DNA of 55,621 bases, counting the filler, from Jimgerdemannia flammicorona (lineage: Eukaryota), in NCBI GenBank assembly GCA_003990765.1. It is 2 parts of 2 records of this genome, joined end to end, with 100 filler letters (N's around TTAATTAATTAA, not from the genome) between each part and the next. Parts side by side here need not be neighbours in the genome. Positions count along the whole stretch, not along the records: positions 27,863 to 55,621 come from RBNJ01000607.1; 1 more part is not named here. One strand, given 5' to 3'. Of this stretch, positions 1 to 55,621 are shown piece after piece (the first letter of the stretch is position 1; the number at the start of each line of letters is the position of its first letter). The notes beneath the pieces are model-generated. The model was not told where the DNA came from. It did not search any database and was given only the letters and a program-made list of their open reading frames with translations. Made by a program: the position numbers and the translations under genes.

Positions 1-55
1 TTATAGTTACTTGGACTTCTCTTTATTACTGCTGTCTATAATAATAATAATAATA

Positions 56-3000
56 TCACCCCATCCCCTCAACCAATACCCCTCAGATCCACTCCTCCCC
101 CCTCTATATCCCTCTGCTGGAGGACAACCTAGTCACCTACCATCTGAATCCTCCTGCCACTTTTCCAGGAGATACACTGTACCAAACCTTGACAACTCCT
201 CCCACCTGGCCCCCACCCTCACTACCAGCTATTCAAAATATCCAGTAATAACCATTCCCAATATACTACCCTATCCCCAACTCCAATACACTGGCCCTCC
301 CCAAATACATGTACCCAATGCCCAGCTATTCCAATTCATATGGCCAAAGCCCAACTAAGGGTCAGCCATTCATTTCCAATCCCTCTGACCAGCCTTTGGC
401 AGAGCTCTCCCCATCTCCCCCCTTCACCTCTCTCTAGGGCTTACAGCTCTAACCAGTCCATGATATACCCCCAAAACATCCCCAAAATGTCACACTCTCT
501 AAGCCAATGTTCAGGCATTTGTATCACTCCCTCTTCCTGTCCAACATCAAAACATTCCTCACACTCAAATGTGCCACCAGCCACCAAGTGCCCAGACCAA
601 TAGTTCAACATCATATTCTACTGTAAAACTCACCACCATACCATCCAGAACTTGAGGGGCAGCCACTGTATCACCTGCTTGCTCCAAAGCCAGAGATCAT
701 TCCAGTCCTACTCCTCATCAATCCCAACTCTCTGCCAGGCTTCAGACTACAGATCTCCACCCAAGCCCTACAAACACTCCATATTATCACTAAGCTGGAA
801 GTCCTCTACCAAAATACCACCCAGTAGTAGTCTGTTCCATTGCCACATCTGTGGTCTCTAATCCTCCTCTCCTTCATCACCCTGCTACTGAAGTCCAATT
901 TTCTTAGCACCATCTACCACTCCCTACCAAAAGCCCTTATACCACATTCTCCTGCTCCCATTCATGACCACCATCACAAGCAAGTCACCAGAAGCACCAT
1001 GAGGGGAATACTGGGTCTCCCACACCCTTTGCATGAGTGATACTCACTCCTGGCCCCTCAGCTCACTTGCTCTCCTCAGCCACCAGACTCTCAAGCAATG
1101 AAGCCATTTAGCAAAGTCCACTAAACTCAGTCCACCTCTTTCCACTGATAGGGTAAGAACCTCCCAACCTATCTGACTTTGCCGCTCTCCCCAAATCCAT
1201 GATCTTGCCATCTTCAACAGCCTCCTGACCACCCAAGCTGGGAAGTTTAGATGATACTCCACATACTACAGCTTCAGCAGCCAATATACATTCAGTACCA
1301 TCACTCTTCCTACTAAGGATATATGCTGACCACCCTATCGCAGAAGTATATTTCTCTACTCTAGAAGTTGTTGGTCCCATCATGTATAGGGGAGAAGTGA
1401 CCCAAATACCAAGAAGTAGATCTCTAAGTAGTGCACTAGCTCTCCTGCTGGCACCACTGTCCCAATCATATCACCACCAATGATTCCACCACCAAGTACT
1501 AGAGTCTTGCATTTGTGCTAATTGAGCCTAGCACCAGATCCCCTCTCATACTATTCAACAGATCTTTGTAATTCCCCCACATCTGCCAATGAGCCCAGTC
1601 CAACTACCATGTTATCCACAAAGGCCCCCACCTTCCAATTTATCCCTAGAATGTCTAAACCCTCAATTTGACACCAGATCCTGTCCAGTAGGGGCTCCAG
1701 GGAGAGTGCATATAAGATGGGTGACAAAGGGTCACCTTGTGACACCTCATGATCAAGAGAAAAGACTATCCCCCTGTGGCCATTAATTACCAATACAGCC
1801 TGACTATTTTCCAAAAGGCTGATCAATGACCTATAGAACCCTGGGGGAATACCAATCTATTTCAACACTCCCTTTAACCAGATCCTCCTCACTCTATCAT
1901 ACACCTTCTCCTGATCTAAAAAGACCAATCAGCCATCTACTCCTGCAGCCTGGGCCCCTTCAATTATACCACGTACCCAAGCTGTCCCATCATGGATCAA
2001 CTGGTCACTAACAAATCCTCATTGCTCCACACCAAGCACTTGCTGAGCAATTCCCTGAAACCTTATTACCAATATCTTTATCACCAGTTTGCAGTCCATG
2101 TCGAGTAGTATGATTGGCTGCCAGTTCTTCCAATATTCCCATCTCCTCTTATCCTTATAGAGCAGGGAGACCAGCCCTAGGCACTGGTCTCCAATCTAAG
2201 TTCCAGACCGAAGAACCTCATCTCACATATCTGTCATTTTCTCCAATACTTCACCCACCCCAGTCATCTTCTTCCAAAAATCCCAGGGGAGTCTATCCTC
2301 CCCTGGAGCCATCCCCTTACTTATTGTAGCCAAAACCTTACAAATTTCCTCTTCTCTTACTGGGTCCCCCAAAGTCCTCAGACCCATTGCAGGATCCAGA
2401 TGCCAATCTCCCAGCTACCTCTCAATGTTCACAGCATCCTCCCCCCCTTCCTCCTTGCTCCACAGATCCTCTCAATGAGTCCTCAGCAATCTCAGAATTG
2501 CTGGAGTTCCCACCACTATCTCCACATCCATATTCAGGACTCCATCCCACTACTGCTTCATTTGTTGTGCTTGTAACATCTGCAATAAAAACCTAGTAGG
2601 TCTCTCTCCCTTTTCAAGCCCTTGCCACTGTAGCCATACCACTATCCCCTTCAGCCTAACCTCCTCCTCTCTTTATAATACTTTCTTAAGCTCCTCAACT
2701 TCCTTCTGGATCCTCACAATATGCCAGTCAGTTGCCTTCCAATCTTCTAGCACCCCTGTCCATCTCCCCATGAGTGCTGCCAATTGCTGCGAGGCCCACA
2801 GCACCCTCTGCTGTTGTTGGGCACACCTTCCTTTCCCTGCTTCCCTCCAGTACCCCTGAGCACTTGTCTTCAGCCTCCTCCAGCAGTCCCCAATCACTAG
2901 GCCCTGGTCCCACCACCTCCCAATATTTCCAATAACCTCCTTTTCCCAGTCTGCCTACAAAACCCCATTCTCTAATAAAGAAGAATTTAGTCACCAATGT

Positions 3001-3731
3001 TCAGGTCCATCCCCACTTCCCCCAAACCTCTCCCCTCCTAGTAGACCTCAGTAATCTGACCATAGACACCAAACCACCTCCAGCATTATCCAGACATCTG
3101 CTCCCCAGCAATCTGCCATCAATATCCAGTCAATTCTTGAACCCAGCCCTGCTATCCAGTGAGTATAAATTTGATGATCATCTCAAAACCATCTCTCTGA
3201 ATCAACCAAAGAACTCAGCCTCTCCATCTCCAACCAGTCATCCAACCCACCACTCTTGCTTCTCATTCCTCTCCCTCTATCTGTCCTGTCTATCTCCTTA
3301 TTCTGTACCATGTTGAAGTCACTTCCCAGGCAATCAAACCCAACCTCACCCAAGACACTAGTCTCTTTCAAACTGCAAATCCAATCCACCTGTTCCCCTC
3401 TCTCTACTGGGTAGTAACATGACCCAACTGTCAACAGGTTCCATCTAGGCCTCCTCCACACTCTCTACATCAACTGCAACTCCCAATATCCAATGTCCCC
3501 AATGTCCTCCATTCCTTTTTGAATGAGGATACCCACTCTCCCCATCTATACTGCAGCCCCCCCCCATTCCTTAGTCCAATCCTGTAAGTCCATATCTATC
3601 TCATAATGGACATTCTGCAGCAAAAAGAGATCTGCATCCAGTCTCTTTAGCTATCCAAATATATACTTCCTCCTAGCTGCCCCCCATAACCCATTTATAT
3701 TCAAAGAGAATATTCTAGTTATACTGTTCAT
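56..3731 (-). pseudogene. LINE copy A ORF2 (APE endonuclease + reverse transcriptase + C-terminal Cys/His motif), disrupted
   Basis: ATG at 3731 (MNSITRIFSLNING). Fragment ORFs 3183-3461, 1551-1826 and 1044-1262 align to copy G ORF2. Many in-frame stops. Confidence 0.88.
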
Positions 3732-3763
3732 ATTGAAAAAATGTTTGAATTTGAGATTCCAGC

Positions 3764-5679
3764 CTAGTATTCCATGCTTATCTCATCCCCAGCCAGATCC
3801 AAGTGCCACTCTGCTTCCAAGTCACCCTCTGTGACAGCCTGAGCATCCAATGCCTCTAGATTTTCTGATATTCCACCCTATCCACCACCTCCATCTCTGA
3901 CTGGTAGTCTGTACAGACTGCTCTCCACTTCTCCAATCCCTTCCTTGAACCCCACAAGTATGCTGTCCAGTTATTCGCAATCCCCCTAAGTTCCTCCTCC
4001 CTCTGATCATTGACTTGGTATTCAACTGATTCCAAAAGGACTGCCAGGATCTCATTCCTCACCTTCCTCGATACCTCCTCACCCCAAAGGATTTTCTTCC
4101 AATGCCTCTCTTCCATAATCCAGAAGTCCTCTCCCCCCAGCTCCTCTACTGCCATCCCTTCCAGAGTCTTCTACAGCCACTTCTCCTTATCCACTGCCTC
4201 TGCCACACTCTGGGCAATCCAACCACCCCCCACCTCTGGGTCCACTAAAGTGCTCCTCCTCACTGACTCATCCTACTCCTCATCTGGTATATTCAGTAAC
4301 TCCTCCTCCCCCTCTGCCCCACCCAGGACACTATACTGAGAGTATACTCCTTCACTCATTTCTGCATCTGCCTCCACACTGTCTTCTCTCTCCTCTCTCA
4401 ATCTATCCTATGTCCTACCTTGGGCCATCCCACTTCCCCCCACCCAGACACTCTCCTGTAGTCCTGCTTTCCCATTCTCTGTACTGTTGTCTGTCTCACT
4501 ACCACCCAACTTTGCCAGCAGCTCCTTCTGGATTTTCCTCCCCTGCATCTTCTCCCAGGTCACCCAATCTATCCTGACCCTCTTCCCATTAACTACTTCC
4601 ACCACTGTCTTGGCCTCATACTTCTTCCAAGCCAATCTCCTCCTCTTGACTGCTTCCTCCAGATCCTCCAGAGCCTCAAGTAAGTCTTTCTCCTCTTCCT
4701 GAGTCCCCTTCACCCTCATGACCTTGCACTCTACTAGTCTCCACTTCAGAGTTGCCAGCTAGTCCCTTGTCTTCCCTATATTCTCCTTTCCAGCTAGCCT
4801 CACCTGGACATCAATGTCACTAGTCTGGAGCTCTATACTCTCCCAGACCTTGAACCCAATATCCACAATCTCCCCATACTCCTTGACCACCTCCACAATC
4901 AACTCCCTAGCCCTCTCTCTCGACACTGTAGGTAGATTCAATACTGTCAACTGCACCACTCAGGGGTCCCAGTGCATGCACCTGGCCATAGAGACCACAA
5001 CCCCACCCACTGCTACCCTCTTTTCCATGGCAGCCAGCAATGCTTCTTCTTCCTCAAACCCTATCTCGACCCCTTCTTTCCCCTTCAAAAACTTTACCAA
5101 CACTGCCCCTTTTGCCTCCTGCACCACCAGTCCTAAGATCATCCTTGCAGTCACCACCAAGTCTCTAAAACACATCATGATAGCAAATTCTGACCTCAAT
5201 TTCTTGAGTAATAGTGCTAATACCATACCTATCACCCCATTCGCCAGGTCCCTGGGTCTTGTGCCCACCCCCTGTCCCAAACCAGTAACTATTATCACAT
5301 CTGGATTTTTTTCCAGATCTTCAGTCACAGCCCCATCAACAATCACATCTCCAGCCCCTACTCCCCCCCCTCCCCTACTACCAGACACTCTCCTGAGCAC
5401 TCCTTTCTGTCCTCTAGCAGCAGCTGTCAATGCTTTCCCCAGGCCCAGCCAATCATCCAGACCAGAGACCATTCTCACCATCTTGACCTTGTCAGCAAAG
5501 GTCAACCTCTCCCCTTCTCACTGCCTCAGGCTGCCCCTCCCTCCACCACCAGAGCCTCAGCCAGCCATTGAGGCCCTTGGTATCCCCAAACCATCTCCCC
5601 TCCTCTCTACATGCTGTCAGCCAAAGACACCACTGCCCCCCTGGCCAGCACACTCACTAGTTCGATCATTGCCATTCAT
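3764..5679 (-). pseudogene. LINE copy A ORF1 (Gly-rich N-terminus, TFADKVK motif, RRM-like region, acidic C-terminus), disrupted
   Basis: Fragments 4960-5505, 4759-4959, 4408-4719 and 3856-4155 are homologous to the 474-aa ORF at 54173-55597. Confidence 0.8.
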
Positions 5680-5760
5680 ATCGATAGTTATCTATTACCA
5701 AAACATTGTAAAAAGTATTGTCTGAGTCTTGTGTCACCTGAATGTTACTGATGAAAGATG

Positions 5761-8700
5761 CCAAAGATCTCTCTAAGCATATTAGCAATATCAGTAACCT
5801 CAATCCCATTCTCTTGCAACACTGAAGCCCAGCTGTACTACACTCTTCTGGCTTTCAAGATTTCCAATAAGTATTTAGTGGGCTACTCATCTTCTTCCAA
5901 CTACCTCACCTGTAATCTAGCCAATAGCCCATTGACCACTCTATCTTTGGCTACCTTCAGGTCCAACTGCAACTCAGTCACCTTCTTGGCCAACTGAGTG
6001 CATCATTCTCCTGATAAGTTCTCCTCTTCCAGAAACCTCAGCCACTAATGAAGCCCCTGTTTAGCTCTTCTTTCTCTATTCTTCTGCTTTTTTCCAGTAA
6101 TATCCCCCACATTATGCTAATATATATCTGCCAAATATTTAAATTTTCCCCACCACTGTGCTATTGACTGTCCACTGTTCTTCCACCATATTACTTCCTG
6201 TCTTACAACTGTCACAAATTAGTCTCTCTCCTCCTGTTACCTGAGTAGTGCTATATTGAGTCACCATCTACCTCTATCTCTACTAACTATCTGAAATCTC
6301 CCACATACCTCTACTCCCCAGTAATCTGACCAAGGACACCACCAAACCCCAGTTGAATCTAATATATTACCTTAGCATTCAGCTACCAGAATCCAATCAA
6401 TCCTTGTTCCAACCAAGTCCTTGCCAATTGGGTGCTATCTAGTAAATGGCCCTGGTCTTTCTCCTTGACATTACTATATCTCATCAACCAATCTCATATC
6501 TCTCTCAACCTGAAGCCATTGTGAGAGCCCTACTGATATAGTCACATCTACTCTACTATCAGATCTGTCTAATGTTCTATCATGCACCATGTTAAAGTCC
6601 CCCCCCAGAATGTCCAGCTGAACCTCATCTCAGTCTCCCTAAGCCAGCCAACCCTCTACTCATTGGGTTTGCTCTCTGCCAACAGCTGGCAGATAAGCAG
6701 AGCCAACTACTAGCCCATCTCTAGCTCCTCCTTTTAATTTTCTCTAAATCAATCAGTCACCATATATCTCAACCTCCATCAGCTCACCTCTACCCACACC
6801 AACCAAGATGCCTATTTGCTCATTCTAACCTGAACTTCCAAACCATTCTCTGCTCTAATCCTCATAATCTTGCTCCCCATAAGCTTGAATATCTTGGAGA
6901 AATACTACATCATACCTCTTGACCTTCAGCTAATGAAATAGATACCTTTGCTTCACTCTATCCCACAAACCATTGATATTTAACAATAAATATATAGACT
7001 GTTCTTTATCATGAATAAAAATGTTTAAAGCTCTACTGAAATTACCACCATCTTTTCAGTCTGACTACAGATTATTTCCTTCCATTCCTCATAGATAGCC
7101 CTCTAGATGTAGGTTCTATTCACACTGTTGTAGAAGATATCCACTTGCTCAGATGCCACCTTCCTAATATTGGTCATATGGTTCTCATCTATCTCATATT
7201 CTTTATCATTCAAAAGTGCCACCACTATCACTATCACCAACTTTGGCCCCTGTAATACTATATTGAGGAATTCTTCCCAAGCCTCCTGAGATCTATTAAA
7301 CACATCCACTTTCTTGATATCCTCCTATGCAAGTTCCTCAAGCACTGCCTGATACCAGTCATCAGTTATCATCGCTAGGGGCCCTGGAGTGGTAGGCCTC
7401 AGAGTCTTACTCAGCTCCTATAGCATCTCTCTATCTGCTAACACATCAGAGGCCACATTCACCAGGTCATCCTCCTCTGCACCCTTCTCCAGCTGTACCA
7501 CTTTGCCTATTTCTGGATATTCCCAATAAACATTTGCTACTCCTGCCATGCAAACATTCTCTAACTGAGTCTCTGGCACTATCTCAATCACCTCCTCAAA
7601 ACCTCCTACATTTACCTCCTCCTTGTCAGCCCACTTCTCCTTCACTGATATATAAGCTAAGTTCTCCACACTCCCCAATTGCAAAAAGGATATCTTGGCC
7701 ATCTCCATCTCTTTCATCTGACTTAGCCATCTCTGTCCTTTCTTCTTTCTCTACTTTTGAGTTCTAGAGGACTATCTGCAGACACTCTTAGTTCACTCTC
7801 CACCACCTCTTCCTCCTCCTATCCATCAGAATCCAGATCTAGTTCTTGGCAAACTCCTCTTATCTCCTCTTCTGTAATTCCTTTATGGCCTCTCTCTCCT
7901 CCAGGGCAAGCAGCAATTCCTCCTTCTCCTGTTTCAATTCTTTCCTTCTCCACACCTTGCACTCTTGCCCTCTGATATGAATTACTTCTGGCCAGTCTCT
8001 TCCTAGCCCTATGGTCTCCTTGCCTTCCAGCCTCACCATTACCTCACAGTTGCCATTCCTCAGCTTAGTCCTCTCTCAGAACATAAACTCAAAGTCAACC
8101 ATCTCACTGAAAGCCCCCAGTGCCTCTGCTACAACCCTCTTAGTTTTCTGCTTCCTCAATGTTAGTAGCCCCTCAATCATCAGATGTACAGCATGCAGAT
8201 CTCATCTCAAGCACCTTGCCATACCAACCTTGATATTCTTGATGACCAACCCCTTCTCCAAGACTCTCACCATCTCTTCCTTCTCTACAAAGCCTATCTC
8301 AACTGCCTCTGCCAATGGGATAAACTTCAGAGACTCTGCTCTAGCAACCTCCTCTCCCACTAGCTACAAGATCTCTCTGACAGACATCTCCAGCTCTAAG
8401 AAATTTGCCAAGATGACCCATATCAACACCAACTTGTAGAAGAAAGGGTACACCACTAATTTGCCAGAGCCTGCCACCATCATAGCCTTTTTCTTATTCT
8501 CAGAAACTTTAGTAATTATCCCTTCAACTTCTGCAGGCCCACCAGTATACCCCCCACTAGCTACTGACTCAGCCCCAGGAATGCCAGTTCCAACTGTCAC
8601 ACTTCCAGATCCCTGGCCCCTGGCAGACACCTGACCAGTCACCTGATCAGTCACCTGGCCAGTCACCTGACCCCTATCCTTGTTAATACTATGTTCTCTC

Positions 8701-9027
8701 TGCTCTACCCCTATGGGCCTAGTAGCTGCCCTCCTGCCCTCACCACTGTATGCTAACTCTCAATATCAGACAGCCTCTCCTGACTATCTGCTCTTCTAGC
8801 TCTAGCACCAGCCCCAGCTGCTGCTGTAAAACTCTTGAGGAGACCCAGGTCAGGCCTCCTCTTCTCCAAGTACTCAGAGCTTGATGAACCCTAGATTGCC
8901 ATTAGATGAAAACTCTACAGAATTTGATGAAACTTATTGTATACTGTTACTAGACTCCTGCTGTATCTTGTACATTAGTGTAGATGAAATGAAAACTTAA
9001 AAATATGTTACTTTTTACAAAAAGATG
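5761..9027 (-). mobile_element. Older, divergent LINE (copy B): 5' end, ORF1 and endonuclease part of ORF2, interrupted at 5760 by copy A
   Basis: CATCTTTT 5' start at 9027. ORF1 remnants at 8364-8666 and 7418-7717. ORF2 starts near 7013 (..LNINGLWDRVKQRYLF..DVVFLQDIQ), with GGDFNM near 6590 and an EN-RT linker (E*PTKYLLEILKARRV) ending at the copy A junction. Confidence 0.8.
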
Positions 9028-11130
9028 TCTGTGTGGCTTAGCTCACTCTGAGTAGTTTGAGCAAAAGAAGTCTATGGTTGAACCTTGGTATCTAAATACT
9101 ATATTGCTAGGAGATAGTGATCTGTAGAGAGATTGAGTGATAGAAGTTAGCACTAAGATTATTGACTAGAGGGCACAGGGGTTGGAGATTGGAGACTATT
9201 GATAATAGTTGAAATCTGATACTCAGAAGTATTAGGGTGAGACAGAAAGAGAGAGAGGGGCTCAGCAGAGATAGTATATTAGATGGGCTGGATCATTAGA
9301 GCACTGTGGAGTAGGAGACTGGAGGATTCAGAGGATTCAGTGGGAGGTAGAGGAACTAAAGAGACTGCTTAGACAGAAGGAGAAAATGCAGATGAAAGGG
9401 CTGGTAGCTCAGCTGAGATGGTAGGGTGTGGAGAAGGAAGAGTAGTTTACTAAATTCTTATCAAGATTGCTACAGGCAAAGAGGATAAGGCAGTGGTGAA
9501 AAGGAGTGTTGGATGAGGAAGGAGAGATGGTGACTGGGATGCCAAAGATTTTGGGCCTATTGTGATCTCACTGAGAGCAGCTGTGGAGTGAGGAGAAGGG
9601 GGGTAAAGATATCCTAGATATTGAAAAGCAGTTGGAGGAGTGGCACCCAGATCTAGCTGTGGGCCTGGGTGAACTTGGAGCCCCAGTGCAGGGAGAGGAA
9701 GTGTATCAGATCTTGGAGACAATAAGTATAGAGATAGCTCCTGGGGAGGATGGGCTGCTATGGGATTTTTGGAAGAAGATAGCTGATATTAAGATTGTAT
9801 TAGAGGAGATAGTGAGGATATGTAATGAGGTCATCAGCTCAGAATTCTAGGTTGGAGGATAGTATCTGAGACTTATAGCTCTATTGTACAAGAATAAAGA
9901 GAGGAGAGAGGATTAGAAGAACTAGAGACCAATCATGCTTCTGAATATGGATTGCAAATTGGTAATGAAGATTTTGGTGGTCAGGCTATAAGGGATGACT
10001 CAATAGATGCTAGAGACTGAGCAGAGGGATTTTGTCAGAGGTCAGTTGATTAGAGATAAAACAGCATAGATTTACAGTATTATTGAGGATACTTATATAG
10101 CTGGGGTTGACAGTCAACTAGTCTTTCTAGATCAAGAGAAGGTATATAATAGAGTTTGGCATATATGGCTGAAGAGAGTATTGAAGCAAATGGGGATTCC
10201 TTCAGAGTTCTGGAGATTGTTAGTTTATCTGCTAGAGGAGAGTTAGATAGCTATTATGGTGAATGGGTATAGGGAAGAGTCCTTCCCCCTAGGCAGAAGA
10301 GTGCTACAAAGAGATCTACTGTCACCAATTCTCTATATACTCTTATTGGAGCCCTTATTGAATAGGATTCAGTACAGAGTTGGGGGTTTGAATATCTTAG
10401 GAGTCAACTGGAAGGTTGGGGCCTTTGCAGATGATATAGTAGTTAGGCTGAACTCTGTGGAGGATGTGGCAGTACTGAAGAGTACAGTGAAATGGTATGA
10501 AGGGTGCTCAGGTGCTAGGCTCAATTGATATAAGTATAAGACTCTGGCTCTAGGTAGAGAGATAGTTGGAGGAGATGTGATTGGAATGGTGGTATCTGCT
10601 GGTGAAGCTGTCTGCTACTTAGGGATTTATTTTTCAATATATAGTTCCCTACTATCTTGTGGCTAGTAGGAGCAATAGCTACTAGCTTGAGAGAATATTC
10701 TCTTGAGGTGGAGAGGCCAGTATATCTCTCTGGCAGAGAGAGTGATGATACTGAATATGTACTGGCTGCTAAAGCTGTGGTATATTGGATATTATTTAGA
10801 CTTTCTGGCATGGGTGGTCAATAGACTATTGAAGATGGCCAGGTTATGGATATGAATAGGGTGATAGAGCTAGATCAGCTGGGAGATATTGACATTATCT
10901 ATAGATAGAGGTAGACTGGGTCTGGTGGACTTCACTAAGTATCTGCACTGCTTGCAGACATGGTGGCTAAAGTAAGTGAGCAAATTGCAGAGTTGAGAGT
11001 GAGTATCTCTTATGCAGAGGATGTGGGAGATTTGCTACTCCTCTTGAGATATGACTGGTAACCTGCTCTCTCTAGTAGCTACAGCTCTAAGTCACAAGTA
11101 TCTAGGACAGGGGAGTTGGTAGAGGGGGTA
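9028..11130 (+). mobile_element. LINE ORF2 fragment (copy C): end of endonuclease through RT and thumb
   Basis: PGEDGLLWDFWKK (9740), PIMLLNMDCKL, FLDQEK, QRDLLSPILY, GAFADD (about 10420). Heavily C>T/G>A mutated. Confidence 0.85.
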
Positions 11131-11422
11131 GGGTAGGTAGAGGGAGTATACAAAATTTACTGCCCTCTATCAGCAGTATAGGGCGCCCCCAAGTAGCCTA
11201 TACCTAGGCCAGGGATTGGTGGGGTTGGTGGAATTGGTGAAGAGAGTATGCAAAATTTACAGCCCTCTGCCAGCAGTAAAGAGATAACTCCAAGTCACCA
11301 AGAAGTCCAAGTCTAGGTCAGAGAGTACTTCTGGTGATCAGAGAATACTTCTGGCAGTTAAAGTTTACTACAGATTCAGACCCCATTACTGGTTTAGGTT
11401 CTATAAGTATCCTGGCTCTACA

Positions 11423-11450
11423 CTATAGTGCCACATCAGTGGCACTATAG
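11423..11450. repeat. Perfect 12-bp inverted repeat (hairpin) CTATAGTGCCAC-ATCA-GTGGCACTATAG
   Basis: Read directly. Imperfect extension of the arms to about 11376-11479 (TCAGACCC.../...GGGTCTGA). Confidence 0.85.
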
Positions 11451-11649
11451 AGCAGGACCAAGAGGCTGATAGGGTCTGACATAATGGCTAAACTAGTGCT
11501 ACAGAAGAGATACTCAGCTGTCAGCCCAACCCCCTATAAAAGACTATATAACCTATACAAAATGACTGCCAAACTCTTATAAAAGATTGTCTAACTCTTA
11601 CAAAAACTGCTCCATCCACTAGTCTCAGGCCTTGATGAGCCTGTTATCC

Positions 11650-13985
11650 ATTGTAAGTATGATGACTATTGTGTCTGAGCTCTCCTCAAAGATAATAATA
11701 CTATAGTAGTCATGTGGTTGAAATAGAATAGCTGTGTTGGCTGCAAACAGGACTCCAAAACTATAGGTGAGGTTATATATATCAGACTCTACTACTATTC
11801 TTCCAGGTTGGGCCCTTCCTTTCTAAGATATAAAACATTACTAAGGTGATATTGTTATCTATATATGTGGGCAGAGAAATATTATACCTGATGTATTCTA
11901 ATATAACATAAGCATATGGTTGAGTGAACTCTTGGCCCAGGATCTTATACTACTAGACTGTGCTGGTAGATACTGGCCCTTGGTCCAGCCCCAGGAGCCC
12001 TGGCTTAGAAACCTGCCAAAATAGATGGTATTCAGTCAGTCCTTTTTATATATGGGGGGGCAGAAACTCCCTGGGCCACAGAAACTCTCTGAGCTATAGT
12101 ACCAAAAAAGCAGAGCTCCTCACCTCATATAGTATGCTAAATTGTACCAAGAATGTATGTACAGCTATATCAAGATCACCACTAAGCTGGTCTGCTATAC
12201 ACTCTATCAATCTGCTCAAAGAACTCCAGATCATAGCTACTATTGCCATATAGGCTATATTATACTCATGTGTAGTTTGCTCTTTGATGGTACTTCTAAA
12301 GTTCTAGTAGAGATACAGAATCTTGTGCATCTCTGAAATTTTATCAAAAAGAGTATATTGGTGAAGAGAGTAATTATCTAAAAAGGAGAAAAAAAAAAAA
12401 GAGAGATAAGTATAGGAGATTTCAGAACTCTGGAACCCACCCTTTGCCAGTATTGTAGTATACCCAATTCTTGTCCAAACTCCCCCTCCTTGCTTTTTTC
12501 ATCTCCTCTTTTCTGCTATCCAATATTTGATACAATCTTTATAAACCTCATTGATATAATAGCAAAGCTCATTATCATAGAGGTTTCTTACCACTATTGC
12601 AATCATCTCTCTATAATTGTTAATAATGATATAGTTCTCTTCATTATTAATTACTCTTACTGATCAATAGATCCCTTGGTTGAGAATGATTGACTCTGAT
12701 TTGAATATAGATCCCCAAGCCTTGATGATGATACTGATACTGCTCATACTGAATATCTTACCCTTGAATTTCTCTATTTGATCAGATATTGGATGTGATT
12801 GAACTTGGGTAACTTTGAACTCTTCTTTCCAATAGAACTGAGTGCTGATCTGAGAGACTGAGATAAGTATACAGATGGGTTATATGTATATAAGTAGGTT
12901 ATATACAGATAGGTTTTGTGTAAATGAGTTATATGCAGATAAGTTATATATAGATAAGTTATGTATAGATGAGTTGCATGTAGATGGGTTATATGTAGAC
13001 AGGTTGTATGCAGATAGATTACATATAGATGGATTGCATGCAGATGGATTACATATGAATGAGTTACATGTGGACAGATTGCATACAGATAGGTTATATG
13101 TGCATAGGTTATATACAGATATCATATGGGTGTTTTTAAAAGAGACTATATAAAAATGAAGTTAAATAAAACACAGAGATAGATATTTTAGAAAAAGAGT
13201 ATAAGTGAGTGAGTTGCATACTGATGAGTTACATGAGTTATACAAGATTTCTCATAAAGGCTTACTTCTGTTTCTTTTTAGACCTCTATCATGTGATATA
13301 TTGACTCAACAGCTCAGCTACCAAAGATATGTCTTACAATATCTGCCAGCCTTTCTTCATCTTAATCAGATATTGCAAATAAAGTTAACAGATCTCACCT
13401 TAGAGCTATAGACCCTAAGAAAAGCATAAGGTAAATTGAGTCATACTGGAGGAAATTAAAAAGTAAATATAAGTAAACAAGTAGTAGCAGAATAAGCAAT
13501 CTATATCTAGCTATAAGGTCTGTGAATTCTGAGATCTAAAGGACTGCTATAAGTTGTTGCTGGAATTCTCTCTCATCTCTACTATCACTACTGCCATCAC
13601 TATTATCACTACTATCACCACTACCATTGTCTCTTTGGCTCTCAATGAGCAGCTTATATGCTGCTCATATGAGAAAGAATCTAACATTGTTAGCAGAGAG
13701 TGTATTTTCACCTTAAATACTCTCTCTTTTGATGATTATTATAGAGTAAAAAAAATGAGTAAACTGGACTAATGTATAACTAAGAGCTATTGTTTTGTTT
13801 ACTCATGATGTAGTAAGAAAGAAAAAGAATAAAGAAAAAGAATAAAAGAAGAGAGGAAATAAAAGAAAGAGTGATATTACTAAAGATTTTATATGATCAA
13901 TCCAGATAGATCAATCTAGATGGATTAATCTAGATTAATCTGAATCAAATCTCATCTAGATCAATTCTATCTATTTGGAGTACTA
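11650..13985 (-). mobile_element. Decayed hAT-like DNA element end (TIR at 13985) followed by a decayed, intron-containing ORF of unknown function
   Basis: Terminus TTTGGAGTACTA is the reverse complement of TAGT(G/A)CTCCAAA. Subterminal GATTAATC/ATCTAG repeats. 13580-13985 is an inverted homologue of 32177-32595. Minus-strand polypyrimidine+TAG acceptor near 12378. Left boundary not determined. Confidence 0.55.
12870..13120. repeat. 15-bp period tandem repeat (about 16 units), read on the minus strand as an NPSAC/NLSTY-type pentapeptide
   Basis: Units such as GTTGCATGTAGATGG and GTTATATACAGATAG. ORFs 12875-13153 (+) and 12880-13125 (-) both show 5-residue periodicity. Confidence 0.85.
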
Positions 13986-14779
13986 AGTACTACATATAAA
14001 TATATAAATACTTCTTATTATTGAGTTTATCAAATTTCTCTTAACTAATATAGATTATAATTTATATAATAATAATTTTATTTACTTCTTTAGCTTAATT
14101 TTAAGAAGTATCTAGATTGAAGATATTCTTAACTAGTACTATCAATATTAATAACACTGGTTTCAAAATTTGAGTTCTTTATAAGATTATCTATTTGTAG
14201 TAAATTTATCTAAGGAAGATTACTTATAGATAAAAGAAATATTTATTACTATTAAATTATAATAAAACTATATATCAATAGAATTAATATATTATAAATA
14301 ATCTATTATAAACTATTAGTCTTAAGCTCTAAGTTTAGTAAGAAAGTACTAAGTCTAATTAGCTAAGCCTATACTAAGATTGCTAAGTTTTAATTATCTA
14401 ATACTGAGACTAAGTCTAAATATCACTTTTGGAGTCTTATTATTAGATAGAAGATATATACTATACTTATATTTTAAATTAATTAGACTCAGAATTATTA
14501 ATAAGTCAGATCTGTGGGTTCTTGATAAGAATGTTTCTTTATTCTTTGGAAAAAAGTAGAGCTGAGATTTAATATACTTAGTATAGAGAGTATTTATATA
14601 GATTAGATAGCTATAGTTAAATATGATATACTAAATATATCTATATACTACTATACTACTATATAAGATATATAACTACTAAGTTAAAATTTCTATTAAA
14701 AATTCTATTAAAAATTCTGTTAAAACTTTTAATAACTTGTTACTATATATATCTCTTCTATTAGGTGTCTATAATAATA

Positions 14780-15120
14780 CCCTTAAGAGCCCTACTCTCT
14801 CTATTAGTCTGATAGAATATCTACCATTAATCTCTCTCACTTTTCCACTTTTTCTCTAAAACTATCTATCTTTTATTCTTAAATACATACTACTAGTATT
14901 TAGTTAACTCTACTTATATATTAATACTAATATCTACTCAATAGTAAGTTACTTATCACTGACACACTCTACCAACTGCTCTCTTAAGTTATCTTATCTC
15001 TCTCTCTCTCTACTATCTCATTACTATATCTCTAGATAACTCCCAACTATCACTCAGAAGTTACTAAGAATCTTATACTCTCTCAGCCAATGTTCTGATA
15101 TCTGTATAATTTTTCTCTTC
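14780..15120 (-). mobile_element. Highly decayed 3' fragment of LINE family 1 ORF2
   Basis: Reverse complement near 15095 reads EHWLRE..IL.NF, matching PEHWLGECEVLGDFW of copy G. Confidence 0.6.
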
Positions 15121-15122
15121 TA

Positions 15123-15125
<3 letters not shown>

Positions 15126-15173
<48 letters not shown>

Positions 15174-16060
15174 TTTTTTTTTTATTTTAAAAAAACAGAC
15201 TCTATATCCTACAGAATTTTATAAAAAAGAATCTAAACTATATAGGCCAAAACCCTCCTCCATCCCTATTCTGAACACTATATCTCTATTAACCTAGATT
15301 TGCTATATATTATTTAGTAGCTCTATTATATGTATCAGATATAGTAAAGCTTATATTAGCCTATATCTTATTCTATATATCATACTCTCTCTATCATTAG
15401 GGAAAAAATGACTATATGCTAATAACTAAAAGTATATACTCAAAATCTCAATATATTTATAAGACTATATCAGAGCTAGATAGTAAAACTCTTGCTATCC
15501 CAAATAAAGTAATAGATAAAGAAAAAAACTCTTCAAAAGATATAGAATAGTAAATAGAATCTAGTTCTTCCTAATGGGGTAAGTGAAGAACTTATATATA
15601 GGACAGAAAGAGACCCTCAATACTCTACTACTCAAGTCTATGATCTTTAATTATATCATTATATCAGCTCTTAGTTCTAGTTGAGTACAGCCTAAATATC
15701 CAACTTAGATAGCCTTGGGCCCCCCAACAACTCTAAACAACTAGAGCCTAATTTTATATATTACTAAGAGCTATCAAGAGTAATACCTATTATCTAATTA
15801 CTCTATACTAATTAGAAGACTTTACTGATATATATAGTACCTACAATAATCCTAATAACTATTACCAGCTTAATATCTAACTGGTCTACTGTAATTGCCC
15901 TTCTGCTTATCTATAATAGCTATCTCCTCTCCTATCTCAATATTATCTAAAAAGCTATTACCTATGTCAGAACTATTGCCAGAAAGCTCATCAAAACTCA
16001 AAAAGCTCACTACAGATATCAAAGATCTGCTGGAACCTTCACTAGTACTTAATGTCTAAG
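15126..16060 (-). mobile_element. Decayed 3' end of a second LINE family, with poly(A) tail (poly-T on +)
   Basis: Reverse complement of 15190-15300 aligns to 32040-32147 (GGGTTTTGGCCTATATAGT...AAAATTC...GAGTCTGTT + polyA). 5' limit approximate. Confidence 0.65.
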
Positions 16061-17800
16061 GTTAGCTAACTTTCTATATAGTCTATAATATACTAAGATA
16101 ATATCTTATTGATAATTATAAAAAAAAAAAAAAATGCTATACTAAAACAAATATATATACTTCAAATATAGTCAGAGATACTAAAAACTGCAAAAAAGTA
16201 AAGAAAGTACCAATCTAATACTGATAAAGGAGAAAGTTATTACTATTACCTCTTACTTACTATCCTGCAATAGGTATAGAAAATTAACCTGAGGTAGAGG
16301 GAGTAAAAGTTAGAGAAAAGAGACTTAGAAGATTATTTACCAAAACCTTATAACTAGTGTAATAGTAGAGAAAGAGGCTGCTTTTTCTCCTTCTATCCTA
16401 TATTATAATAATTCTTATACTCAAAAATTTCTCTTTTTATCAAATGACCTGATCTAAAGTTTAATATAATATTTCTCCTCAAAGACATACTACTATACTA
16501 TCCAGAACTTTAGAGAAAACTACTACCATATCTCAGTACTCTAAGACCAGACTTCAGCCCAGTTCTATATCTTGTCAATACCTACTGACTGCTAATCTAT
16601 TAGCTACAGATTCTATCTCACCCCTTATTAATACTCTATGTCAGTATTAATATTAAAGTCTATTAGTAATAAATCACTCAATAGAAGTCTGTCTCACCTC
16701 TATATTATAGGTCTCTATTATATCTTCTTCTTATTACTATACTAATATAAATTAATATAGTGAGCCCTCTTTACTACTTCTTATCAAAATTCTCTATATA
16801 TATATATTATAAGTATCTATTACTTTCCAATCCAACTATTAATAATAAATTACTTAAAGAATCTCTAGAAGAAAACCTTACCTCCTAGACCTTCTATATT
16901 AATAATATCAATCCTCTACTCTATAACTTGATAGCTCTCTTTAACTACTAAGTTCTAAGATAATATAATCTCTTCAGAAAGTTTACTAGATCTAAACCTC
17001 CTCTATTTACTAGAGTTACCAAGATCTCTCAACTTATCTAACTCTACCTCCTGACTCAAATCTAGTTTTTAGCTATTTTTAACAATCTCTTCACTATCTA
17101 TATCAGAAAGTCTAGTAATATGTCAGATATTATAACTTTAATAATCAATAAATATTAAAAATCAATATCTATCTAATAAGAGAAATATAATATCTCTCCT
17201 AACTCTGGAGGGTCTCTCTCTATTTCACCAAAGCTTGGTCTTCTTCTTATCAAGAGAGTTTAGATCTATAAAAGTAGAGTTTACTATCTTGAGTTAGTTC
17301 TTATAATAGGTCTTAAAATAGTTCTTTTTATAGTATTTAGGTTCTAATACTTTACTATGATCTATATACTATAGTTCAATATTCAGAATATTTAATATAT
17401 TATTTTCTATTGTTTGTTTTTCATATATAACTTTATTCATAATATTATCTCTAGATTATATAATTGTTATTTATTTAATATATATCATTAAAGTTATTTG
17501 TGATATAATTCTTATTATATATAACTACTCTTTTAGTTATACATATTTTGACTCCTTGACTTAGCTAAGTAAGAGTTACTAACTTTTACTTAATAAATTT
17601 TATAAAAATATTAATTTATTAAAAATACTAACTATAAGTAAATAGATCTTATAGTTTTATCTTCAGTTAAATAATTTTGAGCTAATTAGAATGATATAAT
17701 TATCTCTACATTGATACTTATCTTCACCAATTTCAAATTCTAGAAAGATACTCAATTAAACTGGAGCATATATCATGCTGTTATATATCTGATCCCATGG
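16061..17800. repeat. Extremely AT/TpA-rich decayed repeat-derived DNA of unresolved origin
   Basis: No CpG seen by eye, TpA-rich, no ORF over 60 aa. Abrupt return of CpG at about 17830. Confidence 0.5.
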
Positions 17801-18131
17801 TGCTGGAACTATTTGAGAAAAATGTCCAAACGATGGATTGGAATCAAGTCGCCAGATTCCCCAAATAGGCTTAAAATCTCGTATGGAGGAATCCAAGTCA
17901 ATTCTGCACCGGAACATGACGTCGCACTATTCAACTGGCTCCTATGGCCTATCATTTTCTCGAGCCTCTTCCTTTCCATAAAATTGCGAAACGCGACCCA
18001 CGACCCGCGCAATGAAGCGTTTTTTTTTTTTTTTTCATGCACCTAAAATCCGCTCCGTCAACGTTACCAAATAAGATCTTTGTATTTTCTGTTTACAACT
18101 ACATCACAATCCCTTTAAAAACCTCTCTACT

Positions 18132-19732
18132 CTACAACTTACTCTTCCCGTCCTCAACCCTAGCCACTACCTTCCCATACGTCTTCCTTGTGCCAATGGC
18201 ATCGAGTGCTTCAGGGATTTCGGCGATGTCGTAGACGCGTTCGTACACAACGGGCCTGAAGGTTCCGTTGGCAAACATGCGGAACAGCCCGTCCCAGACC
18301 TCCGGTATCCGCTCCGGCTCGTTGGGAACGTAGGCGCCCCAGTGCACGCCCACAAGCGAGATATTTTTAAGAAGCACTCGGTTCATAGCGACCTTCTCGA
18401 AGGTGCCTTTAGCTATGAGAAGATGGGCGTGAGAGTTAATTGATGATAGAGGTGAAAGCAGAAGCAAAAATTGTGGTGACATTGGATCGGAGGTTGAGAA
18501 ATGAAGATACAAACCGAAACCGACGACGAGAATACGGCCGTTCCAGGCTGTGCACTTCATGCTACAGCGCAGAAAAAAAAAAATCGTGAGAACCAAACCG
18601 CTAAATTCGCATTCCCAATAATTCCTTTCCCCTCTTCTCCAACCCCGACTCACCTTTCATCAATCAACCCAACGGGATCATACACGACATCGGCGCCATG
18701 ACCGTTGGTCAGGTTCTTGACCTGCTGAGTCCAGTCTTTGTCGCGGTAATTGATGCAATGATCCGCGCCGTTGCGCCGGGCCACCTCCAGCTTGTCGGCC
18801 GAGCCCGCCGTGGCAATTACGGTGGCGCCAAGGGCCTGTGCAGGATAAGGGTAAAGGAGAGGGGAGCATGAGGTGAGATGATTACAATGAGCGAGGGGAA
18901 AAGAAGAGTTGCAGAGAGGGATCGGTACCTTGGCAATCTGGACAGCAGCAATGCCGACACCACCGGCGGCAGCGTGGACGAGACAGACCTCGTCTATTGT
19001 TTATAGGAATGTTTTGTAAGCAAGGGGAGAATGAGACAAATGAGAACGTGAGACCATCCCTCCCCCCTGTCCCTACCCAACCACGAGCCAAAAGAAAGAG
19101 AAAGAGAGAATGCACCCTTCTTCAACTGCGCCCTGAGCACGAGGGCGGCATAGCTAGTCGGGTACGTGATGAAGAGCCCGGCAGCCTCCTCAAATGAGAA
19201 ATTCTGGGGAACGGGGAGAATGGCGCCGGACTTGACGACGATGCGCTCGGCGTAGGAGAAACCGTTGCCAAAGACACGGTCCCCCGGCTTGCAATTCTTG
19301 ACGGAGGGATGGGTCGCCACGACGACGCCTGTCGAGAAGGAGGATTAGTCACTCGTTGAATGAAGGTACGAAAAATAAATGACGGGGTGGTCGCGCACCT
19401 GAGAACTCGCCGCCGGGGATGAAGGGGAAGGGTGGTTTGATTTGGTATTTGCCTTGAATCTGTTCCAGGAGGGAGGCATGTCGTATCACCAATATCAAAC
19501 ATATCAAGCATCCACCTCTAATACCTCCCACTTCACATCCACAACCGTTATTTTCCTTGAACTTTCCCTTTCTACATACCATCAAAATATCAAAGAAATT
19601 CAACCCGATCGCCTTCACGTCCACAATGATCTCTCCCTTCTTCAGTTGTGCGGGTGTGGGAACGGGCGCGTCCTTCCTGAGAACAAGTTCCTCGGGCCCC
19701 TTGAGCCAGCGTTCAACGACGTAAGCCTTCAT
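18132..19732 (-). CDS. NADPH:quinone oxidoreductase / zeta-crystallin-like MDR (zinc-binding dehydrogenase family) with C-terminal PTS1 (SKL); 7 exons
   Basis: Exons 19732-19580, 19459-19399, 19328-19116, 18993-18929, 18835-18654, 18561-18515 and 18412-18132, all GT-AG and in frame. Motifs GLNFFD, PFIPGGEFSG, HAAAGGVG (nucleotide binding), YDPVG, GRILVVGF, GKVV. Ends GKSKL*. Confidence 0.93.
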
Positions 19733-19799
19733 TTCGAGTCTAGTGGGTTTGAGTGAAATAGGTTCAAACGCGCCAAAATTCCAAAATTGTGGACTGGGT

Positions 19800-19822
19800 G
19801 TCACGTGGATGGCTGGCACGTG
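19800..19822. promoter_or_regulatory. Two CACGTG E-boxes about 70-90 bp upstream of the oxidoreductase ATG
   Basis: GTCACGTG at 19800-19807 and CACGTG at 19817-19822. A function as bHLH sites is inferred. Confidence 0.4.
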
Positions 19823-21104
19823 AAGTAGGAAAACTGATTGCTAAGATGATTTACTTGCCGGCAAATGGTAAAGGTGGTAGGTTGTGCTGACATATCCGTT
19901 TTACCTAGCCGCCATGGGGTCGAGCATTGGTGTGTTTTAAAACTAGTCCTTTTGCAAAAGGAAAAAGAGAAGGAGATATTTTGACTCAGGGCCAAGCGCA
20001 AATTCGCTACTCGGATTATTAGTATATCAATACTCTACACTGGATACATTCGCTCTCACCCCCCAAAACTATTCAACGACTTTGATTCCTTTATATGCGT
20101 ATCACGTCGGCTGACGAGGTAGCAATGCATGCACCACATCAAATCCTTTCATCTTTTTCTTCAAAAATAGTATAACGCTCTATACTTAATGGAATTGGCG
20201 CAAAAATTGAAATGGATTTCGAGCAGCGAGGTGGAAGCCAGTCATACTACCAAGCATTCAATTACTCCTAGTTATATTTTAGGACCAAATAAAGTAATCA
20301 TTCAAGCTTAATTAAAATACTGAAGATGTCTTGACTTGCTTCCATCTTGCTGCTAAAGATGCTTGTCAATTTTTGCGCCGATTCCATTCAGTACTCTTAC
20401 ATAATGTTTTTTTTTTTTTTTTTTTTTTAATAAATAAAAGAGCGCTTTGGGTGCTCCCACGGCGCGCCAGTGTATGAGTGATGCTCGAAGCGAGTGGCCC
20501 TGCCACGCTGTTCGAAGGACTTGCACAGGGTCTCTAACAAAAATCTACAATTATGAAATAACCGAATTCCAAATCGGCGAGTAAACTCTAAGGTGGGATG
20601 GCTGGATTCGGGATAGAAATCAGTGAACACCGTGTTGAACAGGAACAAGGATAAATGAGGGAATCCGGGATGCAGCACACCAAACATCCTCGACAAGAGA
20701 ATATGAGTTGGCATAAAACCTATGGCCCACTCATCACATACATTGCCCGCTACTCTACAACCATTTTACCGCGAATCCCTCTTCCAGGTTCTCCTGTACA
20801 ACGCAGGCAGCCGTCGTCAACGCTCGTCGGTTGGTGGTGCCGATTGAATTCCTGTTGGAAGCTTACATTAAATGAAACGGCCCAGGTATACTCATAATTA
20901 CATGCAGGAGGTAATTAGGTGGCTGTTGATTTTTGTCATATCTGCGACTATGGATATCACGACGGACATACAATGTGATTACCCAAGTGACCGGGGTCGT
21001 GCCTGCAATGCGAGTGTGGAACGGTGAGTTATGACAGCTTCTTTCTTTTCGTACAGCGTTGCACAGTCCATTCGGCCCGCGTACCCTGTGAGCCAAATCA
21101 CCCC

Positions 21105-21226
21105 TAGAGATGGATAGGATCGAACCGATTACAAAAAAAAGTTCCAGAAATCCTTACCCAATGGATCGAATTATCGTTCACCTCCATAATCAACCGCAGT
21201 TCGATGGCGATCCGATCCAGTCTCTC
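21105..21226. mobile_element. Possible small MITE relic with about 17-bp terminal inverted repeats
   Basis: AGAGATGGATAGGATCG (21106-21122) vs CGATCCGATCCAGTCTCT (21208-21225). TAG start is hAT-like. No TSD found. Confidence 0.4.
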
Positions 21227-24200
21227 GGCAACGGTAGCTCCCCCGTGATTCAGATATGGATTTTAATTTTTCTTATGGGTTGATGTGCTCCTCGGCCCCG
21301 AGTCAACCTTGAACATGATTCATACCCAAGCGACCCCTGCCGCATACGTGGGCCTGTCTTTGGTTCAAATTCATAATCCGGCAATGGAGGAAAATATTCC
21401 GCAAGCGGAAGGTTCGACGAGTGAGGGATGGGCCTGACCAGCATCGTACAGGATATGTGTGCGGATGATCAGTGCATGACGTTCTGGGTACACATGTGTA
21501 GGCGATGGGAAAAACGTCGGCCGAATGGGGCGAGTGAAACATGTGGAGGTTTGGAGCCAACAATTCTGGGGAAATTCTCCTGCAAACGGAAATTAAGGCG
21601 AGCGAGCAGGCTTGTCGTGCATGATCCGCGTTACGTGTAAACACGGCGGTTATGGCGATGGGGCGTGCACCAAAAAAATAAGCCGAATATGGCGACCGAA
21701 ACCATGAATTCCGAGATAATTAAAGTGTACATACCTAATAGACATGGTTGTTTACAAAGCACGATCCACATCGTCCAACAGTTTTGTAAAACAAAGGGGG
21801 CGTCTTGCAAAAACAAAGCCCTGATGTATATAATTATAGCGACTGAAACCTAATATGTATGTTTTTTTTTTTTTTTTTTTTTCTGACCCTCCCGTATGCG
21901 CCCTGCAAATCTTCCTGAGTGCTGGATCTCTGTCTCAACATATAATTAATTTGGGCAGAGGGTAGCTCGCGGGTTAGCGAGCAGGATGGGGGAGCCGCTT
22001 GGTTTCCCTCTTTTGAAATGACGTGGGGCGCCCCAACCGCCACAAAACAAAACAAACGCAAGGGGGGATCGGATCCAAAATAGTCTGTTGAACGGATTGG
22101 TCGGCCCATCGAGAATCAAGGTATCAGCCGAGCGCATCGACACTATCGTCCGAATCGCTTCACGTTCTCGACGCTCTCATGGGAACAAATATGTGTTCAC
22201 GAGTCACTGCATCACGAACGAACGAACGAGGCATCTCTTTCGTTTTAGTTTTTTTTTTTTTTTGCTACACTACATCATCGTGATGGTCCGCCGTGCCCTT
22301 TTCCGTTTTAACTTCGCCATCTCATGATACATCGAAGCCTACACAGTGTCACTCAATTCCTCCATCCTACTCATGCACACCGGACAAAAAGGTGACTCTC
22401 CGTCGTGTCCAGAACGCGTGTAACCGGCCGACGATCATCGTCAAATGTAACTCTCTTCAGCTTGTGCATATTATGGCATGGGTTCATATTTAAAGCCTGT
22501 GTCCCTCAGGCATGACGCGATCTCACCAGAAAGAAAGAAGAAAAAAAAAATCCCCCCCTCAATATGCCGCGGCTAAGCCTCGCACAAAAGAAGCAATGGT
22601 CAATACCCACACAGGATCGCTTCGCCATTAGATGTATACAACCGCGCCCGCCGCTCAGGGTTAGAATGAAAAATAAACACACCCCTTGCCCGGGTTTTCT
22701 GCAACCCCCATTTGTATGACACCGGGCTGTCAACACGGGTTGCTTGATTGGGGAAGACGAGAGCCATAATTCAGGGGTTTTGTACGTGAATACGTTCCTA
22801 TGTCCGAGAATCCATACAACAAATGTAGTGGCTGTAGAAACAAACTCCCCGCCAACCCGCCGGGGAGCTGCAGGACGACATCATTCAATCAAAGCGGGGA
22901 TGACCAGACCGGTTGGTTCCGGTTCCAGCGGCAGGTTTCACACGGCCAAACACGTGGTTGCTTCTGTGCTGTGCATACGGATGGGCCATGCAAACGAGGT
23001 GACATACCGAGTAGTGGTTCCCACGACGGCTAGAAGCCAGGGGATGAACAGTGTGTCACGGGTGACAAATCTCCGTTGGCGCCACGCGGCGGGTTGGAAC
23101 CATAGAACGTCAAGAGCCGGCTTGATTCGGGTTAGTGGCTTTAGGTCAATCGATGTGTTTGGCATTCTTTGCATGTCGCCCGATTCGAAGGGGGATTGAT
23201 TTGATATGAAAATTCAGTGCCAGTCTCGCGCATCGAGCGATAAAGAACCCCACTCCATATAACCAACATGCACACAGTAACCAAGACAGCATGTAGATTA
23301 TATTACAAGGAAAGTCGACAGACAAGTCCGAAAACCCTAGCCATGAATCGTCATCAAAACCCAAAAGCGCGACGGCCTCCCGCGAAATGTAAAAAAAAAA
23401 AAAAATAGGCGGGGTTGGGGGAATGGAGGTTTCCGAACTGGTCCTGCTGTCCACGACGTCAACGAAAATGAAGGAACAAAAACACAAAATGGGGAACGCT
23501 AACCAGCCCCGCACCTCCCGCCCGCGAGGGTCCGATGGGTAAAATAAATGATCTACTCTACCATTGTGCAAAAGGTGTCGTGTTTATGCGCAGCGAAAAG
23601 AAAAGCAGAAAATCAACAAATTGAATAAAGAAGGGTGAACATAAGTATAGAGTAGTTTCCGTGACCATGGGAGGTAGCTATAGTTATACTAGAAGCAAAA
23701 CGCGAAACACGATAGAGACAGGTAGATAGATGCATATGATGATGAAGCGAATTTTGCTCAGAAATTTAATGAGAGGGTGGAGATAGATCATGTCGAACGA
23801 GCGTTGTAATGAAGTGAAGGTTAAGATATATCGAGCAAAACCGAAAACACGACAAATAAAGAGGGAGAGAGGGTGGGTGAAATAAAATGAAGGCTATTGT
23901 ACAAGGAACTTCCCCCGTCCACGCCCAAAACGCACACCTTTGGGAAGATAGGGATTGAAATACCCCGAAGGAGGAAAAACAAGGAAAGGGTTGGGTGGGT
24001 TGTAGAGGATGGGATGGCAAGCACAATCTGAGTGATGAGGGTAACAAAAGAGGGCGAAAATTCGTGGAAAGGAGAGTCCCAAGGGGATATATTAGGGCCC
24101 TGATACGGCCACGAACCAAAAGTGGGAAAGGAAGGGGGGGATGTTTGAGCTCGTGAAAAAGAAAAAGAAAAAAGAAAAAAAAAAAAAGAGTCGAAATTGA

Positions 24201-24559
24201 AAGTCGATGGGGTGGGAGGTGGGAGGAATGCATCAATCCTTCCTCCCCAACCCCGGAATCATCACAGCGACTTTGACCGGCCCAACTTGTAGAAGGTGTG
24301 CATTTATCGTAGAACTCCGTTCGTCGTCATCCAGCACCGCCGTCCACCAATAATCGCTTGTTCGGGGAAGAAAAGAAAAAGAGGAAGCCAGGAGAGACAT
24401 TGTTCTGTGACCCGCCGCATCAGCTCCTCGCGCCAAACGCCATTCGTTAAGTAGCAAGCAAACTTTCGTGGCAAGAAAAGAAAAAAAAAGAAAAAATCCA
24501 TCTCCGAGGTATTTACAGCCGCGCCATTTCCACACTCTGGCTCACCGCCCAGCACCATT

Positions 24560-26287
24560 TCATGACGACGCCTGTGTTTGGCTGGGGAGCCAAAAGTTTT
24601 CGTTGAGGTTATGCGGGATATCAGGCCTGTTCCGGGACCCAAGCATGAGCACCAAATCGTCCATAATCCTATCTGAGTCCTCCTCGCCGAAACCCACCGC
24701 GGATCCCATCATTAACTCGTTCCTTCCAGCGTTGTTCGCGGCCATGTTGCCCATGTTGCCCGCGTTGTTCCCGTTAGCGTCGGCGCGCGGGTTGGCGTCG
24801 GGGGAGTGGATCCCACCACCGCCACCGGAGTTCATGTAGCCATTCGCGCCGTTGGTGCGGGCGTCCGTGCGGTAGTAGGAGTTCATGCCGCGGTCGAGGC
24901 CGGCGGTGGGAAGGTAGGAACCGATTGAGGCGCGCTTGACGTCGAGAAGGTCCGTGGGATCGTCGTTACCGTTGGAGTAATGCGAGGGGGTGGAGACGGA
25001 GTGACGCGGGACAACACCATTCGAGTACCGGCGGTACGTCGAGTGCGGCGGGCTGGCGAGACCGTTGTGGATCGAGGGCGGGCTGACCGAGCCGCTGGAG
25101 AGGGAATCGAGCGACTGCTTGCGGTGGCCGGTAATGTCGTTATAGGGCGATCCGCCATTGCGGCTCTCTGAGGTGTTGGATTGGATGCCAGGCGGCGTGG
25201 AGAGCGAAGGAGCCAGGTTGGTGTCGTGGGGGTGATAAAGGGGATGATTCGTAGGTGTGGGTTCAGAAGTCGACACGGGCATGCCCTTGGCTTTGCCCAG
25301 CTCCTGTCGGAGGGTGCGCAGACTGTCTTGAAGCGACTTATTGTCCTTTTTGAGAGATTCGACAAGGTTCTTGTATTCATCCAATTCCTTGGCCTTGGAC
25401 TCGAGGTCTTTTATGTACTTGTCTTTGCGTTGCCGGAAGGCACGCTGCGCGGCACGGTTCTGTGCCGCTCGTTTCGATGACTGTACCGATCGCGCTGCCG
25501 CTTGGTTAGCCTGGCTCGTCGAACTAGTGGATTTCGACGGCGAGGGGGCTTGCTGCGCCTGTTGCTGTTGCTGTTGCATCGCGTTCAGCTGGAACGACGA
25601 CAGCGACGGGCCCGCTGCTGTGTTGGGGGGATTGAGACAAACAAAACAAGGTTTGCGAGTTGTTGGCATGAAGGGGAATGAGGCAACATGGTGCTGGGGG
25701 TTCTTTTTAAAACTAAAGTGAGTAATAGCAGAAGCGGAGGAGGATAAAATGCCATAGACACTTACGCGACATGCCTCCCATCATATTCGAACCGTCCAAC
25801 TCGCTCGATATGCTGGAGTTCCTTCGTTGAACTGTCAAAAAATGAATGTGACGTGGTTTTAGGCGCAGGAATAAAGGGAGGGGGGTACATAAACCGGAGG
25901 AGGAATATATTGTTCGAAACAAGACAATTAATTACCTGGCGGAAGGTAATCAGACGGTATCGATGGCTGATAGACGCCGTTGGGTGACATGGAGTTCGCT
26001 TGTTGTTGGTAAATGGCGGAGGATCGCTGACCGAGTGACATGCCGCTGCTCGGAGCCGACACCGAGTAAGTGAGGGGCGGGGGCGGCTGATGGGTGAGGT
26101 GCTGTTGCTTTTGAGCGACGTCGGTGAGCAGTGTCCACGATGAGGGGGCCATGCTGTGTTGCATTAGTGACTGATGGTCCTGGGGTGCGGAGCCGGCGGA
26201 CACGGAGGGGTGGGTGAGAGGCGGACTTGGGATGAAGTAAGAGCCGTTGGTGTTGGAGAGGCCACGTTCGTGTGTGTGATAGGCCAT
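24560..26287 (-). CDS. bZIP transcription factor, Yap/AP-1 (KapC-like) basic region; at least 3 exons
   Basis: Exons 26287-25936, 25831-25766 and 25617-24560 (GT-AG, in frame). KRAAQNRAAQRAFRQRKDKYIKDLE plus leucine zipper; poly-Q. The 3' end may include extra exons. Confidence 0.88.
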
Positions 26288-27317
26288 TGTGACGTAAGAG
26301 TGACGCGGGAGGCGAGGTGTATACGCTTGTGTGGCTGGTATGTTGGGAGAGGGGGGGAAGGGTTGACGGCTAGCTGTTGCTTGGCTCTGGAAATTTAGCG
26401 TAGTAGTAGGAGCGGTTGTGGCTGCTACTGTTTTTTTTTTTTTTTGAGGGTGTAGGGAGGTTGTTGCTGCTCCTCAAGAGATGCGTTGCGATTGTTACGA
26501 CTTGTTTCGTGGAGGGTGGGTCGTGTGGGAGGATGGGCGAGGAGGTGGGAGTTAGCGTTATTTTTTTATTTTTTTGGGGTTCTTTCTTTCTTCCGACGTC
26601 GGTTGTCGTTCGTTGCGTTGCGTTGCAGTCGATGGGGGGGTAGTCGAGGGGAAGACCAGTCACATAAACCAAAGACTTGTCAAAACGTAAAGGCTCTTTG
26701 CCGGGGAATGCAAGGAGAGGGCCTGGTGGGCGGGGGACGTCTCGAGTTCGGACGGGGTGAGAGAGGGAGAGCGGACGAAGAGCGGAGGATTGGGGCGAGG
26801 CGTCGGTCTCAAAATATCGTCAAAGGCAGCCACCCTCGGTCGTGCAAATGAAAGAAAAGGCAAAGAGCGAAGATGAGGAGGCACTGTCACTTTTTCTGCT
26901 TGCGGCTGATCCAAAAAATTTTAACTCTCAATAATACACTCTGACAGAGAACAGTAGCACATGGGTGGATGATTCAGCATCATAATATGTCATACATATC
27001 CTGCCCTTGCCAACCAGGTTCTCTTGTTTACACACACACACACACATCACAACCCCACCCCTTGCATGACTGAATAATGAAATGAATGAAATGAAAATTT
27101 CGTCAGAGATCCACCCTTCCCAATACTTGTCCAATCTAGGTCATGTCAACTCCGACACCAGACACCGCGACCAGCCCAGCCCCTTGGAACCATACACATA
27201 CACAGATTTTCCGCCCCGCACCGGTGCTATGCATGAACTTAGTCTAAATTTTCCCTTGAGCGTGGGTGCCATATGATTACTTGTCTCATTTATTTCAATA
27301 TTTTTCAAAAAAGCAAC

Positions 27318-27379
<62 letters not shown>

Positions 27380-27762
27380 CCGTCCAGGTCAAATATGAAC
27401 AGAAGGAAGCAGACTCAGCCAATCCACCTCATGATGATGGGTGGCACTTATCGGTGTATCTGAACACCTGCCAGAAATACCGTTTACGCACGTTCATCGC
27501 CCATTGTCTTTGGTTCACGCGTATAGATTAATAAATATACAAGCAACAGGAAGTGGATCTAGCGGAAGAAAAAGGAACCAAATTTGTATTTGACATCTGT
27601 CAATAATAAGTGACCAGAACCATGTATACAATTATAGCCTTATTTCATCTAGGAGAATATTCCCTAAGAGCGTACATACACCCCATTCGCCTTCTCGTTC
27701 ACGGTTTCCCGCGCCTAATTCCCGATACCTTGGGCCCTCTTCATTCCTCACGTCAAAAAAAA

Positions 27763-27862
27763 NNNNNNNNNNNNNNNNNNNNNNNNNNNNNNNNNNNNNN
27801 NNNNNNTTAATTAATTAANNNNNNNNNNNNNNNNNNNNNNNNNNNNNNNNNNNNNNNNNNNN
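27763..27862. other. Artificial scaffold linker (44 N + TTAATTAATTAA + 44 N)
   Basis: Symmetric N runs around a six-frame stop linker, flanked by homopolymer A runs. Adjacency of the two sides is not guaranteed. Confidence 0.95.
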
Positions 27863-27879
27863 AAAAAAAAAAAAAGGAG

Positions 27880-28644
27880 ATATAGGTTATATTCTCTGGT
27901 CTCTTTATTATAGTTAAAGTAATCAGAGATAAATGCAGATTAGTATTGATACCAGTGGTCATTATCTCAATAGGTCTCATAGGTGATTATGAACTATTAT
28001 AAGTTCATTAGCAAGATTGGTAGAGTGATCAGAGTTGGCAGAGATCCTTGACTTGAGGTTATATTGATATCAGAGAGTTTGTTATCTTCTACTTTATCAT
28101 TATCAAACTGAATTATATCATAGATATTCTTTATAATATATCCAACTTGAGGCATTTGCAGGATGTAGTCATCTGGGTATAAGAAGGTTCTATCTGTAGT
28201 TTGAATATACTCAATATACTTGTAGTTGAGTTTTTATACTATGTCCTCAATTTGACTATAAGATAAGATAGTAACTATTTTAGTAGTAGTAACTTAGAGA
28301 TAAGAAATAAAGGTGCTGTACTCATAAAAGAGTTCTTGATATTTATAGACAATGAGCTTCTGGTGTTGGGACATCTGGATAATATTAGTATCATAGTGAT
28401 GTTTGACTATATCTTCCAGAAGATAGTCAATTTGGTAGTAGTTTGAGATTTATTCAATATGGTAGGCTTTACTAAATATGTTCAGAGCATTCTATCAGAC
28501 TTCCATGAAGTAGAGGGATATCAGGCTATAGATATTCATGAGGGGCAGAGGGGGTGTGGCTCAGTTGACAATAGTATTTCAAATATCAGTATAAATATAA
28601 TTATAGATCTTAGTAATTATAATATATATATATTAGAGAGTTAT
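27880..28644 (-). pseudogene. Decayed ORF resembling the chromovirus accessory ORF (48439-49242)
   Basis: One frame with stops explicable by C>T. QKLIVYKYQELFYEYSTFISYL*VTTTKIVTILSYSQIEDIV*KL aligns ungapped to EQRLTKKVHQIMYHVLFAIPNLNYVQLKDFQNLSFSEIDELEIKV. Confidence 0.5.
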
Positions 28645-28887
28645 GATTGTTTATTTAGTTTATTGTAGTTCTCTGTTTTGATATATCTGGGTACTCAGTA
28701 TATATGCATTCAGTCCTAATTGGTAAGACTCTGTTTGTGTAAATCTTGTATTCCATAACTTAGAGTTGACTCAGCTTTGTATTCTGTGACTTCAGTTTGA
28801 CTCAGCTTAGTGATCTTGCATGTGATTTCCAGATTTGTTCAGAGAGTGACATGTGATTTCAGAGGCTTGGAGATTGTGTGCTTACAA

Positions 28888-29191
28888 TCACCTTTCTCAT
28901 CTTATATTTTTGCCTCAAGAGTTTTATTTGCTATATGAGCTCCAGGGGAATCCCCAGAGAATGAAGGTTGAAGAATGGCGACGTCGACTCTCATTTTGCT
29001 TTTTATTGCTCTGTCTTTCTTATTATCCACATATTCTTCCCTTCTTTACAATATTGTCCCGCTCTTCAGTCGGCCTTTTATCACCTTTCTTGTCTTATAT
29101 TTTTGCCATAAGAATTTTTCTTTGCGATATGATCTCCAGGGGAATCTTCCTGGAGAATGAAGGTTGAAGAACGGCAACGTCGTCTCTCATC
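28888..29191. repeat. About 110-bp imperfect direct repeat (28888-28995 and 29081-29191)
   Basis: TCACCTTTCT..TCTTATATTTTTGCC..AAGA and ATATGA.CTCCAGGGGAATC...GAGAATGAAGGTTGAAGAA.GGC.ACGTCG.CTCTCAT each occur twice. Confidence 0.85.
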
Positions 29192-29435
29192 TTCATGTGT
29201 CTTATTACAACACAATTCAATTGGGTGAATGGTCATCGAGGGTCTTCAACATTGCACTAACACATAGCACCATAATATCATTTCACGGGGAAATTTATTT
29301 GCGTACAATCCTAATTCAAATATTCTAACAATAATACGCCGCCACATCAATTTCAGCCGCCGCTCCCCTCACCCTGTTTTTTTTTTTTTTTTTTTTTTTT
29401 TTTGCTTCTCGACCCCCATCCGAAACTCCGATTAA

Positions 29436-30615
29436 CTACGCCGATACGTTCAATAAAATATTGCTACCCCCATTCTTCCCCCCGGAACTCGGCAGATACG
29501 TCACATTCTTCGCCTGTGCCAATGTCGACGCGATATCCTTGGACGCCTCAATGCGACGGAACTCAATCAGGCCCTCGCCGGCTTTTTCCAGGGCCTGCGA
29601 GATCAATTCTGCCGCCTGGGCGTCGCCTTCTGCACGGATGATGGAAGCCAATTTTTCTTGTTCGGCCTGTAATGGGGTGGCATTATATAGGCGTGAGATA
29701 AAGGTAACTTATTGGGAGGGGAGGCACCCGAAATAACGAATAAGCGGTGAAAGAAGATATCGACGCGGTGTATGTAAAGTTAGGTACCTTCTCAACAATA
29801 AATTTGGCTCGTTCAGCTTCCTGTTGCGCAATCTGTTTCTGTTCGACGGCGTTCGTGAAGTCTTTGCCAAAAGTCATGTGAGTCTGAATAAGGTAATAAC
29901 CAGTATCAGTTAATATTGCATCAATTATCCCCGGTCCAGAGAGTGTGTCTTTTCACGCCTTTTATCCAATCGAACCCTGTGTCATAGAGACAAAGGCAAA
30001 CGTGCAGAATAAAGCAAGGAGAAGACAACATACAATTGACACATCTTCTAACTGAATGTTGAACTCCATCGCCCTCTTTACGAGATCTTCCCTGATCCTC
30101 GACGACACAACCTCCCTCTGGGTGATCAGCTCACCCGCATCGAATTGGGCGACTATGCTCTTGAGTACCTCATTGCCGATGGAGGGGAGAACACGCTCAT
30201 CGTAGTCCATGCCCAGATTCTGGTAGATAGAGGGCAAGTGGGAGATCTCGGGCCTATGCAGAACGCGGAGGGTCAGCGAGACCATCTGCATGTCTTTCGA
30301 GCCGGTTGTTGTAGAGATGTTTCGCGGCTTTGTGCGCACGTCGAAGACCACAGCCCGCTGTAGCCAAGGGACCAGAAAGTGAGTGCCCTCACCAATGGAC
30401 TGCTGCTTAACACCTTGGATACGGTCGAAAATGACCGCGCGGTGGCCGCCTTGGACTAGAAAGTGGAGTGGTGAGAACAGAATGAGTTTTGGCAAGTAGG
30501 GTTTGGGGGGACTTTCAGTCCAGAACTCACCATCATACATTGCGAGCTGGACACCTCCGATGGCAGTACCGATAGGAATTGCCCACTTTGCGAGCTTCTC
30601 TAGGACGACGGCCAT
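29436..30615 (-). CDS. PHB1: Prohibitin 1 (mitochondrial SPFH/band-7 protein); 4 exons
   Basis: Exons 30615-30531, 30455-30034, 29883-29788 and 29666-29436, GT-AG. Motifs [66 protein letters not shown]. Confidence 0.96.
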
Positions 30616-30989
30616 GGGGGGAAGGGGAGCGGTGCAGAACAGCGCAGGGAGCAAACAAACAAAAATTTCAACATCGTGTTCCGGGGAGCGACGTCACTCA
30701 CCGGCCACACTGGTGGCAGTTGACTGGTTGGATAGGAAATCCGGTTTGTAAGCTTTTCGACTGGTTCCACTACAGAAATGTGTATTTATACCCACCTCCC
30801 TCACATCCTCTATCTGTAAAATATTTCCCCTCCTCTTTGTACATGTTACTTTCTGTATTCAAAATATTCAAACTCTTTAGTATCTTGGTCAGTATACTTC
30901 AATATTAGAATAGATAGAGTAAAATATATACTTCTAGATTTCTCTTAGAGTAAAGAGTCTATTAGTACTCTAAACAGAGAGGCCCCTTT

Positions 30990-32143
30990 CTCTGCTACCT
31001 TACTGGTCACAAGGTTTGGTAGGTGATCTTCCGAGTTCCCTTTCCTCTATTATTACCTCCTCTATCTCAGGTTGGTTTGCTGTGCCTGTAGAGACATAGT
31101 GGAAGGAGGGTAATAGTGATGAGTTGCCTCTTTAACAGTATCAGATCAGTGCTTCTTCTACTTTTTTGCAGATTCTGGTGCCTTCAGCTGCATCTGGGGT
31201 ATACCTGTTTTGGTGTAGCATCTTCTTTCTTTTGTTGTCGTCAATAAGGAGTTGTCTCGGTATGTCTCAGGCTATATAGAGAGTCAGCCAACCTTGGGTA
31301 TCAAGTGCTCAGTATAGGTTACCTGCAGGTCTTCAGTGCCTGTAGTGGGGCCCTCTGGCTTTGGTGAGCTTCCCAGCGAATGTGGTTCTGGCATAGGTGA
31401 CTGCTTTTTAGGTATTGTCAGGATGAGAGGGAAGATGGCTATCACAGATAGGAGAAAGGGTGATAATAGTGGACCAGTAGGGTACCAGGCTGGGGGTGGT
31501 TGTTGGGGCTGGGGCAGGTGCTGCTTCGGTGAGGCCTTTTGATTAGTGTAGTATGGTTAGATAGTAGGTGATACTCTCAGCTTCTTTTGGTGGTTAGCAG
31601 AGTTGAGCCCCAGTCATTAGGGGGGGTCAGGGGGCCTGAGACTACCTATTTCAGATGTCTTGACTGTATTCAACTGGAACTGAGAGCTGACATAGCAATG
31701 TGATCAAGGCCCATAGACTTGAGTAGTGGGGTATTGGGAGCTTCCTCTCACCTCACATATAAGTTCTTTACTTACCTCAACTGGGAGAACCAGGTCCTAC
31801 CTACCATGTTGTGCTTTGATGAGAGTTTTTCTTTGCCTGTCATTCTCTTTGAGGTGGCAGGAACTATTCTATTCAGCTTAGGCATGGCCTTGTACATACA
31901 TTGGGTTCTCAGGTATGCACTTTCAGTTATTGGTATATAGTTGGGTTCCCCTGGTAGTAGGGAGAGCATGGTGTGTAGAATGAGGTGCGGGCCAACATAA
32001 GCCCTACTGTGCCTGGCATGGTTGAGCTGCTGGACAATAGCTAGTCTAGGTTAATGGGGGGGCAGTACTTGTGGATAGTGGGGAAGGGTTTTGGCCTATA
32101 TAGTCTAGGTTCCCTTCTAATAAAATTCCACGGAACATGAGTC

Positions 32144-32176
<33 letters not shown>
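30990..32176 (+). mobile_element. 5'-truncated 3' portion of the second LINE family, with AATAAA and poly(A) tail
   Basis: AATAAA at about 32119, poly(A) 32148-32177. Homologous to the minus-strand copy at 15126+. CpG-depleted. 5' limit approximate. Confidence 0.6.
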
Positions 32177-32179
<3 letters not shown>

Positions 32180-32595
32180 GCTCCAAACAGATGTAATTTA
32201 TCTAGATGAGATTCATTATGTAATGGATTTGAACTAACTTAGATTGGTCTCATAATCTGATCCTGATTAATCTAGATTAATCCAGATTACTTAAAATCTT
32301 TAGTAATATTATTCTTTCTTTATTCTTTCTTTCTTTATTCTCTCTTTTTTTTATTCTCTAATACTTCTTTTAGTTTCTCCTACCATATTATAAGTAAATA
32401 AATAGCAGCTCTTAATTATATATTAGTCTACTTATTTTTTTATTTAATAATTATTAAAAGAGAAAATATTTGAAATAAAAAAGTGCTCTCTGCTAATAAT
32501 ATTAAATTCTTTCTCATATGAGTAGCATACAAGCTACTCATTGAGAGCTAAAGTAGTAGTGGTAATGGTGATGACAATAGCAATGATAATGGTGA
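32177..32595 (+). mobile_element. hAT-like DNA element terminus (second copy), interrupted by LINE copy D
   Basis: Starts AGTGCTCCAAA (TIR like the MITE at 44044). Inverted homologue of 13580-13985. Confidence 0.7.
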
Positions 32596-34643
32596 TACCT
32601 TTCACCAGTAACATTCAGGTAACACAAGACTTAGACAATACTTTTGGCAATGTTTTTGATAGAAGGCAACTAATAACATAGATAGCAACAATTATACTGA
32701 TGAGTGTGTTTGGCTAGGAGAGCAGTAGTGCCTTTGACTGGCAGCATATAGAAAGGAGGAGTAGTGATGGTTTGGGAATACCAGGGCCTTCTATAGTAGG
32801 CCATGGTACTGGTAGTGGAGAAAGAGGCAGATTGAGACAATGAGAAGGAAAGAGGATGACCTTTGCAGATAAGGTCAAGATGGAGAGAATGGCATCCAGG
32901 CTGGATAGTTGGCTGGGCCTGGAGAAGTCTTCAACAGCTGCTGTTGGGAGGCAGGGAGGGGCTCTTTTGGGAGGGTTGGGCAGTAGGAGAGAGGGGGGAG
33001 TAGAGGCTGGAGATGTGACTGCTGATAGAGCTGTAACTGGGGATTTAGAAAAAAATCCAGATATGACAGTGGTTGGTAGTTCAGGACAGAGGGTGGGCAT
33101 GAGGCACAGAGATCTGGTGGATGGTATGACAGAATTGGTAGTAACACCATTGCTCAAGAAATCAAGGTCAGAATTTGCTGTCACATTGTACTTCCAAGGC
33201 TTAGTGGTAACTATAAGGATAATCTTAGGACTGGTGATACATGAGGTAAAGGGGATGGCTTTGGTGAAGTTCCTGAAGGGGAAAGAAGGGATCAAAGTTG
33301 AGTTTGAGAAAGAGGAGTCATTGTTGGTGGCCATGAAGAAGGGGGTAATGGTGGGAGGAGTAGTGGTCTCTATGGTCAGGTGCATACACTGAGACTCCTG
33401 AGTAGTATAGTTGATGGTACTGGATTTACCAATGGTGTCAAGGGAGAGAGTCAGAGAGTTGATTGTAGAAGTAGTCAAGGAGTATGGAGAGATAGTAGAT
33501 ATCAGGTTCAGAGTCTGAGAGAGTACTGAGCTCTAGACTAGAGACATTAATGTCCAGATAAGACTGGTTAGAAAGGAGAATACAGAGAAGATAAGGAACT
33601 GGTCAGTGTCTCTTAAGTGGGGCCCAGTGGAGTACAAGGTCTCATGGGTGAAAGGAATATAAGAGGAGGAGAAGGATTTGCTGGAGGATCTTGAGGATCT
33701 GGTAGGAGCAGTTGAGAAGAGATGGCTAGCTTAGAAGGAGTATGAAGCCAAGATGATGATAGAAATAGTAGATAGCAAGAGAATCAGGATGGACCAGGTA
33801 ATCTGGGAGAAGATGCAGGGAAGGTGAACTCAGAAGGAGCTGCTGGTGAAGTTGGGAGGCAGTGGAGCTAGCAGTAGTATAGGAGAAGATGGGGCAGGAC
33901 TGTAGGAGAGTGCCTGGGCTGGAGAGCCCAGAATGGCCCAAGATAGGGCCCAGGAGGGACTAAGTGAGGAGGGACAGGGTGGTATGGCAGTGGATATGGA
34001 AATGAGTAAGAGTATACAACCTCAGTATAGCATGCCAGGTGGGGCAGGGGGTGAGGAGGAATTGCTGGATGTACCTGAGGAAGAGTGGGATGAATTGGTG
34101 AGGAGAAGTGCTTTGGTGGACCTAGAGATGGAGGTTGAGAGGGTTGCTCAGAGTACTGCAGAGGCGGTGGATGAGAAGAAGTGGCTGTAGAAGGCTCTGG
34201 AGGGGGTGGCAGTAGAGGAGCTGGGGGGAGAGGACTTCCAGATCATAGAAGATCAATATTGGGAGGAAATTCTTTATGGTGAGAAGGTACTGAGGAAGGT
34301 TAGAAATGAGATTCTGATAGTACTCTTAGAATTAGTTGAGTACCAAGTAGATGATCAGTAGGAGGAGGAACTTTGTGTGATAGCAAATGACTAGGCGGTA
34401 TACTTATAGAATTCAAGGAAGGGCTTGGAGAAGTGGCAAGTGGTCTGTATGAATTATAGGACTAAAATGGAGGTGGTGGATGGGGTGGAGTGTCAGGAGA
34501 TCTTGGAGGCATTGGATGCTCAGGCTGTAGTGGAGGGTGATTTGGAAGTAGAGCAGCACTTGGATATAGCTGGGGATGAGATAAGTATGGAGTACTAGGC
34601 TGGGTTCTCAAATTCAAACATTATTCAATATAAATAGTATAAC
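32596..34643 (+). mobile_element. LINE family 1 copy D, 5' part (5' end, ORF1, first codons of ORF2)
   Basis: 5' motif TACCTTTCACCAGTAACATTCAGG. ORF1 fragments at 32856-33392 and 33933-34190. Interrupted at ORF2 codon 5 by the Gypsy element. Confidence 0.88.
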
Positions 34644-35416
34644 TGTAATAGAATTAACAAGTGAACAGGTGAGATGCGATGAGTAATTATGTGACCCAGC
34701 GAGTGATGACATCATCATATGATCAAGCATAGCATATAAATAACAAATAATGTAGAAAAATGATGTGAAAAACAATATTTAGCTTATCTCTAACAATCGG
34801 CACTGCAGTAACAGTTGCCATAGCAGCTGATTATTGCCTAGTAATTGAGGTCCTGATTACAAAATTGTTTTTACCAAAAACTACTTAACAAAGGTCACAA
34901 TTACAAACCTCATTATAGTTACCAAATTAGTCACTCATACTTAGTCAGAAATCATGAACCAACTTGTATAAATACCCCCCAGTTTCCATCTAAAATAAAG
35001 CAGTTTTAGTTTAGTCCTTGATACAAGAATCAAGTTCTCCCCACACATATACATTCCCCTGAGTCTTAGTAATGATATCTAAGTAACTTTAGTATTTCTG
35101 ACTAAACTCCAGAAGCCTAGCTAACTTCTACCAGAACTGAGACCAGTATGTAAATTCCCAAAGACTTAAGTAAACTCATTGAACCTAAATTCTAAGGTGA
35201 ATTCAGTCTATATACAGCAAAGGACAAGACCCTTGAAATAGGACAAAAGAGAAAGACCTTTGAAATAGAAGGCACTGCTGCTACAACTACTTATAAGCAA
35301 GTGCTTCCTCAAACTGAAGGCTTCTTGGTATACATTGTGTACTAAGTCTCTAAGTAATAGTCCACTTCCCTAATTATCCAAAGGATAAGAGAGGGGTAGA
35401 AGTGAGAGTTATTATA
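34644..35416 (+). repeat. 5' LTR (TATA box TATAAATA at 34967; terminal CA mutated to TA)
   Basis: Colinear with 49278-50050. Differences are almost all transitions. Confidence 0.95.
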
Positions 35417-35419
35417 ACT

Positions 35420-35431
35420 TGGTAGCAGCAG
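35420..35431 (+). promoter_or_regulatory. Primer-binding site TGGTAGCAGCAG (probably initiator tRNA-Met)
   Basis: Starts 3 nt after the 5' LTR. TGGTAGC is complementary to a ...GCUACCA tRNA 3' end, typical of eukaryotic iMet tRNA. Confidence 0.7.
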
Positions 35432-35499
35432 ATTACCAGTCAAGAAGGTACCAAGAACATACTCCTGAAGTTGGAACAAGACTAACCTTGGACAGGAGT

Positions 35500-37333
35500 A
35501 ACCCTCAGAACCAACTGTGGATCCTTAAACCAGAGCCAGAGAAGCCCTTGCCATTAGGACCAGGTGGTATCAGGAAACCACAGACCCAAGGACCCACTAG
35601 CTTGTAATTGACCAAGCTTACAAGGATCTATACTAGACCTTTAGGATATACCACCCAGAACTTAGGAATATTGTCAGCTGCCGTAAGTTCTATAAACTTC
35701 TCCATGGACATATTGGAATTACTAGGACTCTAGAATCTACTGCTGCAGCTACCCAGAATTTTCTATATTATATCACACTCTCTGCTGCAAGAGAAGTAGC
35801 TGCCAAGTGGATTGCCTCTAACAGATATCATCATACCCCTACCAAGACCTTCCTCTACTACAGGCTAGTTGTATACTATGCCTCTGCTATAACCAGATAT
35901 GAGAATGAGCAAGCAGGCCAGCCATCCCCTACTGCTGAACAAGAAGCAGACCCATCTACTCAGCCAGAGACTGATATCCTCTTTGAAGGACCTAGCCAGT
36001 ATGAGGACACACTATCTCATCAGAAAAGGGAGTCAGATAAAGACTCTACAGGTTACCAGTCTGACAATAGCTAACTAGGAATAGTAGGCCTAGAAATTTA
36101 TCAAGGAACCACAGGTCAAGAAGATCAGACCCCAGAACCAACCCAGCCACCTATATAGAGATTTGGTTTACCCTCTCTCACAGAACTCTTTGACCTGATA
36201 TCCAGGAATCAAGTAACTCCAAGTCATACAGCACCACAACCCCACCAAGCAGAACAATCTTCAGGAGAATCTACCCCAACAGACCCACTACCAATAGTCA
36301 ACACAATGGTAGATGTCAATATTGCAGCACTGACTACCCAGCTAGCAGCTCTAGCAGAGATAGTAGAACAAATTGCTGAATAAAACAAACCAACCAAGAC
36401 TCTGTAAATCCCAACATTCAGTAGAAAAAACAACAACATCGAAAACTTCATCAATGCAATTGATACAGACTACTGAGCAAACCAATGAAATGACAACTGA
36501 GTGCCTATAGGAATGCTCACCAACAACCAGAACAATACCCTTCAACAGCTGTTTGCTATATCAGCAGTACAAGTGAAAACAGTAGCCATATTCTTCACTG
36601 GAACAGCAACTGAATTCTGGTGAATCTTGGAACAATACTAAGTAACCTGGGAAGACTGCCCTCTAGTCAATAGACAAGCATCTGCCAACAATAAACCAGG
36701 TTGGGATGACTATGAAGCAGGCCCAGGACTCAAGGCCTTGCTACTGACCAAATTCTGAAATATGGCCTATATATAAGAAACTTGGAACAAACTGTCCCAG
36801 GTGAAGTTCCACAAGAATGGTGAGGAGGATCTAGAGACCTTTGCCACCAGAATGGATGCCTATCTCAAAACTGTTGGACTTACCTATTAAGAGAATAATT
36901 TGGCCATCAATGGTACTAGAGCCAACCACCTTTTTGCAGCTCTACCAGACTGGCTCACCCAGAAGATCAAGGAACAAGGGCTTTCCCAAGGATGCCCCCA
37001 CTACTCATGGTACTTTGCCCAAGTACAAAGAAGAGCTTGTGAAATCCTTGCTGCACAAGCCCCATGAAATCAAGAAAACAAGAAGGATAATAAAGATAGA
37101 AGGAATCCTACTAGAAGAAATGACCAAAGATATGATCAAAGGAATGATCAAAAGAACCAATAAAACCCCAGAGGACCCAGACCTCCTACTGAGGATGAAA
37201 AGAAGCAGCTCCATGAAAAGGAATTGTGCTTCATATGTAAGAAGGCAGGACACATCTCATTCAAATGTTCTGAGAAGAGAAACAGAGCAGGTGAATCTAG
37301 TAACCAGAACATTACTATTATTAGAGAAGGTCC
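35500..37333 (+). pseudogene. Gag with C-terminal CCHC zinc knuckle (CFICKKAGHISFKC)
   Basis: One frame (codons at 35643, 37224) with stops only of the TAA/TAG/TGA type derivable from CAA/CAG/CGA/TGG. IPTFS..IENFI gag-like motif. Exact start unclear. Confidence 0.85.
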
Positions 37334-37437
37334 AGGAAAGAAGAATCCTCAAAAGCACCTTTCTCTAGTAACATTCAGGTTACACAACCCTTTAGCAACA
37401 CTTTCAACACAGTTTCTGGAGAAAAGCTACTAGTATC

Positions 37438-39457
37438 ATAGTGATCAACGAGCATCTAGAGGTGCATACTGGGCAGGGTGGCCCTGGAGTGTTTGAATGG
37501 CAGCAAGTGGGGAGAGGCCCCAGCTTGGGGGGAAGTATGAGGGGCCTGCTGGCAGGGGGCCGCAGTAGAGGAGGGGACAGAGCTGGAGGTTGAGGGTCTG
37601 GCAGGGTGAGCTTTGTGGAGAAGGTGAAGGGGGGTTGGCAGGGAGCTGGACTGGAGAGCTGGCTGAGAGAGAGGAAGGTACTGGTGGCAGCTTCCAGGCA
37701 GCAACCTCTTGGGGGTACCTCTCTAGCGGGCCATAGGGATGGGGCTGGGGGGGTAGCGGCTGGGGCAGGGACTGCTGATGGGGGTGTGATGGGTGATCTG
37801 AAAAAAAATCTAGATGGGACTGCTGATAGTGAGCCGAGCGGTGGGAAGGGCACAAGGCCCAGGGACCTGGCGGATGGTGTAACGGGACTGGCGGTGGCTC
37901 CGTTACTCAAGAAGTTGATCTCGGCATTCGCAGTCACACTGTACTTCCAGGGCTTAGCGGTGACAGCAAAAATAGTGTTGGGGCTTATTGCTAAGCAGGT
38001 GGCAGGAGCGGCTTCGGTGAAGTTTCTGAAGGGACTGGAGGGGGTGGAGGTGGGATTTGAGGAGGTTGAACCGCTGGAGGAGGCGCTGAAGATTGGGTTA
38101 GTGGTTGGAGAGGTGTGTATTCCAATGGCAAGATATTTGAAATGGGATCCGAGGGTGGTCCAACTGCTGGTGAAAGGAGTATCCATGATGACAGCAATGG
38201 AGATGAGGAAGAGAGTGGAGGATGTCATGGCAGAGTATGGAGAGGTGGTGGATATTGGATTCAGGGTCTGGGAAGGGACCATGCTCAGGACTGGGGATGT
38301 GGATGTGAGGATTTGGCTGGCTGGGAAAGAGGCTACCAGGAAGATGAGGGACTGGCCTTCAGTATTGGTCTGGAGAGCTTTCCTGTGCAAGGTGACATAG
38401 GTGAAAGGAAGTGAAGAAGAGAAGGAAGATTTATTGGAAGTGCTGGAGGAGCTGGATGGGGCTGTAGAACAGCGAGCTAAGGCCTGGAAGACTTTCGAGG
38501 AGTCAATGCTCCTGGAGGTGGTGGATGGAAAGAGGATTCGAGTGGACAGGTGCAGTGGGAAAGGACTCAGGGACAGAAGAGACAGAAGGATCTGCTGGCT
38601 AAACTGGGGGGTGGACCACAGAAGGATGTGAGTATGAAGACAGGTGTAGAAGGGACCAGAGCGAGTGTCTGGGCTGATGAGAGGAGTGGGAATGATGGGG
38701 CAAAGTCAGGGAAGACTAAGGAGGCAAAGATTAGTGACCTATATGCTAATGGCACCTTGGAGGTTTGGGATGAAGTCTGGGAGAATTCCCCCACCCCTTC
38801 CCCTCTTATCAGGTGTGGCCCGGCTTCCAGGAACAAGACATGATGATGCTAGGGACCCAGCAGGTGAAATTTAGCATTCCGGAGGTATTGGATGGGGACC
38901 GAGTAGTGGTGGCAGGAGAGGAGAAACTGGTGGATGTCCTGGATGTGTGGGATGAGGACATGAGTGTGGGAGCTGATACCATAATGCTGGATGGAGGGAG
39001 GCCAGCGACCCCTGGTGGAAAGGAGGTGGGGAACCTACTTTGGATGTGCCAGATGATGAATAACCTGGCAGCAGAAGAGCTGGGGGAGGTGGACTTGCGT
39101 GGGATGGGTGATGAGCACTGGACAAGAATTTTGCAGGGGGAAGGAGTGGTGATGGCGATGAAGGCGGAAATTCTCACAGTGTATCTGGAGGAGGAAGGGT
39201 ATGAGGCAGATAAGGAGAGGAAGGCGGAGTTGGTGGTGGTCGCTGGAGAGAAGGCTGAGTACTGTTGGAACAGGTGTCATGGGTTGCAGCTTTGGCAGAA
39301 GGCTTGCATTAAGTATCGAGAGAATTTTGAGGAGAAGGCTGATGAGGAGATGAATGAGCTGTTGGCTGGACTGGAGGCTCAGAGGGCTGAAGAGGAGGAG
39401 GTGATGGCTGAACATAATCTGGATATGGCGCAGGAGGAGAGGGGCATGGAGCAGTAG
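37438..39457 (+). pseudogene. LINE copy G ORF1 (start ATG decayed to ATA), disrupted
   Basis: Fragments 37606-38400, 38401-38631 and 38813-39457. Copy E retains the ATG at the homologous site. Confidence 0.85.
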
Positions 39458-39487
39458 GGATTGATTGAGAACAAACTGTATTTTACT

Positions 39488-42400
39488 ATGAACAGTACAA
39501 CCAACATTTTTTCTTTGAATGTGAATGGGCTGAGGGACGCAGTTTGATGCAGGAACATTTTTATTTGGTTGAAGAGATTGGAGGCCGATCTCTTCCTCTT
39601 GCAGGATGTCAGGTGCGAGGATGATGCTGATAGGATGGAATGGACTAAGGAATGGGGTGGTATGGCGATTTGGAACAGCAAGGTCGAGATTCTGGTTTGG
39701 AAAGACAGAGGGGAGATAAAGGATGTGAGGAGCTGGGGAGAGAGACTGGTCTGGGGTGAGTGGATTCATACAGGTTGGGAGTCAGTCACAGTTGGCTCCT
39801 GTTACTGCCCTGCTGTGTGGGGGGAGTGTGTGGATTGGGTGAAAGGGCTCCTGGAGAGTGGGATCCTTGCTGAAGCTGGGTTGGATATGCTTGGAGGAGA
39901 TTTCAATATGGTTCGGGATGTATGGCTGGATAGAACTGATGGAGGATGGGGTGCAGAGAGCAGGAGTGGGGGGTTAGCAACATGGGAGGAGGTTGAAAGG
40001 CTAGGAGCACTGGTGGATGCTGGTAGGGAGCACTGGGGGGACAGGAGGGTATATACGCATTGGGCTGGAGGTCTGGGGACAAGGATTGACTGGATTCTGA
40101 TGGCTGACTGTTGGGGCTGTAATGTTTGGAAGGTGATAGAGGTAGAATGGTGTCCATGGTCAGATCATTGGGGCCTCTTGGGACAGGGGTGTTTTGGGGG
40201 AAGTAGAGATGGGCCTGGACATTGGTGCCTAAATTCCTCCTTGTTGGATGATGAGGCCCAGTGAGAGGAGTGGGCGAATGACATTCAGCTGAAGGTGGCG
40301 AATTGGCGGCAGGAAGGGGCCATGATTGGGGTTCGGTGGATAAGGATGAAAGAGATGGCCAGGATATATTGGAGTGAGGCTGGCAGAGTGGCTGAGAAGT
40401 AGCGAAGGTGGAAAGTGTGTTGGGCTTCTACTAGACTGGCAAGGCTCCTGGAGGAGTGGGTGAGACTGGCAGCAGTGGAGGGAGAAGAGGATTGGAGAAT
40501 AACAAGGGTGAGGATGGAGGTTGGGGAACTGCAACAGGTGCTGTGGGAAGAGGAAGAGTCAAGGGTGCAAGGCCTAGTGGCATGGCTTCATTGGCAGGAG
40601 CTGGAGGAAGGGGAGAGGCCTTCCAAGTTTCTCACAAGGACACTTCGAGCGAGAAGGGTACAGCAGTGATGGGAAGGGGTACTTGACTCGGATGATGTAC
40701 TAGTATATGGTGTACAGGACATCCTTGGAACACTGAAGGCATGATGGAGTGGATTGTGGAGTGAGAAGGAGGGTGGGGCAGATGCTACAGCCATTGACCA
40801 ATCATTAGAAGACTGGCACCCACCACAAGCTGAGGGACTAGGTGACCTGGTGATGCCTGTAAAGGAGGACGAGATCCACCAGGTTCTTGCTGCGACAGCC
40901 TTGGGTATGGTGCCTGGGGAGGATGGCCTCCCCTGGGACTTCTGGAAGCGAATGGTTGGAGTCCCGGGCATATTGGGGGAGTTGACAGCACTGTGTGACT
41001 CTATATTGCAGTCAGGGAGATGGGTGGGGGAGCAAGACCTTGGGCTGGTAACGCTGCTTTATAAGAACAAGGGAAGGCGAGAGGATTGGAAGAACTGGCG
41101 GCCAATAATGTTGCTAGATATGGACAGGAAGTTGGTGACTAAGGTGGTGGTCGCAAGACTACAGAAGGTAGCCCAGCAAATTGTGGGTGCTGAGCAGAGG
41201 GGCTTCATAGGGGGTTAGCTTATTAGAGATGGTACAGCCTGGGTACATAGAGTTATTGAAGGTGCTCGAGCCTGTGGACTAGATGGGCATCTTGTCTTCT
41301 TGGATCAGGAGAAGGCTTATGACCGGGTGCGGCAAGTCTGGCTGGCAAAAGTGTTAGATAGAATTGGAGTTCCAGGCCCATTTCGGTCAGCAATAGTCAG
41401 CCTACTGGAAAGGAGTAGGGCTGTACTCGTGTGCAATGGGCATTGAGGGGTGGCTTTCCCACTGGGTAGGGGAGTGCCCCAGGGGGACCCACTGTCCCCC
41501 ATTTTGTATGCTCTGTCCTTGGAACCTCTAATGGACAGGATTTGGCGGAAGATCATGGGGCTCTCTATCTATGGCATTGGCTGGAAGGTTGGAGCCTTTG
41601 CGGACGACATGGTGGTTGGTTTGGGAGTGACTGCAGATGTCAAGGAGCTCCAGAAGACAGTGGAGTGGTATGAGGTGAACTCTGGGGCGAAGCTGAATTG
41701 GCATAAGTGTGAAACAATGGTGCTGGGCAATGGCTTGGTGGGCAGAGAAGTTATTGAAACAATTGTCCCCACCGGAGAGGCAGTGCAGTACTTGGGCATC
41801 TATTTGTCGGTCTATGGGTCTGTTTTGCCCAGGCTGTGGTAGGAGCAGAGGATTGGAATTTGGGAGGAGAACTTGCAGGGTTGGGGGGGGTAGACACTTC
41901 TCTCTGGCTGGAAGGATCTTGATTTTGAATGTATACTGGCTGCCAAAGCTGTGGTATTTGGCCTATCATCTGGACTTCCCAGCCTGAGTAGTGAAGAGAT
42001 TGGTGAAGGTGGCCAAGGGATGGATTTGGGCTGGCAGATGGAGTCAGATTGGTTGAGAGACTTTGTCCCTACTGGTGGCATGAGGTGGTCTTGGGCTGGT
42101 GGACTTCCTCAAAAGACTACACTGCTTGAGGGCTTGGTGGCTGAGGAGGGCGGTGGAGTTGTATAGAGGGAGCTGGGTCCTCCTGCTGCAGAAGATATGG
42201 GAGAGGTGGACATTGCCTAGAGGCTTGACTGGTGATCTTCTTTCATTAGTTGGGCTTCAGAACACTACGCAACTGAGATATAAAGGCTTCTGGTGGGGGA
42301 TAGCCGAGGGGGCACACCACATTGGTATTCACTGGCAAGGGGATGAGGGGGAGAGGGCTTGGGGCCCAGTGATGTGGAGATGGAATAGCATTCTTCTGGG

Positions 42401-43145
42401 AGGCATACCTTTACTGGAGTTCAACATTAGTGATGGCATCGAGTGCCAAAGGGGTCCAGGCCAGGATCTGTGGCCTAGTGGTTGGCAAGGAGTTGGAATT
42501 GGTGAGAAGTGGGACTGGTATGGGGTTTGGACCTAGAGTGCCACAGTGAAAAATTGGATGCTGCCAAAGTACTGGGTAGTCTGGTTGCATGTGCTGAGGA
42601 GGAATATGATGCTAAACTTCCACTCAGGACACCTTGTTGTAGGGGGCTGCTTTAACTGCGAGGAGTGCCATAATGTAGGGCAGGAAGGGGGATTGGTACA
42701 GATGCCAGAACATTGGCTAGGGGAGTGTGAGGTGTTGGGAGACTTTTGGCAGGCCATTGGGAACTGCTTGGGGGTGAGGCATAGGGGTGATGATGTACGG
42801 GAGAGGTGGGAGGACCTGAGGGATCGATTGATAGGAGGGGTAGGGGAAGAGTGGATTACTCTAGGCTGGGCATTGGCTATTTGGGTTGGGCTGGCCAGAT
42901 ACTGGCTATTTGTATTTGAGGAGGAGAAGCGACAGAGCTCAGGGAGCCAGTTGGCAAGGTGGCAGTTCCTTATGGAAGATACCTTGATAGGCTGGTGGCT
43001 TGGTTGGGGACTGCAGGGGGGTTGAAAGCGCCACTTGGTGGTGAAAATCTGTGGTCAGAGTGGTGGGAGAGTTGGAGTTGTTAGTGAGAGGGTGGTCTTT
43101 ATACGTGAAGAAGTGGGGTGGGGCCCCCCGATGGGGATCGGATAG
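39488..43145 (+). pseudogene. LINE copy G ORF2: APE endonuclease, RT, C-terminal CxxCxxC..HxxxxC motif; disrupted by stops
   Basis: SLNVNGL, LLQD, GGDFN, TRIDWIL, SDH; PGEDG, WRPIMLL, DQEKAYD, QGDPLSP, AFADD, YLG; CFNCEECH...EHWLGEC. Confidence 0.93.
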
Positions 43146-43236
43146 TGGGTGGTGTTATTGTATACTTATTCATAGACTGGTAATAAAGATGGAGTCCAAG
43201 AGACTATAAAAAAAAAAAAAAGGAAAGAAGAATCCT

Positions 43237-43659
43237 GAAAATGTCATCAAAGTACAGAAGATATGATATAAGACTATCATCCCTACTAAGGCCCACCCAA
43301 CTGATGCTAGATATGACCTCTACAGCAGTCAAGATCTCACTATTCTACTAAGTACCAATGCTACAGTGCAAACAAGGATTGCAATACAAGCTCCCAAAGG
43401 TACATACATCTACCTTACCAAGTGAAGCAGTCTAGCCAAAGAGTTTAACATTGGACTAGAAGGAGGAGTAGTTGACCAAGAATTTACTGGTGAAATCTGT
43501 GTCATCTTGCGAAATTTTGAAGACATATCATTTGAAGTCAAAACAGGCCAAAGGATTGCCCAAGCAATCATTGAAGAAATCCATCAAAATCTCACCATTG
43601 AAGAAGTCTCTGAGCTCTCTCAGACAGACCATGGCAAGAAAGAATTTGGATCTACCAAT
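43237..43659 (+). pseudogene. dUTPase domain of the Gypsy polyprotein (trimeric type, motifs I-V)
   Basis: DARYDL (AGYDL), K*SSLA (RSSLA), GVVDQEFTGEI, GQRIAQ, TDHGKKEFGST (RGxxGFGST). Confidence 0.92.
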
Positions 43660-43980
43660 AAATCTCTCAGTCAAAAGGTCACTACTATGAAAGAAGATAA
43701 TGAAAACTGGTATAAGAGAATTGTAGATGGTTATGCACTATGTGGACAATGCCCTCATTCTATTCAAATGTACTGTATGGAACATGTTGGTGAATGCCAT
43801 GCATGTCTCTCCAAAGTTTTCAAAATTCAATCCGAGAAGTACCAAGCCCAACAGGCTGAGAAATCCAAATAAGACAACTCTCCTTATGAAGGATGGGAAG
43901 AAACTGACTTCAAGGAGACTGAAAGCAATTGGGACAATAATGAGGATGAAGAGCTCAACACTATCAAGAAGAAGAATAGT

Positions 43981-46900
43981 TACATCAAGTTCACAGGTCA
44001 AGTCTACAGACAGAATGTCAATGTCTTGCTTGATAGTAGTGCTTAGTGCTCCCAACGAATCAAATCGAATCGAATTTGACCCAAACTCGATTCGATTCGA
44101 TCAAATCAAGGGTCCAATTCAATTCAATTTGAATCAAATCAAAGGTCCAATTTGATTCAAAGTTCGATTCAAACCTTAATTTTCAAAATGTAATAACTCG
44201 ACGAAAACTCATCCAAATTTAATATATTTTAGCTTGTTAGATTCATCGTATTAATGTGATTCTAACAAGCTAAAGTACATTAGATTTGGATGAGTTTACG
44301 CTGAGTTATTGCAATTTGAAAATTAGGGTTTGAATCAGACCCTCAATTCAATTTGACTTTTGATTCTATTCAAATTGATTTGAATTGAAAAATCCCCAAT
44401 TCAATTTGACTCATTTAACCCTTAATTCAATTCGATTCGAATTGATTTGACTCATTTGGAAGCACTAGTAGTGCTACTGGAAACTACATCAGCACTAAGA
44501 CCACTAAGAGAATTGGAGCCCGAAGCAGACCAGCCACTAAGAAAAGAAGTGTCACCTTTGGTGATGGTAAAACTGCACCATTGACCAAGATCTGTGAAGA
44601 TCTCTTACTCAAGATTGGCAAATATCAAGAGAAGTTGGATTTCAGCATTGTAGATCTCCCAAAACAAGACATTATCCTAAGAAAAGCCTGATTGACCCAG
44701 TACAACCCAGATATCAACAGGAGAACCAATGAGGTTGACCTGACCCATAAAGGCAGAAAGATCACCCTGATACCCCAGGAAGGTACCAACTACCAAGGAA
44801 TCAAAATCATCTCTGCTATTCAAATGAAAAGACTCTCTCAAAAAAAGGGAAATACCTACTTCATCTGTATAGTATAAGAAGTCACTGAAGCTACAACTAG
44901 CCCAATCCCAACAGAAGCCTAAGAACTATTTGAAGAATTCCAAGATGTATTCCAAGATCCCCAAGGACTTCCACCCAAGCGCCAAATCCAATATAGAATT
45001 GATCTTATTCTAGGATCTGAACCCCCATACAAGAGTATCTATCAACTGGCCCAATCTGAGCTCAAGACTCTCAAGGATGAATTGACCAAACTACTGACCC
45101 AAGGATATATTAAACCCAGCCACTCTCCATTTGGAGCCCCCATTCTATTTATCAAGAATAAGGATGGCTCTCTGTGAATATATATTGACTACAGAGCCCT
45201 CAACAAGATCACTATCAAGAATTAGTATGCCTTGCCTAAGATTGATGAGTTGCTACACCAAATTTTCAAGACTAAGACCTTTTCTCTACTAGACTTGCAA
45301 AATGGCTACCACCAGATTCTCATTGATGAGAAGGACATTGAGAAGACAGTCTTCTGAATATAGTTTGGACATTATCAGTTCTGAGTCATACCTTTTGGTT
45401 TGACCAATACACCAGCAATATTCCAGTATCTGATGAATGATATCTTTGAACCACTCCTCAACATCTGTGTCCTTGTGTATATTGATGATATACTAATCTA
45501 CAGCGAAACAGTAGAGCTATACTATACCTATCTCAGACAAGTACTGATCCTTCTGCAAGAACACTAGCTCTATGCTAAGATAAGTAAGTGTAAGTTCTAT
45601 CAAGACCAGATTGAGTATCTAGGATATATCATCTCTGCTGAAGGCATCAATGTGGACCCCTGAAAGGTATCAGTCCTTAAGGATATCACTATCTCCACTA
45701 CTCTCAAGCTACTTTAGTGCTTCCTAGGTATTGCTGATTATTACCAAAGGTTTATCCAAGAATACTCTGCTATTGTAGCTCTACTGACCAGCTTGGCCCA
45801 CAAAGGAGTAAATATCAAAGCTGAATGGACTCATGAATACACTCTGGCTATAGACCATCTCAAGAGACTCCTTACTGAGGCCCCAGTATTAATTGTACCT
45901 GACCCTACCAGGCCATTTACTCTGATCACAGATACCTCCGATATTGCTATTGGGGTAGTACTCAGCCAAGAAGATTGCTCAGTGGCCTACCTTTCCCAAA
46001 AACTCAAACCAGCTGAGACCCAGTATACCACCCATGAGAAGGAACTTCTGGCCATTGTTACTGCACTCCAGGAATGGTGCTATTTCCTCCTAGGACAACC
46101 TTTTGTGGCCTACACTGATCACTATGCTCTGTGGTATATTCACACACAGTCTATGCTGATCCATAGACAAGCCTGCTGGATGGAAATCATTGCCAACTTT
46201 GATATATATTTTAGGCAAAACCAACCATGTGACTGATGGTTTCTCCAGATATATGGAAGATAAACTTATCTTCATGGTCAAGATAATTGGAGACCTTACC
46301 CAAATGATCAAGGATGGCTACTAGCAAGACAGCCCCCTGATGAAATTCCTTCAATTCTGCTAAGACCCAAAGGCCAAGATCCCAGAGCCCATAAGGCAAA
46401 TGTCTAAGAGATTCACTTACCATGATGGACTTATCTACAGAGACCATGACAGAGTGGTTGTACCCAACAATAGTACTCTGCAACTCCAGATTATGTAGGA
46501 ACTCCATAATACTCCTGCAGGAGGACATTTTGGTTTTGAAAAAACCTACAACCTCCTCTTAAGAGAGTTCTACTGGTCAAAGATGACCAAGGACATCAAA
46601 GACTTTGTGGCTTCATGTGGGATGTGCCAAAGGTTCAAAAGTGATAATAAGCTACCAGCAGGACTCCTACAACTGCTACCAATTCCAAGTCACAACTGGG
46701 ATCAGATTGCAATAGACTTTATTGTCTAACACCCCAAGACCAAGGTAGGATGGGATGCCATTATGGTATTTGTAGACTACCTAAGTAAACAAGCCCATTT
46801 TGTACCCATCAAGACTACTGCTACAGCACCAGAGATTGCTGAGATTTTTCTCAATCAAGTATTCAGGCTACATGGCATGCCTAGCACCATTGTATCTGAC

Positions 46901-47788
46901 TGAGATGTCAAGTTCACAAGCAACTTCTGGAAGGCATTCTTCTCTCTCTATGAAACTAAGCTGAAGTTCTTTACTACCTACTATCCTCAGACCAATGGTC
47001 AAACTGAGTGAACCAACAGGACTCTCAAACAGATGCTTAGCATCTTCTGCTGTTACAAGCAGAATGATTGGGATAAGTACCTAGCCCATGCTAAGTTTGC
47101 CTACAACAACAGTTAGCAAATATCTATGAAGAAGACTCCATTCTTCCTGAACCATGGTCAACACCCGAGGACTCTGAGTACTACTGTGAAATCAGCAGTC
47201 CCAGCAGCCCAAGATCTGACTAAGATCATTTCTGATCTTACTTGAATAATAAGAGATGCTCTCATAGAAGCACAAGATCACTAGACCAAGTATGCAAATC
47301 TGAAGTGAAGAGAAGCCTCCTACAATATTAGTGACATGGTCATACTTAGAACAGACCACCTCCACCCTAATACCCTGGCACAACAACCAGCCAAGAAACT
47401 TTGTGCTAGAAGAATTGGACTATACAAGATTATGGAAAAAGTCAGCAAAGTCAACTATAAGTTGCAACTTCCCCACAATATCTGAGTATACCTAGTATTT
47501 CATATCAGTCAATTGGTGAACTACTATGAGAACTCATTCTCTGAGCATACAGTTCCACCACCACCCCCAATTAGGATCAATAATCATGAGAAATTCGAAA
47601 TTGAGGAAATACTTGACCACAAGGTCTGCAAATATCCCAAAACAGTCAAGCAGTTTTTCCTGATCAAGTGGAAGGGTTACCCCATCCATGACACCACTTG
47701 GGAAAAAGAAGAAGCTCTGAGGAATGTATGCAAAGCTCTCCAGAACTATATAGAAACACTCACCCCCCAACAAAGGAAGGAACTATAG
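43981..47788 (+). pseudogene. Pol: aspartic protease (split by MITE), RT (YIDD about 45478), RNase H, integrase (HHCC, core), chromodomain
   Basis: LLDSS(G)A|TGNYIS; SPFGAPILF..KDGSL*IYIDYRALN; PFGLTN; ITDTSD..HEKELLAIV; H..GGHFG..CGMC; FEIEEILDH..FLIKWKGYPIHDTTWE. Confidence 0.93.
44044..44467. mobile_element. hAT-type MITE (424 bp) inserted in the protease active-site motif
   Basis: TIRs TAGTGCTCCCAA / TTTGGAAGCACTA, 8-bp TSD GTAGTGCT (44036-44043, 44468-44475), subterminal TCGAA/TTCGA repeats, and a central palindrome at about 44166-44337. Confidence 0.93.
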
Positions 47789-48366
47789 CTCTAAGAATTA
47801 GAGCATATAGTGAGCAGAAGGATACTATATATTTTATCCAGAAATATATAATACCAAATATTGAAAAAGGAACACTATGGATAACTAATAAGAAGATACC
47901 CAAGAAAAGGACAATCTAGTATAGTACAGCAAAATGCATTTGAACAACTCCATTTCATACCATCTATGTTATCTCTGCTGGATGATGATAAATACTTCAT
48001 ATGGAACTTAGGAAAGCTGACAATGTTGAAACCAGTCTAAGTCCATCCATATGACAGATATTGTTACTAGGAATTGCTTTAGATTACAAGAAAGTCTATT
48101 TCCAAAAAGTTCAAATCCCCAGCCATAATAATGGGAGCCCTTGCCCTAGACAAGAATGGCCAGTCCTTACAAATATGCCAACCAGACAAAAAAAAAAATA
48201 GACCAAGACCTGTTAACCCTGTGTAACCACAACTATAAGTGATATGTAATATCTTTGAAATCAGGATTTTCTCATGTGACCAGCATATGCCCCACTTATA
48301 GTAATAGATCACACATTTTGCTAAAAAGCATGACTGAAAGAAGATCACACCAGATAGATAAATAAG

Positions 48367-48374
48367 TATAAATA
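48367..48374 (+). promoter_or_regulatory. Internal TATA box (GTATAAATACCC, same context as the LTR TATA) upstream of the accessory ORF
   Basis: 12-mer identical to that at 34966-34977 in the LTR. About 70 bp upstream of the inferred ORF start. Confidence 0.55.
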
Positions 48375-48438
48375 CCCAAGGTAAGAATACCCCACAACTC
48401 TCATCCCCCTCTCCTCATAAAGAAAAGACAAGACAAGA

Positions 48439-49242
48439 ATATCCACTACTTACTGCCAAACTGTCCACTATAGCCAGCCCCTCCTAAGCTAGGTTGACTG
48501 CCTCTTTGGACATATCCAGATTGCTATCTAAGGAAGGAACCACCACTCAGAGGCCCTTAACCTCTCCAGCTAGAACCTAGGACATTATGTCCTTAACTAT
48601 CATGAAGTCATCGAAAGAGCCTACCTTGCCACCAGCCACCTAGAGATCTAGTATGAATACAAGATTGGCCATCAACTCCTCCAATGGGCAAAGAACCTGC
48701 CCACTGACCAAGTCTCAGAATGGACCCACCTGGACAGATATGAGCAAAGACTTACCAAGAAGGTCCATCAAATCATGTACCATGTACTCTTTGCAATCCC
48801 CAACCTCAACTATGTCCAACTGAAGGATTTCCAGAACCTCTCTTTCTCTGAGATTGATGAACTTGAGATCAAGGTAGCCCAAGAAGCCAACTCCTGGATC
48901 TCTCTCAAGTCTACTGACTGCAAACCCTACTGGAGCCCCCTCCTGAATGACAACCCAGACCAATGGCTCCAAGGCCTCTCTGATCTCTTTGAAGGATCAC
49001 CTATCTGAATAGATATTCCCAGACATAAGGATCAAGAACTCTACTTGGATGGTCCCAACTGCATCAGATGGAGAACTCCTATACCAGTGCCCATCCCAAT
49101 GCAAGAACCATTTGCAGACCTCATTAACTTCTCCATCCTGGACAGTGAGTCATCAGCAACCACCTCCCCTGCTACTGAAGAAGATGGTGACAATCCTGAG
49201 GAAGAGTCTCCACCTTTCTCTCTCCTGGTTCTCAATTTCTAA
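48439..49242 (+). pseudogene. Accessory ORF (about 267 aa) of unknown function between chromodomain and 3' LTR
   Basis: Single frame joining ORF-track pieces 48775-49008 and 49045-49242. All five internal stops fit C>T/G>A. Start ATA is probably a decayed ATG. Acidic C-terminus. Confidence 0.7.
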
Positions 49243-49264
49243 ATTAATGAGAATGTTGATTTCT

Positions 49265-49277
49265 AAGGAGGAAAGGA
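49265..49277 (+). promoter_or_regulatory. Polypurine tract AAGGAGGAAAGGA
   Basis: Immediately precedes the TG of the 3' LTR. Confidence 0.85.
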
Positions 49278-50050
49278 TGTAATACAATGAATGAGTGAAC
49301 AGATAAGATGTGATGAGTGATCACATGACCCAGCGAGCAATGACATCATCATACAATTGAGTGTAATATATGAATAACAAACAATGCAGAAAAACAACAC
49401 AAAAAATGATATTTAGCTTATCTCTGACAATCAGTACCATAGCAATAGTTGCCACAGTAGCTGATCATTACCTAGTAATTGAGATCCTGATCATAAAGTT
49501 GTTTTTACCAAAAACTACCTGATAAAGGTCATAATCACAAACCTCATTATAGTTATTAAATTAGTCACTCATACTTAGTCAGAAATTGTAGACCAATTTG
49601 TATAAATACCCCCCAGTTTCCATCTGAAATAAAGCAGTTTTAGATTAGTTCTTAATATAAGAATCAAGTCCCCCCTCCATATACACATTCCCCTGAGTCT
49701 TAGTAATGACACCTAAGTGACTCTAGTGTTTCTGACTAAACTCTAGAAGTCTAGCTAACTTCTGCCAGAACTGAGACCAGTATATAAATCCCCAAAGACT
49801 TAAGTAAACCCATTGAACCTAAATTCCAAGACAAATTCAGTCTGTACACAGCAAAGGACAAGATCTTTGAAATAGGGCAAAAGAGAAAGACCTTTGAAAT
49901 AGAAGACACTGCTACTACAACTACTTATAAGTGAGCACTTCCTCAAACTGAAGGCTTCTTGGTATACATTATGTACTAAGTTTCTAAGTAATAGTCTACT
50001 TCTCTAATTATCCAAAGGATAAGAGAGGGGTAGAAGTGAGAGTTATTACA
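49278..50050 (+). repeat. 3' LTR
   Basis: TGTAATA...TATTACA, colinear with the 5' LTR. Confidence 0.95.
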
Positions 50051-50692
50051 ATAACTAAAATATTCTCTTTGAATATGAATAGGTTGAGAGAGGCAGCTTG
50101 ATGAAAGTACATATTTGGTTGGCTCAAGAAATTGGATACAGATCTCTTCTTACTATAGAATATATATTATAAGGTAGATGTGGACTTACAGAATTAGACT
50201 AGGGAATGAGGGGGGGGCAGCTATGTAGATTGGGAGGATGGGTATCCTAGTTTGAAAGGGGATGGGAGATATTGGAGATATTGGACAATGAGGGAGTCAG
50301 TTGGTATAGAGAGTTTGGAAGAGGCCTGGTTGGAGCCCTTTGACAGTTAGATCATGTTATTGCCTAGCAAAAAGAAGAGAACAGGTAGATTGGATCAGAA
50401 ATTTGAGAGAGACTGGTGTCTTGGGTGAGACAGAGATCAACTGCCTGGGGGGGGATTTTAATGTAGTGAGAGATAATATGGTGAACAGGACTGATAGTGG
50501 GAGAGGAATGAGGAGCAGAAGTGGTGGGTTAGATGATTGGATGGAGATGAAGAGATTGAGTTCTTTGGTTAACTCAGAGAGATAGTTCTGGGAAGAGTAT
50601 CAAATTTATACTTATTGGGTAGCAGGGCTGAGTTCCAGGATTGACTGGATATTGACAGCAGAGTGCTGGGGAGCAGATATCTATACAATAAC
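50051..50692 (+). mobile_element. LINE copy D continuation (endonuclease domain)
   Basis: Resumes the ORF2 start (..TKIFSLNMNRL), GGDFNV, SRIDWIL. Joins seamlessly to 34643 after removing the LTR element and one ATAAC. Confidence 0.88.
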
Positions 50693-50866
50693 TATAATAT
50701 AGCAGTTTCCTGATAGTGTTACTGGTAGTGGCCCAATGATATCTATTGCAATGTGGTGGAAGGGGATAGGCTCAATTCTTGATAATCCAGGTGTCTGGTC
50801 TTGCTGATCTTATTTCTGTTTTTGGTATTTGTCACACCCTTTGACAAATTAGCACAGGTCTTCAGA

Positions 50867-53730
50867 CACCTTTCTCCAGTAACATTCAGATTACACAATC
50901 TTTTGGCAATACTTTCGACACAGTTTCTGGAAAAAAGCTACTAGTATCATGGTGACCAATGAGCATCCTGAGGTGTGTACTGGGCAGGGTGGCCCTGGAG
51001 CGTTTGAATGGCAGCAAGTGGGGAGAGGCCCCGGCTTGGGGGGAAGTATGAGGGGCCTGCTGGCAGGAGGCCAAGGTGGAGGAGGGGGCAGAGCTGGAGG
51101 TTAAGGGTCTGGCAGAGCGAGCTTTGTGGAGAAGGTGAAGGGGGGTCAGCAGGGAGCTGGACTGGAGAGCTGGCTGAGGGGAGGGAAGGTGCTGGTGAAG
51201 GCTATCAGGCAGCGACCTCTTGGAGATACCTCTCTGGAGGGCCATAGGGGTAGAGCTGGGGGGGTAGCAGCTGGAGTGGGGACTGCTGATGGGGGTGTGA
51301 CGGGTGATCTGGAAAAAAATCTAAATGGGACTGCTGATGGTGAGCCGAGCAGTGGGAAGAGCACGAGGCCCAGAGACTTGGTGGATGGTGTAACAGGACT
51401 GGCGGTGGCTCCATTACTCAAGAAGTTGATCTCAGCATTCGCGGTTACACTGTGCTTCCGGGGCTTAGCAGTGATGGTGAAAATAGTACTGGGGCTTATT
51501 GCTAAGCAGGTGGCAGGAGCTGCTTCGGTGAAGTTTCTGAAGGGACTGAAGGGTGTGGAGGTGGGTTTTGAGGAGGCTGAACCATGGAGGAGACACTGAA
51601 GGTTGGATTGGTGGTTGGGGAGGTGTGTGTTCTGATAGTGAGGTGTTTGAAATGGGATCCAAGGGTGGTCCAACTGCTGGTGAAAGGAGTACCCATAGTG
51701 ATGGTGATGGAGACGAGAAAGAGAGTGGAGAATGTCATGGCAGAGTATAGAGAGGTGGTGGATATCAGATTCAGGGTCTGGGAAGGGACCATGCTCAGGA
51801 CTGGGGATATGGATGTGAGGATTTGGCTGGCTGAGAAAGAGGCTACTGGGAAGGTGAGAGACTGGCCTTCAGTAATGGTTTGGGGAGCGGTCCTGTGCAA
51901 GGTAATGAGGGTGAAAGGAAGTGAAGAAGAGGAGGAAGATTTATTGGAAGTGCTGGAAGAACTGGATGGGGCTGTAGAGCAGTGAGCTAAGGCCTACAAG
52001 ACTTTCAAGGAGTTGACACACCTGGAGATAGTGGATGGAAAGAGGATTCGAGTGGACAAGGTGCAGTGGGAAAGGGCTCAGGGGTGGAAGAGACAGAAGG
52101 ATCTGCTATGCTGATGGTACCTTGGAGGTTTGGGATGAAGTCTGGGAGAACTCCCCCACTCCGTCCCCTCTTATCAGGCATGGCCCGGCTTCCAGAAACA
52201 AGACTGGGGAGGATGTGACAATGCTGGGGACCCAGCAGGTGAAATTCAGAATTCCAGAGGTAATGAATGGGGATCAAGTAGTGGCAGCTGGGGAGGAGGA
52301 ACTGGTGGATGTCCCAGAAGTGTGGGATGAGGATGCGAGTGCCAGAGCTGACACCATGATGCTGGATGGAGGGAGGCCAGCGACCTCTGGCAGAAAGGAG
52401 GTGGGGAACCTACTTTGGATGTACCAGATGATGAATAACCTGGCAGTAGAAGAGTTGGGGGAGGTGGACTTGCACAGGATGAGTGATGAGCACTGGACAA
52501 GAATTTTGCAAGGGGAAGGAGTGGTGATGGCACTGAAGGCGGAAATTCTTGCAGTGTATCTGGAGGAAGAAGGGTATGAGGTGGACAAGGAGAGGGAGGC
52601 AGAGATGGCAGTTATCACTGGGGAGAGGGCTGAGTACTGTTAGAACAAGTGTCATGTGTTGCAGCTCTGGCAGGAGACTTGCATTGAGTACAGAGAGGAG
52701 TTTGAGGAGAAGGCCAATGAGGAGATGAATGAGCTATTGGCTGGATTGGAGGCTCAGAGGGCTGAAGAGGAGGAGGTGATGGCTGAACATATTCTGAACA
52801 TGGCATAGGAGGAGATGAGTATGGAGCAGTAGAGATCAACTGAGAACAAACCATATTTCATTATGAACAGTATAACTAACATTTTTTCTTTGAATGTGAA
52901 TGAGCTAAGGGGCACAGTTAGACATAGGAACATTTTTATTTGGCTGAAGGGATTGGAGGCCGATCTCTTCCTCTTGTGCGAGGATGATGCTGATAGGATG
53001 GAATAGACAAAGAAATGGAGTGGTATGGCAATTTGGAACAGCAAGATCAGTATTCTGGTTCGGAAAGGTAGAGGGGAGATAAGGGATGTGAGGAGCTGGA
53101 GGGAGAGACTGGTCTGGGGTGAGTGAATTCATGCAGGTTGGGAGCCAGTCATGGTTGGCTCCTATTACTGCCCTGCTGTGCAGGGGGAGCATGTGGATTG
53201 GGTGAAAGGGCTCCAGGAGAGTGGGATCCTTGCTGAAGCTGGAGTGGATATGCTTGGAGGAGATTTCAATATGGTTCGGGATATACAGCTAGATAGAACA
53301 GATGGAGGATGGGGTGCTGAGAGCAGGAGTGGGGGGCTGGTGATGTGGGAGGAAGTCAAAAGGCTTGGAGCACTGGTGGACACTGATAGGGAGTACTGGG
53401 GAAACAGGAGGGTATATATGCATTGGGCTGGAGGCCTGGGGACAAGGATTGATTGGATTCTGATGGCCAACTGTTGGGGCTGCAATGTTTGGAAGATGCT
53501 AGAGGTAGAATGGTATCCATGGTCAGATCATTGGAGCCTTTTGGGACAGGGGTATTTTGGGGGAAGTAGTGATGGGCCTGGACATTGGCACCTAAATTCC
53601 TCCTTGTTGGATGATGAGTTCCAGTGGGAGGAGTGAGTGAAAGACATTTAGCTGAAGGTGGAGACCTGGTGGCAGGAAGGGGCCTCAATTGGGGTTTGGT
53701 GGGTAAGGATGAAAGAGATGGCCAAGATGA
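50867..53730 (+). mobile_element. LINE family 1 copy E (5' end, ORF1, endonuclease), interrupted by copy F
   Basis: CACCTTTCTCCAGTAACATTCAG start, close to copy G. Internal deletions near 52105 and 52975. Confidence 0.9.
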
Positions 53731-53731
53731 C

Positions 53732-55621
53732 CACCTTTCTCCAGTACAATTCACGTTACACAAGACTTCAAGCAACAGTTTTCGACTCTACTAGGAGAGA
53801 AGGTACTATCAATATATCTTCAAGCAAGAGTTCTGACGGGCGTACTGGATTGGGGGGAGCTGGGGCTTTCGGCTGGCAGGAGGTGGGGAGGGGTTTTGGC
53901 CTGGGGATGGGGGCCTTTGGAGGGTCGAAAGGCAGAGAGAGCTCTGGAGGAGGACCGGTGTTGGGTGGTAACAGGGGTAGGGCTGGCCCCTCCAGCTTTG
54001 CTGACAAGGTGAAGGGGAGTGGATGGCCAGTTGGAGACAGAGCTGGAGACAGGGCTGGTGCTGCTGTGGGGAAGGGCAAGGCGAGCCTTAGGAGGGGGGG
54101 TGGTCCTCAGGTTGGAGGTATGAGCGTAGGGTCTGGAGAAGCTGTGGCTGGGGGTGGGACTGCTAATGGGGGGTGACGGCGAATCGTGAAAAAAAAAGAG
54201 ATGTGACGGCTGATGGCCAGGGGGGTCAGGGGTTCCCGATGCGGGAGGGGGACCTGGCGGATGGTGTAATGGGGCTGGCGGTGGCCCCGTTGCTCAAGAA
54301 GTCGATTTCGGAGTTCACGGTCATATTGTGCTTCCGGGGCTTGGCGGTGACGGCAAGGATGGTTCTGGGGCTGATTTCAAAGCAAGTGGCAGGGGCTGCC
54401 TCGGTGAAGTTCTTGAAGGGCTTGGAGGGGGTTGAGGTGGGTTTTGAGGAAGCGGGCCCACTGGATGAGGCCCTGAAGACTGGAGTTATAGTTGGTGAGG
54501 TGGTGGTACCCATGGTGCAGTGCTTGAGGTGGGACCCCAGGGTGGTGCAGCTTCTGGTGAGGGGGGTGCCCACAGTGTCTAAGGAGGAGACTAGGAAGAG
54601 GGTGGAGGAGGTGATGGTGGAGTACAGTGATGTGGTGGACGTTGGATTTCAGGTGTGGGAGGGGACTACGATCAGGACGGGCGATGTCGATGTCAGGATC
54701 TGGCTGGCAGGGAAGGAGGCCATGGGGAAGATGTGTGACTGGCCCTTGGTGCTAATGTGGGGGGCATTTGTCTGTAAGGTGTCGAGGGTGAAGGGGAGTG
54801 AAGAAGAGGAGGAGGACTTGTTGAAGGTGCTGGAGGAGTTGGGTGGGGCTGTGGAGAGGAAGATGAAAGCCTGGAAGCTATTTGAGAAGTTGACGCATCT
54901 GGAGATTGTGAATGGGAAGCGTGTGCGCACTGATAAGAAGCAGTGGGAGAGGGCCCAGGGCCACAAGAGGCAGAGGGAGCTCTTGGCGAGTATGACAGGA
55001 GGGGAGAAGAGGAAGGTGGATGGGGCTGAGAAGTCTGGAGACATCAAAGCCAGTGTATGGGCTAGCGAAGGAGGGAAGGAGGCAGTGGTGACAGAGGAAT
55101 GGGCTGCGAAGGTGCTGGGCAGAGATCCCTATGCCGATGGTACTTTCGAAGTTTGGGAGGAGGAGTCTGATAGCACTCCCCCCCCTCTAGTCAGGAGGGG
55201 CCCGGTGGGGCAGAGAGTGGTGGCGGAAGATGTACAGATGCAGGGGGCCCAGCGTGTTACCTTTGGTGTCCCAGATGTGGCAAAAGGGGGCCAGGTGGTG
55301 GCAGTTGGAGAGGATGAGCTGGTGGATGTCCCTGAGGAGGCATGGGATGAGGCTGCCAGTGTAGGTGCTGACACCATGATGTTGGATGCAGGGCGGCTGG
55401 GGACTCCAGGAGGGAAGGAGGTGGGGAACTTGCTGTGGATGAGCAAGGTGATGGATAACCTTGCGGCTGAGGCATTGGGGGATGTGGACCTACAGGTAAT
55501 GCCTGAGGAGCACTGGGCGAGTATTCTGCGTGGTGATGGGGTGATGGAGGCGCTGGGGGTGGGCTGGTGGGGGAGGGGGGTCGCTGGGAGGACCTAAAGT
55601 CTCGGCTTGTGGGTGGAGTGG
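53732..55621 (+). mobile_element. LINE family 1 copy F, least mutated; ORF1 joined directly to the ORF2 3' end (internal deletion); runs off the window
   Basis: CACCTTTCTCCAGTACAATTCACG start and a 474-aa open ORF1 segment (54173-55597). After 55555 the sequence reads RWEDLKSRLVGGV, matching the ORF2 C-terminus of copy G. Confidence 0.88.

Follow-up and report, generated by a model that had tools for sequence, protein, structure and literature searches.

Canonical RIP, the RID/Masc1 system of Neurospora and other Pezizomycotina, acts before meiosis on duplications above ∼400 bp and 80% identity and gives strand-coordinated mutation clusters. A kingdom-wide screen found RIP-like repeat mutagenesis to be limited to ascomycetes and scored Jimgerdemannia flammicorona as 'no_rip' (PMC12543289). 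According to the available portions of the respective reports, Dim2 of Zymoseptoria tritici is a mitotic mutator that raises the transposon C>T rate more than tenfold, with >98% of new C>T changes at CA, CG spared, and rid and Dnmt5 present (PMC8016269); Tuber melanosporum has a CpG plus CpA signature with RID plus Dim2, and the rusts studied in the same work have Masc2/DNMT1-type enzymes (PMC4352252). The available parts of further accounts attribute the loss of CpG in Austropuccinia psidii to deamination of 5mC (bioRxiv 10.1101/2025.05.29.656941) and describe TpCpG hypermutation of transposons in Pucciniomycotina (PMC3318451) and, in Phycomyces blakesleeanus, 5mC almost only on repeats in CG and CHH but not CHG contexts, with DIM2 and DNMT1 present (PMC11258239).

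The window analyzed here, 55,621 nucleotides from the J. flammicorona genome with filler included, contains a Ty3/gypsy chromovirus, recognized by its LTRs with a 5-bp target duplication, its RT-RNase H-integrase order, and its chromodomain (Table 1). The PHB1 product is 100% identical over 143 aa to J. flammicorona (Endogonales), which places the host outside Dikarya, as a preliminary description of this DNA had supposed. The chromovirus interrupts an older repeat, both parts of which match 3092-5757 inverted at 76 to 78% identity, and it contains a younger LINE and a MITE copy that keeps 13 of its 37 family CpG sites; a Pfam search of positions 36835-37365, in the gag part, gave no match. 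The CpG observed/expected ratio (o/e) follows this nesting, at 0.0 to 0.14 in the old repeat and LTR element and 0.14 to 0.29 in the nested LINE, and it changes sharply at the edge of the host gene island (∼17.7 to 17.9 kb). On four large contigs, CpG o/e is below 0.1 in 139 of 200 1-kb bins. The (CpA+TpG)/(ApC+GpT) ratio is 1.1 to 1.9 in most repeat bins and 0.45 to 0.82 only in the old block located at 14 to 17 kb.

Table 1. Features of the window
Feature	Positions	Strand	Evidence or remarks
Host gene island (alcohol dehydrogenase-like, bZIP genes), internal control	17900..27000	.	CpG o/e 0.9-1.1
Prohibitin PHB1, host placement	29414..30613	-	Normal CpG; spliced in public contigs
Older repeat, split by LTR insertion	32599..34643	.	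Resumes 50051-50682
Left target-site duplication ATAAC	34639..34643	.	Read from sequence
5' LTR, 773 bp	34644..35416	+	CpG left = 3; terminal CA read as TA
Decayed gag region, CCHC zinc-knuckle pattern close to its end	36270..37350	+	Translation
Nested LINE	37356..43221	+	Endonuclease 39548-40261, RT 41447-41839, poly-A, target duplication ∼20 bp
dUTPase region of LTR element, motif ARYDL at 43306	43290..43870	+	PF00692, E 1e-14
Protease active-site region, LLDSSA, interrupted by MITE	44026..44043	+	Translation
Hairpin MITE, 426 bp	44044..44469	.	6-bp target duplication AGTGCT
Reverse transcriptase and RNase H remnants, in-frame stops	45385..46233	+	PF00078, PF17919
Integrase zinc finger, Tf2-type SH3, chromodomain	46499..47785	+	PF17921, PF24626, PF00385
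Purine-rich tract before 3' LTR, likely polypurine tract	49265..49277	+	Sequence; putative function
3' LTR, 773 bp	49278..50050	+	CpG left = 1
Right target-site duplication ATAAC	50051..50055	.	Read from sequence

The preliminary description had the LTRs as colinear and differing almost only by transitions, and they do align without gaps over all 773 bp, with 98 transitions and 4 transversions among 102 differences (Ti/Tv 24.5). Fifteen reciprocal CA/TG pairs account for 30 of the 98 transitions, and the remainder comprises CG versus TG (2), CA/TA (42), CC/TC (14), CT/TT (7), and mixed (3) changes; per available site, the rates are 42/103 at CA, 14/50 at CC, and 7/113 at CT. In a 32-copy LTR alignment, CG is present in some copies at 35 of the 36 column pairs having both TG and CA, so the reciprocal pairs mark old CpGs, as had been proposed. 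The CA>TA changes reported earlier extend to the LTR termini, TA in the 5' LTR and CA in the 3' LTR; the motif pairs quoted with them lie at 34656/49290, 34701/49335, and 34745/49379, and both motifs that had lost conserved Gly codons were located (Table 1). Changes are about equally divided between the strands in the two LTRs (29/29 and 22/18).

Duplicated host kinase genes are 86 to 94% identical over 1.2 to 2.6 kb, include one pair 4 kb apart on a single contig, and retain their CpGs. Pooled over 6,532 columns, their Ti/Tv is 2.2 (310:139), quite unlike the 98:4 of the LTR pair (Fisher p = 3e-10). At 2.1% transversions the kinase duplicates share 528 of 617 CpG cytosines; transposon pairs at 2.4 to 2.6% transversions share none. 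Outside the main open frame, the duplicates differ at 7/87 and 7/96 CpG cytosines. The C:G>T:A excess is thus confined to repeats, and duplication is not a sufficient trigger in these genes, with the caveat that selection may have removed mutated alleles. CpG content is mildly reduced across the kinase family, with ratios of 0.6 to 0.9 in many 500-bp bins, and the closest kinase pair, with changes at 20/202 CG, 22/375 CA, 15/221 CC, and 5/286 CT, carries a faint echo of the transposon spectrum.

That spectrum was determined from 30 copies each of the LTR, nested LINE, and nested MITE families (90 in total), the best-matching of 40 candidates that were scored in each family against mutated queries, with two CpG-rich copies as the LTR reference; no unmutated copy occurs among the 90 sampled. 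C>T frequencies at CpG, CpA, CpC, and CpT are 45.0, 13.6, 9.0, and 1.2% in the LTR, 31.4, 4.8, 3.2, and 1.2% in the LINE, and 29.0, 3.9, 2.6, and 0.46% in the MITE, an order common to three unrelated families and found again on four other contigs. The earlier claim that non-CpG cytosines were also hit therefore holds at CpA and CpC, although CpG is mutated 3 to 7 times as often as CpA even near saturation, and CpA is not the main target that it is in canonical RIP. The MITE involves no reverse-transcription passage and is only 426 bp, yet it is mutated as heavily as the 6-kb LINE, with ∼0.42 hits per C at CpG, which is ∼240 times its T>C frequency (13/7,332 cells, 0.18%) and ∼90 times that at CpT; its private transversions number 24/12,751. 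That so short an element escapes mutation, with a CpG o/e of about 1, was considered and rejected, as the MITE started out rich in CpG and 57% of its sites are now gone. MITE CpG loss does not correlate with flanking CpG (rho 0.22, p 0.25; 30 flanks), a comparison that is uninformative because nearly all of the flanks are CpG-depleted.

CpG mutation in the LINE is highest at ACG (45.5%), followed by CCG (30.6%) and GCG (30.2%), and lowest at TCG (25.4%), and in the LTR it is 33.3% at TCG versus 37 to 54% in the other contexts, such that neither family prefers a 5' T. CA and CC are mutated more before a pyrimidine (4.9%) than before G (3.1%); CHA mutation is 2.5%, not above CHG, and a plant-like CHG-type preference was rejected.

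The mutations accumulate gradually and independently on the two strands, as seen in the nesting order, the pair series, and the strand tests. Copies show no strand heterogeneity (p 0.28 and 0.72 for the LTR; 0.74 and 0.84 for the LINE) and no strand-coordinated runs at CA/CC (same-strand neighbors 0.645 to 0.665 versus a null of 0.642 to 0.651), although many mutation rounds could blur such a signal. All LINE events pooled are slightly clustered (2,670 close pairs versus 2,633 ± 10 at 50 bp), and an apparent clustering at CA/CC (912 versus 868) disappears once per-copy loads are kept. A caveat to gradual accumulation is that LINE copies are over-dispersed in the CpG they have lost (28 to 52% kept; chi2 131.5, 29 df), with a borderline result for the MITE (p 0.052); age and subfamily structure could account for this, but so could bursts.

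The suggested search for DNMT homologues yielded three DIM-2-type methyltransferase genes (G000 contigs C8187, C11271, and C3657) with a DL(F/Y/C)CGGG motif I, PCQ, and ENV. Protein P0123 matches 9bap/9baq, which we take to be Neurospora DIM-2, at E 4e-47 and DNMT1 at 6e-31; a HMMER search of representatives succeeded, and a close relative carries the name Dim-2. Endogone also contains a match to C11271. The N-terminal frame of C11271 had no match among longer proteins. A tree contains 18 of 28 chosen proteins (10 were dropped for want of the motif-I pattern) and no DNMT1 or RID outgroup, so clade membership is beyond its reach. Pfam, protein, and pattern searches found no RID/Masc1, a weak negative given the fragmented assembly, the exon-wise search, and the reading in context of 6 of 52 matches to a wider PPCQ pattern. 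One locus from that pattern (C58) is DNMT2-type, and none of the six matches read in context is a methyltransferase. A DNMT1 motif pattern had no matches, and the six matches to a DNMT5 pattern were all rejected as retrotransposon RT. A TDG/MUG-like glycosylase gene fragment with putative T:G activity is present on G000 contig C34337.

Methylation-driven decay fits these data better than does the classical RIP of ascomycetes, and we consider it probable that transposon chromatin receives DIM-2-type methylation and that its methylated cytosines are then gradually deaminated, at CpG ∼200 times faster than background; the LTR pair would record what happens throughout the genome. Methylation would fall mainly on CpG, less on CpA and CpC, and hardly on CpT, most likely through the three DIM-2-type enzymes, and methylated cytosines would convert to T singly and on both strands after insertion, presumably by deamination. 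CpG would be lost first and then CpA and CpC, with old blocks becoming AT-rich with a CT/AG excess, and targeting would follow transposon or heterochromatin identity and not the presence of a duplicate alone. The preliminary description spoke of a methylation-driven or RIP-like defense; the methylation-driven half stands as the likely reading because CpG-first mutation is confined to repeats and DIM-2-type genes are present, and RIP-like describes the outcome but not the mechanism, as gene duplicates are spared, strand coordination is absent, and the (weak) searches found no RID. True RIP, in which homology would prompt a diverged, CpG-first RID-like enzyme to mutate any duplication during the sexual stage, would agree with the Ti/Tv of the LTR pair and of another LTR-type pair (up to ∼80), the sharp edges at genes, the lack of unmutated copies, and the over-dispersed LINE load. 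It is nonetheless unlikely, for in addition to those three findings, CpGs are retained in the duplicates even outside the main open frame, the short MITE is mutated like the LINE, and 37,472 repeats that are 1 kb or longer and 95 to 100% identical are counted for the species (PMC12543289 supplement).

Editing of retroelement cDNA or transposon DNA by a methylation-independent, APOBEC/AID-like deaminase would likewise produce C>T dominance including non-CpG contexts, but the LTRs diverged after integration with the strands about equal, the MITE spectrum is identical in kind, and preference is CpG-first and set by the 3' base, making this the most improbable of the readings. More serious, if still somewhat doubtful, is ordinary passive decay of dense 5mC in a slow-dividing fungus, where deamination depends on time and the replication errors used as the yardstick are rare; this assessment overlaps with that of the preferred reading, as the passive form is counted within both. 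Events are independent on both strands, and the LINE order ACG > CCG = GCG > TCG is that of spontaneous 5mC deamination. Against this, MITE CpG is mutated ∼90 times as often as CpT, though unmethylated CpT cytosines also deaminate over time, and the glycosylase fragment may repair T:G mismatches. Mammalian CpG excess is 10- to 15-fold, and as the CpG rate here is well above this, plain deamination may not suffice; the rate leans toward assisted or poorly repaired deamination. The available part of the Austropuccinia account gives the passive explanation for that genome (bioRxiv 10.1101/2025.05.29.656941). Within methylation-driven decay, a tentative possibility is that transposon chromatin is actively mutated, independently of RID, by the three DIM-2-type paralogues, which would both methylate cytosines and drive their deamination, one DIM-2 paralogue serving CpG in a genome that would lack DNMT1 and DNMT5. 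If so, repeat mutagenesis through DIM-2 would be older than either Dikarya or RID, and homology sensing, as in canonical RIP, would have been added later.

Compared with the systems described above, and within the available portions of their accounts, J. flammicorona resembles Z. tritici in its Dim2-type enzyme with catalytic motifs, transposon-confined C>T changes, and non-CpG contexts, but CpG dominates, CpC is also mutated, and RID, DNMT1, and DNMT5 were not found in our searches. It shares with Austropuccinia and Tuber a large transposon-rich genome and a CpG-first loss rising with element age, read as methylation followed by deamination, but these are Dikarya, and neither the CpA > CpC >> CpT tail nor a set of three DIM-2-type paralogues is noted in the parts of those accounts available. 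As in Pucciniomycotina, transposon hypermutation centers on CpG, but TCG is here the least mutated CpG context. Phycomyces belongs to the same phylum and has DIM2, and the higher CA/CC mutation before pyrimidines is reminiscent of its methylation; the match is partial because CHA is no higher than CHG, and Phycomyces has DNMT1 and, in the available part of its account, no reported hypermutation. Canonical RIP shares the repeat-confined C:G>T:A excess, mutated CpA, and sharp gene edges, but not the CpG-first order.

Repeat cytosines in this early-diverging mycorrhizal fungus thus mutate tens to hundreds of times faster than background despite the 'no_rip' score, with sampled genes and recent gene duplicates largely spared, and the CpG >> CpA > CpC >> CpT order is missed by AT-rich k-mer and CpA-based indices. 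Defense is separated from homology sensing, as gene families are still able to expand, and the origin of RIP, together with the question of whether DIM-2 alone acts as a mutator, can be addressed in a member of Mucoromycota. In genomes of this kind, insertion ages calculated from LTR divergence come out many times too high unless they are based on transversions; the LTR-type pair with the highest Ti/Tv has two transversions in 2,057 columns, and eight repeat pairs, including the present LTR pair, are changed at 18 to 59% of CA, 12 to 61% of CC, and 1 to 17% of CT sites.

Hypermutation of repeat cytosines is real, strong, and genome-wide in Jimgerdemannia flammicorona. Comparison of the two LTRs in the window gives 98 transitions and 4 transversions (102 differing sites), upholding the positions, colinearity, and almost exclusive transitions of the preliminary description, and the LTRs derive from a single insertion, because ATAAC borders the element on both sides. 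The reciprocal CA/TG and CA>TA changes described there are also present, with 15 CA/TG pairs (30 of the transitions) and 42 CA/TA, 14 CC/TC, and 7 CT/TT transitions, the last three at 41%, 28%, and 6% of available sites; the load is roughly equal between LTRs and between strands. CpG o/e is below 0.1 in 139 of 200 1-kb bins (200 kb, four largest contigs), and seven further repeat pairs picked from this four-contig sample have the same context order; in an LTR-type pair with 2 transversions over 2,057 columns, 22% of CA and 15% of CC sites nonetheless differ.

Features of the window and methyltransferase genes (L-numbered loci) elsewhere in the genome (G000)
Feature	Location	Size	Remark
Minisatellite	12866-13121		15-bp unit; units vary by C>T/G>A-type changes
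Contig junction (C606/C607)	27763-27862		two 44-base N runs
Piece of another LTR-type repeat	27876-28869		CpG-free
5' LTR	34644-35416	773 bp	gapless against 3' LTR
LINE nested in LTR element	37356-43221		younger insertion
dUTPase of gypsy element	43290-43870		between gag and protease
MITE nested in LTR element	44044-44469	426 bp	younger insertion
Decayed extra sequence past chromodomain	47900-49200		no Pfam match (one frame tried)
3' LTR	49278-50050	773 bp	gapless against 5' LTR
Two more LINE copies	50865-55621		87-88% and about 70% identity to nested LINE
DIM-2-type gene, L035	C8187		catalytic motifs; GNPCQ
DIM-2-type gene, L039	C11271		catalytic motifs; GNPCQ
DIM-2-type gene, L036	C3657		catalytic motifs; GCPCQ

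The element, a Ty3/gypsy chromovirus-type retrotransposon, retains remnants of dUTPase, RT, RNase H, integrase, SH3, and chromodomain and is inserted within an older repeat. CpG o/e is 0.9 to 1.1 in a gene island (18-27 kb), 0.14 to 0.29 in the nested LINE, and ∼0 in older repeats; in the oldest block (14-17 kb) the loss extends to CpA/TpG, and GC content is 22 to 28%. On contigs C1981, C4232, and C1117, LTRs of this family are adjacent or ∼3 kb apart, possibly as tandem or non-autonomous forms.

Polarised spectra of three families are similarly ordered. In the LTR family (32 copies aligned; 30 loci fetched among 42 matches, with 40 of 2,269 candidates scored), with two CpG-rich observed copies as reference, C>T affects 45.0% of CpG, 13.6% of CpA (which may include old CpGs), 9.0% of CpC, and 1.2% of CpT sites, and T>C 0.2 to 1.4%. 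The LINE values (30 of 40 matches, counted only with an unchanged 3' neighbour) are 31.4%, 4.8%, 3.2%, and 1.2%, and CpG mutation in this family is heaviest in ACG and lightest in TCG. For the MITE (30 of 40 full-length matches) they are 29.0%, 3.9%, 2.6%, and 0.46%, with T>C at 13/7,332; 43% of its CpG sites are intact, equivalent to ∼0.42 hits per C, and private transversions are at 0.19%. Relative to T>C, the MITE rates are ∼240-fold at CpG, ∼20-fold at CpA, ∼15-fold at CpC, and <3-fold at CpT. No unmutated copy occurs among the sampled copies, a sample leaning to near matches of mutated queries.

The PHB1 exon (143 aa) is 100% identical to J. flammicorona prohibitin-1, the next match being Endogone (91%); the host is thus in Endogonales, Mucoromycota, and ordinary RIP in a Pezizomycotina host, raised in the preliminary description, does not apply. 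Pfam, RFD, and protein searches, run exon by exon on the fragmented assembly, yielded three genes bearing DIM-2-type motifs and one gene of the DNMT2 type, and no RID, DNMT1, or DNMT5, a weak sign of their absence. Protein P0123 and the C11271 N terminus match 9bap/9baq, which we take to be DIM-2, better than DNMT1, and a related protein bears the name Dim-2. A TDG/MUG-like uracil-DNA glycosylase gene fragment (L120) lies at the end of contig C34337.

The most likely mechanism is methylation of transposon chromatin by DIM-2-type enzymes, with the methylated cytosines then lost singly; the spectrum, its confinement and gradation, and the presence of the enzymes are observed, and we infer methylation itself, its assignment to these enzymes, and the chemistry. 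Of the weight given to this reading, roughly half falls to passive decay, in a fungus that divides slowly, and slightly less than half to an enzyme-assisted mutator. Counting against methylation and decay, CpG loss is over-dispersed among LINE copies (borderline for the MITE), all LINE events jointly are clustered 1.4% above expectation at 50 bp, none of the sampled copies is unmutated, and the CpG rate exceeds that of mammalian passive deamination.

Canonical RIP is improbable as the source. Strand bias shows no difference among LTR or among LINE copies, neighbouring CA/CC events share a strand no more often than chance once site rates and per-copy loads are kept constant, and the lack of a RID hit in the exon-wise searches is weakly adverse. 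Kinase duplicates (150 matches, 70 loci examined; best 70 viewed of the 211 alignments that reach 400 bp and 78%) also argue against it: four selected alignments of 86 to 94% identity, one of them between copies separated by 4 kb on a single contig, have a pooled Ti/Tv of 2.2 and share 528 of 617 CpG cytosines at 2.1% transversions, whereas transposon pairs of equal transversion age share none. Against such sparing, the kinase genes are mildly CpG-poor and the closest pair has a faint CG > CA, CC > CT order, and selection may have filtered mutated alleles. The changes are most likely a variant of methylation-linked repeat mutagenesis rather than canonical RIP, and of the methylation-driven or RIP-like defence first proposed, the former part probably stands. 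The kinase genes belong to an expanded tyrosine-kinase-like family (L121-L190, e.g., L151, L157, L168, and L172; contig C5862) and are followed by tandem units of ∼180 to 190 bp with normal CpG.

RIP-like signatures are confined to ascomycetes, with J. flammicorona scored 'no_rip', in PMC12543289; its repeat-versus-non-coding enrichment test is probably blind to CpG depletion in a mostly-repeat genome. RIP has been suggested for Zoophthora radicans on the basis of a RIP index (PMC11105155), so proposals of RIP-like signals outside Dikarya already exist. Other background comes from PMC8016269, PMC11258239, PMC4352252, PMC3318451, PMC5751038, PMC13297926, PMC10386755, and bioRxiv 10.1101/2025.05.29.656941. 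No account of this spectrum in Endogonales was found among the publications listed by the literature searches; the original Endogonaceae genome paper may bear on novelty.

Two public contig sets spliced at PHB1 contain LTR-family pieces corresponding to 34801-35643, with depth reaching ∼670; at positions that read T or A in the window, these pieces mostly carry C or G. If these sets are RNA, as we guess, less mutated copies may be transcribed.

Follow-up and report, generated by a model that had tools for sequence, protein, structure and literature searches.

Among fungal retrotransposons, dUTPase-bearing chromoviruses have been described for Postia placenta, where the domain is located either at one end of Pol (amino-terminus or C-terminus) or, within it, between protease (PR) and reverse transcriptase (RT) (Novikova et al. 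2010, PMC2864245). The same paper refers to earlier cases from Phanerochaete and Tuber, citing Novikova & Blinov 2008 and Riccioni et al. 2008. Llorens et al. 2009 (PMC2774666) saw a likeness between the dUTPases of betaretroviruses and of fungal chromoviruses. The NC-dUTPase of betaretroviruses is a transframe protein, for which ribosomes shift frame between gag and pro (PMC4531489). Gypsy-type elements with a dUTPase in the polyprotein are also known from bdelloids (Juno, Vesta and TelKA, PMC5408684) and as the giant elements of planarians (PMC6431247); there, the domain follows the protease.

This paper will focus on a locus from Jimgerdemannia flammicorona, contained in a 55,621-nucleotide stretch of DNA that was analysed as a whole and is called the window. 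The locus is very probably an old, inactive copy of a Ty3/Gypsy chromovirus from the Endogonales (Mucoromycota), whose family has the single-frame organization gag-CCHC-dUTPase-C/H/C/C spacer-PR-RT-RNase H-IN-chromodomain. The order of the domains in this copy, their common frame, and the insertions and decay that it has suffered are shown by the sequence itself. The element lies on the plus strand, as do all features below unless stated otherwise, and is flanked by the target site duplication (TSD) ATAAC (34639..34643 and 50051..50055), both copies being read directly. A 5' LTR of 773 bp (34644..35416, TG...TA) and a 3' LTR (49278..50050, TG...CA) were identified by blastn and alignment to each other. 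A primer binding site, TGGTAGCAGCAGATTACC, starts 3 nt past the 5' LTR (35420..35437) and is assigned by its position and TGG start, and a polypurine tract, aaggaggaaagga, abuts the 3' LTR (49265..49277). Thus, direct LTRs with a short TSD, a primer binding site and a polypurine tract are all present, as in Metaviridae. For the flanks, an uninterrupted paralogue was found at 3092-5757 on the minus strand, representing a preserved empty site.

The pol region was assigned mainly by Pfam. RT (45151-45633) and RNase H (45826-46200), together spanning 45151..46200, gave RVT_1 with an E-value of 6.5e-30, RT_RNaseH_2 with 1.3e-29 and RT_RNaseH with 5.2e-28. The integrase (46469..47524) consists of the H2C2 finger (46469-46642, Integrase_H2C2, 7.1e-20), the core (46706-46987, rve at 9.8e-5, under the cut-off) and SH3_Tf2-1 (47333-47524, 7.2e-14), and is followed by a chromodomain (47594..47752, Chromo PF00385, E 8.8e-11). 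The Pol order PR-RT-RNase H-IN and the chromodomain at the integrase C-terminus are those of a chromovirus. These domains bear out the preliminary description of a fungal chromovirus, as does a neighbouring gene, the ORF at 29962-30693 on the minus strand, whose product, a prohibitin, matches prohibitin-1 of J. flammicorona at 99% identity. The copy is dead, as indicated by about 39 in-frame stops, which are decay, and by LTRs that are identical at 671 of 773 positions (13% divergence, 0 gaps), with almost all of the differences being transitions (98, with 4 transversions).

Upstream of pol, the capsid-like part of gag (36513..37226) was identified by tblastn with the relative P0001 (82%); it lies in the frame of the zinc knuckle and contains in-frame stops, and a Pfam search of the window copy gave no family for it. 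The CCHC knuckle of the nucleocapsid, CFICKKAGHISFKC (37227..37268, C-x2-C-x4-H-x4-C), follows directly. Behind it, the element is split by a separate, nested full-length LINE (37350..43221), exactly where the dUTPase domain starts. The LINE is bounded by an exact 15-bp TSD, ggaaagaagaatcct (37335..37349 and 43222..43236), and ends in a 13-nt poly(A) (43209-43221). One of its ORFs (41447-41842) gave RVT_1 with an E-value of 1.9e-13, and a second (40745-41218) gave 2.4e-4, under the Pfam cut-off. Another LINE copy at 50867-53728 has the same 5' start (37356-38596 compared to 50867-52107, 88.5%). The active site of the protease is interrupted by a further separate insertion, a MITE of 424 bp (44044..44467, no strand assigned) with terminal inverted repeats TAGTGCT(C/T)CC, internal inverted arms of 131 nt and the 8-bp TSD gtagtgct (44036-44043 and 44468-44475), the repeats and the TSD being read directly.

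For the reconstruction of the frame, the LINE (5.9 kb) and the MITE were each removed together with one copy of their TSD. Excision of 5887 bp brings codon cct (37347-37349) in frame with gaa (43237), as proposed in the preliminary description, and excision of 432 bp (144 x 3) for the MITE preserves the frame. The result is one frame of 1206 codons with 27 stops (read as X), in which the knuckle occupies codons 310-323, the dUTPase 364-490, the protease 604-709, RT 845-1005, and RT-RNase H extends to 1194. The proposed continuation into protease and RT without a gag/pol frameshift was thereby confirmed; the only true frameshift, an indel of about 1 bp, was located by three-frame reading between RNase H and integrase (46215..46235). 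HMMs of our own, that for the protease built from the sequences of relatives, matched the excised frame at the dUTPase (E 3e-44) and, across the MITE junction, at the protease (E 7.8e-28). The N-terminal part of the latter (43996..44035) runs through the active-site LLDS(S), with DSGA changed to DSSA, and for its C-terminal part (44468..44745) Pfam RVP_2 was weak (E 0.016).

Since the join in the window copy has to be inferred, the dUTPase stretch might in principle be an unrelated fragment, derived from a pseudogene of the host or from some other element, and meet the knuckle only through removal of the LINE. The chance of this is next to nil, because the excision is defined exactly by the 15-bp TSD, and because P0001 and P0019 contain the same junction sequence without interruption. 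P0001, the one relative on which the close-copy comparison of the family is based, is free of the LINE, 85% identical over 95% of the query, and has an uninterrupted gag-CCHC-dUTPase-spacer; across the predicted join it reads ...GEGPEKKNPENVIKVQK..., with no break, which refutes an artefactual join. By tblastn, its residues 1-289 align to 36513-37367 (82%) and residues 282-484 to 43231-43839. In Pfam, P0001 gave PF00692 with an E-value of 4.6e-33 and zf-CCHC with 0.0043, the latter under the cut-off.

The dUTPase domain of the window copy (43237..43659) was aligned via P0001 to solved cellular dUTPases over 141 residues. The translation of 43237-43872 was matched by PF00692 (E 9e-27, 93.8 bits) over profile positions 3-128 of 129, that is, over the whole domain, in agreement with the dUTPase proposed initially. 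The domain is inactivated, with fewer than five intact motifs; the list of motifs, their names and roles are here what we take them to be, for the window copy and P0001 alike. Motif 1 carries G>R (DARYDL), motif 2 (RSSLA) R>stop and motif 5 G>E (KEFGST), and a W>stop is present at 43264-43266. In P0001, all five motifs were aligned (AGYDL, RSSLA, VVD..F.GE, RIAQ, GFGST), but Tyr is replaced by Phe in motif 3 and Arg by His in motif 5 (HGKKGFGST), so that dUTPase activity in that lineage may be low. The His of motif 5 is also present in P0025, and Arg is kept by P0004, P0008 and P0011. The best solved matches are cellular eukaryotic dUTPases of the trimeric type (3p48_A, 3f4f_A, 1q5h_A and 2hqu_A), which align over their full length and in all five motif regions with E-values from 3e-32 to 3e-31 (3p48_A 3.3e-32, 1q5h_A 2.6e-31). 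Unlike these enzymes, the window domain is part of the polyprotein of a retrotransposon, and P0001 differs from them by the two substitutions in motifs 3 and 5. Weaker matches were obtained for 1duc_A (6.2e-18) and 1f7d_A (1.5e-13), which we take to be the retroviral chains of EIAV and FIV. Descent from a betaretroviral gene is unlikely, since the dUTPase is nearer to the cellular than to the retroviral enzymes.

Between dUTPase and protease, a conserved spacer was identified by alignment (43660..43869), with the pattern C-x-H-x4-Y-x7-C-x2-C, a putative zinc module. E15, Y18, C31, H33, Y38, C46 and C49 are invariant in 8/8 rows, and a structure model of the spacer reached a pLDDT of 80.8; Pfam and fold searches with the spacer gave no match. 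It is followed by an in-frame TAA (43870..43872). By its position in frame between dUTPase-spacer and protease, this codon could be a true gag terminator, making the dUTPase the C-terminal domain of Gag, with pol reached by stop-codon readthrough. Such a reading is very improbable, since P0011 and P0018 run stop-free through the aligned linker to LIDSGASGN and LIDCGASGN, respectively, and P0004, P0137, P0163, P0167 and P0177 likewise continue from dUTPase into protease. Moreover, the same copy has about 39 other in-frame stops, and the excess of transitions between the LTRs fits a change from CAA to TAA. The TAA is thus regarded as a decay mutation.

Ten diverged metagenomic relatives show the CCHC-dUTPase or the dUTPase-protease order without interruption. 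The knuckle and the dUTPase are contained in one continuous protein in seven sequences (P0001, P0004, P0008, P0011, P0019, P0137 and P0167), and dUTPase is followed by protease in seven (P0004, P0011, P0018, P0137, P0163, P0167 and P0177). P0167 is an intact polyprotein of 1767 amino acids, with Ty3_capsid, CCHC, dUTPase, RVP_2, RVT_1, RNase H, integrase and Chromo in this order. In P0014, gag stops after the knuckle, and P0018 begins at the dUTPase; both may be separate ORFs on one 8463-nt contig, so some relatives may split gag from dUTPase-pol. The CCHC-dUTPase-protease arrangement is a family trait common to diverged relatives and no private event of the window copy.

The preliminary description had regarded a dUTPase in such elements as rare and its presence here as an independent capture. 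Among the best 120 RT relatives listed, 10 carry PF00692, which does not agree with rarity; three have the order dUTPase-PR-RT of the window and seven PR-dUTPase-RT. Metagenomic elements of the latter type (P0170, P0178, P0185, P0201, P0204, P0239, P0254 and the locus L012), with the dUTPase after the protease, are about 46-50% identical to the window in RT and form an RT clade of their own (99 SH-aLRT); in a tree with 98 database relatives, the window RT forms a long branch with no clear placement. That the dUTPase was captured independently, in this lineage alone, at the gag-pro junction, giving a layout otherwise typical only of betaretroviruses and unusual in fungal Ty3/Gypsy elements, is quite unlikely. 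The dUTPase tree, in which the window and P0001 pair (98 SH-aLRT) apart from the other sequences with dUTPase ahead of protease, and the closeness of the domain to cellular enzymes are in its favour. However, relatives at 34-45% identity have a homologous gag, the same order of knuckle and dUTPase, and the motif of the spacer, and an AU test in which the nine dUTPases of this gag-related group, fixed after the tree had been seen, were held together as a single clade gave p 0.334, so that one origin is not rejected. The same domain order was three times found among the ten dUTPase-bearing RT neighbours mentioned above, and it has been published for PosPlaTy3-3.

Compared to the published elements, the family with its shared arrangement is therefore less unusual than proposed initially. 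According to PMC2864245, PosPlaTy3-3, -4 and -5 and the elements of Phanerochaete chrysosporium and Tuber melanosporum (Tmt1) are likewise chromodomain-containing Gypsy elements with a dUTPase in the polyprotein; in PosPlaTy3-3, compared by its published description only, Pol has the domain at its amino-terminal end and thus before the protease, like the window element. The hosts of the published elements are Basidiomycota and Ascomycota, whereas the window element is from Mucoromycota, and, as far as descriptions can be compared, the window family has an additional C-H-C-C spacer between dUTPase and protease. The host phylum and this conserved Cys-His-Cys-Cys spacer are what is, modestly, new here. 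The parallel to betaretroviruses, which had appeared new, was already drawn by Llorens et al. 2009 (PMC2774666). For the layout itself, the order nucleocapsid-dUTPase-protease holds, as in MMTV p30 and M-PMV, where the dUTPase is fused to the nucleocapsid (excerpt of PMC4531489). In contrast to the frameshift of betaretroviruses and its transframe product, however, knuckle, dUTPase, PR and RT share one frame in the window and are continuous in P0167, P0004, P0011 and P0137, and the window element is without env. Judged by sequence comparison, the likeness to the betaretroviral layout appears convergent, the dUTPase being much closer to cellular eukaryotic enzymes.

Within the polyprotein, the dUTPase fold of this lineage might be kept mainly for something other than catalysis, for example Gag-Pol trimerisation or a regulatory or nucleic-acid handling function together with the flanking zinc modules. 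This would fit the position between the CCHC knuckle and the invariant C-H-C-C spacer, the His and Phe substitutions in P0001, and the low catalytic efficiency of M-PMV NC-dUTPase named in a title in the reference list of PMC4531489. It is nevertheless unlikely, since P0001 keeps all other motif residues (AGYDL, RSS, VVD, RIAQ, GFGST), most relatives keep the Arg, and Phe should still be able to stack on the sugar. We prefer a catalytic role, of which the window copy itself is incapable, being split by the LINE and the MITE and carrying the stops, one frameshift and three mutated dUTPase motifs. Retroviral dUTPases act in cells with low cellular dUTPase (excerpt of PMC4531489). By analogy, in live copies of the family the Gag-Pol polyprotein would bring a dUTPase of the trimeric type into the virus-like particle, where it would convert dUTP to dUMP and pyrophosphate, and this removal of dUTP may keep uracil out of the reverse-transcribed cDNA where cellular dUTPase is low.

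The outer boundaries of the Ty3/Gypsy element at 34644-50050 (+) are given by two LTRs, the 5' LTR at 34644-35416, beginning with TG, and the 3' LTR at 49278-50050, ending with CA. The 5' TSD ATAAC was found by direct reading at 34639-34643 and is repeated as the 3' TSD at 50051-50055. The PBS, TGGTAGCAGCAGATTACC, is located at 35420-35437 and the PPT at 49265-49277. In a paralogous repeat at 3092-5757 (-), with 77-79% identity, the flanks at 32599-34643 and 50051-50682 adjoin directly, and this uninterrupted paralogue therefore serves as an empty-site control for the element boundaries. The chromovirus thus landed inside another repeat, whose own ORF at 4763-5725 is without a Pfam match.

The assignment to the fungal chromoviruses was borne out both by the coding domains and by the host. 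RVT_1 (6.5e-30) and RNase H (1.3e-29) were identified in the main frame, and Integrase_H2C2 (7.1e-20), SH3_Tf2-1 (7.2e-14) and Chromo (8.8e-11) beyond a single frameshift near 46215-46235. A neighbouring ORF at 29962-30693 (-) codes for a Band_7 protein with 99% identity to the Jimgerdemannia flammicorona prohibitin-1. Of the other named taxa, Endogone sp. comes nearest (78%), ahead of many Mucoromycota, and on these matches the label 'fungal' is correct. In the window, ordinary host genes are interspersed with repeats; the prohibitin gene is accompanied by an alcohol-dehydrogenase-like gene at 18132-19840 (-; ADH_zinc_N_2, with ADH_N only below the Pfam cut-off) and a bZIP transcription factor gene at 24560-25780 (-). 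Between chromodomain and PPT, about 1.5 kb (47789-49264) gave no Pfam family when all + frames were scanned. This region, which includes an open stretch of 118 codons at 48652-49008, could be an additional ORF, as is noted for some fungal elements in PMC2864245, or decayed sequence.

The coding region is split by two inserts. By direct reading, the 15-bp string ggaaagaagaatcct is present twice, at 37335-37349 and 43222-43236, with a 13-nt poly(A) immediately preceding the second copy. The bracketed insert of 5.87 kb on the + strand is a full-length LINE plus its target-site duplication. RVT_1 was identified in its ORF at 41447-41842 (E 1.9e-13) and, under the Pfam cut-off, in the ORF at 40745-41218 (E 2.4e-4), and its 5' end is shared with a downstream copy in the window (37356-38596 versus 50867-52107, 88.5%). 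Pieces of this LINE family are located at 37350-43221, 50867-53728, 54146-55529 and 1072-1294 (-), giving at least three copies or fragments. On the LINE sense strand G strongly exceeds C (G 2233 and C 877 in the full copy), and this skew is mirrored over the initial 9 kb of the window. The second insert, at 44044-44467 (424 bp), carries the terminal inverted repeats TAGTGCT(C/T)CC, an 8-bp duplication, gtagtgct, and internal inverted arms of 131 nt. It is read as a MITE, and its duplication length suggests a hAT-like one; no further MITE copy was seen in a self-comparison of the window.

Removal of the LINE together with one duplication takes out 5887 bp and brings codon cct (37347-37349) directly to gaa (43237), so that ...EGPGKKNP continues in frame into ENVIKVQK..., as the preliminary description had read it. 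The MITE interrupts the active-site codons of the protease, and with 432 bp removed, LLDS(S)ATGNY is restored while the frame is preserved. Minus both inserts, the element has a length of 9088 bp. When both inserts were removed by script, one frame of 1206 codons was obtained, with a CCHC knuckle motif of the nucleocapsid at codons 310-323, dUTPase at 364-490 (E 3e-44 with an HMM built here from relatives), protease at 604-709 (E 8e-28, spanning the MITE junction), and RT at 845-1005 and RT-RNase H to codon 1194, both by HMMs built here. The translation of 43237-43872 was in addition identified as PF00692 with E 9e-27, covering profile positions 3-128 of 129. The single frame from nucleocapsid through protease to RT that had been proposed is thus present. 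An in-frame TAA at 43870, after the spacer which separates dUTPase and protease, is taken as probable decay; P0011 and P0018, two protein relatives of the element, read on at the aligned position.

The predicted join is found uninterrupted in a database protein. A word-indexed search of longer proteins with the dUTPase-spacer query gave 599 candidates with a single match, P0001 (485 aa, 85% identical). P0001 has the layout gag - CCHC - dUTPase - spacer and spans the join exactly (...GEGPEKKNPENVIKVQK...), and in tblastn its halves map to opposite sides of the LINE. An exhaustive HMMER search with P0001 returned 28,801 proteins at E <= 0.001, of which the best 150 were mostly cellular-type or tandem dUTPases. 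The top-scoring matches are accounted for by single-chain pseudo-trimers with two or three dUTPases. Matches in three stretches, considered as gag plus dUTPase relatives, were rejected, as they proved to be dUTPases doubled or tripled in tandem. Of 158 scanned dUTPase proteins, 25 contained two or three matches to the domain, mostly as tandem domains on one chain (P0002, P0003, P0005, P0006, P0010 and others). At 34-45% identity, relatives were identified among the matches listed whose likeness to P0001 extends beyond the enzyme domain. P0004 (1046 aa) contains gag homology, knuckle, dUTPase and protease; in P0008 and P0019 gag or knuckle runs into dUTPase; P0011 consists of knuckle - dUTPase - spacer - protease, P0018 of dUTPase - spacer - protease and P0137 of knuckle - dUTPase - protease. 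The 10 family relatives looked up by cluster are all metagenomic proteins.

The dUTPase had been regarded as rare in fungal Ty3/Gypsy elements, a view which the RT relatives do not uphold. Using the RT-RNase H region of the window, 1800 proteins were obtained at E <= 1e-20, and among the best 120 of these the nearest are metagenomic chromoviruses with 46-52% identity. PF00692 is carried by 10 of these 120, with the order dUTPase > PR > RT in three (P0163, P0177 and P0167) and PR > dUTPase > RT in seven. P0167 is an intact protein of 1767 aa, extending from gag through the chromodomain, and a gag/pol frameshift is absent from P0167, P0004, P0011 and P0137. The layouts shared by the relatives imply that the order knuckle-dUTPase-protease is widespread and old. 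Both P0014, a gag protein that ends past its CCHC knuckle, and P0018, which starts at the dUTPase, have one source and a longest contig of 8463 nt; should the two be neighbours, a stop or frameshift would part gag and dUTPase-pol in this relative. In P0061 (632 aa) a reverse transcriptase of Copia type, RVT_2, comes after the dUTPase, so this enzyme has found its way into Ty1/Copia-like polyproteins as well. At the DNA level, a metagenome scan with P0001 found no relative, and a search of the ESM Atlas with P0001 gave no usable match. A scan of metagenome DNA with a three-row alignment yielded 12 loci, with dUTPase only in L012, which is of the PR > dUTPase > RT type and has gag and pol in separate frames; L002 is one of the loci without dUTPase.

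The spacer (43660-43869) is itself conserved. Invariant E..Y and C-x-H-x4-Y-x7-C-x2-C residues were identified in all eight aligned rows, comprising the window, P0001, P0011, P0018, P0025, P0089, P0151 and P0152. The model of the window spacer (70 residues, mean pLDDT 80.8) folds as helix - short hairpin - helices, and the P0011 spacer region was modelled with pLDDT 81-84 within a longer chain. The Cys-x-His lies beside the hairpin, and the last helix opens with the C-x2-C, an arrangement which in the model looks like a putative zinc site. Comparison to Pfam gave DUF1451 only, with E 0.081 below the cut-off; Foldseek gave no PDB match at E <= 10, and VIA-align over 48,161 chains reached Z 4.3 at best, with no chain >= 5 and all matches generic helical. 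A similar Cys motif is present in P0004, there upstream of the dUTPase.

For the origin of the dUTPase, P0001 was used as representative. Over its full length, its domain aligns with cellular eukaryotic dUTPases of solved structure (3p48_A, E 3.3e-32; 1q5h_A, 2.6e-31) and much more weakly with 1duc_A (6.2e-18) and 1f7d_A, annotated 'POL POLYPROTEIN' (1.5e-13), which we take to be the EIAV and FIV enzymes. Since the cellular scores far exceed the retroviral ones, common descent with retroviral dUTPases is unlikely; what the element shares with betaretroviruses is the domain order only. The dUTPase tree (130 rows, 127 columns) has little power, with 9 of 126 inner branches supported; in it the window and P0001 pair apart from the other rows with dUTPase ahead of PR. 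One of the 10 near cellular-type dUTPases is from Coniosporium apollinis. Two groups, both fixed after the tree had been seen, were subjected to AU tests. When the gag-related group of nine dUTPases was held together, in a 53-row subset, this cost 9.6 log-likelihood units (p-AU 0.334) and was not rejected; nor was a pairing of P0163 with P0167 (p 0.10), which are RT sisters at 98. The RT tree was built from 98 of 122 rows, leaving aside most of the named plant rows and those that covered under 300 model positions; in it the window RT has a long branch (0.8), odd composition and no supported placement. The proposed independent capture is thus not supported, a single origin of the nine-row group not being rejected; the domain may go back to one ancient capture, to several captures or to domain swaps.

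Chromoviral dUTPases have been described before. Novikova et al. 2010 (PMC2864245) place the dUTPase of Postia placenta chromoviruses at the Pol amino-terminus (PosPlaTy3-3), at the C-terminus or between PR and RT; they also cite dUTPases found earlier in Phanerochaete chrysosporium and in Tuber melanosporum, and propose that the domain was acquired independently. Betaretroviral and fungal chromovirus dUTPases were compared by Llorens et al. 2009 (PMC2774666), and PR-dUTPase-RT is the only fungal position mentioned by Rodriguez et al. 2017 (PMC5408684) and Arkhipova & Yushenova 2019 (PMC6431247). A special betaretrovirus-like novelty is not supported, nor are rarity and independent capture; what stands of the preliminary description is its observation and anatomical reading. 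One difference lies in the host phylum, which is Mucoromycota (Endogonales) here, whereas the described dUTPase chromoviruses are from Dikarya. Among the top 15 literature matches listed, none joined dUTPase with Jimgerdemannia or Mucoromycota, and the phylum appears, tentatively, to be new for such elements. In an Entomophthora preprint (10.1101/2023.09.13.557621) the dUTPase Pfam is enriched alongside retroelement domains. A more far-reaching reading, which we consider improbable, is that this family and its metagenomic kin form a distinct early-diverging-fungal chromovirus lineage, the element being the first of its sort on record from Mucoromycota. The CCHC knuckle and the undescribed invariant C-x-H-x4-Y-x7-C-x2-C helix-hairpin-helix without Pfam or fold match would then be zinc modules on either side of the dUTPase, making up with it a nucleic-acid-tethered unit that was acquired separately from the PR-dUTPase-RT chromoviruses.

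In live copies, the Gag-Pol polyprotein would carry a trimeric-type dUTPase into the particle beside the nucleocapsid, where by analogy it may lower dUTP and so limit uracil in the cDNA; PMC4531489 documents this role for retroviral dUTPases where cells contain little cellular enzyme. The main rival is that the dUTPase role has been weakened or become partly structural in the lineage of P0001 and the window, as P0001 has Phe at the motif-3 Tyr and His at the motif-5 Arg; this Arg is kept by most relatives.

The window copy is dead, and old. Relative to each other, its two LTRs carry 98 transitions and 4 transversions (102 of 773 positions, no indels), and 12 + 3 + 12 + 12 in-frame stops are present across the four coding segments. 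The dUTPase motifs read DARYDL for DAGYDL and KEFGST for KGFGST, and a stop replaces the Arg of RSSLA. The CpG observed/expected ratio is 0.04 for the chromovirus (34644-50050), 0.24 for the LINE and 1.03 for the host-gene region (18000-27000), and many LTR substitutions are in CA/TA and TG/TA contexts. CpG loss and transition bias suggest that this Endogonales genome has a repeat-directed cytosine deamination, either RIP-like or driven by methylation. The nested insertions, transition-only decay and near-total CpG loss make the element a clean small case of a large fungal genome silencing and burying its retroelements. For the family, intact metagenomic relatives carry the dUTPase before or after the protease, both positions being common in chromoviruses with about 50% RT identity, which weakens the idea that placing it before the protease is peculiar to retroviruses, and the hosts of dUTPase chromoviruses now include an early-diverging fungal phylum.
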